A stretch of DNA of 64,000 bases. It comes from a virus. The stretch is taken from IMG/VR virus record IMGVR_UViG_3300008954_003554, positions 1-64,000 of that record; one strand, 5' to 3'. A model generated the notes under the pieces. That model was not told the DNA's origin. It worked only from the letters and a program-made list of their open reading frames with translations, and made no database searches. The position numbers and the translations under genes are program-made. Positions 1 to 64,000 of the stretch are shown piece after piece (the first letter of the stretch is position 1; each line of letters starts with the position of its first letter).

Positions 1-2
1 AG

Positions 3-206
3 AAGTTCGGTGGACTACGATTCTATATGACCTGCGGGACTGACGAAATCTTTGACCTGATTTCCGAAGCAGAAGCCTTATCTTACAAGACCTGTGAAGA
101 GTGCGGAGAGCCGGGAGAAGAAAGAAACACAGGCTGGATTCGAACTCTTTGCGATACATGCCACAAGAACTGGGATAAGATTCGAGCAAAGAGGTGGGAA
201 GAGTGA
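3..206 (+). CDS. Partial (5'-truncated) phage hypothetical protein, EKFGGLRFY...CxxC...CxxC family
   Basis: Manual translation KFGGLRFYMTCG...KTCEECGEPG...GWIRTLCDTC ending TGA at 204-206; not in the ORF track because it is cut by the window edge. Confidence 0.7.
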   Translation, partial: KFGGLRFYMTCGTDEIFDLISEAEALSYKTCEECGEPGEERNTGWIRTLCDTCHKNWDKIRAKRWEE

Positions 207-406
207 AAGTCGGTGATTTGGTGAAGAGAAATACGTGGGATGATATTGAATACAATCCACACAAAATTCAGCGCTCTATGGGTATCATTATTTCATATGA
301 AAAAGATAAAGAAAGCCTGGGCGGTGCTGGCATTGGTGTGGCGTTTTCTGATGGAATACACTATGAGTATTCTCATCATCTGGAGGTAGTCAATGAAATC
401 GGGTGA
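203..406 (+). CDS. Small KOW/SH3-like protein (MKVGDLV family)
   Basis: GTG start MKVGDLVK, central GIII strand, C-terminal LEVVNE; overlaps both neighbours. Confidence 0.65.
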   Translation: MKVGDLVKRNTWDDIEYNPHKIQRSMGIIISYEKDKESLGGAGIGVAFSDGIHYEYSHHLEVVNEIG

Positions 407-584
407 TTTGGTTCGTGGGTGGTGCCAGGAGACGACGCTGGGTGAGCAGGTAGGGATTGTTATTGAGATTGTGCGGACCCATCCGGGGATGGAGCTTATT
501 CCGCCAGCCGCCAGAGTCTTGTGGGCATCAGGTGAAATCGGAAAAGAATGGACAGATGATGTCGAGGTGATCAGTGAAAGTTAA
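393..584 (+). CDS. Small KOW/SH3-like protein (MKVGDLV family)
   Basis: MKSGDLV...GIVI...VLW...VEVISES; GGAGG upstream. Confidence 0.65.
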   Translation: MKSGDLVRGWCQETTLGEQVGIVIEIVRTHPGMELIPPAARVLWASGEIGKEWTDDVEVISES

Positions 585-849
585 AGATTTAAAAATTGGA
601 ATGATACTTAGGCCTATGAACGATAGCCAAGTCTTTGGGGAAACTTATGCCGGAGAATGGCTTCAGGTTACCAACAAGTACACGAGGAGCGGGCGCGAAT
701 TCTTGAAGCCAAGTTTTGCGATGTACCTGGGAACAAAAGAGGATCTGGCCGATATTGACACTAAGTGGTCTGACAAGTTTGTTTTATTTAAAAATAAGAT
801 TCTAGCTGTAGACCCGTCAGCGTGGAGATATATTGAGGAGGTAAAATGA
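574..849 (+). CDS. Hypothetical protein
   Basis: ORF coupled to neighbours, GAGG SD. Confidence 0.55.
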   Translation: MKVKDLKIGMILRPMNDSQVFGETYAGEWLQVTNKYTRSGREFLKPSFAMYLGTKEDLADIDTKWSDKFVLFKNKILAVDPSAWRYIEEVK

Positions 850-1169
850 AAAACGGAAAACTTGTTCGAGATCTTATACCACAAATAATTGAAGAGACCG
901 GATCATTTTGCGCTAGTTCACTAGTAAAGAATTCTGAAGAACATCACAGTAGACTCAAAGATAAGATTATTGAGGAGGCTCAGGAGTTTATTGAGAATCC
1001 GTCATATGAAGAGGCAGCGGACATGGTAGAGGTTATCAAGGCGTTCTGCCACTTGAACAACCTGGAATGGGAAGTGGTGCTGGGTGTTGCTGTGAATAAG
1101 CAAGAAACACACGGTGGGTTTCATATAGGCACTATCTTGGAGAGAGTTGAATATGAAATCAAAGACTAA
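846..1169 (+). CDS. MazG-like all-alpha NTP pyrophosphohydrolase
   Basis: KLVRDLIP N-terminus, KIIEEAQE and EEAADMVEV acidic metal-binding helices, HGGF. Confidence 0.8.
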   Translation: MKNGKLVRDLIPQIIEETGSFCASSLVKNSEEHHSRLKDKIIEEAQEFIENPSYEEAADMVEVIKAFCHLNNLEWEVVLGVAVNKQETHGGFHIGTILERVEYEIKD

Positions 1170-1398
1170 AGAGAGCATTAGTTATAATATCGATATAGAA
1201 AAGACCACAGCTGGTAGACTTCAAGCTGGTGACGTCTTTCTATTTAGAAAAAACGTTTGGACAGTTATGAATAGATCCGAGAGTGGGAGGTTTGTTAGAA
1301 CCCTTCTCGGAAAATATCATGAGTCTAAAACTATTCCCCCCGATGCTAAGGTAAAGAGAATTGTATCAATGAAGAGATCTAGAGATAAAAGTGGGTAG
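1147..1398 (+). CDS. Hypothetical protein
   Basis: ORF in operon context. Confidence 0.45.
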   Translation: MNMKSKTKESISYNIDIEKTTAGRLQAGDVFLFRKNVWTVMNRSESGRFVRTLLGKYHESKTIPPDAKVKRIVSMKRSRDKSG

Positions 1399-1401
1399 GT
1401 C

Positions 1402-1620
1402 GTGAAAGAGGGCGACCTTGTTAGATTTAGGTGGGAAGAATTTCCGAGAAAAAATCCTAATGACTGCGGAATATGGAGGTGGAGAATTGGACTGCTGATA
1501 GAATACCAGACCTGGGAGAAAGTAGCAACAATTTTATCAGAAGGAAAGACCTTTAGGATTCAAGGAAGTGAAGTTCAAAAAGCAGGAAAAAAAGATATAG
1601 AAAGATTTAAATCATTTTGA
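1402..1620 (+). CDS. Small KOW/SH3-like protein
   Basis: MKEGDLVRF...IGLLI. Confidence 0.55.
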   Translation: MKEGDLVRFRWEEFPRKNPNDCGIWRWRIGLLIEYQTWEKVATILSEGKTFRIQGSEVQKAGKKDIERFKSF

Positions 1621-1629
1621 ATGACGGGG

Positions 1630-1658
1630 GTGTACATCTACTTTCTGGTGATTATAAT
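1630..1658 (+). promoter_or_regulatory. Early-type promoter GTGTAC-N17-TATAAT for Hsp20
   Basis: Matches the repeated promoter consensus found more than 25 times in the window. Confidence 0.65.
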
Positions 1659-1732
1659 TTAAATAGGTTAGGAAATTGCTTAATGGATTTCTTAGACCTT
1701 TAGTTAACTTGCTTAAAAAAGGAGATAATACT

Positions 1733-2176
1733 ATGAGCAACAACGCACTTACAACCTTCGGTTCTAGACCTTCGCTATTGGGTAATACTGTATTCAATAG
1801 CTTTTTTAATGATTTTTTTAGAGATGAAGTTTTCCCTTCTCATCTGATTAAATCAACGTCAGGTTATCCTGTTGCAGACATCTACACCCTGGAGAATGGA
1901 TCAACAGCAATGGAATTTGCTCTTGCTGGGTTTAGCAGAGATGAGCTTACTATCGATGTCAAGCCTGAAAACCGAACAATTACAGTCTCTGCAGACTCCT
2001 CAGGTGAAAGTAGTGACAATCGAAGAATTGCTCGACGCAGCTTTACAAAGACTTATGTAAATTATGACAACAATCTGGACATGGCAAATACAACAGCTAC
2101 GTTTGAGAACGGGCTACTTACTGTGACTGTTCCAACTCGAGCAGAAATTGAGCCCATTAAGATTGAGATTCAGTAA
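1733..2176 (+). CDS. Small heat-shock protein, Hsp20/IbpA family
   Basis: GYPVADIY...FALAGFSRDEL...RIARRSF...ATFENGLLTV alpha-crystallin signature; AGGAG SD before ATG 1733. Confidence 0.92.
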   Translation: MSNNALTTFGSRPSLLGNTVFNSFFNDFFRDEVFPSHLIKSTSGYPVADIYTLENGSTAMEFALAGFSRDELTIDVKPENRTITVSADSSGESSDNRRIARRSFTKTYVNYDNNLDMANTTATFENGLLTVTVPTRAEIEPIKIEIQ

Positions 2177-2182
2177 TATCTT

Positions 2183-2213
2183 GCCGGTGTCGAACTGGCA
2201 CCGGCTTTTTTTT
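2183..2213 (+). terminator. Rho-independent terminator
   Basis: GCCGGTG/CACCGGC stem followed by T8. Confidence 0.85.
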
Positions 2214-2222
2214 GGGAGATTT

Positions 2223-2423
2223 TTGAAACTTAGTCTAAAGAAAACACTTGTAAAAGTTTTCGCCTGGAGGGTAACTTCAGTTTTAACAACTTTAATTTTT
2301 ACATTATTGATTACTGGTGACTTTAGGGAAGCAACATCTTTTACACTCATGCTACATGCTATTTTAATGACAGCTCACACTATTTTTGAAATTATCTGGG
2401 AGAAAAATTGGGAGAAAAAATGA
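2223..2423 (+). CDS. DUF2061-like small membrane protein
   Basis: KTLVKVFAWRV, two hydrophobic helices, HTIFEIIW; GGAG SD before TTG. Confidence 0.65.
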   Translation: MKLSLKKTLVKVFAWRVTSVLTTLIFTLLITGDFREATSFTLMLHAILMTAHTIFEIIWEKNWEKK

Positions 2424-2644
2424 AATCGGGAGAAATTTACACGTGGCTGGATCAGGGTCCAGCTGTCCTACTAGAAGAAAAAGAGATCCTGGATCCAATT
2501 CCAGAAAAAGATCTCGACAAGTTTCTGTCTAATCCAGATTTCTGGCCAAAAGAAACAGGATGGATAGTTAGATTGATTGAGACAGATGAGATACTTCATG
2601 TCCATGCTGAAACACTTTCGCCTTCTGGGACTCAATCATGTTAA
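2420..2644 (+). CDS. Hypothetical protein
   Basis: ATGA overlap, GGAG SD. Confidence 0.5.
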   Translation: MKSGEIYTWLDQGPAVLLEEKEILDPIPEKDLDKFLSNPDFWPKETGWIVRLIETDEILHVHAETLSPSGTQSC

Positions 2645-2687
2645 CGAGGTCCAGTCTTTAAGATACATTCTTTATTGAGGTGTAGGA

Positions 2688-3212
2688 ATGAAACTTTACT
2701 TAGCTAACGTACCTATGATTTCTTTAAAAGTCATTGAAACCTTAACAGGTGACGGGTCCATTGAAGTATCACCCGGGAATAAACAAGAAGTAGCAAAAGA
2801 TCTTGAGGCGATTATGGAAGAGTTTCTTAGAAGAGATAGAAATATAAGAAGGGAGACTAAAGACATGATGTCTCGGATGACATTGCCATACGATCAGTTT
2901 GGAATGCAGAAATCTAAAATTTCAAAAAGAAAAAATCATCCCACTGGGCCTGATATAGAAAAATTTTTATCGAGACAATTTATAGAAAGCTTTATGATTT
3001 CTAATTTTGTTGATGAAGTTTATTCAGAAGATGACCACATGTATAAAAAGTTATTACAAGTCTTAAGAGATTTCCATGTAGATGAAAATGAGATTAGAAA
3101 TGAAGCGATGTCTCGAATAATGAATATTACAAAGGGTACTGTTGAATATGAAATATCACTTCAGAATGCTATTAGAGAAGTTAAGAAAAAAAGAGGATTA
3201 ATAAAAAATTGA
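2688..3212 (+). CDS. DUF507 family protein (myxobacterial two-lobe type)
   Basis: MKLY..VPMIS...DG.IEV...DL.AIM.E.L...F.IS..V.EVYS.D...VD.EI..EA.SR...RGLI pattern recalled from Myxococcota DUF507 proteins. Confidence 0.7.
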   Translation: MKLYLANVPMISLKVIETLTGDGSIEVSPGNKQEVAKDLEAIMEEFLRRDRNIRRETKDMMSRMTLPYDQFGMQKSKISKRKNHPTGPDIEKFLSRQFIESFMISNFVDEVYSEDDHMYKKLLQVLRDFHVDENEIRNEAMSRIMNITKGTVEYEISLQNAIREVKKKRGLIKN

Positions 3213-3436
3213 ATATAAAGAGCTTGCTCGTTTTTGTGACCTGCCTGTGCTATATTGGGACAGTTGACTATGTAGACGGTGATTTTGCCCGAGTCGAGAT
3301 AAGAGGAGAAAGTGAAGTTTACGTCACTGATATTCCTATAGCTATGTTTCCTTGCAATCTATCTGAGGGAGACTTGTTTTACATAGACACGGTAGATGGA
3401 GTGACAGAAATTAGGTGCGGAGAGCCTGACTTGTAG
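3209..3436 (+). CDS. DUF3006-like small protein
   Basis: TVDYVDGDFARVE...IP...FP..LSEGD. Confidence 0.55.
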   Translation: MNIKSLLVFVTCLCYIGTVDYVDGDFARVEIRGESEVYVTDIPIAMFPCNLSEGDLFYIDTVDGVTEIRCGEPDL

Positions 3437-3440
3437 ACTC

Positions 3441-4322
3441 TTAGGGTCTTATTGTCTTGACAATAATTCCTCGATCAGAGACTTTTCTTCTTATCATTTC
3501 TGACTCAGAGTGAGTTAGCCTGATATCAGAGTCAAAATCAGATATTATTAAAAGAGTCTCCCCGGGTGACATATAATCTAAAACTTTCCAATAAGAGTAC
3601 CAGATCTCTGTCCCCCCACCCGGAGATACTCTGTCAAGAGACCTGTTTTGAAAACATCTTTCAGCCGTTGAAAGATATATTCTACTTCCCGGCTCAAATG
3701 ATGCATTAATTATACCTGTCCATCTTTGCCATTGTCCACTCATTGAGCCTGAGGCATCTATTAGATAGACATCAGCCGGTATTTTCTCAATCCTTGTTGT
3801 AACCGATCTGCTTGTATGAACTATTATATCTACCCTTCTAGCTTCAGGATCATGACTTCTTGATCCTTCGCCAGCTACCACGCTGTTGATTCTACCTCTG
3901 GGAATATTTCCATCAATTTCTTGTCTAACAGAGCCAATTCTTCTTCTTGCCAGATCTGAGTTGTGACCTCTTGTTCCACACCCATCAGTGTAGCCTACAA
4001 GGGTAATTTCTCTGCTTCCCGTTTCTGACATAATTTTGGATATATTTTGAATTTTATTTTCCTGAGAACCTATGATTTGATTGGAGTCTTCTGTAAAGTA
4101 AATTGAAATTCTTCTTTCTTCGGGAAGCAGAGAGGTTACTGGATCAGGAACTTCGCCGGGTGATGCCCTGCAGAGACAATGTAACGCTATGCATCTTGAT
4201 CCTCCGTGAGTTCTGTTATCAACTTGAACGCCGTGCCTGCTGAAATCAGGTTGTCTGGCTGATTTATTTGAAACATCAGCGGGAAATAGCATTAATAAAA
4301 ATAAAAGTAGTCCTATAAACAA
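3441..4322 (-). CDS. Secreted OmpA-like peptidoglycan-binding domain plus vWA domain protein
   Basis: Signal peptide; GYTD..G....N.DLARRR..SV and ARRVDI (OmpA-C); LIDASGSM, GGT, IISD (vWA MIDAS). Confidence 0.75.
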   Translation of the reverse strand: MFIGLLLFLLMLFPADVSNKSARQPDFSRHGVQVDNRTHGGSRCIALHCLCRASPGEVPDPVTSLLPEERRISIYFTEDSNQIIGSQENKIQNISKIMSETGSREITLVGYTDGCGTRGHNSDLARRRIGSVRQEIDGNIPRGRINSVVAGEGSRSHDPEARRVDIIVHTSRSVTTRIEKIPADVYLIDASGSMSGQWQRWTGIINASFEPGSRIYLSTAERCFQNRSLDRVSPGGGTEIWYSYWKVLDYMSPGETLLIISDFDSDIRLTHSESEMIRRKVSDRGIIVKTIRP

Positions 4323-4365
4323 TGTGAATGCCTAAATTTAAATAATTTAATTAATAAGTATTACT

Positions 4366-5142
4366 ATGCCAAAAATAACAGAACAAAAGCTTAGATCCAT
4401 TATAAGACAAATTTTACTCGAAGATGTCCCAGGCGGCTTTGAAGTCGAGGATCTTGGTGGGATCGGATCCTGGATTTCTGATCCCATTGATAAATACAAG
4501 GGTCGGTCTGATGTGACTGGCGAAATGTTCAAAGTGGCCCCTGAGACTTCAGACATTAGACTATCAAGATCTTCCCAAGACGTGAGACGGTTTGCGTCTG
4601 CCGTTGGAATAGTTTCAGATAGAATGGGATTCGAAACTCCTGTAGTCACATCAGGAAAGAGAAGTGCTCAAGGTCAAGCTGTTGCCATGCTTATGAAATT
4701 TAAGAACGGTGAAGACTTACTTGATCTTTACATTTATGAATGTTCTGAGTGTCTAGAGATTGTCGGAGACGAGTCTGCGGCAACTGAGTTGATCAACAGC
4801 ATAATCGATATCTTTTCCAGCATGTCAGGAGATGAGGGACTAACAGAGAGAGATGCCATCCGAGACGTAACAGCTTTGCTAAGAAGGATAAAGATATCTG
4901 CTCATCAAGCTGGTATGGCAATCGACTTCAGGCCAACACAGGGTCTATCGGAGATCTTTGAAGCCCTTAGAAATTATGCTTCTTTTAATATAATAGATGA
5001 AACAAATAGACCCGGAGCTTCTCACTGGCATGTTTTTGTCAAAGAGTTTTCAAGAAGCGGTTATGAAGATGTAGTTGGAAATGTACAGCGCCGAGACCCA
5101 AGATCTCAAGAGGGCATTGATCCGGATCAAGACATAGACTAG
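4366..5142 (+). CDS. MKIT-leader protein with peptidase M15-like domain
   Basis: Leader KITEQKLRSIIRQILLE; VTSGKRS...SAHQAGMAID...HWHV Zn ligands. Confidence 0.65.
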   Translation: MPKITEQKLRSIIRQILLEDVPGGFEVEDLGGIGSWISDPIDKYKGRSDVTGEMFKVAPETSDIRLSRSSQDVRRFASAVGIVSDRMGFETPVVTSGKRSAQGQAVAMLMKFKNGEDLLDLYIYECSECLEIVGDESAATELINSIIDIFSSMSGDEGLTERDAIRDVTALLRRIKISAHQAGMAIDFRPTQGLSEIFEALRNYASFNIIDETNRPGASHWHVFVKEFSRSGYEDVVGNVQRRDPRSQEGIDPDQDID

Positions 5143-5208
5143 ATCGAGATAATCATGTAATATCTCGTGAGCTGTGGTATAATATAAACATCAAAAGGAG
5201 ATTTTTTT

Positions 5209-5487
5209 ATGCAAACTCTTATGAACACTTTCCTGATTCTTTCTATTGGTGTGGTAGTAGTTTCTTCATGTGGGCCATCTGGCAATGAAGCGATGACTTC
5301 CAATAGAGAGCTTTCATCAAGCTTGTGCTTCGATGAAATTGACGGCGATGGCGATGGCAAAGTAGATTGTGAAGATAGTGATTGCTGCTGGGCATGCTTG
5401 CCAGACTGCGGCGGAGATCCTGATTGTAAGGGTGAGGACTGGGTCATGAAACAATTGGTTGAGAGTGAGACCCAGCAATCCCTGTAG
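5209..5487 (+). CDS. Cys/Asp-rich lipoprotein
   Basis: Lipobox VSSC; CFDEIDGDGDGKVDCEDSDC; promoter ATGTAA-N17-TATAAT at 5155-5183. Confidence 0.6.
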   Translation: MQTLMNTFLILSIGVVVVSSCGPSGNEAMTSNRELSSSLCFDEIDGDGDGKVDCEDSDCCWACLPDCGGDPDCKGEDWVMKQLVESETQQSL

Positions 5488-5543
5488 GATTTATATTTTT
5501 AACCTGCTTTGTAATAATTATTTTATATTGTAGGTAGTGCACA

Positions 5544-6230
5544 ATGGCTTGTGAAAAAGATCTCGATCGGGGAATGACATTCACTGAGATCCACCGTTCT
5601 CTTGTAGAAAGTGATGCTGTATCAGAAAATGAGGCTATCTTAATAGTTGATGGGTACAGACAAAAAATCTATTTAATGGAAGGGGGGGAAGTTTCCGCCT
5701 CTTATATGTGCAGTACAGGATCCAGTGGCTTCGGAAATGAAGAGGGTAGTGAAAAGACATCAACTGGCCTGATGTATGTCTCCAGAAAAATAGGTAACGG
5801 TGAACCTATCGGGAGAGTCTTTCAGTATAAAACTCCGACGCAGTACATTCTACCTGAAGACGCAGGTGAGTATGCATGGGTTTGTACAAGGATTCTTGTT
5901 CTTTCTGGGCGCCAGCCAGAAAATAACAATGTCTACCAGAGAGCAATATACATACACGGAACAAATAGAAAAAGTAGACTCGGCCTGCCGGCTAGCGGAG
6001 GATGCATTAGAATGAGCAATGATGGGTGCATCAATCTGTTTAACAGAATTTCAGTTGGTACAAAGGTTTTTGTTGCTTCGTCAAACCCGGAAGATAATCC
6101 CCCGCTTCCCTGTGGGGATGCTGATAGATCTCTACTTCAAGTTGCTAAAGATAAATATGCACAAATATTTAGAACCCCTGACCCCTATGAGGGAGAAGAT
6201 GACATCGGGTCTGAGCCAGAGCATGATTAA
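5544..6230 (+). CDS. L,D-transpeptidase (YkuD family)
   Basis: STG, IYIHGT...ASGGCIRM catalytic motif, VGTKV. Confidence 0.88.
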   Translation: MACEKDLDRGMTFTEIHRSLVESDAVSENEAILIVDGYRQKIYLMEGGEVSASYMCSTGSSGFGNEEGSEKTSTGLMYVSRKIGNGEPIGRVFQYKTPTQYILPEDAGEYAWVCTRILVLSGRQPENNNVYQRAIYIHGTNRKSRLGLPASGGCIRMSNDGCINLFNRISVGTKVFVASSNPEDNPPLPCGDADRSLLQVAKDKYAQIFRTPDPYEGEDDIGSEPEHD

Positions 6231-6279
6231 ACGAGCTTGGGAGAATATGTATATCTGTCATCTATAGGAGTTTTTTGAT

Positions 6280-6687
6280 ATGACAGGAATACTACAATCT
6301 CTCGGAGACTTTGTTCTCAGCGTTTTAGAATTGGCATGGGGTCTCTTGGTTTCAGGATTTGATCTTGTGTGGGGAGTTCTTTACCACCTCCACGTCGACG
6401 CACCTAGACTAGAAGGTCTTCTCATTGGTGTTGGACTAGCTTGGCTACTCTCTCGAAGAGATAGACATCCATTGCTTAGGGCTTTAAGTGCACCCCTGAA
6501 GCTTGTTATTGATATTTTAGATCTTGCCTGGGATCAGTGTGCAGAAGTCGTCAAGGATGTCTGGGGCGTCGTGTGGGACTCAGTTACCGGAACAGCCGGA
6601 TGGGCAAGAGATAGGGTTAAAGGTGCTTACGGATTTTTGCTAAGATCTCTTCGAGGCTTTAAGAATACCCTTCTGAGGAAAAGGTGA
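6280..6687 (+). CDS. Hypothetical membrane-associated protein
   Basis: Hydrophobic/amphipathic helices; AGGAG SD. Confidence 0.5.
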   Translation: MTGILQSLGDFVLSVLELAWGLLVSGFDLVWGVLYHLHVDAPRLEGLLIGVGLAWLLSRRDRHPLLRALSAPLKLVIDILDLAWDQCAEVVKDVWGVVWDSVTGTAGWARDRVKGAYGFLLRSLRGFKNTLLRKR

Positions 6688-6690
6688 GAA

Positions 6691-7113
6691 ATGAAGAAGC
6701 TTACTGCTAGAGAACTTCGAAGAATCATTCGAGAGGAGACAATTTCGATCGGAGGTAGAGAAATGGATGTAAGTGTTCAGGGCGGGGATATCTACGTTGA
6801 TGAAGACTTGGACGGTAAAGACGATTATCAGTACTCTGCTAAAGTCATGGGCAGGGGCGCAGATATTAGTGATTTCTCATATGACACCGGGACTGAGACG
6901 CTCAATGCAAAGGGAAGCGTCGGGCTCTTTGGGTTTGACGAAGATATGCCGCCTCCTGATGCTGAGGACATGGCCAGGGACCTTGGAGATGATGAGATTA
7001 TAATATCTAAGAATGATGGCGGTCCGGCCTATGATGTTACATTAACAAAGGTAAATGAGGTTCGTAGATTAATAAGGATGCTAGTGCGTGAGGAGATCAT
7101 AAGAGAGAGATGA
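6691..7113 (+). CDS. MKIT-leader protein (motif at both ends)
   Basis: KLTARELRRIIREE at the N-terminus and VRRLIRMLVREE at the C-terminus. Confidence 0.6.
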   Translation: MKKLTARELRRIIREETISIGGREMDVSVQGGDIYVDEDLDGKDDYQYSAKVMGRGADISDFSYDTGTETLNAKGSVGLFGFDEDMPPPDAEDMARDLGDDEIIISKNDGGPAYDVTLTKVNEVRRLIRMLVREEIIRER

Positions 7114-8645
7114 AGATTACCCTCGCTAAGCTAGAAAACCTTATTAATGAAGAGCTAAGAGCTCTTAACGAGGCTCCTTCTATGCCATGGGAAGATGATT
7201 TTGGCTGGGATGATGTGGGAGGATGGGCAAAGACTGCTGCTATCGGCGGACCGTCTTCGGCAATTGCGCTTGCGCATGCAAAGACTGTCGGGGCAGCATC
7301 TGGTGAGTTGACCAAGGTTGCATGGAATAAGCTTGGGCCGTCAAATGCGCAGATCATTGCTTACCTAGATACCTGGGCAATGGAGCACCCTACAGTGAAG
7401 AAGCTAGTGGCCTCGGAAGGCAGGGGCATAACACGATATCTTCTTAAAAATCTCCCAGAGCCTACAAAATCAATAACCCTGACACCGTACAAAGGGAAGA
7501 ATGTTAGCATTAAAGTCATTCTGGACACAGACGGGGATGCATCTGTTATTCTTCAAGCCTCCTTCGCTCGCCAAGGTGTGACCCTAAAGTATGACCTTGA
7601 TGATCTTCTTCTCAATTATCTTTCAACTGATAGTGGATTTGATACATGGACAGCCGGGTTTGCATCTTCAATTATTGAACAACTCGAGCCAATGATCCAT
7701 AATCTGGTGGCCACAAAAGACACGCTTGACAAGGGGGTAAAATTTATAACCACCGCGGGTGGCCTCCTCGGAGATGAAGAAGATGAGGGTGATGGTGAGG
7801 AAGAGACCCTTGATGTTCAGGCCGTGATAAAAGACGTAAGGAGAAGAATAAACGGTCAGATTACCAGAAACATAGTTCCCCGCAAGAGCGAAATAATCTC
7901 AGGAGTCGAAGAGATATTTGACGGTGTTAAATCTTTTGTTGAGGATCATCCGTCCTACATAGTAGGACATTACGTTGTCCAGTGGCTGTCAACCCTCGAT
8001 GTACCCGGTGACTGGCAGTCGGAATGGGAAACCAGGGCAGCCAAAGAAATAGCAGAGATGATTGAATCTGAAATGGAGTCTGCTGACTTGTTTACAAAAA
8101 TAGGAAAAGCTCTTCAACCTCTCGATCGTGCCATAGAGCAACAATTTGGCATGAATGAAAATATACACAACCAAAAAATCGCTATGACAAAAACGGAGAT
8201 TAGACAAATCATACGAGAAGAGCTGAAGATAGGCTTTGAACGCCTGCCCGGAGGTTCCTATAAGATGTATGATCCTGATCCAGACGATTCTACTTTCACC
8301 ATATCTGCCGAGCCTCTAAGAAATTCCGAGGTAAGGCTTAAGATAGAAGAGTATTTGGGATTTGATAGTGAGAAAGATATCGATCGATTTCTTCGAATTC
8401 ACAATGAGCCTCTAAGCATGATATTCTGGCATGCACAGAAACAAGGCGGTGAGCTATTATCAGCTTGGGATAATGCCAAGGATTATATTGATACCATGTC
8501 CGAGAAAGATATGCTAATGAAGAACAGACCTATCCGCCAAAAAAGAATTGCCAAGCAGATCATAAGTGAAGATGTTGATCGAGACAGTGAGTCACAAGGT
8601 GACATAGTCGGTGAGCCTCCGGGAATGCCGGATCCTACAGCATAA
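7110..8645 (+). CDS. Large MKIT-leader protein with an internal second motif
   Basis: MKITLAKLENLINEELRALNE; internal MTKTEIRQIIREE. Confidence 0.65.
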   Translation: MKITLAKLENLINEELRALNEAPSMPWEDDFGWDDVGGWAKTAAIGGPSSAIALAHAKTVGAASGELTKVAWNKLGPSNAQIIAYLDTWAMEHPTVKKLVASEGRGITRYLLKNLPEPTKSITLTPYKGKNVSIKVILDTDGDASVILQASFARQGVTLKYDLDDLLLNYLSTDSGFDTWTAGFASSIIEQLEPMIHNLVATKDTLDKGVKFITTAGGLLGDEEDEGDGEEETLDVQAVIKDVRRRINGQITRNIVPRKSEIISGVEEIFDGVKSFVEDHPSYIVGHYVVQWLSTLDVPGDWQSEWETRAAKEIAEMIESEMESADLFTKIGKALQPLDRAIEQQFGMNENIHNQKIAMTKTEIRQIIREELKIGFERLPGGSYKMYDPDPDDSTFTISAEPLRNSEVRLKIEEYLGFDSEKDIDRFLRIHNEPLSMIFWHAQKQGGELLSAWDNAKDYIDTMSEKDMLMKNRPIRQKRIAKQIISEDVDRDSESQGDIVGEPPGMPDPTA

Positions 8646-8698
8646 TATCATGTAAACATTCACTTCTTGTTGTATAATAAGGGAGTGAGGTTAGTCTT

Positions 8699-9319
8699 AT
8701 GAAACGAACACTTCTTGTCTCTGCTGGTTTAATTCTCGGCTGCGGAGAATATGTCGCTGAGTTTGGTCATCATGTTATCAATAAATCGCACTGGTCAAAA
8801 AGTGTGTTTGATGCTGCAGTACATCTTCAGGACAAGACAGATTTTAACAACTGGATCGCAGATGAGAATCTTGATCGTGACTACCAAGACTTTCTTATTT
8901 ATCTTGAAGAGAACAGCGTGCTGGATGCAGTTGAACCTTGGCAACTTATGAGACAAGGGACAGACTGGGAAGATGTAGGTCACTCACCGTTTTCCATGCC
9001 ACCGAGAGATAAGTGGCATGAAATATTGCCGACTTTAGAATTGATTAGAGATGAGATTGTCCCTAAGGTCGGGGCAGTTGAAGTCGTGTCAGGATACAGA
9101 ACTAGAGAGTACAACTCTGTTGCCGGGGGAAGTGTAAATAGTCAGCACTTATATTTCTCTGCTGTTGATTTAATTCCCAAGGAGAGAATAGGCAGGGATG
9201 ATCTTGTAAGCAGCCTTAGAGGTATCTACGTTGAATCTGGTGATCACCGACACATGGGCTTGGGTATATACTCGAATGTTAGATTCCACGTTGACACGCA
9301 TAGAAAGAGGACGTGGTAA
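8699..9319 (+). CDS. Peptidase M15A (YcbK-like D-Ala-D-Ala metallopeptidase), lipoprotein
   Basis: ILGC lipobox; SGYRT..YN..AGG...SQH....AVD...FHVDT; promoter at 8650-8678. Confidence 0.85.
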   Translation: MKRTLLVSAGLILGCGEYVAEFGHHVINKSHWSKSVFDAAVHLQDKTDFNNWIADENLDRDYQDFLIYLEENSVLDAVEPWQLMRQGTDWEDVGHSPFSMPPRDKWHEILPTLELIRDEIVPKVGAVEVVSGYRTREYNSVAGGSVNSQHLYFSAVDLIPKERIGRDDLVSSLRGIYVESGDHRHMGLGIYSNVRFHVDTHRKRTW

Positions 9320-9672
9320 AATTGTGGAGTAATCTCTTAATTGGTGTTACTTTCTTTATCGTGCTTCACGTTATGGTGTGGTTTAGTACAAACCTTCAGT
9401 TTGTCAACTCTGAAATATCCGATAAGAGTCTCTTAATTTCTCTTTTCCTTGCTATTCCAATTTCTCTTTGTGCATATTACGGTAGTCGATTTACTTATAC
9501 AGGACTAGACAGCTCGGTCTGGGCTGTGAGATTTATTGGGTTCGGGACTTCATATCTTATTTTTCCCATTCTGACTTGGGTTATTTTGAAAGAATCAATG
9601 TTCACACCAAAGACCCTTGTTTGTATTTTGCTTTCAGCAGTTATAGTTTGTATTCAGGTTTTCTGGAAGTGA
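9313..9672 (+). CDS. Four-TM membrane protein (DMT/SMR-like)
   Basis: Four hydrophobic segments, LTWVILKE. Confidence 0.5.
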   Translation: MVKLWSNLLIGVTFFIVLHVMVWFSTNLQFVNSEISDKSLLISLFLAIPISLCAYYGSRFTYTGLDSSVWAVRFIGFGTSYLIFPILTWVILKESMFTPKTLVCILLSAVIVCIQVFWK

Positions 9673-9872
9673 AAATTAAGGAATTTACTGTAGGAGACTT
9701 GGTTTCAATTCGGCCAGGACCCGGTGAGATGTCTTGCGGAATAGTAGTTCGAAACGGCAGGTGTAGCATGTATGACCCGTCAACACCAGGCAGATCCTTC
9801 TATGTCTACTCCGTTTTGGTTGAAGGAGATGTTCAGTATGTTCCAGAAGATTACATGACCTTGCAAGAATGA
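9669..9872 (+). CDS. Small KOW/SH3-like protein
   Basis: FTVGDLVSI...GIVV...YSVLV. Confidence 0.55.
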   Translation: MKIKEFTVGDLVSIRPGPGEMSCGIVVRNGRCSMYDPSTPGRSFYVYSVLVEGDVQYVPEDYMTLQE

Positions 9873-10243
9873 AAAAGACAAGATACAAACCAGGAGACAT
9901 TGTTCTTGTCAAGTCTCCGGCTGGAGACTGCATCCCTAGAATTCACGTCAAACTTTTAAAAAGAGTTGTAGTGAAACCCCGGCCAGGGAAAAAAATCGGG
10001 ATAAGAACTTCAATCGACTGGCCCGGATACGCTGGCTGGGAGGCAACCCCCGTGTTTCAGGAAGAGATTGATGTACTTAGAAAAGTGTGGTCAATTCCTT
10101 TTACAACTCCCGGTAAAGACGAGACCTGGGTATACGAAGAAAATATTATTAAAAAGCCTAGAAACCCCAAGCCTAATATTAAAAAGAAGTCAAAAAGGAG
10201 GGGGTCAGCTGTATTAAGAAAAAAATCTACAAAGAGATCATAA
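9869..10243 (+). CDS. KOW-like protein with basic tail
   Basis: YKPGDIVLV; K/R-rich C-terminus. Confidence 0.5.
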   Translation: MKKTRYKPGDIVLVKSPAGDCIPRIHVKLLKRVVVKPRPGKKIGIRTSIDWPGYAGWEATPVFQEEIDVLRKVWSIPFTTPGKDETWVYEENIIKKPRNPKPNIKKKSKRRGSAVLRKKSTKRS

Positions 10244-10271
10244 TTATCTGGTAATCTCTGATCAGGTATCA

Positions 10272-10505
10272 ATGATAAAAAAACCTCTAAGATATGAACC
10301 CGGTGACTTATGCCTCCTGCTAAGTGCAGTTACAGGAGAAGTATTGTCAGGATCGAGTTCTGTGTTAATACTTGAAGAGAAAATTGGTTACGCTAACGCT
10401 CCGGGATATTCTCATAAGCCTGGGTATGTGTATACTATTCTATGGGATTCGAAAATAGAAGAAAGAATATCACCCGAATGGCTTACCCTTTTTGTTAAAT
10501 TGTAA
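10272..10505 (+). CDS. Small KOW/SH3-like protein
   Basis: YEPGDL...YTILW. Confidence 0.5.
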   Translation: MIKKPLRYEPGDLCLLLSAVTGEVLSGSSSVLILEEKIGYANAPGYSHKPGYVYTILWDSKIEERISPEWLTLFVKL

Positions 10506-10534
10506 ATTTTCATTTGTTTTGTTATAATTCAAAT

Positions 10535-10771
10535 ATGGAAATGCATAAAGAAAAATACGAAGAGTTGTTGCTTCGTTTTGCAAAAGAACTGCACGAAGTG
10601 GGTGTAACTGAAAATGTTAAGAAGCTCATCGAAAGCAAGTATACAAGAACTCCCAACATTGCTTCTGCGGGTGCCGATGAGAATACACGTAAATTTACGT
10701 ATCGTCACAATGGATACGAAATTGAAGCAGTCCAAAACGTCAAGCTTACTATAAAAAAGGTATCACAGTGA
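10535..10771 (+). CDS. Hypothetical protein (probably leaderless mRNA)
   Basis: TTGTAA-N17-TATAAT at 10500-10528 with the ATG just downstream. Confidence 0.5.
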   Translation: MEMHKEKYEELLLRFAKELHEVGVTENVKKLIESKYTRTPNIASAGADENTRKFTYRHNGYEIEAVQNVKLTIKKVSQ

Positions 10772-11346
10772 AACAGGTTTGGTTATATGAAGACTGGAGA
10801 GATATAACCATAAGGGATATGAGGGAAGCTTTTGTAGAGAGATCTCGTAAATCTCCCAGGCTTGGTGATCTAAAAGTATTTGACCTTTGCTGCCTTGCCT
10901 GTGAGCAATCTTCTCCCGTGGGCCTCTACGCATTTACTAGAGATACTGATGTCCTGTACGTCGGGAAAACTCACGGGAGATCTTTGCAAGAAAGAATGAT
11001 ATCACATATTGACAACAGGAAGCCTGCTGAAGGCTCTCCCCATCTTGCCCAGCTTGTTTCAACCCTTGTTAAATCGAACGGGTGCAGCAATGAAAGTGAA
11101 GCTGTGTTTCATATTCTCAATATGAAGGTTACGTGGCTTCCGGTACCTTCGGGTAAAGAATCACTAGAGATTTTAAAGAAATCAATAGCCCTGATCGAAA
11201 GAAGACTTTTATGGAAACAATGCTTAGATCCCATTTATAATTCGCCTAGGGTGAAGAGGAATAATTCATTTACTATCAAGGGAAAGCGATATCATCTTTC
11301 AGAATCTGATTTAGTAGGAGAGTTAGTTAAAAATGAGATTGTTTAG
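10768..11346 (+). CDS. GIY-YIG nuclease-like protein
   Basis: VGLYAF...VLYVGKT...LQERM..H...IER...P.YN. Confidence 0.7.
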   Translation: MKQVWLYEDWRDITIRDMREAFVERSRKSPRLGDLKVFDLCCLACEQSSPVGLYAFTRDTDVLYVGKTHGRSLQERMISHIDNRKPAEGSPHLAQLVSTLVKSNGCSNESEAVFHILNMKVTWLPVPSGKESLEILKKSIALIERRLLWKQCLDPIYNSPRVKRNNSFTIKGKRYHLSESDLVGELVKNEIV

Positions 11347-11635
11347 GTGGATTAAAAATAGGCTTAGGCATAAGCTACAACACTTGAAATGGTCAACTAT
11401 TAAATCGACAATGAGAGAGCACGGTCTCTCTCTTGTGGTAATTATAATTGCTTGGGAAATCATTGAAGATATTTTATTCCCTCTGCTTTTTATATTTCTT
11501 GGAAATCATATTCATCCCATCTTTTATGCTGGTGTGCCCGGTGCATGGTTGCTATGTGTACATTGGCTTGCTGTTCCTTTGATTTGGAAATGGTGGATTA
11601 AAATTCGTGGTGAGAAAAATGTTGAACCTGAGTAG
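11333..11635 (+). CDS. Hypothetical membrane protein
   Basis: Hydrophobic helices. Confidence 0.5.
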   Translation: MRLFRWIKNRLRHKLQHLKWSTIKSTMREHGLSLVVIIIAWEIIEDILFPLLFIFLGNHIHPIFYAGVPGAWLLCVHWLAVPLIWKWWIKIRGEKNVEPE

Positions 11636-11706
11636 TGCTGGCTTAGCAGTGATTTCTATTTTGCTGTATGCAGGTATTTTATTTTTACGAGAGAGGATTG
11701 AAAAAA

Positions 11707-12138
11707 ATGAAGACAGTTGACAAGAAGAAAAGAAATTGGGCAAAAAATAGAGAGATTCTTAAGTCTATTCCGAACCCAAGCAAAGAAGCATATGAAATTA
11801 AGATGAAAATTCCCGAACTCACGTTTGAAGGAGTCAGGGGACAGCCTGACTTTGCAAAGCTTTATATTACCTTTTATCCCGGAGATAAGGTTATTGAATT
11901 GAAATCTCTTAAGGAATATTTCTTTGCATTTCGTAGCCAGCTATATTCGTATGAAAGAGTTATAAATGTGATTTATGACGATATGGTAGCTGCGTATGAG
12001 CCCTCTAGGTTGCGCTTGGTCATGACATGCAATCCAAGAGGGGGAATATCATCTAAGCTGACAGTGGATTCAGATTGGGTTGCAAGAGGCGGAGAAGATA
12101 CATTCAGAGATTGGGTCGGCCAGTCAGATGAATGGTAA
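11707..12138 (+). CDS. queF: QueF (preQ0 reductase) T-fold homolog, catalytic Cys absent
   Basis: PNP..YEI...PELT....GQPDFA, ELKSLKEY, SYE, PRGGI. Confidence 0.75.
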   Translation: MKTVDKKKRNWAKNREILKSIPNPSKEAYEIKMKIPELTFEGVRGQPDFAKLYITFYPGDKVIELKSLKEYFFAFRSQLYSYERVINVIYDDMVAAYEPSRLRLVMTCNPRGGISSKLTVDSDWVARGGEDTFRDWVGQSDEW

Positions 12139-12334
12139 GAGTGTTCATGAATGGAATGTGATAGTTGTCAATGAATACGGGTTTCCAAGAAAACCAGCTG
12201 AAGAGTTTCAGGTATTTTCAAAATCCCTGATGGGTGCCTCGATACATGCGAAGAATAAAATCAAAAAAGATTTCCCAGGGTGGAAAGTTAAATCAATATG
12301 GTGGATGGATCCCAATAGAATTAGGAGAGAATAA
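12128..12334 (+). CDS. Hypothetical protein
   Basis: Overlaps the QueF stop. Confidence 0.45.
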   Translation: MNGKSVHEWNVIVVNEYGFPRKPAEEFQVFSKSLMGASIHAKNKIKKDFPGWKVKSIWWMDPNRIRRE

Positions 12335-12395
12335 TGTGAAATTAATACTAATTAAGAGTTTATCTTTTGTAATTCTTCTTGTTTCTTGTACGTGG

Positions 12396-12716
12396 TTATC
12401 TCTGTTTCTCGGAAACATGATCACTTTCTGACAGGGTTTGAATAACCGCCAGATCACAGGCAAACTCCTCCGACAGCCCGGTCTCCGGACTGTTCCACTT
12501 TTCCTCAGACCATCTCACGTAGATTACTTCAAGAAGTGATTGCGTCTCCGGGTCATCTCCGATTGTTTTTGAAGCTATCTCAACTATGACTCCAATTGGT
12601 CTTTTATCATGAGGAATGACTCTTCTTGATGGAACCCTAGCTGGTGGGTTTGTTTCGAATCTCACTAGATCACCCGCTTTCACTTGCCCCCTTTCTGATA
12701 AAGTTAGTAGACTCAA
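12396..12716 (-). CDS. KOW/SH3-like protein on the minus strand
   Basis: VKAGDLVRF...IGVIVE...YVRW. Confidence 0.55.
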   Translation of the reverse strand: MSLLTLSERGQVKAGDLVRFETNPPARVPSRRVIPHDKRPIGVIVEIASKTIGDDPETQSLLEVIYVRWSEEKWNSPETGLSEEFACDLAVIQTLSESDHVSEKQR

Positions 12717-12752
12717 ATACTTATTTAAGTCTCATCGCTTGAGGGGAGTAAA

Positions 12753-13382
12753 GTGAAAAAGTTTTTAATCTTTCTTTTTTGTATCTTGTTTTTTTCTGGA
12801 GAGGTGAGGTCTGAAACGCCTATACACATTCCCCTAATTAATCCAGAAGATACTGAGGCACTACCTGCTAGAGTTCAGGATGCTGCACTTTTTAATAGGA
12901 GGCCTTTTATAACATCTTACTGGACCATTCCACCCTCTATTAGAATATGTCAATCATCTGGTGTGACAGAGGAGAGGCTGGAAAGTGCAGCTAATTTTTG
13001 GAGGAGGCTTGGGTATACTATCGGAAATGTCTTTGTGGACGAGGGCTCTAGTGCTTGCATGTCCGGAGGGTTGACCGGAGAGATTACAATTCTTCTGGTC
13101 AATGCTGATGTTCCAATGGGAGATAACATAGCTCTTACAAAAACGTATTATTACACAAGCTCTAGACAAATTATTAGATCACAAATCTATATAAATTCTT
13201 ATGCTGCTGACAAAGAAAGAGTGTTAGAGCATGAGATAGGTCATGCCCTGGGGTGGATGCATTACAATAGGAGTTATCATATCATGCATAGGGAGTATAG
13301 AAGGGGTGGTCATAATATAACTGGCTTGAGATATAGTGAATATCTTTCTCAATCCGAAAGAATAAATCAGCAAGATGATTAA
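12753..13382 (+). CDS. Secreted matrixin-like (metzincin) zinc protease
   Basis: Signal peptide; HEIGHALGWMH plus Met-turn HIM. Confidence 0.85.
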   Translation: MKKFLIFLFCILFFSGEVRSETPIHIPLINPEDTEALPARVQDAALFNRRPFITSYWTIPPSIRICQSSGVTEERLESAANFWRRLGYTIGNVFVDEGSSACMSGGLTGEITILLVNADVPMGDNIALTKTYYYTSSRQIIRSQIYINSYAADKERVLEHEIGHALGWMHYNRSYHIMHREYRRGGHNITGLRYSEYLSQSERINQQDD

Positions 13383-13440
13383 AATCGCTGTCAAGAGTAA
13401 TATTTAATAATTGATCAGGTATACCTGATGAGCGCATACA

Positions 13441-13635
13441 ATGAAAATTAATTGTCGACATCTTAGAGACTATAACATATCGTGGATTGATCACCACAAG
13501 AGGGCTGTAAAGTGGGCATGGACTATGCAAAAAGCTACGATATGCCTGACTATTCACTCAATTCTCCCCTGGGCTTTTGAATCTTACGCATCCGCTAGAG
13601 TTCACGAGATATCGAAAGAAATGAGAGTACAGTGA
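13441..13635 (+). CDS. DUF6356-like small protein
   Basis: HLR...SW..H...A...IHSILPW.F..AS. Confidence 0.5.
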   Translation: MKINCRHLRDYNISWIDHHKRAVKWAWTMQKATICLTIHSILPWAFESYASARVHEISKEMRVQ

Positions 13636-14222
13636 GAGTTACATACAGACAGCTAAGACAAATTATTAGAGAGGCTCTAGAGAAGCCTCTCCCCACGGGT
13701 GCGTGGGAGTTTACAGAAGAAGAAAGAGAAGATCTCCGGTCCATCGGTGATTGGGTTCTTCCTGCAGAGTATGAAAATATCCAAATTGATATGAAGGATA
13801 GTGAGATTCCCAAGGTTAAGAAAAAAATAATATCAGCCCTAGAGCTTCTTTCTAAAAAAGCCAGGCCGGAATTTGAGATAGTTCGAAATAATCTAAAAAA
13901 GATAACGTCTGGTGAAAAAAGCGGGATCGACATAAGAAACAAAAAATTCTCTGTATCTGATGTTTCTATTTTAGATCAGACGACCGAGTGGCTTGCAAGC
14001 ATAATTTATCATGATGCATATCATGTTGAGCAAGGTGAGAAGGGCTGGCATAAAAAAGATAGAGAGACACCTGCAAATCTTAAGCAGCTAGATCTCCTAA
14101 GAAAGCTCGGAGCTGACAATGAAATTGCCCATCTCGCGGCTGTTATAAAAGCAGGCGACCACTCAGACCTTGATGGAGATGGAGACTTTGATATGGACGA
14201 TTATAATTTAAGGACTTATTAA
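13632..14222 (+). CDS. MKIT-leader protein with HDxxH metalloprotease-like segment and C-terminal EF-hand-like loop
   Basis: MRVTYRQLRQIIRE; IYHDAYH...RE..A; DLDGDGDFDMDD. Confidence 0.6.
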   Translation: MRVTYRQLRQIIREALEKPLPTGAWEFTEEEREDLRSIGDWVLPAEYENIQIDMKDSEIPKVKKKIISALELLSKKARPEFEIVRNNLKKITSGEKSGIDIRNKKFSVSDVSILDQTTEWLASIIYHDAYHVEQGEKGWHKKDRETPANLKQLDLLRKLGADNEIAHLAAVIKAGDHSDLDGDGDFDMDDYNLRTY

Positions 14223-14223
14223 A

Positions 14224-14982
14224 ATGAAAATCACACGTAGACAATTAAGACAGATCATCAAGGAAGAGCTAAGCAGGCTAGATGAGAGTATGAGCGTGGA
14301 CACCATGGAGGCTCTTGAAAATGCTGTAAAGAGCGGCAACAGGGAAGAACTTAATCGTGTCTTAAAGATTGCGTATGAGGAAGGAATGCGCTCTTACTCT
14401 CCGGACCAAAGAGTCATAGGAATCCCTGGCAAGACAGGGGATCGACCTGTGGATCCTGATCCACACGCTGAGGTTGTCAACACACTTGTATCTCTTGTGA
14501 AAAGCATGCAAGATGACACAGACAGTGATCGTGTCGAGAAGCTAGACCCTGATCTTCTGAAAGGCGCGTATGTATCTTCAAAAGAAGATCGGGAGGCTAT
14601 GAAAGATTACATTGCTAAGTTAAAGGCGAAGAAAAAGTCTATGGACACCGACGGTGACGGTGCTCTCGACGCAGATGAACTGAGAGCTATCGCTGACGAT
14701 CTAGAAGGAGAAGGCCAGGATCCTCCTAAAAGCTTTAGTGTTCCATACAGAAGCTCCGGCTATCAAGGTAGGCGTATCATCTCACGTGACAGGGCGTGGC
14801 TTGAGTTTGTACCCAAGGGAAACCCGTCCCGGACTCCGGAAGACATGTTTAGAGAAGTTACCCTACTCAAGAACTGGGATCCAGAGATTCAAAAGGCTCT
14901 AGACGCCTCCGATCATGACCTCTCGAGAGGCGATATAGATCAGTACGACGTTTACAGCGTGTACGCAACGACAACAGGATAA
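14224..14982 (+). CDS. MKIT-leader protein
   Basis: MKITRRQLRQIIKEELSRLDE; DTDGDGALDADEL. Confidence 0.7.
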   Translation: MKITRRQLRQIIKEELSRLDESMSVDTMEALENAVKSGNREELNRVLKIAYEEGMRSYSPDQRVIGIPGKTGDRPVDPDPHAEVVNTLVSLVKSMQDDTDSDRVEKLDPDLLKGAYVSSKEDREAMKDYIAKLKAKKKSMDTDGDGALDADELRAIADDLEGEGQDPPKSFSVPYRSSGYQGRRIISRDRAWLEFVPKGNPSRTPEDMFREVTLLKNWDPEIQKALDASDHDLSRGDIDQYDVYSVYATTTG

Positions 14983-14985
14983 ACA

Positions 14986-15327
14986 GTGAAAATCACACGC
15001 AGACAACTAAAGAGAATCATTAAGGAGGAACTGGATTTACTAAATGAAGGGCAGTCTCTTGGACTTACAGTTCGTCAAGACTTAGAAGACTTTGACCAGC
15101 TGGGAGATCCCAGTAGGGACGTTTTCTCAAATGCTCACTCCGAGATGTCAGAGCTTATTTGTGATCTTCAGAGTAAAAACGATGAAGCCGGATTAAAAGA
15201 TGTCAGGTCCGACTGGGAACATACTATCAATACACACCATAACAGGGGAGCCGGTGAGCTTAGTGATGCAACAAGACAAGCAGCACACGAAGCACTTGAT
15301 ATCCTCTTTTCTACGCAGTGCGGATAA
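14986..15327 (+). CDS. MKIT-leader protein
   Basis: MKITRRQLKRIIKEELDLLNE. Confidence 0.7.
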   Translation: MKITRRQLKRIIKEELDLLNEGQSLGLTVRQDLEDFDQLGDPSRDVFSNAHSEMSELICDLQSKNDEAGLKDVRSDWEHTINTHHNRGAGELSDATRQAAHEALDILFSTQCG

Positions 15328-15339
15328 AAGGAGACTAAA

Positions 15340-16044
15340 ATGAAAATCACACGCAAACAATTAAGACAGATTATTGAGGAGACGGCGGGTCCCGAAGGGG
15401 CTGATGATTTTGCAATACCCCAGCTTTCAGCCCATGATTTAAAGCTTAGGGCAAGTACAGACCATGTTCTCGATCTTCGTCGTAAGATGCAAAACGTGAA
15501 ATGGATGAGTCCAGAGTGGAAACGGATGCATGATGAGGTAAAAGAAATACAAGCTTCATACACAGATGTTGAGACAACCGCTACACACCCACTTGATGTG
15601 GATGGCGATGGTAAGTTGACAATATCTGAAATGAAAATCACACGTGGACAATTAAGACAAATCATCAAAGAGGAAAGATCCAAACTTCTCTCAGAAGGTG
15701 TCACTAGCGAAGCAGCAAGAATAGGAAGAGAGTTGAACAACATACCAAGTCAGGCAATGCGCGCTGTTGGCGGTGATTTTTCAAAGCTTAATGACGCAGT
15801 TAATAAAGCTCAAGAAAAAATATTTGTTGACATCTTTCTGTCATACATGGATCAGAATCTTGCAAAGATGGATCAGCGGTATGGTCTCTCACCGGGTCAA
15901 GCGCATGACGTTGCAGACAGGGCAAGGGCTAGATATCAGGATATGCTTAGCAATATGGGAGCCATCTCTACAGAGATTGGAGAGGCGATCAAGCCATTCA
16001 TGAGGCTACTTGGGAAGTATTCTGAGGACATGGAGTTGGGATAG
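15340..16044 (+). CDS. Tandem MKIT-leader protein (second in-frame leader at 15631)
   Basis: MKITRKQLRQIIEE ... SE-MKITRGQLRQIIKEE. Confidence 0.7.
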   Translation: MKITRKQLRQIIEETAGPEGADDFAIPQLSAHDLKLRASTDHVLDLRRKMQNVKWMSPEWKRMHDEVKEIQASYTDVETTATHPLDVDGDGKLTISEMKITRGQLRQIIKEERSKLLSEGVTSEAARIGRELNNIPSQAMRAVGGDFSKLNDAVNKAQEKIFVDIFLSYMDQNLAKMDQRYGLSPGQAHDVADRARARYQDMLSNMGAISTEIGEAIKPFMRLLGKYSEDMELG

Positions 16045-16045
16045 A

Positions 16046-16426
16046 ATGAAAATCACACGCAGACAATTAAGACAGATCATACAAGAAGAGCTGGGAAGAC
16101 TTAATGAAGGTCCTAAACCAGAAGGGTACATAAAAACTGTTAATGTCGGAAAAGATGGAAAAACAATAGATGACGTTCGTAATGGCTTAAAAAATCCAGC
16201 CTACGTCGACAGACTATTCATCCACGCGACATCTAAGCGCCCATCAGGACAATTCTTTATTGCTTCGCTAGAGTCGCTGGGCGGCATAGAACATCATCAC
16301 AGCCAGGAAGGAAAGGATGAGCTCAAGAAACTTGCTAAAGAGAAGGGCCTCGCCGGCAAGATCATGCACCTTGACAGTGTTCTTATTGATGGAAAACCAT
16401 CAGTAGTAGTAATTGAGTTATTGTAG
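16046..16426 (+). CDS. MKIT-leader protein
   Basis: MKITRRQLRQIIQEELGRLNE. Confidence 0.7.
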   Translation: MKITRRQLRQIIQEELGRLNEGPKPEGYIKTVNVGKDGKTIDDVRNGLKNPAYVDRLFIHATSKRPSGQFFIASLESLGGIEHHHSQEGKDELKKLAKEKGLAGKIMHLDSVLIDGKPSVVVIELL

Positions 16427-16434
16427 GATAAAAA

Positions 16435-17391
16435 ATGAAAATCACACGCAAACATTTAATAAGGATAATCAAGGAAGAGCTTCTAAGAGAGCAGTATCAA
16501 CCTCATGAGCCCGGGATTAGAACTGATGAAGACGGTCTAGCCAGGTCTTACGGAAGAAGGGTTGCTGACAACGTTTATATGCATGATAATGTGGACAGAG
16601 ACGGAAGTAAATATTTCGAAAGCCCCGGTGCGATGACCGGTGTGCCAGACGCTGTGCTTATCCTTACGGGATCCGGCACAGAAAGAATAAGGCCTGAGCC
16701 CACGCCTAAGCCTGAGCCCATGCCCGAGCCGGCATCTGATCCGTCGCCCACACCTGAGCCTGAACCTGAGACTCAGACCCAATACCAGCCTCGGTCATGG
16801 ACCGACGACGAATCCGTTACTAAGAGCTCTATTAAGTCTCGATGGTTTCCAAAGTTCGCCAAAACTGATACAACTTCATCACCAAACGGAAGCTATGTAG
16901 ATCTCGTTGATAATGATGGTGACGGGCCATGGTACGTCACACCTGGAATGGGAGGATTAGATCAGAGTCACTTCGACAGAGATGGATGGGTCTGGTGGAA
17001 GATGACCAAGAAGGGAATATATTACACACCCAAAAAGCCAGGAGGAAGAGTTGGAGACTGGGATGACAGCGGAGATTCAGATATTGCATATGCCCCTATG
17101 GAAATTAGTGCTGATCTACCTGGGGGATACAGTATCAAAAATTTTAACCTTGATAACATGTTCTATAGATTTGGCGGGAAGACCGGACTTGGCTTAGAGG
17201 GTGATATCAATCTCGTCGGATCGGGCCTTCGACCGGACGTCAGTAGGTCTAATAGGCAAATGAATCAGCTTACTGACTGGGGTACCTTGCGGACATTTCT
17301 TAGCAGACTCTTTAGAACCGGTTCATCATCATTGACATTAAATATTGACACAACTATAGGGGACGTCCCCATAACTCTTTCAGTAGGATAG
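16435..17391 (+). CDS. MKIT-leader protein, QYQP subtype, Pro/Glu linker
   Basis: MKITRKHLIRIIKEELLRE-QYQP; PEP repeats; C-terminus DVPITLSVG similar to 20741. Confidence 0.7.
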   Translation: MKITRKHLIRIIKEELLREQYQPHEPGIRTDEDGLARSYGRRVADNVYMHDNVDRDGSKYFESPGAMTGVPDAVLILTGSGTERIRPEPTPKPEPMPEPASDPSPTPEPEPETQTQYQPRSWTDDESVTKSSIKSRWFPKFAKTDTTSSPNGSYVDLVDNDGDGPWYVTPGMGGLDQSHFDRDGWVWWKMTKKGIYYTPKKPGGRVGDWDDSGDSDIAYAPMEISADLPGGYSIKNFNLDNMFYRFGGKTGLGLEGDINLVGSGLRPDVSRSNRQMNQLTDWGTLRTFLSRLFRTGSSSLTLNIDTTIGDVPITLSVG

Positions 17392-17395
17392 ATAG

Positions 17396-17935
17396 ATGAA
17401 AATCACTCGTAGACATCTAAGACAGATTATCAGAGAAGAATTAATTAGAGAGGCAGATCCGGATACCGATGCTGATGATGCAGCTGAGCTGAGAGATATT
17501 GCAGATGATCTTGAAACACAAAGCTTGGACCCGGTCGTCGATAGCTGGATTAAATTTGTTGATAGAAACTCTGATATAAAGGACACTCTGCTTTCCGCGT
17601 GGGAAAAGATGACTACAGGTACCTCTGATCCCTGGGAGGTAGCTAGTGAAGTCGGCGAGGCTATTGGCCTCCCGTGGATCGAAAAGGGCCAGTTCTATTT
17701 GCCTGACAGGGGTAGTAAAGAAGAGGGTCTGTCTAGCGTTCGAACGGGAGTTTTATGGCATGCAAAGAAGATGAGACCTGGGAAGAAGTATCTCAATAGA
17801 GGTGAGATTGAACAAGAGCTTGAGAGGCGAAAATCTGATCGAGACACAGCCAGATCAGCAATGAAACCTGCGCCCTTAAGTAAAAAACCCTATGGGGGCG
17901 GTTCTCGTTATAGACCCTGGGGTCGGTCAACCTAA
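17396..17935 (+). CDS. MKIT-leader protein
   Basis: MKITRRHLRQIIREELIRE-ADPDTDADDAAELRDIADDLE. Confidence 0.7.
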   Translation: MKITRRHLRQIIREELIREADPDTDADDAAELRDIADDLETQSLDPVVDSWIKFVDRNSDIKDTLLSAWEKMTTGTSDPWEVASEVGEAIGLPWIEKGQFYLPDRGSKEEGLSSVRTGVLWHAKKMRPGKKYLNRGEIEQELERRKSDRDTARSAMKPAPLSKKPYGGGSRYRPWGRST

Positions 17936-18110
17936 GCAAGAAAGATGAATCTTACACCAGCCCAACTAAGAGAGATAGTCATTCTTACTTTAAAAGGCAA
18001 GACTGAAGAGAGAGATCAGTTTATAAGAGAGCTTAGAAAAAGATTTGAACATTCACAAAAATATCTAAATGAGAAAACAAGAAAGAAAAAATATGTAAAA
18101 TAGGATTGCA

Positions 18111-18503
18111 ATGGAACTTATCTCGACACATTTTTGTAAAGCTGCGAACGTTGGATATCATGGAAATCTTTTTGGAGGAACTATGCTCGGATGGCTTGAT
18201 GAAGCCGGAGCGATATTTGCGTGTGAGGCATGTGACACTCCGAGAATGGTGACAAAAAAAATCACTGAGGTTGTATTCAATAAGCCAGTTCGACCAGGAC
18301 AAATTATAAAAATATACGGTGAAGTGGTGGGGGTTGGAAACAGGTCGATTACAGTTAGGCTAGAAGCCAGACGACACAGCGTGTACAATGGCTCTCAGCG
18401 CACTGTCCTGACTACAGATATGACTTTTGTAAGAATTGACGGTGACGGTGAGCCTATTCCTATTAGTGATAAAGTAAAATCTAAATATAGTGATTTATCG
18501 TAA
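18111..18503 (+). CDS. Acyl-CoA thioesterase (hotdog fold, YciA-like)
   Basis: HGNLFGGTMLGWLDEAG, VT....V.F.KPV..G, VGNRSITV, MTFVRID..G.P. Confidence 0.88.
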   Translation: MELISTHFCKAANVGYHGNLFGGTMLGWLDEAGAIFACEACDTPRMVTKKITEVVFNKPVRPGQIIKIYGEVVGVGNRSITVRLEARRHSVYNGSQRTVLTTDMTFVRIDGDGEPIPISDKVKSKYSDLS

Positions 18504-18525
18504 TATTTATCTACAGGGACAATTG

Positions 18526-20292
18526 ATGAATCTAAAACTTTTAAGAAACATTATTAAGGAAGAAATGCTTCGTGAGCAAACTCCGAGAGAGAGGAAGCCC
18601 ACGAGCTGGTGGCTAAGGCAAGAAGTTCCTGAGACTCCTGCCTCCTCAGACACTCCCTGGCGGGCACTCTCTGACGATAGCTTTCCTATGCTTACTAAAA
18701 TATCTACGGGTAGCAGCAATGAGCTAATTAGATCTGGTGCGAGTAGTGAAAGCATTACTGAGTTGCAGAAAGCGCTAGTATCTCTTGGGTTTGATATTGG
18801 TAGATCTGGACCTAACAGCGACGGTGTCGACGGGAAGTGGGGCCGGAAAACCAGAAATGCTCTAATTGATTTTCAGACTGAGATGGTTGCGGACCACCCT
18901 GAGACATACACCACCGACGATATTGACGGTGTCGCAGGAGAAAAAACAGCCGCTGTCCTGCTAACATCACTCCTAGATGTACCCCCATATGATTCAGCCT
19001 CTCCAGAACCTGGGCCTGAAGATGATGATATCAGTCTTGACCTTGACTCTATTCAGAATCTTGGGAGAGTGCTGACTCCCGAAGAAGTTCCGCTGGAGCA
19101 GGTCGGTGATCAGGAGCCGTTTAGAATGGATACATCAGATGAGCCAGACGATTGGGATGAGGATCTTGCTGATGACTGGGAACATCTTCAGAATAGAACA
19201 AAAGGTTTTATTTCTGCAATGCCCGCTACTATCGCCTCAATGGGACATGCTAGAAATGTGGACGACGCAAAAGATCAGTCTGAGGACATCCTGGGTAGCG
19301 CATATAGAGATGCCTGGGACCAATCTGTAGCTGTTTATAACTTCCCATATTTGTGGGATCTTAGAGTTAGAAGACAAAACCCAGAACTTCAACCGGGAGA
19401 TTATTACAAGTTCGGACAAGCCGAGGATGAGGGAAGACTGGAGATGATGCAGCAAGCTCTCAGAGATCTGGGTGCCAGCGGTGACACTAAAGGTGTATAC
19501 AACAATACATCTTCAAGCCAATATATACAGGTGTTTGACGATTGGGAAGCTTTGACTGGAGGTGATCTCGATAATCATCGAAACAATCGACAAGCAGCCT
19601 ATCGACTTCTTTATGATAGGATTCACGATACCTATGCTAACGGACACGGAGACGGCAAAGCAATTGATGTACCCCTTTTTCGAGGTGCAAGAGACGTTCT
19701 AGATAAGGCAGAGCAAATTGCTGGCGTTAATCACAAGACGCACAAAGAAGCCGACCACTGGCACGTAACAATTTCTGAAAATGAGGATTTAAAAATGGAA
19801 AAAGAAAAAAGAAAAATGACACTCCTGGAAAGAAACATTCAGGCATTTCTTGTGGAGTCAGACCCAGATACGGATGCTGATGATTCCGATGAGCTTAGAG
19901 ATATTGCAGATGACCTTGAAGGATCTAAAAGTTACTCTATGTCTGCACAGTTGCAAGACGTTATGGGGCCCGATGAGCTTGAGGCATACGGGGCGAGTTA
20001 CGATGAAGGAGGAGATCCTACAGATGATGACCCGCGAAACGACCTGGCAGATAACCTTAATAACGCTGTATACGCTGCAAAAGTTTCCAAAATGGATCTA
20101 AAGAATATAATTGATGTTCTTGCTGAAATTCTTGTTACGTCACAGGGATATGATGAAGTTGCTGTTCTTGACGCATTTAGTAGTTATGTCAGAGCTGCAG
20201 ACGAGGGTGCCCACAGGTGGATGATGAGGGAAAGAAGACTATTTGAAGCTTCACGAGGAAGATGGCAGAAACTTTCTGGTCTCACAGAGTAG
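18526..20292 (+). CDS. MKIT-like leader protein with peptidoglycan-binding domain and M15-like remnant
   Basis: LLRNIIKEEMLRE; LQKAL..LGF...VDGKWG.KT.NAL..FQ...DGVAGEKT; GH..GKAID...HWHV. Confidence 0.7.
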   Translation: MNLKLLRNIIKEEMLREQTPRERKPTSWWLRQEVPETPASSDTPWRALSDDSFPMLTKISTGSSNELIRSGASSESITELQKALVSLGFDIGRSGPNSDGVDGKWGRKTRNALIDFQTEMVADHPETYTTDDIDGVAGEKTAAVLLTSLLDVPPYDSASPEPGPEDDDISLDLDSIQNLGRVLTPEEVPLEQVGDQEPFRMDTSDEPDDWDEDLADDWEHLQNRTKGFISAMPATIASMGHARNVDDAKDQSEDILGSAYRDAWDQSVAVYNFPYLWDLRVRRQNPELQPGDYYKFGQAEDEGRLEMMQQALRDLGASGDTKGVYNNTSSSQYIQVFDDWEALTGGDLDNHRNNRQAAYRLLYDRIHDTYANGHGDGKAIDVPLFRGARDVLDKAEQIAGVNHKTHKEADHWHVTISENEDLKMEKEKRKMTLLERNIQAFLVESDPDTDADDSDELRDIADDLEGSKSYSMSAQLQDVMGPDELEAYGASYDEGGDPTDDDPRNDLADNLNNAVYAAKVSKMDLKNIIDVLAEILVTSQGYDEVAVLDAFSSYVRAADEGAHRWMMRERRLFEASRGRWQKLSGLTE

Positions 20293-20303
20293 GGAGAGAG
20301 TTT

Positions 20304-20723
20304 ATGAAAATTTCCGAGAAAAATCTTAGAAAGCTGGTTTTATTGGAAATCCTAAAAGAACAGTATCAGCCCCGGGACGACGACCCCGAAGAAAGCCCTG
20401 AAAGCCCTGAAGGATCAGAAGAAAATGAATCCTACCAGGTTAATAAAAGAGTTGAGAAGGCAATAAAAAAAGCTTCTACTTCCACCTTTAGGAATAGAAA
20501 ATTTCGATCTCTTCTTAATAAGTTGCAGACCGTTACGGTTCCTCTTTACGGCAACAAGACGATAGATTTTAAGCTAGACCCGAAGCAGCCGACCAGCCTT
20601 CATTTTACTATTAAGAATATTGTAACAAGCCCAAAACTCCAAAATATCAACCTAACAGGAAAGGTAGATGATCTGATGAAACGTGATCCCAAGGTTTCAT
20701 TGAGAATCTCTGGACGATTTTAG
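20304..20723 (+). CDS. MKIT-leader protein, QYQPR subtype
   Basis: MKISEKNLRKLVLLEILKE-QYQPR. Confidence 0.65.
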   Translation: MKISEKNLRKLVLLEILKEQYQPRDDDPEESPESPEGSEENESYQVNKRVEKAIKKASTSTFRNRKFRSLLNKLQTVTVPLYGNKTIDFKLDPKQPTSLHFTIKNIVTSPKLQNINLTGKVDDLMKRDPKVSLRISGRF

Positions 20724-20740
20724 CACAAGGAAAATTTACT

Positions 20741-21319
20741 ATGAAAGTCACACGCAAACAATTAAGAAATCTTGTCAGGAAGACCCTCAAGTCTGATCTG
20801 AGAGAGCAGTATGAACCCAGAGAGCCTAGTCTTCCGAATCCGGAAGATCATGACTTTACAGGTCCGATCGGAGATGGAAATATTCTCAGGAAGTGGATCT
20901 GCATGAGCGGAATCCCTGGGGGTGAGGGAGAGGAACAATGGGGGTGGATGCGAATTCAACCTAACAAGAAAATTAAATTTGGAAATTGGGGTGATCAAAG
21001 TGTAGTCTCGATTTCCCAACTCGAGATAGAATCTAGGGTTGATAAGTCTTTTAACGAGGATGAGATTAGGGTTTATGGATTTAAGAGGGGTCGGAACGGT
21101 AAGCTCTACGTTTCTGGAGAAGTCAACATGGGTCGACTTCTTGGAGGCTGGCAGGGTGTAGAGCCCGGAACCTGGAAAAGGGTTGATGCTCCCGATGCGA
21201 ATTCTGTGATTAGAAGCATACTCACCCAATTATACCGACATGAGGAAGCTTCTGTTGAACTCGAAAGACACGATGTTCCTGTGGTAGGGGATGTCACAAT
21301 AACACTTTCTGTGGCATAA
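20741..21319 (+). CDS. MKIT-leader protein, QYEPR subtype
   Basis: MKVTRKQLRNLV...LRE-QYEPR; C-terminus DVTITLSVA. Confidence 0.65.
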   Translation: MKVTRKQLRNLVRKTLKSDLREQYEPREPSLPNPEDHDFTGPIGDGNILRKWICMSGIPGGEGEEQWGWMRIQPNKKIKFGNWGDQSVVSISQLEIESRVDKSFNEDEIRVYGFKRGRNGKLYVSGEVNMGRLLGGWQGVEPGTWKRVDAPDANSVIRSILTQLYRHEEASVELERHDVPVVGDVTITLSVA

Positions 21320-21396
21320 TTTAAAAGAGTCTTCTGATAATAAATGAGCAGCATAATATTTAATAAATGATCAGTGAATTAGGGAGCTTTTGATTG

Positions 21397-21717
21397 ATGA
21401 AAATATCAAAAAAATATCTTAGAAGACTCATCAAGGAAGAGCTCACACACCTATCAGAGGGAGTCGTACGTCTTAGATTTCTCCACAAACAGAAGATTGA
21501 TGACTATGTGTGGCGGGCAACCTCCGATAGCGGCGGCGGTGGCCAGCATGAAATCACAACACCTGATGGTGAAGAATGGGTGAAGGAGGACAGTGAGCTC
21601 GTAAAGGTTCACCGCAGCGGTGATTATAATCCAGCGGATGACATAGATGAGATCCACGCTGCCATGAAGAGTCACCGTGACACAGGCGAGTTTCCTGAGG
21701 GATGGACTAAACGATGA
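21397..21717 (+). CDS. MKIT-leader protein
   Basis: MKISKKYLRRLIKEELTHLSE. Confidence 0.65.
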   Translation: MKISKKYLRRLIKEELTHLSEGVVRLRFLHKQKIDDYVWRATSDSGGGGQHEITTPDGEEWVKEDSELVKVHRSGDYNPADDIDEIHAAMKSHRDTGEFPEGWTKR

Positions 21718-22079
21718 AGATAACACGTAGACAATTAAGAAGAATCATACTTGAGGAGAAGCAGAGGTTGATGCTTGAGTCTAGCGCTGGTGAGAAAAGA
21801 CAGTCAGAGATGCGCCAGTTTGCAGAGAGCAGAGGCGGAGCTAGAGTCAGGAGTGAGGGCAACAAGATTAAAGCATCTTCCGAGGCGATTCAGCGACTGG
21901 CAACAGAGCAGACCGGTCTCATGAGGGACACACTCTATAGGATGTCTGAGTTTGTTAGGAAGGTCGGTGAGTCATATGGAAGCATCGGCTTGCTAGATGA
22001 GGGTGGTTCGGTCGGAGACACCCTGCCATCGATCAAAGAGCTGAAAGCCTTAGCGAAGTCAATGAAAAAACTTGAATAG
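21714..22079 (+). CDS. MKIT-leader protein
   Basis: MKITRRQLRRIILEE...LMLE. Confidence 0.7.
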   Translation: MKITRRQLRRIILEEKQRLMLESSAGEKRQSEMRQFAESRGGARVRSEGNKIKASSEAIQRLATEQTGLMRDTLYRMSEFVRKVGESYGSIGLLDEGGSVGDTLPSIKELKALAKSMKKLE

Positions 22080-22087
22080 GAAGCATC

Positions 22088-22702
22088 ATGAAAATAACAC
22101 GCAGACAATTAAGACAGATTATTAAAGAAGAGATGAATAGGTCACTTCTGAAAGAAGGCGAAAGCGCACGGATGGCAGCCCGTGCACTGAACCGCTCTCG
22201 GGTAGGTACAGCATACTGGCAAAGTAGTGGCCTAAACTATAGTGGAAATCCTGCCTTTAGAATGATGCCGCCTGCTCACATTGCTCTCGCAGTCGCTGCC
22301 GGGGTTGTGTCTGCTGCTGTAGCTACAGAGGTGATGAGAGCTGCCGGGATGCTTCCGACCGCGTCAGGTGAAGCTCTAACAATATATGATATCGGAAAGA
22401 TAGATCCTTTCTATAGCGCGCCTGACGTTAAAAAGAGTGCTGAATGGCAGATATGTCTCGCAGATGCTCGGACTCACGCAAGGAGTGTTGGGAAAGTTTG
22501 TGTCTGGGTGAAGGGAAACATCGGTGAAGAGAAGGTTTATGTCATACATCCTGATGGAAATCTAACAAGTGGGGACAGAGATCAGAACGTGATGACTGTG
22601 AGTGAGAATGGAAGATTTGCCCGTGACGGCAGGCTTTTCTATGAGAGAAGTTGTTCTATATGTGATGATGCAGCAGAGGTTAGAAGCAGATGTCATCGAT
22701 GA
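22088..22702 (+). CDS. MKIT-leader protein with hydrophobic Ala/Val segment
   Basis: MKITRRQLRQIIKEE...LLKE; IALAVAAGVVSAAVA. Confidence 0.7.
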   Translation: MKITRRQLRQIIKEEMNRSLLKEGESARMAARALNRSRVGTAYWQSSGLNYSGNPAFRMMPPAHIALAVAAGVVSAAVATEVMRAAGMLPTASGEALTIYDIGKIDPFYSAPDVKKSAEWQICLADARTHARSVGKVCVWVKGNIGEEKVYVIHPDGNLTSGDRDQNVMTVSENGRFARDGRLFYERSCSICDDAAEVRSRCHR

Positions 22703-22926
22703 AAATCACCCGCAGACAACTAAGACAGATAATCAGGGAGCAAGCGGGGGAGCAATCTAAGATTGAACAAGAGCTTGAGAGGCGAAAATCTGATCAAGTA
22801 CTCACTTCAGTGTCTGATCTTATGGATCAGTTCATTAGGGCTCAGAATGCTCCGGCGCTACTTGGGGTTTTAGAAAGATTGCAGAGCCTGATTGGCCATT
22901 ATTCTGAAGCGGAGATACTACAATGA
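22699..22926 (+). CDS. MKIT-leader protein
   Basis: MKITRRQLRQIIRE. Confidence 0.65.
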   Translation: MKITRRQLRQIIREQAGEQSKIEQELERRKSDQVLTSVSDLMDQFIRAQNAPALLGVLERLQSLIGHYSEAEILQ

Positions 22927-23129
22927 AGATCACGCGAGAACAACTAAGGCGAATGATTTTAGAAAGCTGGGGTGAGGCATCCAGACCCGCAACACCCGAG
23001 GAGGCTGAATATTTTGAAAGGTTGCAGAATATTCAAAGATCAAGACAGCCTGGCCAAACTGTGGAACAAAGAATGGAAAAGCTTGAAGCGAAGGTTGATG
23101 CTATCCTAGATATGATAGGAGAGCTATAG
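22923..23129 (+). CDS. MKIT-leader protein
   Basis: MKITREQLRRMILE. Confidence 0.65.
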   Translation: MKITREQLRRMILESWGEASRPATPEEAEYFERLQNIQRSRQPGQTVEQRMEKLEAKVDAILDMIGEL

Positions 23130-23230
23130 TGAAAACAGATTTGGACAAAGCTCTGGAGAGTTTATCACCAGAAGAGCTAGCAGAGTATGAAGAGATCATA
23201 GAGCTCTGGATCACATACGGAGGGGATTAG

Positions 23231-24295
23231 ATGAAAATTACAAGAAGACAACTGAGAAGGCTAGTTGAGGTTGAGGTCAAGCTGACGGATGAGGAGATGA
23301 ACGCTGCAAGAGACGAGTTAATGCAGAAAGGTGGAACTTCAGACCCAGGAGACTTTGTTCAAGCTGTCAGGATGGCATCAGCTGATGATACTGACGAAGA
23401 TCTTTCAGATGAAGAGCTTTTGAAAATAGTCACAGATCAAGTTGATGATATCGCTGTTCATCCAATGGGAGACATCATTGACACCGAAAAACTTAATGAG
23501 GGATCTTGGGTGGGTTCTCGGAGAAAACTACTCCAGATTATTCAAGAAGAGCATGCTCGAATTGTGGAAGGCGACGTCGTCGGAATGTTCCCTCCGGGAC
23601 AGACAGCGATTCTGCAAATTGCAAGGGCACTAGCTTCCCGTGCTGAGGAGATGCTTGATCTCGACGGCGCTGGTGATGATATTGAGGTTCGTGTCGAACC
23701 AAACCTCTTTCTTACTCCTTACATAGATTTTGACGGACATGGCCAAGAGGTTCCCTCTCTTGCAAATCACGTCTATACCAACTATGTATCAGGAAAAGCC
23801 GGAGACCAGGCAGACTCGCTTGATGATATTCTTACGAGAATTAGTATTGACTATTTTGATGAACCCATTGAATACGCACTGGAGGCATTAGGTGATGACA
23901 GGTTCACAATGCCTGACACATATCACCAGGGTGATAAGTCGCAGATGATGAAGACAAAGGAGCTAGCATCTCAACAGGATCCCGAAGAGGTTGAGAAGAT
24001 GGGCATGGACTTTGAGAGATTCTTGCAAGGTATTGATCCAGAGGACCTGAGTGAGCAGCATCAGCCTCGCAACAACAAGCTGAATCAAGTAAATATACTT
24101 TTAGATGATGCTCTCAAACTTGTCGGAACGAACAACAAAGAAGCTTCCAGGAAGGTCCGGTCTGCTTCTAAAATTATGGACGGCGAGGCGGACGAGGGTG
24201 CTGTTGAGCAAGTTTCTCGTCTCGGTGACAAGCAAACAATAGTTGATATGAAGAGAATGGTAAACTCTAAGGGGTTTTCGTTTGCGCCAGACTAA
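23231..24295 (+). CDS. Acidic MKIT-leader protein with internal motif and EQHQPR
   Basis: MKITRRQLRRLVE; internal RRKLLQIIQEE; LSE-QHQPR. Confidence 0.65.
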   Translation: MKITRRQLRRLVEVEVKLTDEEMNAARDELMQKGGTSDPGDFVQAVRMASADDTDEDLSDEELLKIVTDQVDDIAVHPMGDIIDTEKLNEGSWVGSRRKLLQIIQEEHARIVEGDVVGMFPPGQTAILQIARALASRAEEMLDLDGAGDDIEVRVEPNLFLTPYIDFDGHGQEVPSLANHVYTNYVSGKAGDQADSLDDILTRISIDYFDEPIEYALEALGDDRFTMPDTYHQGDKSQMMKTKELASQQDPEEVEKMGMDFERFLQGIDPEDLSEQHQPRNNKLNQVNILLDDALKLVGTNNKEASRKVRSASKIMDGEADEGAVEQVSRLGDKQTIVDMKRMVNSKGFSFAPD

Positions 24296-24360
24296 GAAGC
24301 TTTTCTGAAATTAAGTAAGAATTATTATGAACTCAATCGGGAGATGTGTTATAATAATTC

Positions 24361-25521
24361 ATGGATTTATTTACAGTTGCTGGCCACGGAACTAATACTC
24401 AGATTATTGAAAGACGACTGACTACATGTCAATATAGGCCCGAAGCTGTCTTCATGTCACCGGGAGTTCAATACGATTTTTGGGCTAAGTTCGATCCTAA
24501 AATTGAACCAGTTGTAGATTCTCCAGAGGGAAAGTTGATTCATGTACCGACATTTATAAATCCCGGACAGCACCACGTGAATTCTGTTTTTGACCTGAGT
24601 GATACACTTTCGCTTAGAGGTTTTAGCAAAGATTTGCATCTTAGGGGTCTTAATTTTGGTCGAAATGGTAGACATTTTCATGCTATCCTATCATGTGCTG
24701 CGCTTAGAGAGTCTACAGGAGACTTGGTCAGGTGGTCAGTGGGAAGAAAAAATATTTTAGACGTGGGAAATGCAGGAGAAACATGGCTTTATCAGGCACT
24801 TAAACTTTCTGGACCTATGTTTGTGGAGAATTTAAACTATTACACCCTTGATATCTGTGATGATGTAAAGTTAGCAAGAAACAGTACATCCCTAGAAGTT
24901 CCCGCTGATAGATGGCATCATTTCGCTCACGATGCTAGAAAGGTTGACGGGATAGACAAAAGACTTCTACCCGAAGAGGGGTTTGATGTCATTCACATTG
25001 CACAGGCTTCATGTGAACTTTTCACGGGTACTGACTATATTCAAACACTTGAAAAACTTTATAACTTACTTGCCCCCGGTGGCACAATAATATTTCCTGC
25101 TAAAAAATTAGAACTAGATACTTCGTGTGACCCCGAGAAGAGCAATGAAACATTATATAAAATGGGTGAAGGAGAGTTTAGAATTGGAGGAAATATTTCA
25201 GTTTTAACAGCTGAAACTGAAGACCTGATTGCTGAAAGAGGAACCATTAGTACTCGGGACTGGATTGCTTATAAGTTTTGGGTGCAATCCAACATACAAT
25301 ATTTCTATCAAAGCAACCGATCAGGAATTGATCTGTTTACGTATTGTAAAAGATATTTTGATGCAAGGGAGCCGCTGAGAATAGACTCGCTCTCGTTTTT
25401 CAATAACGTTAGAATTAGATCAGTTTCTATTCAGACTTCCGACGTTCTGCTGACTCAAAATTATATTCCAACACTCACGAGTCGTGCCACTCTTACGGCG
25501 ACAAAACCTTTCGATAAATAG
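24361..25521 (+). CDS. Putative class I SAM-dependent methyltransferase-fold protein
   Basis: ILDVGNAG motif I-like, HDARK, FDVIH, LLAPGG.IIF. Confidence 0.5.
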   Translation: MDLFTVAGHGTNTQIIERRLTTCQYRPEAVFMSPGVQYDFWAKFDPKIEPVVDSPEGKLIHVPTFINPGQHHVNSVFDLSDTLSLRGFSKDLHLRGLNFGRNGRHFHAILSCAALRESTGDLVRWSVGRKNILDVGNAGETWLYQALKLSGPMFVENLNYYTLDICDDVKLARNSTSLEVPADRWHHFAHDARKVDGIDKRLLPEEGFDVIHIAQASCELFTGTDYIQTLEKLYNLLAPGGTIIFPAKKLELDTSCDPEKSNETLYKMGEGEFRIGGNISVLTAETEDLIAERGTISTRDWIAYKFWVQSNIQYFYQSNRSGIDLFTYCKRYFDAREPLRIDSLSFFNNVRIRSVSIQTSDVLLTQNYIPTLTSRATLTATKPFDK

Positions 25522-25546
25522 AAGATCCGACATGCCTATTTAATAT

Positions 25547-25936
25547 GTGGCACGAAAAAGGCGACAACGTAGGCGTAAGAGGGAGCTGTGGAGCAAGAAG
25601 TCAGACTACACATGTCTTGACGGATCGATAGTCTCAATGGATAGTACCTGGGAAGTTGCCTGTGCCAACCGTCTGGATGAACTTGGAATCCGATGGATAA
25701 GAAACCCATCTCTTAAGTTGAAGTACACCACGCGGGGCAGGAGACTCCGGAATTATATCCCAGACTTCTACCTGCCGGACCATGATGTCTACATCGAAGT
25801 CAAAGGGTATTGGACGGATTCGGCAAGACATAAGATGATGAGTGTGCAAGCACTGAATCCGGTAAAAATTATAATTCTCGAGAGCCTCGAAGAGATAGGA
25901 AGATTTGCCCCTGACCATCACGAAGATAAAGAATAA
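25547..25936 (+). CDS. PD-(D/E)XK endonuclease
   Basis: STWE..A..LD...I.W...YIPDFYL...IEVKGY. Confidence 0.8.
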   Translation: MARKRRQRRRKRELWSKKSDYTCLDGSIVSMDSTWEVACANRLDELGIRWIRNPSLKLKYTTRGRRLRNYIPDFYLPDHDVYIEVKGYWTDSARHKMMSVQALNPVKIIILESLEEIGRFAPDHHEDKE

Positions 25937-25980
25937 AACACATCATTTCATAATAGTTATAATATGGACCGGAGCCGCCA

Positions 25981-26259
25981 ATGAAAATAACACGCAGACA
26001 GCTAAGACAGATTATTAAAGAAGAAACTAGAAAACTATCAGAAGGGTGGGGTATAGATACTGGGATAGCGATTCCGAAACACGGCGTGACAATCGGTGAT
26101 GTCCAGGACGAGGCTATGAGGCTTGATCAAGACCTTTATTTCATTAACGACCGTGGAAAAACATATAAGGTGATGTCAGATGGTAATCTCCAAGGTCTGC
26201 CCGGAGATGAGCTTCCATCAGGTGTTGATGATAGATTAGTATATACAAGGAGATCATAA
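25981..26259 (+). CDS. MKIT-leader protein
   Basis: MKITRRQLRQIIKEETRKLSE. Confidence 0.7.
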   Translation: MKITRRQLRQIIKEETRKLSEGWGIDTGIAIPKHGVTIGDVQDEAMRLDQDLYFINDRGKTYKVMSDGNLQGLPGDELPSGVDDRLVYTRRS

Positions 26260-26870
26260 TGAAAATCACGCGCAGACAGCTAAGGCAGATCATTAAGGAA
26301 GCTGGCGGGTATCGTGATTATTCTGATGATGAAGTTGAATATACCTCGCGTGCCGGAACATTATATGACGAGCTCCCTGGCTTAGGCCCGAGAGACGATC
26401 ATCTTGAAAACATAAGTTCGCAAGACATGGCTGACGCAAAAAGACATGCGGGTGATGACCCAAAGGCACAAGCAGATTATCTCGACATCAGTGTTGAAGA
26501 TTGGAATCGAATTCGCCAAGAGACAGATGATTGGTACGAAGAGAGACACATTCTTGATCAGATGGAGATGGTTGATGACAAATTTATTGACTGGTCCAGA
26601 GACTTAGCAAAAGCTTTGAAGTATAGAAGCGTTGAAGATATGCCTGCCGATATGACAAGTGATTCTTACGGAGGACCCTATGATGCTTGGGACAGAGGTG
26701 TAAGTCCTGCAGACTATGCAGCGAGTGCTTATTCTCCAGGGCTAGATAAGACTTCTTCGGGCGGGAGGCACCCGCTCGACGTCGACGGAGACGGAAAGCT
26801 GACAATATCTGAAATGAAGATCACGCGTAGACAGCTAAGAAGAATCATAAGAGAGGCTGCTGAGATATAA
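26259..26870 (+). CDS. MKIT-leader protein with a second copy at the C-terminus
   Basis: MKITRRQLRQIIKE ... SE-MKITRRQLRRIIREAAEI*. Confidence 0.7.
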   Translation: MKITRRQLRQIIKEAGGYRDYSDDEVEYTSRAGTLYDELPGLGPRDDHLENISSQDMADAKRHAGDDPKAQADYLDISVEDWNRIRQETDDWYEERHILDQMEMVDDKFIDWSRDLAKALKYRSVEDMPADMTSDSYGGPYDAWDRGVSPADYAASAYSPGLDKTSSGGRHPLDVDGDGKLTISEMKITRRQLRRIIREAAEI

Positions 26871-26951
26871 ATCGAGCGCCCGGGCACGAGACACGCGTGT
26901 AGTCAAGAGCAGACTGTGGTACAATAGAAACATCCAAGGAGGATGTAAACT

Positions 26952-27239
26952 ATGTCACTATCAGTTAATCAACAAATGCAAAATGCTAAGCTGCTCACTC
27001 TTGGCGAGCTGCTGGAACTCAATCAATTTATCGTGGAGCAAATTAAGCAAGGGAGAGCAGAACAGGCACGCCAAATGAAACGAATGCTTTCTGTCGGAAG
27101 CAAGGTCTCGTTCGAAAACAATGACAGTAAGGTCGTTCAAGGTGAGGTCATCAAGATCATGAGGAAGTTCGCCCGGGTTAAGATCGGATCGGATACATGG
27201 CGAGTCCCGCTCAATCTTCTGACACTGGAGATGTCGTAA
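26952..27239 (+). CDS. Helix plus SH3/KOW-like phage protein
   Basis: LSVGSKVSF...GEVIKI.RK.A.V...WRVP..LL. Confidence 0.6.
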   Translation: MSLSVNQQMQNAKLLTLGELLELNQFIVEQIKQGRAEQARQMKRMLSVGSKVSFENNDSKVVQGEVIKIMRKFARVKIGSDTWRVPLNLLTLEMS

Positions 27240-27478
27240 TGAATCTAGTAACAGTACTCTTCGTAAACGGGATCGTAAGCTCGGTCAGCGGGCAGTCGGT
27301 AACAGTCCAGATGGATGCGAAACCCGAATGTGATCCCGTCGTCCTGGTGATGCCACTCGCCTCCTTTCCGTGTGACATCGGTGAGGGATCTACTTTTCAT
27401 CTCATGAAACTAGAAGAGGATTCTGAGACGATCGTTGTTTGTGGAAACTTCAACCAGTCAATCAAGGAAAGGAGGTAG
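27239..27478 (+). CDS. DUF3006-like protein, paralog of 3209
   Basis: GIVSSV.G..V.V...P...FPCDIGEG..F. Confidence 0.5.
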   Translation: MNLVTVLFVNGIVSSVSGQSVTVQMDAKPECDPVVLVMPLASFPCDIGEGSTFHLMKLEEDSETIVVCGNFNQSIKERR

Positions 27479-27636
27479 ACATGGATGATATCGAATATCC
27501 ATTTACTTTGAGTTATACCAAGCCTGATGGTGAGAAGATCAGTGTGGAAATCCACAATGACGGACAAGCCGAGGACGAGTATCACAATATGTGGTGGTTC
27601 TGCGGATATGACGTCAAATTTAGTGTGGACTGATAG

Positions 27637-28458
27637 ATGAAAGTAGTATTATTTGATGCAATGAATCTGATACACAGGTCACGAAATGGTTTTCACAAAG
27701 GTGATCACCCACTAACATATCAGTTTTTTAGATCATTCAAGCCCCTCCTAGAGAAGCTTCAGCCTGACCTGGCTTACTTTGTCTTAGAGGGCAGACCTAA
27801 GAGTCGAACTGAGGCATATACAGACTATAAGTCTAATCGGCCATCACTACCCGATTCGTTTTGGCGGCAGCAAGGAGAGATTCTAAGCATCATGCAAAAT
27901 CTACCTGTCGTCCAGATCAGACATCCTGATCATGAGTGTGATGATGTTATCGCCAATCTTGCGAAGCATCACACAGAGTCAGGGAATAGTGTTGTCATTG
28001 TGTCAGGTGATTCTGACTTCATTCAGGTGTTTGACTCAATGGATCGTGAGCTCGTTGATATTTATCACCCAATTAAAAAGACGTTTGTCGAAAAACCTAA
28101 CTACACCTATCTCGACTGGAAAGCACTCCGGGGAGATGTAAGTGACAACATTCCTGGAATCAAGGGGGTGGGAGATAAGACGGCGACTAAGCTCATCAAT
28201 AATCCTGACCTGTTGAGTGAGACACTATCCAATCCCGAGAAGCGTGAGATATTTGAAAGGAATAAGTCACTCATTGCTTTTCACTGGTTCGAAGATCTAA
28301 GTGATGACTTAAGAAATGAAGGTGCTGAGATCTTCTATCCTGTGCCCTCTATGAAAAATGTCATGGAATCGTTTGATCAGATGGGATTCAAGACCATGCT
28401 GACAGACAAGTACTGGCCGAAGTTTGAAGGTGCTTTTCACTCTCTGCTTACTGACTGA
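27637..28458 (+). CDS. 5'-3' exonuclease / flap endonuclease (T4 RNase H, PolA N-terminal-like)
   Basis: FDAMNL, YKSNR, ECDDVIA, SGDSDFIQ, LRGDVSDNIPGIKGVGDKTA (helix-hairpin-helix). Confidence 0.92.
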   Translation: MKVVLFDAMNLIHRSRNGFHKGDHPLTYQFFRSFKPLLEKLQPDLAYFVLEGRPKSRTEAYTDYKSNRPSLPDSFWRQQGEILSIMQNLPVVQIRHPDHECDDVIANLAKHHTESGNSVVIVSGDSDFIQVFDSMDRELVDIYHPIKKTFVEKPNYTYLDWKALRGDVSDNIPGIKGVGDKTATKLINNPDLLSETLSNPEKREIFERNKSLIAFHWFEDLSDDLRNEGAEIFYPVPSMKNVMESFDQMGFKTMLTDKYWPKFEGAFHSLLTD

Positions 28459-29249
28459 TCCAGCACCCAGCATCTCGTGCGCTACTAATAATAAAATAAT
28501 AGAGTAGCTTAATAGTTATATAGGAGCTGCAAGGGAGAGCACAAGACATGCGCATTACTCGTAAACAACTGAGAAGAATCGTACAAGAAGAGATCTTGAG
28601 AGAGCAACAGTACCAACCTAGACCACCCAGCCTCGGTCGCGCCGGAGATTCCCGACCCTTAGACCCCTCAGATGTGGAGGCAGGTGATGAGCTTCTTGAC
28701 GTTCAGTTTAATATTCCAAACCGAGGGGGAAATCCCAGGATGTTCACTGCCACTGCTAGCGGCGTCGATGCCCCGGGAGGTTTTGCCTATGTCTATGCAA
28801 AGCCAGTAAAGATACGCAGTGATCATCTCACTAAAAGCTACGACCCAGAAGAAGAGACCGGGGGACTTCGTCGGATAGTGCCAGCTGTAGGAGTGAGCGA
28901 GGACGATATTGAGATTGAAATAACTAGCTTTGAATGTGTTGATCCCGCAGCAGGAACATACAGGATTAGCTGCGATTATGCATATGACGTCACTCTTGCC
29001 GGCCAAGATGCTGCGTCAGGTGATGGTACGACCACCACCACATTGTCCTGGGCTGAGATGCAGGCTTTAGCCACAGCACTTAAGAGGGGTGAGCAGTTTG
29101 GAAAATATGAACCCCCTGCCCCGCACAATCAGCATATAGGCATCAAGATATGCGTAACAGCTGGCACACCTAGATGGATATCCATCCGAGAGACCTGATC
29201 CAGGACCCAGCATCTCACCCGCTACTAATAATAAAAGCTCTAAGAGTAG
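28455..29249 (+). repeat. Imperfect direct repeats (28455-28507 and 29195-29249) flanking one gene
   Basis: ctgatccag(c/g)acccagcatctc(gtg/acc)cgctactaataataaaa, 38/42 identical, then agagtag. Confidence 0.8.
28548..29198 (+). CDS. MKIT-leader protein, QYQPR subtype
   Basis: MRITRKQLRRIVQEEILRE-QQYQPR. Confidence 0.7.
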   Translation: MRITRKQLRRIVQEEILREQQYQPRPPSLGRAGDSRPLDPSDVEAGDELLDVQFNIPNRGGNPRMFTATASGVDAPGGFAYVYAKPVKIRSDHLTKSYDPEEETGGLRRIVPAVGVSEDDIEIEITSFECVDPAAGTYRISCDYAYDVTLAGQDAASGDGTTTTTLSWAEMQALATALKRGEQFGKYEPPAPHNQHIGIKICVTAGTPRWISIRET

Positions 29250-29388
29250 ATCAAGGGCGTAAGGAACAGAGAGCCGCTAAACCTCTCAGAGAATCATCAA
29301 TCACCCACACATACGTTACCACCCCTAAGAGAGCGCGCGTGTAATCAGGAGCTGACCGTGGTACAATAGATCTATAAGGAGGTTCTCA

Positions 29389-30709
29389 ATGAAAGCCGGT
29401 GATTTGGTGAGAATGAGAGGCACGCTTGAGTGGAATGGTCAGGTTGGGCTAATCACTAAGGTTCCTAGAACTCAGTGGGGCATGTGGGTTGTTATGCTTG
29501 CTTCCGGTGATGACACTTTTGTTGCGACCGGTCGTAAAGAGTGCATGGAGGTAATCAGTGAAAGTCGGTGATTTGGTAATCAGGAAGATCCCTGAGCGTG
29601 GCACCAGCCGTAGGGCATCAGCCCTTAGCCAACGCCGGGAGCTGGGCCATGGCCTTATTTTAACGAAGCAAATGGGGGGAAGTAATCCTGTCCACCCATG
29701 TGTTACAGTCTATTATCCGTTGACTGGTGAAATGTATGATATCGCAGAGTCGCTCATGGAGGTAATCAGTGAAAGTCGGTGATCTGGTCGCACTTAGATT
29801 ATGTCAACAAGCAGGTACGATTGGAATGATTACAATGCTAACCAAGCCATCTCATCTTGCTAGGACTAAGCCTGAGCTCCGACTATACTGGGTTTTGACT
29901 GATTTGGGTAACCAATGCTTCACGGGTAGTCAGTTGATAAGACATGTCTGGATGGAAAATGAAACTCGGTGATTTGATATATGATTCTCACTTCAAAGAA
30001 CACGGTGTGGTGGTCGAAGCTAAACCCTGCGAGATTGGGCAAGGTGAGTGGTGTGCGATCCTTTATGCAGACGGTGAGCTAGTAGAGGGCATTCGGTCAT
30101 GGGAAGAAACAGTTGAGGTGGTTAATGAAAGTCGGTGATCTCGTCCAGGTAGTGCAATCGGAATCGTGCACACTTCACACACCATTTGAAGGACAAGTAG
30201 GCGTAATCATTAATGTCTGTCTAGCTAAGTCTAAAGAACAGGATAGGTTTGTAGTACTAACAAGGAACTGTACTCTAATATTCGGACCAAGTTACCTCGA
30301 GGTTATACATGAAAGTCGGTGATCTGGTAAAGAATCTAAACTCGGAATCGATGATGCATGGCGTTGTTGTGGACTTTGAGTTGCGGAGGGCGGGCGGCGG
30401 ACTTTACTCTGTGAGAATGCCTGTGGTGTTGTGGGCAGATAAAAGGTGCAGTCCAATTATGCCAGATATGGTGGAGAAAGCAAATGAAAGTCGGTGATCT
30501 AGTTTTGTTTCCATGCGACTGGGAGCGCTATCAAAAAAGAATTGGAGTTTTGGTAGAGATTAGAGATAATCCAGCCGATTTAAATAATATTTTTATGCAG
30601 AGGCAAGGGCACTCGCCGCGAAAAATTGCTGACATTTTGTATAAAGGAAAAATGACTGGGTGCTGGGTGTCACATTTGGAAGAGGTGGCCAGTGAAAGTC
30701 GGTGATTAG
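29389..30709 (+). repeat. Tandem array of seven MKVGDL (KOW/SH3-like) genes joined by a conserved 14-nt overlap, plus an empty terminal unit
   Basis: Starts at 29389, 29558, 29769, 29959, 30125, 30309, 30484; junction RTGAAAGTCGGTGA; last junction at 30692 reads MKVGD-stop. Confidence 0.85.
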
Positions 30710-30769
30710 TGACTGATCGAGCGCCCAGCATCGAGCGCCCAGCGAATCGTAGCAGCGAGCCCGGGACAA

Positions 30770-30880
30770 GACAGTCTGACATCGCTGTCGACACACTGTC
30801 ATCGTCTGTGACAAATGGTCATACCTAAAGACAACATGTCACTAGCTGTGACAACATGTCAATACTGTGACACCGTGTCA
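30770..30880. repeat. Six palindromic GACA-N3-TGTCA-type units with a 20-bp period
   Basis: gacagtctgaca 30770, gacacactgtca 30790, gacaaatggtca 30810, gacaacatgtca 30830, gacaacatgtca 30850, gacaccgtgtca 30869. Confidence 0.8.
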
Positions 30881-31039
30881 TTTCCCATCTAGCACCCAGG
30901 ATAATGCATTTCATCTAGCGCCCAATAGTTACAGACTTAAACAGGGGGGACACCCCGACTCGCCCTAACTTTCTCGTGTACATCGGGTCAGCATGTGGTA
31001 TGATATAGATATGGAGGTGCCGGTAGTTGGGAGGCAGAG

Positions 31040-31195
31040 GTGTCGAGGGATCGGATCAGGGTCAGAGTCGACCTGTTCAGGCGGATGGTCAAGGAGCAAG
31101 AGAGAATTCGGAGGGTGGCGCTGACGACGCAGGTCATCAGTCTGCTCGCGCTTGCGATCTCTGTCGGGGCGATGATCGTTGCGTACACGGGCTAA
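31040..31195 (+). CDS. Small C-terminally anchored membrane protein (51 aa, not in track)
   Basis: GGAGG SD, GTG; MSRDRIRVRV...VISLLALAISVGAMIVAYTG*. Confidence 0.55.
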   Translation: MSRDRIRVRVDLFRRMVKEQERIRRVALTTQVISLLALAISVGAMIVAYTG

Positions 31196-31204
31196 GGAGA
31201 CGAT

Positions 31205-31438
31205 GTGTTCGGTAGACGGGAGGTGGACACTGTGCTCCTGCGAGTACGAGAGTCAGAGGCCAGGTCGACCCAAAAGATCAAGGATCTCCAGGAAAGGGTC
31301 GACGCCGTTGAGGATGCCTGGGTCGACACCCTGGGGGAGATTCATCGTTGGCGCACCTGGATGACGCTTAGTGTCTTCTCTCTGGCTGTCACCTCTCTCG
31401 TCCTGTCAGGCATCTACCTCGGGGGTGTGCTTTTCTAG
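31205..31438 (+). CDS. Coiled-coil protein with C-terminal TM helix
   Basis: AAGGAG SD; KIKDLQERVDAVE then a hydrophobic tail. Confidence 0.55.
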   Translation: MFGRREVDTVLLRVRESEARSTQKIKDLQERVDAVEDAWVDTLGEIHRWRTWMTLSVFSLAVTSLVLSGIYLGGVLF

Positions 31439-31567
31439 GGGGTCGACCCGAGGAGAAAGGGGGTCGACTCTGCAGGGCAGTGGAGGTGGGGTCGACCCTG
31501 GTGTTCAGCTGGAGTCTGGCGGTCGCGATTCTCGTGTCAGCCCAGCTCTACACCCGGAGAAAACGAC

Positions 31568-31774
31568 GTGAGGAGGAGAAGGCGAGGAAAAAAAGAGTTC
31601 GACGTTGGTGAGCTAGTGACGTGGAGCTGGGGAGGCAAGAAGGCGAATATCTTCCACGGACTCGTGATTGACAAGCGGGACCACATGGGTATCTGGGTCT
31701 ACACGGTCATGTTTGAGAATCAGATTGTCAGTGGCTTCAATCCCGAGGAGCTGCGTCGGCTCAAGATCTTGTAA
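31568..31774 (+). CDS. Small KOW/SH3-like protein
   Basis: FDVGELV...GLVI...YTVMF...EL. Confidence 0.55.
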   Translation: MRRRRRGKKEFDVGELVTWSWGGKKANIFHGLVIDKRDHMGIWVYTVMFENQIVSGFNPEELRRLKIL

Positions 31775-31814
31775 ATCTCAAAATCCTGAGGTATAATAGA
31801 GACAGGAGGCATAC

Positions 31815-32138
31815 ATGGCTAAGTACAAGCTAACCGCGGCCCAAAAGCGTGACATCAAGAAACAGGTGGGTGTCGCTAGGTCGAATGGAGCATCGCTTCC
31901 CCGGCAGAAGAAGACCTGGTCTTTCAAGAAGGGAGACCTGGTGACCCTAAATAAGAAAGGCATGCGCCAGCAGGGGTTGACAGAACCTCCCTGGGGTGTG
32001 GTCGCGGGACCCTACCACGAGGGGTCGAATAACGGGGGCTACTTCAGGGTGATGACCAGCACAGGCATGCAGGATTGGCACGGTGGTCAGATGGACAGGA
32101 TTCAGGAACTTGACAAGGAAGACGCTGAAGACGTGTAG
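31815..32138 (+). CDS. KOW/SH3-like protein with basic N-terminus
   Basis: FKKGDLVTL...GVV; own promoter and SD. Confidence 0.55.
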   Translation: MAKYKLTAAQKRDIKKQVGVARSNGASLPRQKKTWSFKKGDLVTLNKKGMRQQGLTEPPWGVVAGPYHEGSNNGGYFRVMTSTGMQDWHGGQMDRIQELDKEDAEDV

Positions 32139-32203
32139 CAGCCGCCTACTTATGGTATAATAGAAACACAGGACAACAATAAACCCAAACCCCGAGGAAA
32201 CTC

Positions 32204-33259
32204 ATGGATATCAAGACCTTCGCATCCACCGTTCGCGCCCTTCCGGCCGACGTCTCCGTTCTTATTCGAGGCCCACACGGGATCGGTAAGTCCCACCTCG
32301 CCGAGAAAGCGGCTGAGGACATAGGGCTGCCCCTCATCGACCGGCGTCTCTCGCAGATGTCCGAAGGTGACCTGGTCGGGTTGCCGGAACTGGTGGACGG
32401 TGTCACCCGCTTCTGCCCTCCGGACTGGTACGCTCGGGCTTGCCGCGAACCGGTGGTTCTCCTCCTGGACGAAATCAACCGGGCGACCCCGGAGCTCCAG
32501 CAGGGAGCCTTCCAGATCGTTCTGGCCCGGGAGCTTAACGGCCACAAGCTGCACCCCGACACCCGCGTCATCGCGGCAGTCAATGCCTCGGCAGAATACC
32601 AGGTGAACGAGATGGATCCGGCTCTGCTGGACCGATTCTGGGTTGTGGACCTGGACCCCACCACCGATGATTGGATCGAGTGGGCATCTGGCCCTGGAGA
32701 TATTGACTCGGTCATCGTGGACTTCATTCGCCACAATCCGGCTCACCTTCGATTCAAGGGACAGGCGGAGCCGGATAAGATCTACCCCTCTCCTCGGTCC
32801 TACGACCGGTTGAACCACACCTTGCAGCACGCCTCGATGGCACCTTCCGAGGTGGCTGGAGACGTCAAGTCGAACGTTGGATTCTACGCCATCTCTCACG
32901 GCTTCCTCGGTACCGAGGCTGCTATCGCCTTCCGGGACTTCGTTGATAACTACGAACTCCAGGTATCTCCGGAGGACGTGCTGAATGACTACAAGAAGAA
33001 CAAGAAGTCTCTTGAGGCGCTCACCAATGATCAGGGGAATGGTCTGATCGCCAAGGTGGTTGACCACTGCAAGCAGAACAGCTGGACGGTGGATCAGTGC
33101 TCCAACCTCTCCAAGTGGGCTAAGACCCTGCCTGGTGAGATGATGGTGAGTCTCTGGAACGGTGTGATGGAGACCAAGGAGGTCAAGAACATCACCAAGC
33201 TCCACAAGTTCCTGGGTCAGTCTGTTGTTGAAGCAGTTCAGCGGTCACGCAGTCTGTAG
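32204..33259 (+). CDS. MoxR-like AAA+ ATPase
   Basis: Walker A GPHGIGKS, DLVGLP, Walker B LLLDEINRA, AAVN, MDPALLDRF, PSPRS. Confidence 0.9.
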   Translation: MDIKTFASTVRALPADVSVLIRGPHGIGKSHLAEKAAEDIGLPLIDRRLSQMSEGDLVGLPELVDGVTRFCPPDWYARACREPVVLLLDEINRATPELQQGAFQIVLARELNGHKLHPDTRVIAAVNASAEYQVNEMDPALLDRFWVVDLDPTTDDWIEWASGPGDIDSVIVDFIRHNPAHLRFKGQAEPDKIYPSPRSYDRLNHTLQHASMAPSEVAGDVKSNVGFYAISHGFLGTEAAIAFRDFVDNYELQVSPEDVLNDYKKNKKSLEALTNDQGNGLIAKVVDHCKQNSWTVDQCSNLSKWAKTLPGEMMVSLWNGVMETKEVKNITKLHKFLGQSVVEAVQRSRSL

Positions 33260-33322
33260 TTGTCCTGCCCCCTCCCGTGTAGCACACACGGGAGGGTGGT
33301 ATAATATAGTCAGGAGGTACTA

Positions 33323-34621
33323 ATGGAACCCATGGAACAGAAAGATCAAGGCACCGCGACCGAGCTTCCGAGCAAGCTGGAAGCCACTGATGAACAGGTG
33401 TCTCGATTCAAGCTCGATGATCATCTCGTCAACCTCATGTTGCACGAGCCTTTCTTCAGTCAGGTGATGGTTAAGCTCAACAAGTCAGAGACCAGCGCGG
33501 TGCCGACAGCAGGCGTCATGGTGAAGGACTGTGTCCCTCACTTCGTCTGGAACCCTCGATTCGTAGCAGCACTCTCGGCACTCAAGGTGCGAGGGCTTCT
33601 CAAGCACGAGTGCTACCATCTCATCTTCAATCACTGCACCCAGCGTCGACAGGAGCCACACCGTGTGTGGAACTTCGCCACCGACCTGGCCATCAACTCA
33701 ATCATTCCTCGCAAGGAGCTGCCAGACGGTGGTCTCTTCCCGGGTGAGGCACTCGACCTAAGCGGGATCACAGATCCCGAGCGGTTGAAGAAGTGGCAGA
33801 AGGTATCAGACCTGATCGCCTCGTTTCCTACCGAGAAGTCAGCTGATTGGTACTTCACCGAGCTGATGAAGGACCCTGAGATCTCTGAGACCATCGAGCC
33901 GGAGCCCGGTGAGGGTGAGCCCGGTGGGATGGACGATCACGAAGGCTGGGGTGACATGTCTGATGAGGAACGTCAGGTGGTCGAAGGCCGCATCAAGCAG
34001 GCACTGGCAGAGGCAACTCGACGCTGTGATGGTAACGGGCAGTGGGGATCGGTCCCTAGCTCCGTCCAATCTCGAATCCGTCAGATGGTAAGTAACGAGG
34101 TGGACTGGAAGTCGCTTCTCAGGAACTTCTGTGGTCGGACACAAAGGGCTCACCGAAGCTCGACCATGAAGAGAATCAACCGGAAGTATCCGTACATTCA
34201 CCCTGGTCGGAAGCGAGGTCACAGCGCTCACCTGGCCATCTACCTCGATCAGTCCGGTTCGGTTGCTGACGATGATATCGCCCTGCTGTTTGGTGAGCTC
34301 AACAACCTGGGCCGGATGGTTGAGTTCACGCTCATCCCGTTCGACTCCACTGTGGACACAGAGAACGAGATGAAGTGGCGACGCGGTGCCAAGGTCCCAC
34401 CCCAGCGCTGGCGGTCAGGAGGTACCTGCTTCGATGCTGTGGCTAAGCACGCTGTCGAGAATAAGCACCGATTTGACGGCTACATCGTCCTCACTGACGG
34501 TGAGTGCTCTGATCCCGGGCCATCAAAGATGCGACGGGCCTGGGTGATCGTTCCAGATCGGAAGCTCTACTTCAAGCCACACCCCAAGGATATGCTCATC
34601 AATATGAAGCGTAGCGTGTAG
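33323..34621 (+). CDS. DUF2201-type metallopeptidase plus vWA-like protein, partner of the AAA ATPase
   Basis: TAGV, LKHECYH (HExxH), WN.ATD.AIN, DDH..W, LDQSGSV, GGT.F, VLTDG. Confidence 0.85.
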   Translation: MEPMEQKDQGTATELPSKLEATDEQVSRFKLDDHLVNLMLHEPFFSQVMVKLNKSETSAVPTAGVMVKDCVPHFVWNPRFVAALSALKVRGLLKHECYHLIFNHCTQRRQEPHRVWNFATDLAINSIIPRKELPDGGLFPGEALDLSGITDPERLKKWQKVSDLIASFPTEKSADWYFTELMKDPEISETIEPEPGEGEPGGMDDHEGWGDMSDEERQVVEGRIKQALAEATRRCDGNGQWGSVPSSVQSRIRQMVSNEVDWKSLLRNFCGRTQRAHRSSTMKRINRKYPYIHPGRKRGHSAHLAIYLDQSGSVADDDIALLFGELNNLGRMVEFTLIPFDSTVDTENEMKWRRGAKVPPQRWRSGGTCFDAVAKHAVENKHRFDGYIVLTDGECSDPGPSKMRRAWVIVPDRKLYFKPHPKDMLINMKRSV

Positions 34622-34666
34622 CACGCGCCAGGCGGTGGTATAATAGAAACACCCAAGGAGGATAAC

Positions 34667-35365
34667 ATGGAAGACAGTCGCAGAGACGCCATCATTGACG
34701 ATCTACTCAAACTCAGACCTGAAGGTCTACCCACAGAGAAAGTTGAGTACGAGGAGTACACGGAGTTCTGTTACCAGGCATACAAGGACAAGACACGATA
34801 TCGTTGTACTCACCCAAACTGGGGATACGACATCGACACGCTGTTCAGCCTGGGTCTCCGTACTCGAAACGAGCTGGAGGAATACGTCGCTAAGCGCTTC
34901 TATGAGGTTGAACATTCCAGCAGGCTCAAGAAAGGAAAGAAGTCCGGCCACAGCCGGAAGGTCAATCGACTCTGGTCTCGAATTGATTCCGCTGTCACCC
35001 AGGTCCAAGACGAAGGTCGACCAGGGATCTACACTCTCACCAAGAGGTGGGGGTCAGCAGTCCTCGCCTCAGTGTGGGCTACGGACCATGATGAAGCTCG
35101 AACAATGGGAGAGATGTTCTACGGTCATGTCCTCAATGAGGAAGACGGACTTCGGACTCGCTTTGTGAGAATCGGTTCACCCGAAGAGGTGATTCCAGTT
35201 AACGTCGAGGCGGTAACTAGTTTGAGAGAAGACATCGATAGCTGTCAGAGTCGCATCAAGAGACTACAGAATCAGATCGACCAGGCAAAGGCACGTATCG
35301 GGGCCATTCAGATGATGCAGTCTCACATTCTGGGAAGCTGTGCCTCCCGTGCAGAAGAAGGCTAG
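34667..35365 (+). CDS. Hypothetical protein with C-terminal coiled coil
   Basis: Own promoter, GGAGG SD. Confidence 0.6.
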   Translation: MEDSRRDAIIDDLLKLRPEGLPTEKVEYEEYTEFCYQAYKDKTRYRCTHPNWGYDIDTLFSLGLRTRNELEEYVAKRFYEVEHSSRLKKGKKSGHSRKVNRLWSRIDSAVTQVQDEGRPGIYTLTKRWGSAVLASVWATDHDEARTMGEMFYGHVLNEEDGLRTRFVRIGSPEEVIPVNVEAVTSLREDIDSCQSRIKRLQNQIDQAKARIGAIQMMQSHILGSCASRAEEG

Positions 35366-35419
35366 TGGTGGTATAATAAGAAGGTAAGCTAAAACAAACC
35401 CAAATCCATCGAGGAAACA

Positions 35420-36166
35420 ATGAAGCTTAAAGTCAATCACAGTGTCTCACGAGGCACAAACATCCTGAATGTGGATGTCCCAGATCAACTTCGAAAGAGG
35501 ATTCCTACCGGACTTCCTCACATTGATGATGCACTGGGAGGCAGGGGATTTACCCCGTCCATGGTTACTCTCTTCACCGGAACACCTGGTGCGGGTAAGA
35601 CCACACTCATGCTCGAAGCAGCCAATGCTTTGCAGGGAAAGGGTGCCACAGTTCTCTTCAATACCGCTGAGGAATCTCTCTTTCAGCTCAAGATGACAGT
35701 TGAGCGACTGGGTCTCCGTCACGGTTTTGTGGCAGGACAGGATACCATGGTCAAGAACTTGCTGGAGCACGCTGATGAGCTTCGCGCTAGCAATCCGAAC
35801 AAGCCCTTCTTCCTCATCGTGGACTCTCTGCAGTGCCTCAATGATGGTAAGTACGGTAACCACCAGACCAACAGCAAGACAGCTCAGCGGTCGTTGTCGA
35901 TGATTACGGATTATTGTAAGAAGCACTTCTGCAATGCTGTTATCATTGGGCAGGTCACCAAGTCAGGTGCTATGGCAGGAGCAAACGTCCTGAAGCACAT
36001 GGTTGATGCTTACATCACTCTTGATGTGGAGCGCAAGGATCAGGATCTGCTCGGTTGTCGGGTACTCGCCACTGAGAAGAATCGGTTCGGCGGTGCTGGT
36101 CACATCTTCTTCCTCGCTCTGAGGGAATCTGGTTTTATGGAGGTATCACGGGTTTCGGTGGGTTAA
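35420..36166 (+). CDS. RadA/Sms-like RecA-fold ATPase (ATPase domain only)
   Basis: TG...D.ALGG.G, GTPGAGKTT, AEES, IVDSLQ, GQVTKSG..AG...LKHMVD, KNRFG. Confidence 0.85.
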   Translation: MKLKVNHSVSRGTNILNVDVPDQLRKRIPTGLPHIDDALGGRGFTPSMVTLFTGTPGAGKTTLMLEAANALQGKGATVLFNTAEESLFQLKMTVERLGLRHGFVAGQDTMVKNLLEHADELRASNPNKPFFLIVDSLQCLNDGKYGNHQTNSKTAQRSLSMITDYCKKHFCNAVIIGQVTKSGAMAGANVLKHMVDAYITLDVERKDQDLLGCRVLATEKNRFGGAGHIFFLALRESGFMEVSRVSVG

Positions 36167-36253
36167 CCGCCGAACCTGCCGGCCGGGTGTGATACCTCTA
36201 CCTCATGGGTTGCCCGGCCGGCACCCCCTCCCACACGTCTAAGGAGAGCCAAA

Positions 36254-36460
36254 ATGACAGTCGGTGACATGGTACGAATCAAAGGCAACTTTCAGGTGCA
36301 GCATGGCGCTGCCCTCGGTGAAGTCTGGCCCGAGGTTTACGGCCAGATCGGTGTGATCGTTGGCTTGGCCAAGCGACTCTATATTCCCGCAGCCAAAGTC
36401 ATGGTACTGGGTGAGGTCGCTGAGTTCGACCTCGATGAACTGGAGAAAGTAAATGACTGA
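36254..36460 (+). CDS. Small KOW/SH3-like protein
   Basis: MTVGDMVRI...IGVIV...ELEKV. Confidence 0.6.
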   Translation: MTVGDMVRIKGNFQVQHGAALGEVWPEVYGQIGVIVGLAKRLYIPAAKVMVLGEVAEFDLDELEKVND

Positions 36461-36597
36461 CAAAGAGATTATTCGTGAAGCATACTTCGCACTGGCCGGC
36501 TATCGAAGCCCGACACTAACAAGACAGCAGCGGGAGAATGAACTACAGAGATGTTATACACTTCTTGCGGACGCTCTGTATAGACGGGATGAGGAAG

Positions 36598-37112
36598 ATG
36601 AAAGTAGGTGACCTGGTAAAGTATAAAGGTTCAGTCGGAATTGTTCTTGGGCCTTGCACAAAGCGCTGGGCTAAGCCCGCTGATGTTTGGGTACTTTGGC
36701 CTCATAAGCACAGGCCCATGATCGAGAGCAGCGACTTTATGGAGTTAGTAAATGCAAGTCGGTGACCTGGTATCATTGAAGATGAAGAAGACACAACCCC
36801 CTCAGGTACCTTGCCATGGCATCGTACTCAATCTATGGCGGAATCATAAGGGACGGCTTGTTGAAGTAGAGGTGATGTGGTCAGAAGGTAATGTTAGAAG
36901 GTTCCGTGCTGATCTCTTCGAGGTGATCAATGGAAGTAGGTGATATTGTTCATGATCATGCTGTTGGTCGCAATGGCATCATCCTATCTAAGACGGTGTG
37001 TGCGTGGAAAGTTAACTGGTTCTATGTCTTTTACGGCGACGGCTCCATCGAGCAGGCACGTGCCAATGAGCTAAGCATACTTTCTTGTAAAGCGCTCAGA
37101 AATGATGTATAA
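36598..37112 (+). repeat. Second mini-array of three MxVGD genes (36598-36765, 36752-36943, 36930-37112) with the same 14-nt overlap
   Basis: Junctions ATGCAAGTCGGTGA and ATGGAAGTAGGTGA. Confidence 0.75.
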
Positions 37113-37136
37113 TATAATCACCAAGGAGGAATATTC

Positions 37137-37544
37137 ATGTCAGTTCAGTTAGCAAATATTCAACACGACGGCGGCACTCACGATGTGTCTGTGGAAACAG
37201 AGGGTGATCAGTGTGTCATCAAGTTTGGCGGCAGCTTCACGCTCCGCGTGGATGAGGCAAATCTAAATAAGCTGCGTGAGATGATTCACATCGCGGCTCG
37301 TGACTTGACCATTGAGCGACGTGATACTGCCGGTGCTCGGGAGTGGTCGGAGTCGGGGTTAGACGACGTGTTTGACTTTGATGAGAGCGATGAGATCTCG
37401 GGTGAAGACCTGAAGGCGGCTGATGAGATCTGGCAATCGAGCGTTGAAGCTGACATGATCCAGCGTGGGATCGACGCGCGCGAGATGATGAAGGGAACAG
37501 CTAGCGCTGGAGACTGGAACCCGAACGATCCATCCAACTGGTAG
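37137..37544 (+). CDS. Acidic hypothetical protein
   Basis: Own promoter at 37085, AAGGAGG SD. Confidence 0.6.
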   Translation: MSVQLANIQHDGGTHDVSVETEGDQCVIKFGGSFTLRVDEANLNKLREMIHIAARDLTIERRDTAGAREWSESGLDDVFDFDESDEISGEDLKAADEIWQSSVEADMIQRGIDAREMMKGTASAGDWNPNDPSNW

Positions 37545-37550
37545 GTAGAT

Positions 37551-37760
37551 ATGTTACAAATTCCATGGACAGTCGTGTTTGCGAAAGAGAGACAATCATT
37601 TACGCACCCCTCAGAGTACGTTGCGAAGGAGCTCTACGGGTCGATAGAGCAGAAAGCTATGCTCGAACAGGCCAATCAGTATGCGACACATGTCGGCTAT
37701 GCGTCGGTTGTCTGCATCATCAAGGGGAGCCATGCTGGAGGATTCTATGCAAATCGGTGA
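37551..37760 (+). CDS. Hypothetical protein
   Basis: 14-nt overlap with the downstream MQIGD gene. Confidence 0.5.
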   Translation: MLQIPWTVVFAKERQSFTHPSEYVAKELYGSIEQKAMLEQANQYATHVGYASVVCIIKGSHAGGFYANR

Positions 37761-37920
37761 CATTGTTAGGTATAAGAACGAGAACACACCCTTTGGGACG
37801 ATTGTTTGGATCATGCCCAAGGAAGAGAGAAAGGATAATGTTCTTGTGATGTGGAGCAAGAATAGGAAGTGGTTTGTGTGGCCTGAGAACATCGAGGTAG
37901 TAAATGAACGTGCAGCTTAG
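37747..37920 (+). CDS. Small KOW/SH3-like protein
   Basis: MQIGDIVRY...GTIV...VLVMW...IEVVNE. Confidence 0.6.
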   Translation: MQIGDIVRYKNENTPFGTIVWIMPKEERKDNVLVMWSKNRKWFVWPENIEVVNERAA

Positions 37921-38150
37921 TAAAGAAGAGTATGATACAATGATTGAGGCACTTGCACTCTATTCTAGCACCCATCACAAGGAGTTCCTAGATAACCAGG
38001 TCTACGCCGGAGTAGAGAGCAAAGGGTGTAGGGATCGATGGCTGAATTCACATAAGCTCATTGAAAAGCTTGAAATGATTGAAGGTCAGAATACGTAACA
38101 ACGTGCAGCTCTTGCGCTTTGTTGGTATAATAGATTCAAGGAGGCAAACC

Positions 38151-38933
38151 ATGCCACGCAAATCTCACGATCTTCGTCTTAGTCAGGCTGTTGAGCTTCT
38201 TCAGGCCTATGAGGCAGCTGACCATCAAGGGACCGAGGTCTCTTTCGTCAGGGACATGATTGCCCGCATGGGGCGTCGGAAGCAGATGTCTCCCAAGCAG
38301 AGGGGCTGGCTTGATTCACTCATCGAGCAGGGGGTTCCAGCTCCCAAGGGGGACTCAAAGCTTATTGATGAGATCGAGCGCCTGCTCAAAGTTCCCGGCG
38401 CTGATCACGTTCATCAGCCGCTGCGAGACTTTCTCTTCCGAGAAAAGAAGGGTTGGACACTTTCTCCCAAGCAGATCGCCTTTCGAGACAGGCTGATAGA
38501 TGAAGCCAGAGTCATCGAGCGCGACGGTCCTTGGTTCCCATCGAGCGAGCAAGCAGAAAAGCTCAGAAGCTGTGCAGCTATGTCTCCGAGCCGCAGCGGG
38601 ATGTACTGGTCCACGCACCCAGGCGAGGAGCGAGCGCTTAAGAAGGTTTTGTCGTGGCTAGAGGGCTGTGATAAGTTTGTAGACTCGTGGTCTGTAGACA
38701 AGGTGCTTCACAGCTTCAGGAGCGGATTGAAAGAGATGGAGGCACCTTACGCTTCCGCCGGTGATATCGTCTGGGGGAATCACGGAAAGTATTACGGAAA
38801 GATGGCTCTTGTTACCGGTGGTCCTGCCATCGCTGAGAACGGCCGTATCGGATACCCGGTCTTGATCGACGGGGTATCAACAACCTTCTCGAAAGGGATG
38901 ATCACCAAGCGCCGACCGAAGGCAAGGGAGTAA
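38151..38933 (+). CDS. Hypothetical protein with repeated S(P)KQ helices and C-terminal SH3-like domain
   Basis: Promoter at 38103, AAGGAGG SD; MSPKQ, LSPKQ; AGDIVW. Confidence 0.6.
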   Translation: MPRKSHDLRLSQAVELLQAYEAADHQGTEVSFVRDMIARMGRRKQMSPKQRGWLDSLIEQGVPAPKGDSKLIDEIERLLKVPGADHVHQPLRDFLFREKKGWTLSPKQIAFRDRLIDEARVIERDGPWFPSSEQAEKLRSCAAMSPSRSGMYWSTHPGEERALKKVLSWLEGCDKFVDSWSVDKVLHSFRSGLKEMEAPYASAGDIVWGNHGKYYGKMALVTGGPAIAENGRIGYPVLIDGVSTTFSKGMITKRRPKARE

Positions 38934-39303
38934 CCATGGGTGATACGATTAAGTCAGGGAAGTGCAGACTGTGCACGGGTCAAGGTCTCGGAGTTCAGAT
39001 GGTCGACACACGTGGTCAACCAGCTGTGTTCCACTGCAAGCAGTGCGAGCCCGTCTACTTCCACCGTCTATCGATGCTTGACAAGGAGAGGTTTCTCAAA
39101 GGTGCAGGTGTAGAGTGACATTTGATCTAGGCTTCTGGCTAAGTGGCGGGTTCTTCTTCTCTCTCGGCATGTTCATTGGGATTTGGGCTGAGCATCGAGC
39201 CCGAGAATATTATGAACGGAAGGGAAAGGAGTAGTCCCCGGACACCCTCTCTCATGTAAACTTGGGTAGTCTGTGGTATAATATTATCACCAAGGAGGTC
39301 CAG

Positions 39304-39588
39304 ATGGATTTGAATGTTGATGTGATCGATAACGAGACCGGTGAGATTTACCGGGAGGGCGTGCTGCTTGCGAGTGCGCATATCTTTATTGCCAAAGAGA
39401 ATGGTAATATTGTCCGGGACGAAGTGAACACCGTTCACCTTGATGAGATTGATGGCGGCGGCGAGATAAAAGTCCGTGATATCTATGTCGATTTTCCGGA
39501 AGAGAGAAGGAAGAGAGATTTGTCAGCTGAGGCAATAATCAAGGCCAGGGAGTTCTGGCAGTATGAGAATGGCGGGGGTCAGGTATGA
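39304..39588 (+). CDS. Hypothetical early protein
   Basis: Promoter at 39254, AAGGAGG SD. Confidence 0.55.
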   Translation: MDLNVDVIDNETGEIYREGVLLASAHIFIAKENGNIVRDEVNTVHLDEIDGGGEIKVRDIYVDFPEERRKRDLSAEAIIKAREFWQYENGGGQV

Positions 39589-39833
39589 ATATCTATACAT
39601 TTGTAATCGGTAGCGCTGACGACTTCGAGGGAATCGAAGATTTGACGGACTATGTGGACCAGGAGGGTTGCGACGGCGGTTTGAACTACAGCTGCCATGA
39701 GTTCGCAGTACATCCGGAGTGTGACGAGGAGACAGTGACCCTGATCGGTCGTGGTATCGCGTTCAGTAACGACTGGTGCATGGACCACACTTTCAGTTTC
39801 CTCGTCCGCGGGGAGATTTCCCCTGTAGTCTGA
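39585..39833 (+). CDS. Acidic hypothetical protein
   Basis: ATGA overlap. Confidence 0.5.
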   Translation: MNIYTFVIGSADDFEGIEDLTDYVDQEGCDGGLNYSCHEFAVHPECDEETVTLIGRGIAFSNDWCMDHTFSFLVRGEISPVV

Positions 39834-39875
39834 AGTGTGTGGTGGTATAATATAATCACCAAGCAAGGAGATGCA

Positions 39876-40106
39876 ATGCCTATTCAAGAACTAGACGAAA
39901 TGGAAAAGCTACTCGATGAAACTGCAGACTGCTTCGAGGACACTATGAAGCAGCTGTTCGATGAGGATCCCGGGATGTTCGAGGGTCGGTCTACCCAGGC
40001 AAGCTGGTCAGCTCAGGTAAGTTTTGCTGGCGATGAGCTTCGCAAGGAACTCAACAAGGTTATCGAGCAGATAGAGATTCGACTACACGATGGACAGTTC
40101 GCATAA
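39876..40106 (+). CDS. Acidic helical hypothetical protein
   Basis: Promoter at 39823, AAGGAG SD. Confidence 0.55.
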   Translation: MPIQELDEMEKLLDETADCFEDTMKQLFDEDPGMFEGRSTQASWSAQVSFAGDELRKELNKVIEQIEIRLHDGQFA

Positions 40107-40573
40107 TGTGGAGGGTCGAAGCTATATTCTGGATTCTATCCGGACTTGCGGTTGGATGGCTCGTGCTGGGTGTTCCAGCACACTAGGGGATGATTGTTAT
40201 GTTAAGTCAAATGTGGTTATGGACAGCGACAGTGAGGCTCCCAAACGGAGATGCTCCTGCTACAGTGATCGCTCCCGATCAGTGGACAGCGCGACGAATG
40301 ATTGAAGCGCAGTTCGGGAAGGGATCGATTCTTGGTGACTACGTCGAGTGCGTAAAGGCTGTCGGATGATGGAGCGAGGGGACCAGGTCCTTGTAACTCA
40401 GGGAACTTATCGCGAGTGCACTGGGCAGGTTGTATTTCTTGATCATGTTGACAGCCTTGCCACCATTGCCCTCGACCAGCACAGCATGCTGCTGAAGATA
40501 AGTATTGCTAGTCTTGAGCTAGTCACGTGTAAATCCAGGGCTGGTAAGGTATAATATATCCAGGAGGCGACAC

Positions 40574-40735
40574 ATGCCCAAGAAGAAGCAGAAGAAGCAA
40601 TTCACCAGCAAGGCCCAGGAGCGTCGTGCTCGTAACTGGCTCGCTGTCCACGCGTTTCAGCGGAGCGGTGCTGGTCGGCATACTGATAAGAAGAAGAAGG
40701 CCAGCAAGCAGGCGTGCCGAGGGAGCCATCAGTGA
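40574..40735 (+). CDS. Very basic 53-aa protein (not in track)
   Basis: Promoter at 40527, AGGAGG SD; MPKKKQKK...RNWLAVHAFQRSGAGRHTDKKKKASK. Confidence 0.6.
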   Translation: MPKKKQKKQFTSKAQERRARNWLAVHAFQRSGAGRHTDKKKKASKQACRGSHQ

Positions 40736-41427
40736 TGGAGTCAGCTGTTGCTATCGTGTTCTTCATACTCTGGACAGTCTTGATTATCCTAGTCTTGAAC
40801 CCAGAGTTATTCATCCGGCTCAGGTACCGTATCGACATCGATGATGTGGATGATCAGTCTGACAAGCCTGATCTAGCGCCGGAGAAAGATGAACCAAAGC
40901 TAGATCGTTACGTGTAAAGCGCCCATAAGTTTTGTATAATGTACCCAGGAGGTAATACCATGACCGAGCTTGAAGAAGCACAGATGAGAGCAGCCGAGTT
41001 CACGAACTCATTGGCATGCTTGTATCACATTCAACAACTGCTTGCTGTGGGAGAGGAGGCTAAGGGAAGTATCCGAGACAGGACACTGCCTGATCCGGTT
41101 CGCAAGCAGGCAATTCAGGATCTTCGCCACGTCAATCTACAATTCAATGTGGTCGCTGCTGCGCGCGCTGTGTTGGGAATCTCAGCTTAGGAGAAGAATC
41201 ATGACAACTGCAGAGATCATTGCTAACTACAAGGCCATGCAGGAGATGAAGCCTCATAGCTCCATCCTCCGCGAAGTGCGCATCCAGTATGCCGACATGG
41301 CAGAGGGTGGCGACGGGGGGACCTTGGGTTACGCCCCTGACGGTTTCAATCGCCCACCAACCTGTCGTGAGTACAACTACCCTGGCAAACCGGACTCTTT
41401 CTTCCAGGAAGTCAGACAGGCTCTGGG

Positions 41428-41724
41428 ATGGCAATGAGCGAATCCAATATTGTCTACCTTGATGACCACAGACAAATTAATCCCATCCTGGGTCGAGGCG
41501 ACCTGGTCCGAATTGTCTCTCCGGAGATAGATGGGATTGTTGTGGGGGTGACAGCTGTCATGGGACCCGATTCAGACGCACCAGGTCAGGCAGCGTCTGT
41601 TGATGTTGCTGTTCCTTACGACGAAGAATGGGTGATTCATGAGGACGTCCCAGTCCAGGAATTGCATCGAGTTATCAACAAGGAGTATCAGGTGTCGAGG
41701 ATGATAGACACAGAGGAGGGATAG
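41428..41724 (+). CDS. KOW/SH3-like protein
   Basis: LGRGDLVRI...GIVV...VDV. Confidence 0.5.
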   Translation: MAMSESNIVYLDDHRQINPILGRGDLVRIVSPEIDGIVVGVTAVMGPDSDAPGQAASVDVAVPYDEEWVIHEDVPVQELHRVINKEYQVSRMIDTEEG

Positions 41725-41840
41725 AAAAAAGAATTGTGACCTACGTGTCGACTTCGTGTAGCACTGAGGGTGTGATGGTATAATATTATCATGGAGGGGA
41801 TGGATCCCTCCTCTCAACCCCAAAACCCCCGAGGTTAATC

Positions 41841-42200
41841 ATGGCTATCACCGCTAACTCCCGCTACCTGTTCGAAATCCTCAGCTCCGACGAGCTGGCT
41901 GCTCACCCGAAGTCCGGTCTCAAGACCGTCGTGGTCTCCGGGACCTGCACCAACGCTGACGGCGTCAGCTTTGACTTTATCGCTACCAACAACTTGGACC
42001 AGCGGTACCCCGACCGGTTCAAGGTGAACTGGAACGGAAAGGCAGCTCGGATGCCTAAGGTCGTCGGCTTCGGTATCGCGGAAGACGTCCGCACCGATCG
42101 CAAGGTGACTGAGGACCTCTACTTCACCCGCGGCGCTCGCATCGCAATCGCTCGGAAGTGCAAGTCGCTCTTCCCGCTTTGGAAGCAGGCGTCAAGCTAG
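41841..42200 (+). CDS. Hypothetical early protein with strongly GC3-biased codons
   Basis: Promoter at 41756, A/C-rich leader, GAGG SD. Confidence 0.6.
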   Translation: MAITANSRYLFEILSSDELAAHPKSGLKTVVVSGTCTNADGVSFDFIATNNLDQRYPDRFKVNWNGKAARMPKVVGFGIAEDVRTDRKVTEDLYFTRGARIAIARKCKSLFPLWKQASS

Positions 42201-42323
42201 GACACTGGCTGGGACTTCCGGTTGTTCGGCACCGTAACGGTTCTGATGACTTGACCGGCACTCCCAGCCTCACCTGGCTGTCCCGATGTACAATCGGGGC
42301 GGTCCTCTTTATAATGTTCACAT

Positions 42324-42400
42324 GCGCCCTTAGCTCAGTTGGATAGAGCATTGGCCTTCTAAGCCAAGGGTCGTAGGTTCGAATCCTACAGGGCGTACCA
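42324..42400 (+). tRNA. tRNA-Arg (anticodon UCU) with encoded CCA
   Basis: Acceptor GCGCCCT/AGGGCGT-A-CCA, D arm GCTC..GAGC, anticodon arm TTGGC-CTTCTAA-GCCAA, T loop GGTTCGAATCC. Confidence 0.96.
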
Positions 42401-42444
42401 TTTAGTTCTCGTGTAAAACAAGCAGAGTTGAGGTATAATAAAGA

Positions 42445-43185
42445 GGTAAGGAACAAGGAGCACTGTTCGCACCGGTTGCACGCCCTAGTGAGTAAGGATC
42501 TTCGTAAGGGGACCGCTCCAGGTGGTATCAAAGATGCAATGTCGTCTGGAGTCGAAAGACCTAAGCTCCGCTTCCCTTACTGATCTTTAACATTCTAATC
42601 CCCCAGGTCCGAAAGGAGGAGCTCAAAGAGGCACCGGACGGTCCAGCCAGTTATTGGTGTTCTGGGGGATTTATTTGAGGCCTTGGATTTAGCGGTCCGA
42701 GGAGCCGGTGGGAGTCGGCAGTCGTGGAACGAAGAGCTCACGGTGAGTGACATATTGGTAGTCACAAGAGGTCCGGGGTGCTGAGAGGTGTGTGCACCAA
42801 CCGCACATCGCGCAACAACTAAACGGACTCCCACCCCCTCTACCCTTTATGTGGGGGACACAGACCAGAGTGGTTGCCGATACTAGTTGTGGCAACTCGT
42901 GGTTGCGTAAGCGTGGTCAGGATTTCTGACTTTACAGGCTGTGTCTAGATAGAGAAGTTGGGAACTCTATCACCATCTCCGCGGCTGGCGGTAAAATGGG
43001 AGCGAAGTCAGACACGTCCATCCAGTCCTACCCGGCACCCGCCTGGGGAAACTGACAGCGGGTATATTTTAATAGAGGAGATTTGGGAAGAGCGAGGGTC
43101 TCTTCCAAGGTTAACAAAAGGCGGGACGCTGCTGAAAGTGATGATAACAATCCCAGCTCGGGGGAACATTCCGGCCTTCACTAAC
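42445..43185 (+). ncRNA. Large (~740 nt) structured non-coding RNA candidate, GOLLD/ROOL-like
   Basis: Own promoter at 42411-42439, no credible ORF, more than 15 helices including two perfect 10-bp stems, GNRA tetraloops and long-range pairings; directly follows the tRNA. Confidence 0.75.
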
Positions 43186-43209
43186 CCTACATTTAAGGAG
43201 ACTCAGAGG

Positions 43210-43401
43210 ATGAGGTCAGGTGACATTGTTAGGAATCGAAACTCAGAGAGCGGAGAGATGGGTGTCTTCATGGGCATGACAGTGTTCAAGAACCAGACGA
43301 ACAACGAGCTCTATGAGTGTGCCGAGGTTTACTGGCCGGAGAGAAGGAAGGTGGGGACGATTCAGACTAGCCTAGTGGAGGTGATCAGTGCAGGTCGGTG
43401 A
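43210..43401 (+). CDS. Small KOW/SH3-like protein
   Basis: AAGGAG SD, MRSGDIVRN...VYW...VEVISAGR. Confidence 0.65.
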   Translation: MRSGDIVRNRNSESGEMGVFMGMTVFKNQTNNELYECAEVYWPERRKVGTIQTSLVEVISAGR

Positions 43402-43564
43402 TCTGGTAGGTCACATCAGCGGAGACGGCCCCACCGGCATTGTTCTGGCCACATGGGCGGATGTTCAACCCGGTATTGGCATCGAGGAAACATGGTGTGA
43501 GATCCTCTGGGGCTGCGGTGAGATCTGGGAATATGCCGAGAAAGATCTCGAGAGGGTTCAGTGA
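43388..43564 (+). CDS. Small KOW/SH3-like protein (not in track)
   Basis: 14-nt overlap GTGCAGGTCGGTGA; MQVGDLV...GIVL...EILW...DLERV. Confidence 0.65.
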   Translation: MQVGDLVGHISGDGPTGIVLATWADVQPGIGIEETWCEILWGCGEIWEYAEKDLERVQ

Positions 43565-43620
43565 TTCGTGCATGTAACAGCAAGACAGCTGTGGTATAAT
43601 AGAAGCACCAAGGAGATATT

Positions 43621-43845
43621 ATGACAGAGGAAGAGAAACGAGCGCTGGTTGAGAGGTACGAGTGTGATTCATCGATTGCGTATGACGTCACAGACGATGA
43701 GCTGGATGTTTTGCTCCTAACGCTGGGAGAGATGGAGCCTATCGTCGACGCGATCAATGTTCGCTGCGGTGCAAGCATCGAACAGCGAGCAGCGGATATC
43801 GGGTGTGATCCGGAAGACTTTGCTTATGAGATCCAGGGATTTTAG
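43621..43845 (+). CDS. Acidic hypothetical early protein
   Basis: Promoter at 43572, AAGGAG SD. Confidence 0.55.
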   Translation: MTEEEKRALVERYECDSSIAYDVTDDELDVLLLTLGEMEPIVDAINVRCGASIEQRAADIGCDPEDFAYEIQGF

Positions 43846-45735
43846 CATGTAATCATATCCTAGCTGTGGTATAATGAGAACACAACGGGAGGTTGTCATG
43901 AGAACTGGAACTTTGAAAGATAGGTATAACAACTACGTGAGCGCGATGATTAGCATGGGTCTTCCCTACGTTGACTTCGACACCTGGCTCAATCGATAGG
44001 ACTGCGTGTAACCCACGAGCTGCCGTGGTATAATGGTATCACCTAAGGAGGTACAATGAAGTACACAATCAAGAAGTTCAATGGCGACGATCAATACAGC
44101 TGGGCGGTCTTTCGCGCGGCAGACGTGAAGGGGATGCGGAGTCCGATCTTTTACGGTGATGCTGAGCCGATCATCAATGGTCTGGACCGCAGTGAGGCAC
44201 GGTACCACAGAGATCGACTGGAGAAGATCGCATGAAGTATTACTGTAGATTCTGCGGCGTCAAGTCGCACAACCCACACTGGGTGCAGGGTATGTGCCCT
44301 CGATGCGGAGCAAGAACACCCCCGAAGGAATGGTGATGATAATCTATGCACTGTTTATAGGTGGTGGGCTCTGGTTTACTATCGCTGCATTCATGAACAT
44401 CGTGCAGCACTCGTAGCCCTGTGGTATAATAGAATCACCAACCAAGGAGGCCCACATGGCAACAACAGCAAATGCCAACCGAGCCGCCCACAAGAAGTGC
44501 GCGGGAAGCGGATACCCTGTAGCCTTGTTCCTTCTACGGCTGGGTCACACCAAAAACCCTTGCGGCCACTGCGGCCGGAAAGTAAGGATTCTCAAGAACG
44601 GCCGGATGGCGTCTCATCGGGCGTAGCTACCCAAACGAAAGACATAAGGGAGAAACCAAAATGACCAAGACCCAGACCAGCCAGAAGCCCTACGTCAGTC
44701 AAACCGGCAGCAAGTACCATGTGCTCAACAGCCGGGGCAAAGTTGCGGCGACGTTCACCAGCATCTCACTTTCGGCGTGAATAATGGCGACTAGAACTTC
44801 AAAGCTCAAGGCAATCATCCCGGGAAACTGGGGTTACCAGAAGGTTGAGATATACTTTGGCCAGGTGCGGGTGACTAGCTGTCAGCAGTGGGTGATGGCC
44901 GGTGAACTGATGCAGCACATAGAAGGTGGATCGGTGTGGGAGTTTAGGTATCGTGAGGGAGATGTGCTGCGCGGATATCCTGTAAAGCATCACCGGTGAT
45001 GGTATAATACATACACCAACCAAGGAGGCCCACAGTGGCTATCAGAACTTTCAATTGTCGCTTTAACTCACTGACCACACATACAAAAAAGACGTTCCAC
45101 GTCCATGTGAAGTGGTGGGCATTTGACGATGATCGGCTCAATGCCCGGGGACCGGCGAGGCTGAATGAGGCCAACGTTGAGGTCCGGGCAGGAGATGCCG
45201 CGAAAGCCAGGGCACTGGTTGTCCGTGAGTGGAACGGTGTATCATCGTTCATCGGCCAGGCCGAAGAGGTGGCAGTATGAAGTACTACTGCCCAACTTGC
45301 GGATATGCAACAATTCACAGACTGTGGCATCGGTGCCCAGCTTGTGGTTCTAGTCATCAACCGAAGGAGGTGGCAAGTGAAGCTATTCCTGTGGAAGCTT
45401 AGTCAAGACGTCAACAATGATTACGACACGTACAGCGATGCTGTTGTGGTGTCGAGCAACCCAGTCGCAGCTAAGAGGATCCATCCGAGCGTCGATAGCC
45501 AGACAGGTGAGATGATGTTCCGGTGGGTCGAGGGAGAAGGTTGGCGCTGGACCCATGACGGAGAGCGCTATAGCAATGGCTGCTGGGCTGACCCGAAGGA
45601 CATTCAGGTCACATGTGTCGGTGAGGCAGCTGACTGGTTAGGTGAGGGTGCAGTGGTTTGTCGGTCCTTTCATGCTGGGTGACGTGCAATTCTCACATCC
45701 CCGTGGTATAATATAGAAGTAATCAAGGAGATTCC

Positions 45736-46191
45736 ATGAACTTCACCGCTCGCGAAAACAGCCTCCTCTCCAACACCGACGTCCTGGGTTACATCCAGGC
45801 GAAGAACGCCGAGCGCGACGCGCAGGCGAAGGCCGAGGGCTGGGAGTTCTGGACACTGATGCCTGAAGGTAATCTGTTCGTGGCGGAGTTCGCCAACGTC
45901 TATGAGCTGGAGATGCGCTACGCTCGCGGCACCTACAGCGACGTGTACAAGGAGTGGTGCGGCATCCGCCCGTCCATCCCGCAGGGTCTGACCCTGACTC
46001 AGCTGGAGGCAGAGATCGAGCAGCTGTCCGAGATGGCAGCTGAGTCCCACAAGGCGGACCTTGAGTGGCAGGCCGAGATGGACCGCCAGGATCGTGAGGC
46101 TATCGCGATGGGTCTGGCTGAGCCGACCGAGGAGACAGAGTTGGAGCAGTGGGAAATCTATGAGGCGAAAGCCGAAGCGGAGGGATACTAA
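45736..46191 (+). CDS. Acidic hypothetical early protein
   Basis: Promoter at 45684, SD; YSDVYKEWCGIRP motif; high GC3. Confidence 0.65.
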   Translation: MNFTARENSLLSNTDVLGYIQAKNAERDAQAKAEGWEFWTLMPEGNLFVAEFANVYELEMRYARGTYSDVYKEWCGIRPSIPQGLTLTQLEAEIEQLSEMAAESHKADLEWQAEMDRQDREAIAMGLAEPTEETELEQWEIYEAKAEAEGY

Positions 46192-46548
46192 GATGGAGGA
46201 ATCTATGCATCGTATTTATGTTGCCTGGGAGGGAGGTTACTTTGTTACCTCTCTTAACAACTCGAACTTTCATGCCGACCTTCAAGAGATGGTTGCAGAT
46301 CTAGGACCACCTACTACGGTGGAGTTTCGGCATACGGACGAAGGTTGGTATGTAGAACCAGAGGAAGAGGAGAAGTCGTGACCAAGTATCAAGTACACTA
46401 TGAGAAGGCAACCTGCAAAGGTATCAAGCGTGGCATACGCACAGTCAAGGCTCGCAATGAGGCTGAGGCTAAGCTGAAGGTGGCCTCTGTGGTTGATGGA
46501 AGCTTTGGTCACTGGGTTAACCGGCTCGCAAACGAGGCGCTATAAATA

Positions 46549-46911
46549 ATGAAAAGAACTAGACGCGATACGGTCAGGAGACTCTACAGGGAAGCGATCC
46601 TTGAGTACTTCGGGGAGTCAGACCACCTAAGGGAGGCAGTAAAGAGAGATGTGCACTGCGCTAACAAGGCTCCAGGGGAGTGGGTAGGTGCTCACGGTGT
46701 CCTAGAGATCTACTGTGAGGGAGGGATCCCGAATGCTTCAGATATAATCGAGCCAGGCTGGTACGGCCTCGAAGGCCCTACACACTATAACAGCGACACC
46801 TGGGCCAAGGTAGATGACTGGGTGAATCTGGGACTAGCTGCTCTCGGCAAGACAGATCGTGTCCACCACGAGCCCTGGAACAGTGCAGTGATCGGGGTCT
46901 ACTGGTCCTAA
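46549..46911 (+). CDS. Hypothetical protein, last gene of the early island
   Basis: ORF ends just before the GGGCCC-rich tract. Confidence 0.55.
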   Translation: MKRTRRDTVRRLYREAILEYFGESDHLREAVKRDVHCANKAPGEWVGAHGVLEIYCEGGIPNASDIIEPGWYGLEGPTHYNSDTWAKVDDWVNLGLAALGKTDRVHHEPWNSAVIGVYWS

Positions 46912-46919
46912 CATCCTAG

Positions 46920-47115
46920 ACCCAGGGACCCAGGGCCCTTCTACAGGGCCTTCATACAGGGCCCTATTTCTGTGCATCTAGCTCGGATAGGGGCCTAGGG
47001 CCCCCCTCAAAAAAGGGCTAAAAAGAGCCCTATAGAGCCCCAGGGGGTAGGGGCCCCCCAGGGCCCCCGGCAGGCTCAGTGGGCCCTCTGGGGCCTCCTG
47101 GAGGGGGCTAAGGCT
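46920..47115. repeat. Non-coding tract dense in GGGCCC/RGGCY palindromes
   Basis: GGGCCC at 46933, 46959, 46998, 47051, 47061, 47081 plus GAGCCC/GGGCT/GGGCCT variants. Confidence 0.7.
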
Positions 47116-47485
47116 CTTAACCGATCACGACAAATTTCCAAAAACTTCTAGTCAGCTTCCTGGTTTCCTGTGCTGAAGTCTCTTGGTTCGTACAGCTCTA
47201 TAGTTTCAGACACGTGGTTATTACTGGTCATTGCACCAGCAGCACCCATCTTGATTAGAACATAGATGGTAAACATTGCTCCTGCTAGGGCCCACGCCAT
47301 TGCAACTACCAAGGGATGTTCATCACTATGATTCATCGTACGGCAATAAGTATTACTCCCAGAAGAAAGAAGCTAAAATCTGGGCTGGAATCAAAAAGGA
47401 AAAGCTCATTTTTTGTCAAAAATTTCCGGAGAAAATTTAAAAACCATTCCATATGTATAAAGGATCATCATCAGGAGACAAAGGG

Positions 47486-47971
47486 ATGAGAGTTACTCGC
47501 AAGCAGTTAAGAAAAATAATCCGGGAAGAATCCTTCAGGGCACTTAGGGAGCAAACAGCACCTGAGCCCCCAGAGCCAGGAGAGGAAGATGAAGAAGATG
47601 AAGAGAGAGACTATGGAGACAGCCGAGCCGGACGACCAGACCCGAAAGCTGTCCCCTGGAGGAAAATTACTGAAGAGATGGCTGGACAGGGCGGTAAGCT
47701 CGTTGCCATGGACAAGGGTTCCGGTCTTGGACAGGTTTACTTTTTTGGTGTTGGAGATCACCCCCCGAAAGGGTGGCCAGTCAAAATGCTCATGCGAGTA
47801 AAGAATGAAAAAGGACAAAGTGCCAAGGAGCTTGGAATAGAGATACGAAGGGTCGGAAGTGCTGTAAGTGGAAATAAGAATGTGAAGCTCGGTCGAGCAA
47901 GCACAGACTTTGAGATGGTTTCAGATGCTGAGCTTATCTTTGTTGCTTACAATGCAAATGCAGACTTCTAA
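47486..47971 (+). CDS. MKIT-leader protein
   Basis: MRVTRKQLRKIIREESFRALRE-Q. Confidence 0.7.
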   Translation: MRVTRKQLRKIIREESFRALREQTAPEPPEPGEEDEEDEERDYGDSRAGRPDPKAVPWRKITEEMAGQGGKLVAMDKGSGLGQVYFFGVGDHPPKGWPVKMLMRVKNEKGQSAKELGIEIRRVGSAVSGNKNVKLGRASTDFEMVSDAELIFVAYNANADF

Positions 47972-47979
47972 GGTTAAAA

Positions 47980-48528
47980 ATGAAAATTACACGTAGACAG
48001 CTAAGAATGCTTATTGAAAAAGTTCTAAGAGAGCAGACCGCCTCTGTCTCACCTTCACAGGCCCAAATCGAAAAGAACCTTGAGAAGTTGGCGAAGGGCC
48101 CTCCCGTGCTCACCCATCTGGGGACGGATCCCGGAAAAGAGAGCGTTTTCGACAAAGTCTCAGATGATGAATTTCCCAAGCAGATGGCCGGGGTATTGGC
48201 ACTTGAAATGATAAAGTCTACCAGAAAGACAAAGAGAGCTGCACGGAAAGCAGGTGTTGATAGGGTGGCTGATTTCTATGATGGAATAGAGCTACTAAGG
48301 ACCGATGATTCTCGAGGGCAAGGGGTAACAGAGCTTGTGTACACTGTCGACTTAGGGGACCAGACTCTCAAGGACGCATGGGTAGATAGTTACAATAAGT
48401 TCAATTCAAGTGCCCTGGATAGAATAATGCGTAATCATGACAAGACAGGTCAATATTCTGTCGGAAGCTTTGGGAACGCTGATGGGACTGCTATCCAGAT
48501 CGGAATCATTGACAGCCAGACAAAGTAA
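47980..48528 (+). CDS. MKIT-leader protein
   Basis: MKITRRQLRMLIEKVLRE-Q. Confidence 0.7.
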   Translation: MKITRRQLRMLIEKVLREQTASVSPSQAQIEKNLEKLAKGPPVLTHLGTDPGKESVFDKVSDDEFPKQMAGVLALEMIKSTRKTKRAARKAGVDRVADFYDGIELLRTDDSRGQGVTELVYTVDLGDQTLKDAWVDSYNKFNSSALDRIMRNHDKTGQYSVGSFGNADGTAIQIGIIDSQTK

Positions 48529-48597
48529 GTCAATTTAACTCATAAGTTTTAATACCATTAGAATACATATAATAGTCATTGATCAGGAGACAGAGAG

Positions 48598-48867
48598 ATG
48601 AAAATCACAAGAAGCCGGCTAAGAAAGATTATACTTGAAACAGTAGTTAATGAAGGTGATTCAGGTGCCGGAAGAGGTAAGATTCTGAATGCCATAGAAG
48701 ATGTATATGGAGTCGATCAGCAAGAGGCCCAGCAGATATGGGCTACTGTACCGGAAGATAGGGCTGCGCAAGCAGTCCAGCTTGCATCGTCAGACTGGGT
48801 CACAGAAGAACTAGTTGAGTCCATCATCAGAGCTCTTCAGGAGCGCGGTCATCTTCGTAGAAGCTAG
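48598..48867 (+). CDS. MKIT-leader protein
   Basis: MKITRSRLRKIILETVVNE. Confidence 0.7.
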   Translation: MKITRSRLRKIILETVVNEGDSGAGRGKILNAIEDVYGVDQQEAQQIWATVPEDRAAQAVQLASSDWVTEELVESIIRALQERGHLRRS

Positions 48868-48989
48868 GACCAGGTCAATTTAAAAATTTCTTTAAGAAAT
48901 TTTGTAAACTTCCCTCAGATATAGTAGAATTTAATATTGGATCGGTCATCGGTCCAATTTTTTATGCTTATATACAAGGAGAAAAAAGC

Positions 48990-49229
48990 ATGTCATTTAC
49001 CAAGTCAAAGTCCACGAAGCGCTTCAGCTTCGATATTAGCCGCAACCTCACTGCAAAGAAGGCCGGTAGCAACACTGTTACCATTGCAACCAACCCGATC
49101 GCAGAGGGCCGATACAGTTATGGAGGTACCCAACTTACCATGACAGTGCGTGAGGCACAGGCACTTCGTAGCTTTCTCAATGAGAATCTTACCCCGGTAA
49201 GCTACGACAGCGGCGAAGGAATTGGCTAG
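48990..49229 (+). CDS. Small hypothetical protein, own promoter and terminator
   Basis: TTGTAA-N17-TAGAAT at 48902, AAGGAG SD. Confidence 0.6.
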   Translation: MSFTKSKSTKRFSFDISRNLTAKKAGSNTVTIATNPIAEGRYSYGGTQLTMTVREAQALRSFLNENLTPVSYDSGEGIG

Positions 49230-49248
49230 CATCAAGACTTAGTCATCT

Positions 49249-49279
49249 AAAAGGCCTGGCTAGACACCAGGCCTTTTTT
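49249..49279 (+). terminator. Rho-independent terminator
   Basis: AAGGCCTGG/CCAGGCCTT stem plus T run. Confidence 0.85.
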
Positions 49280-49340
49280 ATTTTTAAAATCAGCATCTAA
49301 GTGATAGTTATAAATGTGACTAACGCAAATAGGAGAAAAA

Positions 49341-49832
49341 ATGCGTAAACTTAAGATTAATGAGCTAAGACAGCTAATCAAAGAGGAGGCCGACACCGAC
49401 GAAGAGGGTGAGGAGGGCAGCGAGGCTGTTGATGAGCAACATCAACCCAGAGCTGGCAAGTTTAAGACACCAGCTGAGTACATCGCCAGCGGTCACGAGG
49501 ACACCTTTCTTGAAGTCACCGGACGCCTCATGGGATACAAGAAGCTCTGGGAAGGTACATGGGGCACCAAGGGAGTCGAAGAAATGGCTAAGCAGCAGGC
49601 GAGATTCTCCGGTGGCGAACTTAGCTACCATGAGCTGGATGTAGGTGGCCTGAGATTCTGGCTCACCATAGGAACGGTCCTATCAGATTACCACGACGGC
49701 AGCGTCGGCGCTAACGTCATCGAGGAGCTTGAGTCTGACGGGATCATCGACGGTAGTTTCAGGAGAGTGAGCAGCAACATGGGAATTAGCCTCGTAGCCC
49801 TAAACGGTTGGGCTAACAGGGAAGGGATCTAG
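49341..49832 (+). CDS. MKIT-like leader protein, QHQPR subtype; paralog of 51612
   Basis: INELRQLIKEE; EQHQPR..KT.AEYI.SGHE..F.EV. Confidence 0.65.
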   Translation: MRKLKINELRQLIKEEADTDEEGEEGSEAVDEQHQPRAGKFKTPAEYIASGHEDTFLEVTGRLMGYKKLWEGTWGTKGVEEMAKQQARFSGGELSYHELDVGGLRFWLTIGTVLSDYHDGSVGANVIEELESDGIIDGSFRRVSSNMGISLVALNGWANREGI

Positions 49833-49852
49833 GACCTTTAAGGCACCAATCA

Positions 49853-50176
49853 ATGAAGATCACGCGGGGACAGCTTAGGCACATACTCCAGGAGGAGATG
49901 ACACGGGCATTGCGTGAAGACGGTCACACCGATATCCCCTCAGCACAAAGGGCCATGATGACCTCGATGGAGGACGCGACAGACATTTTAAACGCGTTAG
50001 CCCATGCTGATGGCGGTCACCACCTGCCCTCCTGGTGGATGAAGAAGGTGCACTTAGCCGCGGATTACCTTAATGTGACTCGCGATTATCTCGTCACTAA
50101 GCCTCATACGGGACAACAAATTTCTGAAGAGGAGGGTTCCGGTGGATGCGACTGTGGTTGCGGTAACTGCGGCTAG
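49853..50176 (+). CDS. MKIT-leader protein
   Basis: MKITRGQLRHILQEEMTRALRE; LPSWWMKK; CDCGCGNCG tail. Confidence 0.65.
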   Translation: MKITRGQLRHILQEEMTRALREDGHTDIPSAQRAMMTSMEDATDILNALAHADGGHHLPSWWMKKVHLAADYLNVTRDYLVTKPHTGQQISEEEGSGGCDCGCGNCG

Positions 50177-50505
50177 ATCCGGCAGCGCAGGTAAGGTCAC
50201 CCTGCGTAAGCGGGACCTGATTGAATTAATTAAATGCGATGTTGTCGATCTCACCGAGGGTGCCTTCCGGGTCGTGCTTGACTCTGACGACGGCGGCACT
50301 CTCATTAACGTCATGCTCGAGGATCACGCCAACACGCATGAGATCATGAAAGAGCTGTATCTGGCCTATCCTGGTCAGCGCCTGGTAATCACCAAGGTCC
50401 CACTTGGGTGGTTAAAGGTGTTTATGCCATTAAATAGCCACAGAGACTGATTTTGAGCGTGTAGTTTCAATTCTCGATCATATTTATTACATGAGGGGTA
50501 TCGCC

Positions 50506-50856
50506 GTGAGAATCACATTGCAAGAGCTACGTCAAATAATCTCTGCGGAGATCAGTGGGCTAAGTGAGGATATGAGGACACCCGAATTCATGAGTATGAC
50601 GCAGGGTGCGAGACTCGGGGGATCGGAGGAATCCGAAGTGGAGCAAGAGGTCTCTCTTGCGACGCTCGGAGAAAGAGTTCTATTGGGTCTTTTTGGCATT
50701 AGGGGATCTCTTGAGACAGTATTATCTGAGATTGAGGATATGGCTAACCACCACGAATCACAGTCTCGGGGTCTAGAGATGCAATTTGCTGATAGTCATG
50801 CGGAACTAGCCATGGTTTTATCAAATCTTGAGCAAGCAATTGATAGGATGAAGTGA
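50506..50856 (+). CDS. MKIT-leader protein
   Basis: MRITLQELRQIISAEISGLSE. Confidence 0.6.
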   Translation: MRITLQELRQIISAEISGLSEDMRTPEFMSMTQGARLGGSEESEVEQEVSLATLGERVLLGLFGIRGSLETVLSEIEDMANHHESQSRGLEMQFADSHAELAMVLSNLEQAIDRMK

Positions 50857-51058
50857 GGGGAATGATATGGAAAGAATAAAAAAAATTTTTCGAAACCTGA
50901 ATTCAAAAATGGAGTGGCGAGGTATCACACCCAACGATATTATGATGTCAATTTTTTCTCTGGGAGTCCTGGCTGGTTTTATTTTTTGGATTGCGATAGG
51001 CTTTTTATCCCAGACATAATATTTAATCCTATATCACTAACACACGGGAGATGTAACA

Positions 51059-51586
51059 GTGAAAAACTTAACCAAAAAAGGTCTTCAAAAATTGATTCTT
51101 CAAGAGGCCAAGAAACTTAATAGTAAAAAAAGAGCCCTCAACGAATCGGTCTTGATTGATAATAGCAGGGGAAGTAGAAAAAATCTTAGAACAATGATTC
51201 TCAGAGAGGCCAAAAAGATGGGTATCGTTGATGCACCCAAAGAAAACTGGCCCAGGCCTGGTGACAAAGTATCAGATATTGCAAATAAGGCTGAGTTCTC
51301 TAAGATGAAGGTTGACAAGGAAGCAGCGAAGCTCGTTTCTCACAGCTGTGCCAATCACGTCCTGATGGAATCACCTGGTGATCAGAAGACTCACGGTATT
51401 TCAGAAAAACACTCCCTTGGAACCTGTGTCTGGCACTCACTCAACGAATCAGGTCACGTCTCCCATTACGATGTTCGATTTGGTGATAAGGTTGTCAAGA
51501 ACATCCCGGCTAGCAGACTAATCGTAATATCTGAAAGAAGCCATCAACATGAAACCCGTTCAAAAAGAAAGTCTAAGAAAAGCTAA
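51059..51586 (+). CDS. Protein with duplicated leader-like helix and His/Cys-rich C-terminal domain
   Basis: LQKLILQEAKK and LRTMILREAKK; CANHV...HSLNESG.VSHYDV. Confidence 0.6.
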   Translation: MKNLTKKGLQKLILQEAKKLNSKKRALNESVLIDNSRGSRKNLRTMILREAKKMGIVDAPKENWPRPGDKVSDIANKAEFSKMKVDKEAAKLVSHSCANHVLMESPGDQKTHGISEKHSLGTCVWHSLNESGHVSHYDVRFGDKVVKNIPASRLIVISERSHQHETRSKRKSKKS

Positions 51587-51611
51587 ATTTCAGAAAACTA
51601 TAGGAAAAAAA

Positions 51612-52043
51612 ATGAAAATTTCAATGAATCAACTTAAGAGCATCATCAGAGAGGAATCATCTCGAATGAGAGAGCAGCACCAACCCAGGTCAGGAGGAGG
51701 AAAAACCGCGGCTGAGTACATCTCCGGAGGACATGAGGGCGTATTTATGGAGGTAATGGGAGCTCTCGCTGCATGTGATAAAATATGGGATTGGGTCGAA
51801 GGGCAGGTAAGCAACTATGCAAGAATTAATCAGGGTCCAGTGTCTACTAGCAGCGGTACAGATTATCATGACATTTTAGTTGTTGGGGCAGTCTGCAGTG
51901 ATTACTTTGACGGTAGTTCAGGTGCAAAAACTTTTGAGGAGCTTGAAGCGGACAATAAGATTGACGGCTCCTGGAGAAAAGCAGCAGCTAGCGATGGGTT
52001 TAGCCTGATGTGGGCCAACGGAATTAAACAGAAGAATTGTTAA
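51612..52043 (+). CDS. MKIT-leader protein, QHQPR subtype; paralog of 49341
   Basis: MKISMNQLKSIIREESSRMRE-QHQPR. Confidence 0.65.
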   Translation: MKISMNQLKSIIREESSRMREQHQPRSGGGKTAAEYISGGHEGVFMEVMGALAACDKIWDWVEGQVSNYARINQGPVSTSSGTDYHDILVVGAVCSDYFDGSSGAKTFEELEADNKIDGSWRKAAASDGFSLMWANGIKQKNC

Positions 52044-52158
52044 ATAAATAGTTTGATTATTTTTTAAACTTTTCTTGTAAATCGTATCACATAGTGGTAT
52101 AATAAAAGAGTTCTAAATAAGTAGAGCTCTTTTTCTTTTAATAAAAAAGGATTTAAAT

Positions 52159-52692
52159 ATGCTTAATGCAAAATCAATCGTTCTCCTCTCCCTTCTTCCT
52201 CTCACCCTCGTTGCATGTGAAGGCGACTATGACGAAAGTATTTCTTTTCCAGAAGATGCCCTTTCTGATACGAGCTCTTTTGAAACAGATGACGATGTTG
52301 TTTTCGATACTTCTCCAAGCACCCCGGATCATCCGTTTGGTCGATCTCCGATCATGACAGAAGATTTTGATAAATTTGGGGTCTGTTATTCTGAGGCACA
52401 GAGTGATCAGGCAGATTTTTTCAATAGCGGTACACCCTGTATTGACGGGATGGTGGCGTTGATTAGTGGCCGAGGCTGTCCCGAGGTTGTCTATGAGGAT
52501 AACGAGGATGGCACACACAGTATTTACTGCACCACTGAGCCGACATGCGATGTGGTCCACAGTGATGGTTATCTTGCTATTCCAAATAGCCTTGACTGGA
52601 GTGATTTTGGAAATCGGAGCCAGATGATGTGTCAAGATAATAATGTTACTCTTGTTTATTTTTCAAACAAGTCTAGTGTTATTGATCAATAG
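52159..52692 (+). CDS. Acidic Cys-rich lipoprotein
   Basis: Lipobox LVAC; promoter TTGTAA-N17-TATAAT at 52075. Confidence 0.65.
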   Translation: MLNAKSIVLLSLLPLTLVACEGDYDESISFPEDALSDTSSFETDDDVVFDTSPSTPDHPFGRSPIMTEDFDKFGVCYSEAQSDQADFFNSGTPCIDGMVALISGRGCPEVVYEDNEDGTHSIYCTTEPTCDVVHSDGYLAIPNSLDWSDFGNRSQMMCQDNNVTLVYFSNKSSVIDQ

Positions 52693-52711
52693 ATCTTAAA
52701 AATTATTTTTT

Positions 52712-52736
52712 AAGCCCGCAATTTGCGGGCTTTTTT
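52712..52736 (+). terminator. Rho-independent terminator
   Basis: AAGCCCGCA/TGCGGGCTT stem plus T run. Confidence 0.85.
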
Positions 52737-52847
52737 ATTGCTCTGTATCAGCTCTGTTTGACACGAGAGTCCTGGCTTGATAATCTAATCATTATAGCAC
52801 CTAAGATGCAATAGAGTTCAAGCTAGATACTACAGATAGTTATTGGT

Positions 52848-53192
52848 ATGAGTTCTATACTCTTGCCAAACCAACCCTTTAAACTTGTTATCAGCATGGA
52901 GGGGGTCAACCCAACAGCAGATGGTTTTGCAACATTTTCATGGTTTGGGAAAAGAATGAAACTATATGAAAAAGTTGATCTTGATACCTACCCGTCTATG
53001 AAAGACTTTAAAGGGAATAGTTTTTATTTTGATATTGGGACGGTAGGGACCGTCGTTAGACTTGTAGGTCGACCAGACAAGATAAAAAAAGATCCAATCT
53101 GGTGCAAATTTGATCTATATGAAGTTCTAATTGGAGGAAAAATTATTCAGATGTTTAGACAAAACATGGAACCAATAAGTTATCATATATAG
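52848..53192 (+). CDS. Hypothetical protein with SH3-like C-terminal half
   Basis: GTVV...YEVLI; ATAGTTA 5 nt before the ATG. Confidence 0.5.
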   Translation: MSSILLPNQPFKLVISMEGVNPTADGFATFSWFGKRMKLYEKVDLDTYPSMKDFKGNSFYFDIGTVGTVVRLVGRPDKIKKDPIWCKFDLYEVLIGGKIIQMFRQNMEPISYHI

Positions 53193-53215
53193 TTATATAA
53201 GCTAAGAGGCACTTA

Positions 53216-54022
53216 ATGAAAATTACAGCGCGCGAAATTAGAAAAATGATCCTAGAAGAATCTCAAAAGCTAGAGAGAGAGAAAAGAGATCAAGACGATG
53301 AAATCCTAAGAGAAGCCTGGTTAGATCTTAGAGATCGAGGATACACAGATTCAGAAGTGATTGATGGTTTGCTTTCTAGTGCAGGCGTTATGATTGAGTC
53401 AAGATTTCTCAACGAAGAAGATGCTGCCGGAGAAAATGGAGGCGCGGGTTTCTTTTCCACTATTGCGACTGGGGCAGGAGATGTCCTTAAAGGTAAAATT
53501 TCACAGATTGTAATTGATACAATTCTATCTGCATTCCAGGTAGATCTTCGAACACCTTTTGGAAGAATGGTCAGAGCCTTAGCAATCAACGTCGGTGAAA
53601 ACTTTGAGTATGCGAGGTGGAGAGAATATTTCGGAGGGGAAAGTAGTTGTGGTCTTTGGGCAGAAACAATTTCACAAGCTGTTGGAGAAACTGTGATCTT
53701 AGAGCCGATAATGTCAGCAATTTTAGTGCAGCTCGGACTTCGAGGAGCGGGAGGGGCAGCAACGCCGACGCGACCTCCCGATATTGCTGCACCAGACGCA
53801 GGTATTGGGGGAGTGCTCGCGGGAACTTTAATTAGAACCATAGAAGAGGCAATAAACGAAGCCCTTGTGGGACCCGTTTCCGATGCAATTGCTGACAGGT
53901 TGTGTAGAATTAGAGTTAGGGATCTGGTTGGAGATACTTTTGGACTAGGCTCTATAGCCCGCAGACTAACTGGGTCTGACAGGCCTGAAGGATATTACTC
54001 AGCACTATCCGGTGCAACTTGA
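53216..54022 (+). CDS. MKIT-leader protein, Gly/Ala-rich amphipathic body
   Basis: MKITAREIRKMILEE; several LxE sites. Confidence 0.65.
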   Translation: MKITAREIRKMILEESQKLEREKRDQDDEILREAWLDLRDRGYTDSEVIDGLLSSAGVMIESRFLNEEDAAGENGGAGFFSTIATGAGDVLKGKISQIVIDTILSAFQVDLRTPFGRMVRALAINVGENFEYARWREYFGGESSCGLWAETISQAVGETVILEPIMSAILVQLGLRGAGGAATPTRPPDIAAPDAGIGGVLAGTLIRTIEEAINEALVGPVSDAIADRLCRIRVRDLVGDTFGLGSIARRLTGSDRPEGYYSALSGAT

Positions 54023-54023
54023 T

Positions 54024-54677
54024 ATGGTGGTAGACAAAGCTGCTCTAAGAGAAATCATAAGATCTGTAATTTTTGAAGATCTCGGTAAGCACAAAACTAG
54101 AATGTTCAAGGGTACGGGTGCATCTCATAGCTACAATACAAAGTCCGGACCTAGCATGCTTGGAGATCTAGATCCTTTTGACGTTGAGGACGAGACACCT
54201 GACAGTCCAGTTGAAAAAATAAAAACTAGTCGAGCCTTTAAAGAAGATATAAAAAACATGTTTGAAAATAAATCTGATCAGTTCAGATCTGTCTACGACT
54301 CTAAGATAAATTACAAAGTAAGGCCTGAAAAATATAGAACCACGCGAGATGCCCAAGGTGTTTATACTGTCATGCCATACAAGTCAGACTTTATTAATTA
54401 TTTTAGTTTTTCTTCTCCCGGCCAAGCAAGAAAATCTGCACAAAAAATATATGAAATTTTTACAGACTATAGGGATAGGAATGATTTTGTCGGAATGGAC
54501 ATGGCTAGAAAATATTTACAGCTAGGGTACAAGCTTTCAAAAAGATTTGAAAAATATCCCTCCGGAAAAAGGTCCCTAAGGAGCGAATCGGGAGATAGAG
54601 ATATGTCGCTATCTGCACTAGAATTTAAAAAAAAATTAGTTAAAGTAATGAAAGACAAAGAGTATAATCCTTTTTAG
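54024..54677 (+). CDS. Leader-tagged DUF4385-like protein
   Basis: ALREIIRSVIFE; QGV.TV.PYKS...SA.KIY..F..Y...DFVGMDMARK.LQ.G. Confidence 0.65.
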   Translation: MVVDKAALREIIRSVIFEDLGKHKTRMFKGTGASHSYNTKSGPSMLGDLDPFDVEDETPDSPVEKIKTSRAFKEDIKNMFENKSDQFRSVYDSKINYKVRPEKYRTTRDAQGVYTVMPYKSDFINYFSFSSPGQARKSAQKIYEIFTDYRDRNDFVGMDMARKYLQLGYKLSKRFEKYPSGKRSLRSESGDRDMSLSALEFKKKLVKVMKDKEYNPF

Positions 54678-54748
54678 ATTACTGTTTTGTATTTTTATCC
54701 ACGCCGCTATATTTAATAATATAGTTTCACCTGGAATGGGAGTGTATT

Positions 54749-56881
54749 TTGGAATTTACTGAAGACAAACTTCGAAAGCTTGTTAGAGAAGAGGCAGCCA
54801 AAAAGCTTGTCTCTGAGAAAAAAACTGAAGTAAAAAAGTTTTTAACTCTGCAGGAGCAGCGGAGTACAGCACAGGTTCGTAGTGATAATCAGCGGGGATA
54901 TCTTGGAGGCTCAGTTGTGGGGGCTTTTCAAGGACAGCTTGGAATAACAAGTCGCATCTTCACTCCGGATTTTAAGGTAGAGTTTGCAGCCAACTACATG
55001 GATGGAAGAAAGGGGAGGGCTACGCGTAGCACCAACGAAGATGAGATCGATAGTGCACTACGTGATTTTCAACTTGAAGTTGAAGAACACAAGCTAGGAC
55101 CCTACACACATCGTGCCTGGGAGATCTGGGTCGGAGATAACTACACATCCGAACAAAGAAACAAAGCAACTCAGGTGTACAATGATCCAAGGTGGGGTGC
55201 AGAGCTAGCAAAAATATTTGATGATAGTGATGAAACTGTGCCTATTCAGGCACCATCAGCTGGATCAGTAGCCCACACCTGGGAGGTTGCAGGAAGAGAG
55301 CTAGGCTGGACAATAGGAACCCGATCAAGACTTCAAGGATATTCGAGATCTACCACGTATCATGTTGAAAATGCAAGGGACTTTATGCAGGCAATCATAA
55401 GTAACAGCAATTTTGGTGGCTTCAATCCTAGATTAGTTGCCCTGGCCCTGGCAGAAACTGACGAGGCAGCAGAAAGGGCGCGTCGCCGAACCGATGAGGA
55501 GCCTGATGAAGCTGATCGATCTCGTCAGGTAGACATTAGCACGATCGAAGGATCAGACGTCGCTGCTGTTGTACCTCAACGGCAAAATGAGCCCCAGACA
55601 GACTATGGTGACCGACTTGATGCTTCGGCTGCCTATCTTAACGGTGCACCCCTCCAGTTCGGACTTTCAGACATTCCCCTTGAGGAAAATCCAGCAGAAA
55701 TTGAGCTGGGTGGTCTCTATGATTATGGCGGGCAGTGGCAAAGCAACGTTCCAACACAAGTTTATTTTCTTATCACCCCTGGTAACCTACCCGGCCCCAG
55801 GGGTCAGAAAAAAATGCACCCAATCATTACAAAAGGAGCACTAAATACCCTTTCCCAGCAGATGGCAGAGGGATTTTATCACGGTGCTTTTTCAGGGATA
55901 GGTGCCAACGTTGGAGCGGGATCAATAGAGTCGTGGATCCAACTAATCAAATGGCTATCAGGTACAGGTAACAGATGCGGCGGAGGAGTCTTTGACGGAA
56001 CAGGTGGAGGAAATCTATCAGGAAGGGTCGGATATAGGGATGGCGGAGGGGTTTATGATGCCCTAAGTTATCTTTTGGCCCAATTCAAATCAAATAGTTC
56101 AGCAACCATTGATAGCGATTTTGCCAACATGACCCTTGTCGATGCTGCACTTCAGTCAGAATACACAGATGACAGTGATGACTGGGGCGACGACGATGAT
56201 GTAAATAAAAGAAGGGATTATCTTGGACGATTAACAAGGGCTTTTGTTCAGAGACCCGGGGGTAGAAGGAGAGCAAATACTGATACAGTTCTACAAAACC
56301 CTTGGGTTGTAAGACTAGCTAAAGAAAGAACAGATGAAATAGCAAGAGAGATTAACCCCAGGATAGTAAGAGAGTCAGCATCTGAAACATTTTCCAGAAA
56401 GGAAATCTCATCATTATCTTCAATTATCACCGGGGCAATACAGGAGTCATTCGGCGTTGAAAACGTGTCTAGGAGAACCGGTCGATCACAAAGAAGGGCC
56501 CCGGTGAGACCAGTTGCTGAACCCCCTGCAGCGCCACCGACCCGAAGAGGAACGGTGTTTTCAATTGGAATGTCCAATGACCCGAATTCAATTATTAAAA
56601 TCCAAAGATTCTTCAATACCGCAAACACGGGTGTGTGGAGTGGCGACGATGACCGATCATTTCTTTCATATTTTGAACTTTACTACTCTGGTAGGCTTAA
56701 GCCTGGACTGAGTGGAGTACTGCAAACCGGGGGTTGGGATGCAATGGCTCAGTACCTTGCCGTAAATCAGATCGGAGGCGGATATAATAGTGGGCCTAGT
56801 GGCCTATTAAGCTTTATCACCACCCCGGGGTATTTCTCTAGTCAGCGAAGAAGAATACGAAATTTTGAAAGAGATGAGTGA
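54749..56881 (+). CDS. Large leader-tagged protein, probable virion protein
   Basis: MEFTEDKLRKLVREE...LVSE...LQE. Confidence 0.6.
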   Translation: MEFTEDKLRKLVREEAAKKLVSEKKTEVKKFLTLQEQRSTAQVRSDNQRGYLGGSVVGAFQGQLGITSRIFTPDFKVEFAANYMDGRKGRATRSTNEDEIDSALRDFQLEVEEHKLGPYTHRAWEIWVGDNYTSEQRNKATQVYNDPRWGAELAKIFDDSDETVPIQAPSAGSVAHTWEVAGRELGWTIGTRSRLQGYSRSTTYHVENARDFMQAIISNSNFGGFNPRLVALALAETDEAAERARRRTDEEPDEADRSRQVDISTIEGSDVAAVVPQRQNEPQTDYGDRLDASAAYLNGAPLQFGLSDIPLEENPAEIELGGLYDYGGQWQSNVPTQVYFLITPGNLPGPRGQKKMHPIITKGALNTLSQQMAEGFYHGAFSGIGANVGAGSIESWIQLIKWLSGTGNRCGGGVFDGTGGGNLSGRVGYRDGGGVYDALSYLLAQFKSNSSATIDSDFANMTLVDAALQSEYTDDSDDWGDDDDVNKRRDYLGRLTRAFVQRPGGRRRANTDTVLQNPWVVRLAKERTDEIAREINPRIVRESASETFSRKEISSLSSIITGAIQESFGVENVSRRTGRSQRRAPVRPVAEPPAAPPTRRGTVFSIGMSNDPNSIIKIQRFFNTANTGVWSGDDDRSFLSYFELYYSGRLKPGLSGVLQTGGWDAMAQYLAVNQIGGGYNSGPSGLLSFITTPGYFSSQRRRIRNFERDE

Positions 56882-56887
56882 TAGATC

Positions 56888-58069
56888 GTGAAATATTTAA
56901 AAAATATTATTCTGACAGAGAGGGATCTAAGAAGTATTATCTCTGATAATATACTTTCTGAAAAAAGATTTTATTCTTACGACGGGCCCAGGCGTGCAGG
57001 ATTTCAAACTTCTGGAGAAGCGGCGTGTAGTGTTGCAGGCGCAGTAGGTACCAGAATATCGAGTGACAAAGCTAGGATAAAGGCTGGTATCATACTCGGA
57101 GTCGGGGTCGATGACGATGACCCGATAGCCAAAGAAACCTTTGTATCTGATCCGATTAGAAAGAGTGAGTCAGCGGCTGCAATAGGGAGCGATTCAGAGG
57201 TAGACGCTGATAGGATGTGGAAGATGACTATTGGGTATGCTGACGGAGATGGGCCTCAGGCTAACAAACACATGCTAGCACTTTTCATCCTACCAAAACC
57301 CGATGAGATTACAATCAGGGCTGCAGAAACTGCGGAAGACGATGAGGGAGATGAGGTTGTGTTGACCCCGGCGGTAACTACTCCCGGAAGCACTTTAAGA
57401 TTTATTCTAAGGTACGCAAATAGTGACGGTTCTCCCATCACCGACGACAGCGGGCACATAGCAGTTGATCCACACACGGGGGCAGTGACTGACAACGATG
57501 ATAAGTGGTTTAAATCTGTTGTTCCAATAGCTTTTGAGTGGATGGCACGGTATGTTAATAATGTTGAACTGTGTGATGAAAGGACCCGGGCAAGCATTAG
57601 TCGCAGGTCTGGAAGAACTGGGGGGACTACGGGCGTTTATGCTGCAGGAGCCCTCGCGTTGTCATCGTGGTGGGACGGAGACAGGGATACAGGGCTGCCC
57701 GTAAGAGCAGCTTCAGATATTGAAGCCCCCGCCCGACGGGTTCTTGTTGTGTCCAGAATGACTAGCACTGTGAACGAAAAGCTCGAACAAAAAGCTTCAG
57801 GCCTGAGGCGCTGGAGGGTTGATGTAACAGAGAGTGGAACTCATGTCTATCTTATTCCAACGGGTACCTTCCAGAAAGACAACTCTTATGCAACATCAGC
57901 CCGTGAAGATTACAGCACCAACAAAGCAAGAGTTGGGAGTGCCGATGCGGCCATGCGTAAATTTGGATCCCACGGAAATTTTAAAACATTTTTACAAATT
58001 TTAACAAAAGTTTGTGAAGAGCTGGGGGAAAATGATCCAGGCTCGACTCTTATTGATATGTCAAGATAG
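56888..58069 (+). CDS. Leader-tagged hypothetical protein
   Basis: ILTERDLRSIISDNILSE. Confidence 0.55.
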   Translation: MKYLKNIILTERDLRSIISDNILSEKRFYSYDGPRRAGFQTSGEAACSVAGAVGTRISSDKARIKAGIILGVGVDDDDPIAKETFVSDPIRKSESAAAIGSDSEVDADRMWKMTIGYADGDGPQANKHMLALFILPKPDEITIRAAETAEDDEGDEVVLTPAVTTPGSTLRFILRYANSDGSPITDDSGHIAVDPHTGAVTDNDDKWFKSVVPIAFEWMARYVNNVELCDERTRASISRRSGRTGGTTGVYAAGALALSSWWDGDRDTGLPVRAASDIEAPARRVLVVSRMTSTVNEKLEQKASGLRRWRVDVTESGTHVYLIPTGTFQKDNSYATSAREDYSTNKARVGSADAAMRKFGSHGNFKTFLQILTKVCEELGENDPGSTLIDMSR

Positions 58070-58077
58070 AAATATCC

Positions 58078-58497
58078 CTAGATAAGCTTTTTGTGTAAAT
58101 TTTCATATATCTTTTTTCTGCCCGGTTTTTTTGCATAAAGCTTTATAAGCTCACCCGCCCTGGCATTTGCTTGATCTTCGTGAAAACCTCCGGCATCTCT
58201 AATGTTGCCGTGCAATAAATCTTGTTCATCTTGCATCATGTGCGTCATTTCGTGGGCGATGGATCTCAGGACATCGACTGTGGCACGATTTTTTCCATAG
58301 ATTCTAATTTCACCATCTCCAACCATGTAAGCAGCGGTTGTTGATATTGAGTATGGCTCTCTCTCTGAGACTATATAGACATTACAATTACCGTGAATTG
58401 GGAGTGATTCACAGCAGAATATAATAAAGTCACCTATTAACAGTGCTTTTTCTGGATCTATTTCAAGATCTTGGGAAATAAATAGTTTTCTTTTCAT
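58078..58497 (-). CDS. HExxH zinc metallopeptidase-like protein
   Basis: DVLRSIAHEMTH..Q...EDQANARAG. Confidence 0.7.
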   Translation of the reverse strand: MKRKLFISQDLEIDPEKALLIGDFIIFCCESLPIHGNCNVYIVSEREPYSISTTAAYMVGDGEIRIYGKNRATVDVLRSIAHEMTHMMQDEQDLLHGNIRDAGGFHEDQANARAGELIKLYAKKPGRKKIYENLHKKLI

Positions 58498-58765
58498 ATT
58501 ATTTTTTTCAATATTTGTGTAAACGGTTTTCTTTCCTGTGTACTATTTAATTATACAGGGACAGAGGATTAGGTCAGACCTTTTTCATTTTGAATTTAGG
58601 AGAAATGAGATGAAATTTGTAATTTATAGGTAAACATATTCAAACAGTAATTCAATAGAAAGGTGAAATATCTTTAAGCTTTTCTTTGAAACTTAAAACT
58701 AAACGTATTAGGTGAAAGAGGTGTAGATATTTCCTCCTTTAGTAACCAACACCTTAAAATAAAAA

Positions 58766-59032
58766 ATGACAGATCAAATATTAATAAAGATAAAAATGTT
58801 GGAACAGGGAATATTGCCTGCTAGAACGGGACGGGATTTAGTAAAAATGCTAGAGTCAATCCCAAAAGATGAAAGAAGAGAATTTAAAAGAAAATTTAGA
58901 AAAGCTTGGAGAAAAATTGCCAAAAAAGATCCTGACCTTAAGTTTCCAATGGGACTAGGAAACAAAAAGCCCACCAGAGAGCAAAAGATACAAAGAGTTT
59001 CAAGAGTTTATATGAATGCCGCGAAAAAGTAA
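58766..59032 (+). CDS. Basic hypothetical protein
   Basis: K/R-rich ORF. Confidence 0.5.
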   Translation: MTDQILIKIKMLEQGILPARTGRDLVKMLESIPKDERREFKRKFRKAWRKIAKKDPDLKFPMGLGNKKPTREQKIQRVSRVYMNAAKK

Positions 59033-59285
59033 AAGAAAAAGTAAAATTAAAAAAGAAGAACCCGGGATCATCGAGCACAAGGGTTTTACTGTAGGTCAAA
59101 AAATATGGTCAAAATATCTGACTGGTAAAATTATATCAGGTGTAATTACCAGATTTATTCTTGCAGAGGGTCAAGAAGAGGCAATAGAGATAATTACCGA
59201 AGACATGGGGTATAGAACAGTCAGGCTTTCTGAGTCTAGTGAGAATAGAATTATAAAGAGAAGAAATAAAGGTTTTCAGTTGTAG
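59016..59285 (+). CDS. KOW/SH3-like basic protein
   Basis: FTVGQKIW...GVIT. Confidence 0.5.
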   Translation: MPRKSKRKSKIKKEEPGIIEHKGFTVGQKIWSKYLTGKIISGVITRFILAEGQEEAIEIITEDMGYRTVRLSESSENRIIKRRNKGFQL

Positions 59286-60055
59286 TCTACGCTGTTTCTA
59301 TCAAGAAAATCCCTAATATTTTCTACTCCGACACCCATTCCGACAGCTGGAAATCTTGGATCCGCCATCTGTATCATTCCTATAACTTCAAATCTAGAGT
59401 TGAGAATAAGGCTCCCAGAGCTTCCAAATATTGCAGGAGTGGTGAAGAAGCAAATGCCGCTCAAATCACATCCAGAAAAATTTCCATCGAAGTGGGGGGC
59501 AGCACCTTCTGATCGAATAGAGAGCGGGGCTGATATTGTATAGACGTCGCTTCCTATTTCCGGCATAGAGCTAGCAATTCTAATTTTTCTAAATGCTGGC
59601 ATGTCTGACTTTATTAGACATAGATCATTCTCTTCGTCTATGTCAACAATCTCTGCGGACCAGATTGCTCCATAGAAGTCTGTTACCGTTAGCTCTGTTT
59701 TCATTTGAAACAACATGTTAAGCAAGTATGTATCCGGAGAGTCTGACTCTGGGTTGTCACAAAAATGACCTGCAGTTAAAATAAGGGACTCGCCTGTCTC
59801 TAGTTCAGAAAATATCATCCCGGAGGCAGAGCTACCTTCGACTACTACACTATCACAGTCCCCTGTATCAGATTCACAATCATCATATATGATAGATTTT
59901 GATATATTTAAACTAACAAAATTTTCTGTTGGGAACTTTGTTATTTTCGGGGGCGTCTTGTCTATAACAAATGACACCATCGAAACTATAAGAGATAAAA
60001 ATAAACATAGAATTAAAATTCTTAGAAGTTTTTCTTTTAATCCTATGCTTTCCAC
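59276..60055 (-). CDS. Membrane-anchored trypsin-like serine protease
   Basis: N-terminal TM; ILTAGHFC, NDLCLI, GSSGS triad motifs. Confidence 0.85.
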   Translation of the reverse strand: MESIGLKEKLLRILILCLFLSLIVSMVSFVIDKTPPKITKFPTENFVSLNISKSIIYDDCESDTGDCDSVVVEGSSASGMIFSELETGESLILTAGHFCDNPESDSPDTYLLNMLFQMKTELTVTDFYGAIWSAEIVDIDEENDLCLIKSDMPAFRKIRIASSMPEIGSDVYTISAPLSIRSEGAAPHFDGNFSGCDLSGICFFTTPAIFGSSGSLILNSRFEVIGMIQMADPRFPAVGMGVGVENIRDFLDRNSVDYN

Positions 60056-60137
60056 GATATTTATCTCACTTTTAAAATTTTAAATTCTCTGCCATTCTCT
60101 TTTATAGTTTGTCTATCTCTATTAAATATGTATTATC

Positions 60138-60614
60138 ATGAAATTACGAGACGAAAATTTTCTAAGAGACTATATTAGGAACATTATTAGAGAAAGAAAA
60201 TATGATTCTATTTCTTGCGGAATAGTGGTCGTAAAAAAATTTGGAAACAAATGGAAGCCCCTTGCGCTGATTGTCGGCAGCAAGATAGATATTCCCAAAG
60301 GAAGGGTTGAAGATGGCGAAAATACGCTAGAGACTGCGACTAGGGAGACTTATGAAGAGTCGGGAATTTCTGATCTTAATTTTTCCTGGGGAAGGGATTT
60401 CCTTAGGGTTCAAAACATGGTTGTATATCTTGCATCAACAACGCAGGAACCTAAAATAATTCCAAACCCTGTTACCGGTCGAATGGAACATGATTTTTGG
60501 AAGTGGATGGATTGGGAGGATATGATATCAAGAAGTAGTCCCAAGATAAGGCACTCTCTTAGGTGGGCAAAAAGAAAAATTCAGCAAAATGATTTATTGA
60601 CATCAGTTTTTTAA
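60138..60614 (+). CDS. NUDIX hydrolase with leader-like N-terminus
   Basis: FLRDYIRNIIRE; PKGRVEDGENTLETATRETYEESG Nudix box; EH..W.W. Confidence 0.85.
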   Translation: MKLRDENFLRDYIRNIIRERKYDSISCGIVVVKKFGNKWKPLALIVGSKIDIPKGRVEDGENTLETATRETYEESGISDLNFSWGRDFLRVQNMVVYLASTTQEPKIIPNPVTGRMEHDFWKWMDWEDMISRSSPKIRHSLRWAKRKIQQNDLLTSVF

Positions 60615-60650
60615 TTATAATGTATTGGACAGGTGGAAATAAATATAAAC

Positions 60651-61826
60651 ATGTCGATATTCAAATCAAACCCAAGGCATGCAGATAGATCAGCATCAGA
60701 CAGGTCTCGTCATAAGAAAAAGATAGCGCATGCCATAAGAGAGGGAATTCATCATATTGTATCTGATGAGTCAATTATTGGAAAAGATGGAAAGAAAAAA
60801 ATCAAAATCCCAGTCAGGGGAATTAAAGAATATAGGTTTGTATTTGGGGATAACAACAGAAAAAAAGTAGGTTCGGCACCGGGAAAGGATATCTCAAGGG
60901 GACAGCGGATAGGACAGTCTGATCAGCAGCAGCAAGGGTCAGGAAACAAACCGGGAAATGAAGAGGGTGAGGAGTATTACGAAGTAGAAATAACCCTAGA
61001 AGAGTTAAGTGAATATCTTTTTGATAGCCTTAAGCTTCCCGATATTGAAAAAAAGAAATTCAAAAGCATAGTTGGAGAAAAATATAAAAGATCAGGATAC
61101 AGAAAAAAAGGTATTCGTCCCAGGCTGTCGAAGAAACAAACACTTATTAATAAAATAAAGCGTAGAAAAAAAGCCTATTTTGAAAATAGTGAAGATGAGA
61201 ATGAAAGATTTCCATTCCACAAAGATGATTTAAAATATCATCATATTAAAACTAAACCAAAAGAAGTAACAAGCGCTGTTATATTTTTTATGATGGATGT
61301 TTCTGGATCCATGACGCAGACAAAAAAGTTCATGGCACGATCTTTTTTCTTTCTCTTGTATCATTTCTTGAGAGCAAAATATAATAATGTTGAAATAGTT
61401 TTCATATCTCACACAACAGTTGCCAAAGAAGTTTCTGAAGATGAGTTCTTTACAAGAGGAGCTAGCGGGGGTACCAAAATATCTTCTGCTCTAGAGCTAT
61501 GTCTTGACATTGTCAATAAGCGTTTTCATCCTTCCGCGTGGAATATATACACTTTTCACTGTTCAGACGGAGATAATTGGACCGATGATAATGAAAAGTG
61601 TGTTTCACTTTCTAGAACTATCAAATCACTTTCACAACTTTACTGTTTTGTTGAAATAACACCTGAAATATTTGAAAATGATGGAAATACAACCTTTGGA
61701 TTTTCCCAAGAAAGTAAAATATCCAACTCATACACACCGATGAAAGATTCTAAATTTAAAATAGTAAACCTGTTTCACAGTGATGACATATGGAAAGAAT
61801 TTAAAAGAATATTTGGAGGAAGCTAG
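60651..61826 (+). CDS. yeaH: YeaH/YhbH (DUF444) family protein
   Basis: D..RH..KI, KIPVRGIKEYRF, MMDVSGSM...KK.MAR.FF, GGT.ISS, WNIY.FH.SDGDNW. Confidence 0.9.
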   Translation: MSIFKSNPRHADRSASDRSRHKKKIAHAIREGIHHIVSDESIIGKDGKKKIKIPVRGIKEYRFVFGDNNRKKVGSAPGKDISRGQRIGQSDQQQQGSGNKPGNEEGEEYYEVEITLEELSEYLFDSLKLPDIEKKKFKSIVGEKYKRSGYRKKGIRPRLSKKQTLINKIKRRKKAYFENSEDENERFPFHKDDLKYHHIKTKPKEVTSAVIFFMMDVSGSMTQTKKFMARSFFFLLYHFLRAKYNNVEIVFISHTTVAKEVSEDEFFTRGASGGTKISSALELCLDIVNKRFHPSAWNIYTFHCSDGDNWTDDNEKCVSLSRTIKSLSQLYCFVEITPEIFENDGNTTFGFSQESKISNSYTPMKDSKFKIVNLFHSDDIWKEFKRIFGGS

Positions 61827-63143
61827 ATGTCTGACTGGTCAATGAAAGATTTAGAAACCTGGGATGAGAAGATTATACAGATTGCCAAGGGATATAATTT
61901 AGATTGGTTTCCAATAAACTATGAAATATCCGACTACTATGACATGATTGGTAGCATGGTATATCATGGGATGCCATCACACTACGGTCACTGGTCTTAT
62001 GGAAAATCATTTGAAAGAACTCATTTAAACTATAATTTTGGGATGACTGGGTTGCCATACGAGCTTATAATCAATTCGAATCCATCGATTGCGTATCTTA
62101 TGAAAGAAAATCCTCTATACCTTCAGATATTGATTATGGCTCACTGTATTGGACATTCTGATTTTTTTAAAAATAGTAGAATATTTTCACACACAAGGCC
62201 CGGGGACATTGTTACCAAGCTTAGAAGTGCAAAAAAGAGAATTCAAAAATATTCTGAAGATCCGGGTATTGGAATGGAAAAAGTAGAGAAGACTCTTGAC
62301 TCTCTAAGGTCGATACAGTATCAAACGAGCAGATTTAATCTTCCTCAGCTTTCACATGTAGAGAAAAAAAGAAGAATTGTAGAAAAAATAAATAAAACTA
62401 GTTCAAAAAAAGAAAGTGCAAAACTTAGAGAGAGTCTAGATAGGATTCCAGTTGAGCCAGAAACAGATCTTTTATGGACAATTCTTGAATTTGGAAACCA
62501 CATACCCGAATGGAAAAAAGATATTATAAACATAGTAAGAGAAGAATCTCTCTACTTTATACCCCAGATTAGAACAAAAATTTTAAATGAAGGGTGGGCC
62601 AGTTTTTGGCACTATAGAATATTAAATGATCTAAATCTGCCTCAAAAGTATCATATTCCATTTTTAAGAAGTCACAATCAAGTAATTAGACCCCATTTGG
62701 GTGGAATTAATCCGTATCATTTGGGATTTTATTTATTTGACAAGGTAGAGAAAAGAGACGGAATAGAGGAATGTTTTCTAATTAGAGAAATACATGATGA
62801 TGCCTCTGCAATTAGGTTCCTATTGGAACAAGAAGATTGTGAAAATTTAAACCTATTCTCCTATTCAAAGAAAAAAAAGCTAACTTCAATAGACGATGTC
62901 TCTGATGACGTGGGGTGGAGAAACATTAAGAATGATCTAGTAATGACAACAGGGGTTAACTCTATCCCTGTAATCGGAGTTGATGAAATTTTATCTGATG
63001 GTACTTTAATTTTATTACACGACCATGACGGAAGAGATTTAGAGTTAAATTATGCCGAAGAGGTTGTCGAGCATATTAGATATTTATGGGATAGAGATGT
63101 TAAGCTGTTTACGATTATCGAAGAAGAAACGTGGGAAATCTAA
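61827..63143 (+). CDS. spoVR: SpoVR/YcgB family protein
   Basis: GMP.HY.HWSYGK, YELIINSNP.IAYL, AHC.GHSDFFKN, YF.PQ..TKI.NEGWASFWH, NPYHLG. Confidence 0.92.
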   Translation: MSDWSMKDLETWDEKIIQIAKGYNLDWFPINYEISDYYDMIGSMVYHGMPSHYGHWSYGKSFERTHLNYNFGMTGLPYELIINSNPSIAYLMKENPLYLQILIMAHCIGHSDFFKNSRIFSHTRPGDIVTKLRSAKKRIQKYSEDPGIGMEKVEKTLDSLRSIQYQTSRFNLPQLSHVEKKRRIVEKINKTSSKKESAKLRESLDRIPVEPETDLLWTILEFGNHIPEWKKDIINIVREESLYFIPQIRTKILNEGWASFWHYRILNDLNLPQKYHIPFLRSHNQVIRPHLGGINPYHLGFYLFDKVEKRDGIEECFLIREIHDDASAIRFLLEQEDCENLNLFSYSKKKKLTSIDDVSDDVGWRNIKNDLVMTTGVNSIPVIGVDEILSDGTLILLHDHDGRDLELNYAEEVVEHIRYLWDRDVKLFTIIEEETWEI

Positions 63144-63197
63144 TGCAAAGGGTTTATATTTCCATAATTCAAAGTAAAATCTCATATAGAGGATCAG

Positions 63198-64000
63198 ATG
63201 CCTGATAAGAACAAATTTTTAAAAATCATAGAAGATCAAAGAAAAGGAAAAAAGAAAGAAAAGTTTTCTGGTAATTTCCTAGAGTATCTTAATATTATAA
63301 AGGAAAATCCTGAGACAACTCAGACGGCTCATCAGAGACTCTACAGGAAGATTGAAAGCTTTGGTGTGAGTGAGATAGATCGATCTGACCCTAGATTCCA
63401 GGGGGTTTTTTGCGGAGAAAAAGTTAAAACATATGAATATTTCAAAGATGAATTTTTTGGAATGGAAAATGTAATTTCAAAAATAATGAGATTTCTTAGG
63501 TCTGCTGCACACAGAGGTGAAGAGAGCAGGCAGGTTCTTCTCCTTCTTGGCCCAGTTGGTGCAGGTAAATCAGCGCTGACAGAGCATGTAAAAAAATCGC
63601 TCGAAGGGGAGAGGTTTTATCATTTATCAGGAGATCCCCAGAAAGGGGAGCCCCTCCAGTTGATCCCTAGAAACCTAAGGGAAAAATTTGAAGAAATTCT
63701 AGGTGTAAAAATAGAGGGAGATATCAGTCCCGTTGCCAGATTTAAGCTCCTCGAAGAGTTCAAGGGAAAATATGAGAATTTTCCTGTTGTAGAATCAAGC
63801 TTTTCCCAGAGAGCTCGTAGAGGGATAGCTGTTGTTCCTCCCATGGATCCAAATAGTCAGGACACCAGCGTTCTAATAGGGTCGGAAGATATATCTAAAT
63901 TAGACTTATATCCAGAAGACGATCCCAGAACGCTATCTCTCAATGGAGCTTTTAACGTCGGAAATAGGGGAATCGTAGAGTTTGTTGAAATTTTTAAAAA
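63198..64000 (+). CDS. prkA: PrkA/YeaG AAA-type serine kinase/ATPase (runs off the window)
   Basis: Manual translation MPDKNKFL...AHQRLY...FFGME...LLLGPVGAGKS...EGDISP...DTSVLIG..DISKL...GAFNVGNRGIVEFVEIFK. Confidence 0.9.
   Translation, partial: MPDKNKFLKIIEDQRKGKKKEKFSGNFLEYLNIIKENPETTQTAHQRLYRKIESFGVSEIDRSDPRFQGVFCGEKVKTYEYFKDEFFGMENVISKIMRFLRSAAHRGEESRQVLLLLGPVGAGKSALTEHVKKSLEGERFYHLSGDPQKGEPLQLIPRNLREKFEEILGVKIEGDISPVARFKLLEEFKGKYENFPVVESSFSQRARRGIAVVPPMDPNSQDTSVLIGSEDISKLDLYPEDDPRTLSLNGAFNVGNRGIVEFVEIFK

Follow-up and report, generated by a model that had tools for sequence, protein, structure and literature searches.

GOLLD and ROOL, two large ornate RNAs of phages, have only recently been shown to form cages, and RNA C and RNA D of phage T4 have been unexplained since the 1970s. 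In T4 the gene for tRNA-Arg is followed by rnaD (119 nt) and rnaC (139 nt), spaced 1–6 nt apart, and the function of RNA C and RNA D is still unknown (PMC9697503). GOLLD and ROOL are found near phage tRNA islands, and GOLLD has a variable 5′ region with a linker that sometimes carries tRNAs (bioRxiv 10.1101/2024.12.08.627333). The Y RNA-like RNAs (YrlA, RF02553) are small and structured and can adjoin tRNAs in phages (PMC4201824). Phage tRNA islands repeatedly hold conserved, unexplained RNAs, and the locus described here adds at least two, probably four, well-defined RNA families, which covary strongly and contain near-invariant blocks, from a marine lineage that is abundant and uncultured.

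The locus is located in an 83-kb IMG/VR virus record with a CheckV completeness of 23%, the first 64 kb of which (64,000 nucleotides) constitute the stretch of DNA analysed here, referred to as the window. Between the end of tRNA-Arg(TCT) and the ATG at 43210 there is an 810-nt gap (42401–43209) with no plausible gene, in agreement with the first-pass annotation, which had singled out this region as gene-free. Each of the six frames of the gap holds 8–14 stops of all three kinds, indicating that no single stop reassignment can open a frame. The gap is a string of separately conserved, structured plus-strand RNA modules, termed L, M3, RNA-A, and RNA-B, behind a promoter. The features of the locus, all on the plus strand, are as follows.

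42324–42400, plus strand: tRNA-Arg(UCU), identified by ARAGORN (Rfam tRNA, 74 bits)
42411–42439, plus strand: putative promoter GTGTAA-N17-TATAAT, which would drive the RNA array
42447–42576, plus strand: leader module L, a three-way junction (alignment A5, 12 sequences)
42596–42672, plus strand: module M3, with closing helix 42597–606/42662–671 and a GAAA hairpin inside
42677–42841, plus strand: RNA-A, ~165 nt (alignment A4, 19 sequences)
42851–42975, plus strand: RNA-B, ~125 nt (alignment A6, 34 distinct sequences)
42976–43209, plus strand: non-conserved 3′ part, including the Shine-Dalgarno sequence (SD) and 5′ UTR of the next gene
43210–43401, plus strand: next gene, encoding a 63-aa protein (open reading frame plus SD, with AAGGAG before the ATG at 43210)

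The GTGTAA and TATAAT hexamers, already pointed out as a promoter by the first-pass annotation, are present and are conserved in the relatives with a varying spacer. TGTAAA-like and TATAAT-like boxes occupy the same place in five related loci (L042, L050, L055, L060, and L064), with variable spacing, and other relatives carry TGnTATAAT. The tRNA-Arg lies 45 nt upstream of the predicted transcript start, and a promoter scan finds a promoter-like site upstream of this tRNA at 42287–42315. The 63-aa protein downstream belongs to no family in Pfam or PHROG, and none of the small proteins neighbouring the gap matches either collection. ARAGORN detects no tmRNA within the window; a tmRNA is encoded in the same phage genome ~25 kb downstream, outside the window, indicating an investment in translation-related RNAs. 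In three seawater metatranscriptome contig sets a single contig could be placed, on the tRNA only; it originates from a different tRNA gene and is thus uninformative on expression of the array.

The family sets were gathered with exact seed words of 18–22 nt, and the invariance of the seed words is therefore partly a selection effect. Of the gap, the first relative, found via the upstream protein (locus L002, identical to L004), retains just the central portion, which there follows a promoter of its own and is set in a different gene order. An 18-mer from RNA-B retrieved 21 viral contigs and an independent 5′ seed retrieved 8 more; judged with the independent seed, the 18-mer varies at 1–2 positions only. 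For RNA-A a 22-mer from the hairpin at 42683–42704 retrieved 22 marine metagenome contigs. The conserved part of the gap is restricted to 42447–42975, and five related contigs showed no match to 42401–42690 or 42975–43215 of the window. The first-pass annotation had proposed a single RNA of ~740 nt, which the homologs contradict, as they show four modules that occur alone, together, and reordered, with no conservation of the last ~230 nt. RNA-A precedes RNA-B in the window, L010, L050, L056, L060, and others, the order is reversed in L059, L063, and L064, and L042 has an insert of ~120 nt between the two. RNA-A is found without RNA-B in six loci (L052, L053, L055, L065, L068, and L070), and RNA-B is found without RNA-A, L, or M3 in ~20 loci (L005–L020, L041, L044, L045, and L047). 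No covarying contact between modules was seen. In several phages L, M3, RNA-A, and RNA-B are joined contiguously by short conserved linkers, an arrangement that fits one multi-domain RNA equally well.

RNA-B forms a four-helix junction (P1–P4) followed by a hairpin (P5), with an invariant GUGGG at the 5′ end. P1 pairs 42856–63 with 42939–46, P2 pairs 42864–67 with 42900–03 and carries a variable extension, P3 (42905–12) is capped by GUAA, P4 pairs 42915–20 with 42926–31, and P5 (42948–54/42965–71) displays the conserved loop AAGUUGGGAAC. Near-invariant single-stranded segments are the 5′ GUGGGGG, GUGGUUGCGUAAGCGUGG, and the P5 loop; complements of these conserved single strands are not enriched within the window. 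The length of P2 varies from 31 to 117 nt, with indels not divisible by three. Double changes are observed at 16 of the 24 pairs of alignment A6 and 98.0% of cells are paired, a level reached by none of 500 shuffles, with slid controls 28–48% paired. Model R1, representing RNA-B, scores 116 bits in the window. Each of five phage records holds a single RNA-B, and completeness is at least 90% for three of these records. A promoter-like site of its own is found in L015 and L036, most stand-alone copies have a U-run after P5, and in 12 loci RNA-B is followed by a U-tract and then by the fresh promoter of an unrelated downstream gene, the downstream proteins not being homologous to each other.

The fold of RNA-A consists of an outer helix (GAGG/CCUC), an invariant hairpin (42681–42702), and a long helix (42707–16/42826–35), together with two internal hairpins whose loops, UUGGUG and CACCAA, would be able to kiss. 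This candidate kissing loop comprises five invariant pairs and one compensatory change. Fifteen of the 44 pairs in alignment A4 show double changes and 97.8% of cells are paired; again no shuffle out of 500 was as high, and slid controls were 40–50% paired. Model R2, representing RNA-A, scores 205 bits in the window. Folded alone, RNA-A and RNA-B each differ modestly from shuffles (z = −1.5 for both), and for each the single-sequence fold reproduces the comparative structure.

Leader module L contains a P1 helix at 42457–61/42565–69 and a GNRA-capped P3 at 42550–62, with conserved junction strands ACUGYUCGC and CGUCUGG, and 13 of its 23 pairs show compensatory changes (A5, 12 sequences). Its P2 contains an insert of ~65 nt (about 42474–42540) that is common to L060 only. 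L is single copy within the window, and an L-like element is found in L002 (2265–2364) directly ahead of a protein gene. M3 occupies the same position in L049/L061, L054, L067, and L070 at 78–83% identity. It is present in only five relatives. None of its 25 pairs covaries (5 sequences), and since the sequences are nearly invariant, covariation cannot test the M3 fold.

Many of the helices drawn by eye in the first-pass annotation reappear in these alignments. Those at 42681–687/42696–702, 42707–716/42826–835, and 42747–751/42761–765 are part of the comparative structure of RNA-A, those at 42857–863/42939–945, 42873–878/42891–896, and 42948–954/42965–971 are part of that of RNA-B, and the helix at 42597–606/42662–671 coincides with the conserved closing helix of M3, for which covariation is absent. 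The GNRA hairpins at 42551, 42608, and 42905 all match comparative structures. The assignment of the RNA to the plus strand from its G-U pairs also holds, as RNA-A has invariant U-G pairs and one RNA-B pair is G-U in 20 of 34 sequences; such frequent, strand-specific G-U pairs indicate that the plus strand is the RNA. By the overall count, nine of the helices drawn by eye match comparative structures, whereas three helices within 42494–42588 and both long-range pairs conflict with them. The former (42494–500/42582–588, 42504–512/42572–580, and 42516–522/42545–551) clash with the covariation-supported fold of L, namely P1 and the P3 around 42551–60, and make use of the insert that most relatives lack. 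The long-range pairs (42837–842/43073–078 and 42925–932/43005–012) share positions with conserved local helices and extend into the 3′ part, which is not conserved. The helices drawn by eye at 43037–43178 fall where homologs are lacking. Taken whole, the 741 nt of the plus strand fold no better than shuffles (z = +0.17), with z = −1.53 for the minimum free energy of the minus strand. Folding energy being unremarkable relative to shuffles, the evidence for structure is covariation and not thermodynamics.

The 3′ part (42976–43209) folds no better than shuffles (z = +0.66), and the sole homology in the last ~230 nt is a 56-nt block (43081–43136) that is common to L058/L062, where it is found elsewhere. 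A terminator-like hairpin with a U-rich tail is located at 43037–43072 (CCCGC...GCGGG followed by UAUAUUUU). A weak ZTP-like match at 42971–43055 (Rfam ZMP-ZTP) reaches 17.9 bits, where the gathering score is 39, with E = 3.3. Both pseudoknot strands, GGCGG and CCGCC, are present in this match and are followed by the CCCGC...GCGGG hairpin; most of P1 is mispaired, and only 3 nt are left of the P2 hairpin. A ZTP riboswitch (RF01750) would be expected to precede a purine or folate gene, and the gene found downstream is that of the 63-aa protein without family. A 22-mer from the ZTP-like part (42985–43006) had no match in viral contigs.

Comparison of the window with Rfam 15 at the gathering score returned tRNA only. 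At E ≤ 10, the region 42200–43450 gave no match to the models for GOLLD, ROOL, OLE, HEARO, RNase P, tmRNA, or introns of group I or II, and a scan of 11 related loci gave tRNAs and chance-level matches only. The first-pass suggestion of a divergent GOLLD-type RNA or a new class is thus retained in part: the RNAs fall into no described family, but they are not GOLLD and not one giant RNA. GOLLD (RF01998) was rejected because its covariance model (conserved 3′ domain) finds no match even at E ≤ 10 and the modules do not form a single contiguous RNA of ~800 nt or more, and ROOL (RF03087) because its model has no match in the window or in 11 relatives. A Y RNA-like identity was dropped as well, with no YrlA match on RNA-A or RNA-B and no Ro60 gene; the Ro60/TROVE gene is absent from five related phage records, and the only weak YrlA match is to tRNAs in L044 (25 bits, with a gathering score of 69). 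Resemblances to RNase P, 5S, hammerhead, HDV, and hatchet RNAs were considered by eye and dropped, as model support was absent. To the extent covered by Rfam 15 and the searchable literature, the families RNA-A, RNA-B, and L are new. The conserved words are absent from that literature; the RNAs may already be listed among the 8,495 candidates catalogued from IMG/VR (PMC10690425, Fremin et al. 2023). Judged from their sequences, RNA-A and RNA-B appear to be solid new RNA families of a kind already known, structured RNAs in phage tRNA islands, and not a new mechanism.

As far as searched, RNA-A and RNA-B are limited to uncultured marine T4-type jumbo phages of 190–293 kb. The related records fall within this size range, and four related genomes carry a Gp23-type major capsid gene (PF07068, T4-type). 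The nearest cultured phages by capsid protein (37–48% identity) are Flavobacterium phage immuto, Microcystis phage Mel-JY01, and Rhodothermus phage RM378, and model R1 finds no RNA-B in these three or in two uncultured megaphages. When the region and RNA-B were compared by blastn with 50,697 phage records, the outcome was tRNA matches only, or nothing. Across 185,579 species genomes the RNA-B 18-mer is found on 15 contigs, of which only three are true family members; these three RNA-B-bearing MAG contigs are probably phage.

The array either sits within a phage tRNA operon or derives from one. The arrangement that recurs is tRNA-Arg(UCU), promoter, L, RNA-A, RNA-B, tRNA-Lys(UUU), and more tRNAs; tRNA-Arg(UCU) precedes the array in the window as well as in L008, L041, L042, L047, L050, L060, L064, and L065. 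The 5′ end of a tRNA lies 4–6 nt after P5 of RNA-B in L010, L042, L050, L056, and L060, and the 3′ end of tRNA-Arg lies 1–3 nt ahead of RNA-B in L041 and L047. The window has the array without any following tRNA.

The overall picture that we favor, with a probability of about 0.7, is that of a promoter-driven array transcribed as a precursor of the tRNA-operon type and cut into stable RNAs that act in trans. In this picture the use of the promoter, the sites of processing, and the stability of the RNAs are predictions. Discrete small RNAs would be released by host enzymes, with RNase P acting at the downstream tRNA and 3′-trailer nucleases at the upstream tRNA, and RNase E probably cuts the conserved AU-rich linkers GAUCUUUUACAAUUU and CUACACUUUAU. 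Cutting would yield stable RNAs about 125 nt and 165 nt long, which may arise in a manner analogous to T4 RNA D and RNA C beside tRNA-Arg. In the window, the array appears to have lost its downstream tRNAs, and the transcript probably ends near the hairpin at 43037–43072; with no tRNA after the array, RNase P cannot set the 3′ end there. The near-invariant single-stranded segments GUGGGGG, GUGGUUGCGUAAGCGUGG, and AAGUUGGGAAC suggest action in trans, and the mature RNAs may act on a specific protein or RNA partner linked to translation or tRNA biology during takeover. Stable trans-acting RNAs that mature together with tRNAs are accordingly only our best guess for the role of the modules.

In place of separate products, L, M3, RNA-A, and RNA-B could be domains of one large ornate RNA of ~530–630 nt that extends from the promoter to ~43072 and acts as one unit, perhaps assembling from RNA alone as GOLLD and ROOL do, with a domain content that varies from phage to phage. 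A single promoter, the lack of a terminator between modules, and the short conserved linkers would agree with this, as would the intricate folds and GNRA loops, and the candidate kissing loop could equally be intermolecular. GOLLD and ROOL lie near phage tRNA islands likewise, and the content of GOLLD is variable (bioRxiv 10.1101/2024.12.08.627333). However, most of the phages carry RNA-B without RNA-A, L, or M3 and with its own promoter and terminator, RNA-A is also found without RNA-B, three loci have the two in reverse order, and the 120-nt insert is present in L042. In addition, tRNAs abut the modules within 1–6 nt, and the alignments lack a covarying contact that would connect one module to another. 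A single large RNA is thus considered unlikely. The same low weight is given to the further proposal that the array represents a third large ornate phage RNA class beside GOLLD and ROOL, with permutable, partly dispensable domains that are transcribed with tRNAs and conserved loops (UUGGUG/CACCAA, GNRA, and AAGUUGGGAAC) that make intermolecular contacts; if true, this would imply an assembly built of RNA alone, or a scaffold that holds tRNAs or ribosomes.

The U-run after P5 in most stand-alone copies of RNA-B could also be taken to mean that the modules act in cis as leaders that control downstream genes, be it as riboswitches, attenuators, or protein-binding operators, with P5 and the U-tract of RNA-B serving as a regulated terminator. 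In L004, L008, L009, and L012 a gene starts 18–30 nt downstream, the L-like element of L002 lies directly before the protein gene with a CCUCC stretch facing the SD, and the 3′ part of the window has its weak ZTP-like match. These observations are outweighed by the mutually unrelated nature of the downstream genes, a tRNA being the next gene in many loci, and by the new promoter between RNA-B and the next gene in 12 loci; fresh promoters and non-homologous downstream proteins argue against a cis-regulatory role. The sequence of the P5 loop is moreover conserved, which is unexpected of a plain expression platform, and there is one RNA-B per genome, making regulation in cis an improbable function for these modules. 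Location in tRNA arrays, variable module content, and the tRNA loss in the window would also be compatible with functionless modules, either spacers or folding insulators that aid processing or stability of the tRNA-operon transcript, or decaying remnants. Near-invariant blocks of 18–22 nt are nevertheless kept across phages that differ strongly elsewhere, five helices are maintained by compensatory changes, and RNA-B persists as a separate gene at sites far from tRNAs, so that a lack of function would be very surprising. The least credible reading, to which we attach hardly any weight, is that the stretch is not RNA at all but codes for protein in another genetic code or acts as a DNA-level element, given the stops of all three kinds in every frame, the indels not divisible by three with P2 lengths of 31–117 nt, and the strand-specific G-U pairs. 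Stable small RNAs released from a tRNA-operon precursor remain our preferred interpretation of the array. Such RNAs are modular and shuffled among phages, and at 125 and 165 nt the two main RNAs are of a size that permits direct biochemical and structural study.

Among the described systems, GOLLD resembles the array in being a complex, covariation-supported, phage-encoded RNA near tRNA genes and tRNA islands, with variable domain content. In contrast to GOLLD, which is contiguous and exceeds 800 nt, the units found here measure 125 and 165 nt and are found singly as well as in either order. ROOL is, like the array, a phage or prophage RNA near tRNA islands with no known protein partner, and it is rich in pseudoknots and kissing loops; the modules of the array are much smaller and independent, and the hosts and environment differ, the array being found in marine uncultured phages. 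By position and phage type, the closest analogue of the array is T4 RNA D and RNA C (rnaD and rnaC), as both systems consist of two small non-tRNA RNAs directly behind tRNA-Arg in a phage with a Gp23-type capsid, and the T4 RNAs, like those of the relatives, are separated from neighbouring genes by a few nucleotides. Models R1 and R2 gave no match at E ≤ 1 in the T4 tRNA region (L048), and no similarity to rnaC or rnaD is visible, the resemblance being one of position and phage type. RNA-A and RNA-B differ from T4 RNA D and RNA C in size and fold. In the array, unlike in T4, tRNA-Arg is separated from the RNAs by a promoter and a structured leader, and RNA-B, unlike the two T4 RNAs, can also stand by itself as a gene, promoter and terminator included. 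Should the matching position in T4 reflect a common role, the families described here would provide a comparative handle on the old question of RNA C and RNA D.

The phage that carries the RNA array together with a tRNA also encodes a full-length tmRNA outside the window, indicating that it invests in translation-related RNAs. The tag peptide read by ARAGORN is ANNNYHFESVRLAA, which might offer a hint as to the identity of the host. This tmRNA and three of the other features considered here are as follows.

Full-length tmRNA: L083 (same virus record, beyond the window end) 3752-4120, record bases 67752-68120; Rfam 109 bits, ARAGORN
78-aa protein with a GGDGG motif: window 41201-41437
L-like three-way-junction leader: related locus L002, 2265-2364, immediately 5' of a protein-coding gene (GTG 2365)
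Candidate structured RNA: related locus L058, ~3195-3290, in the orientation with RNA-A on the + strand; 13-bp closing helix

The RNA locus lies within a block of 50-59% G+C (31000-47000) flanked by sequence of 33-46% G+C, and TGnTATAAT-type promoters are found at many short genes of this block. The 78-aa protein belongs to no Pfam or PHROG family; its homologs lie 0.1-0.7 kb from RNA-B in L005, L008, L013, L014, L015, L016, and L036, which could reflect synteny or a possible partner of the RNA. The variable P2 arm of RNA-B contains a duplicated 14-nt word, GCAUUGUUGUCAAG, in L005, L013, L015, L016, and L036, where the two copies flank a small hairpin in the P2 extension. The contig of another related locus, L010, is a complete 293-kb phage genome with two adjacent Gp23-type major capsid paralogs at 176.5-180.1 kb, whose open frames span 640 aa and 631 aa.

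The L-like leader of L002 is preceded by a GTGGTATAAT promoter, and a CCUCC stretch faces the SD AAGGAGG. Its position directly 5' of the gene suggests that the L fold may have an additional role as an mRNA leader. The candidate RNA of L058 is closed by GUCGGUGGGUCAG / CUGACCCACCGAC and contains AAGUUGGGUA, which is similar to the RNA-B P5 loop. A 56-nt block in the window (43081-43136) shares 86% identity with L058 3299-3354 and is also present in L062, at a position in both loci that differs from that in the window. The hairpin 43086-92/43100-06 falls inside the block, and reading in frame from TTG 43083 (ATG in L058) gives a similar peptide, G-ARV-S-VNKRRDAAE; the block could be a tiny ORF or a further RNA module.

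Two known motifs are matched weakly. In L012, 811-949, ~70 nt upstream of RNA-B, resembles the marine-phage manA-II motif (26 bits versus a gathering score of 100). In the window, 42971-43072 resembles the ZTP riboswitch (Rfam, 17.9 bits versus a gathering score of 39). No homologs of this segment were found among viral contigs by 22-mer or in five related contigs. Unlike in the ZTP riboswitch, P1 and P2 are defective and the gene 3' of the segment has no purine-metabolism link. The pseudoknot strands GGCGG/CCGCC are retained. The match is followed by a hairpin and UAUAUUUU, overlapping the 3' pseudoknot strand, the same layout as in a ZTP ON-switch.
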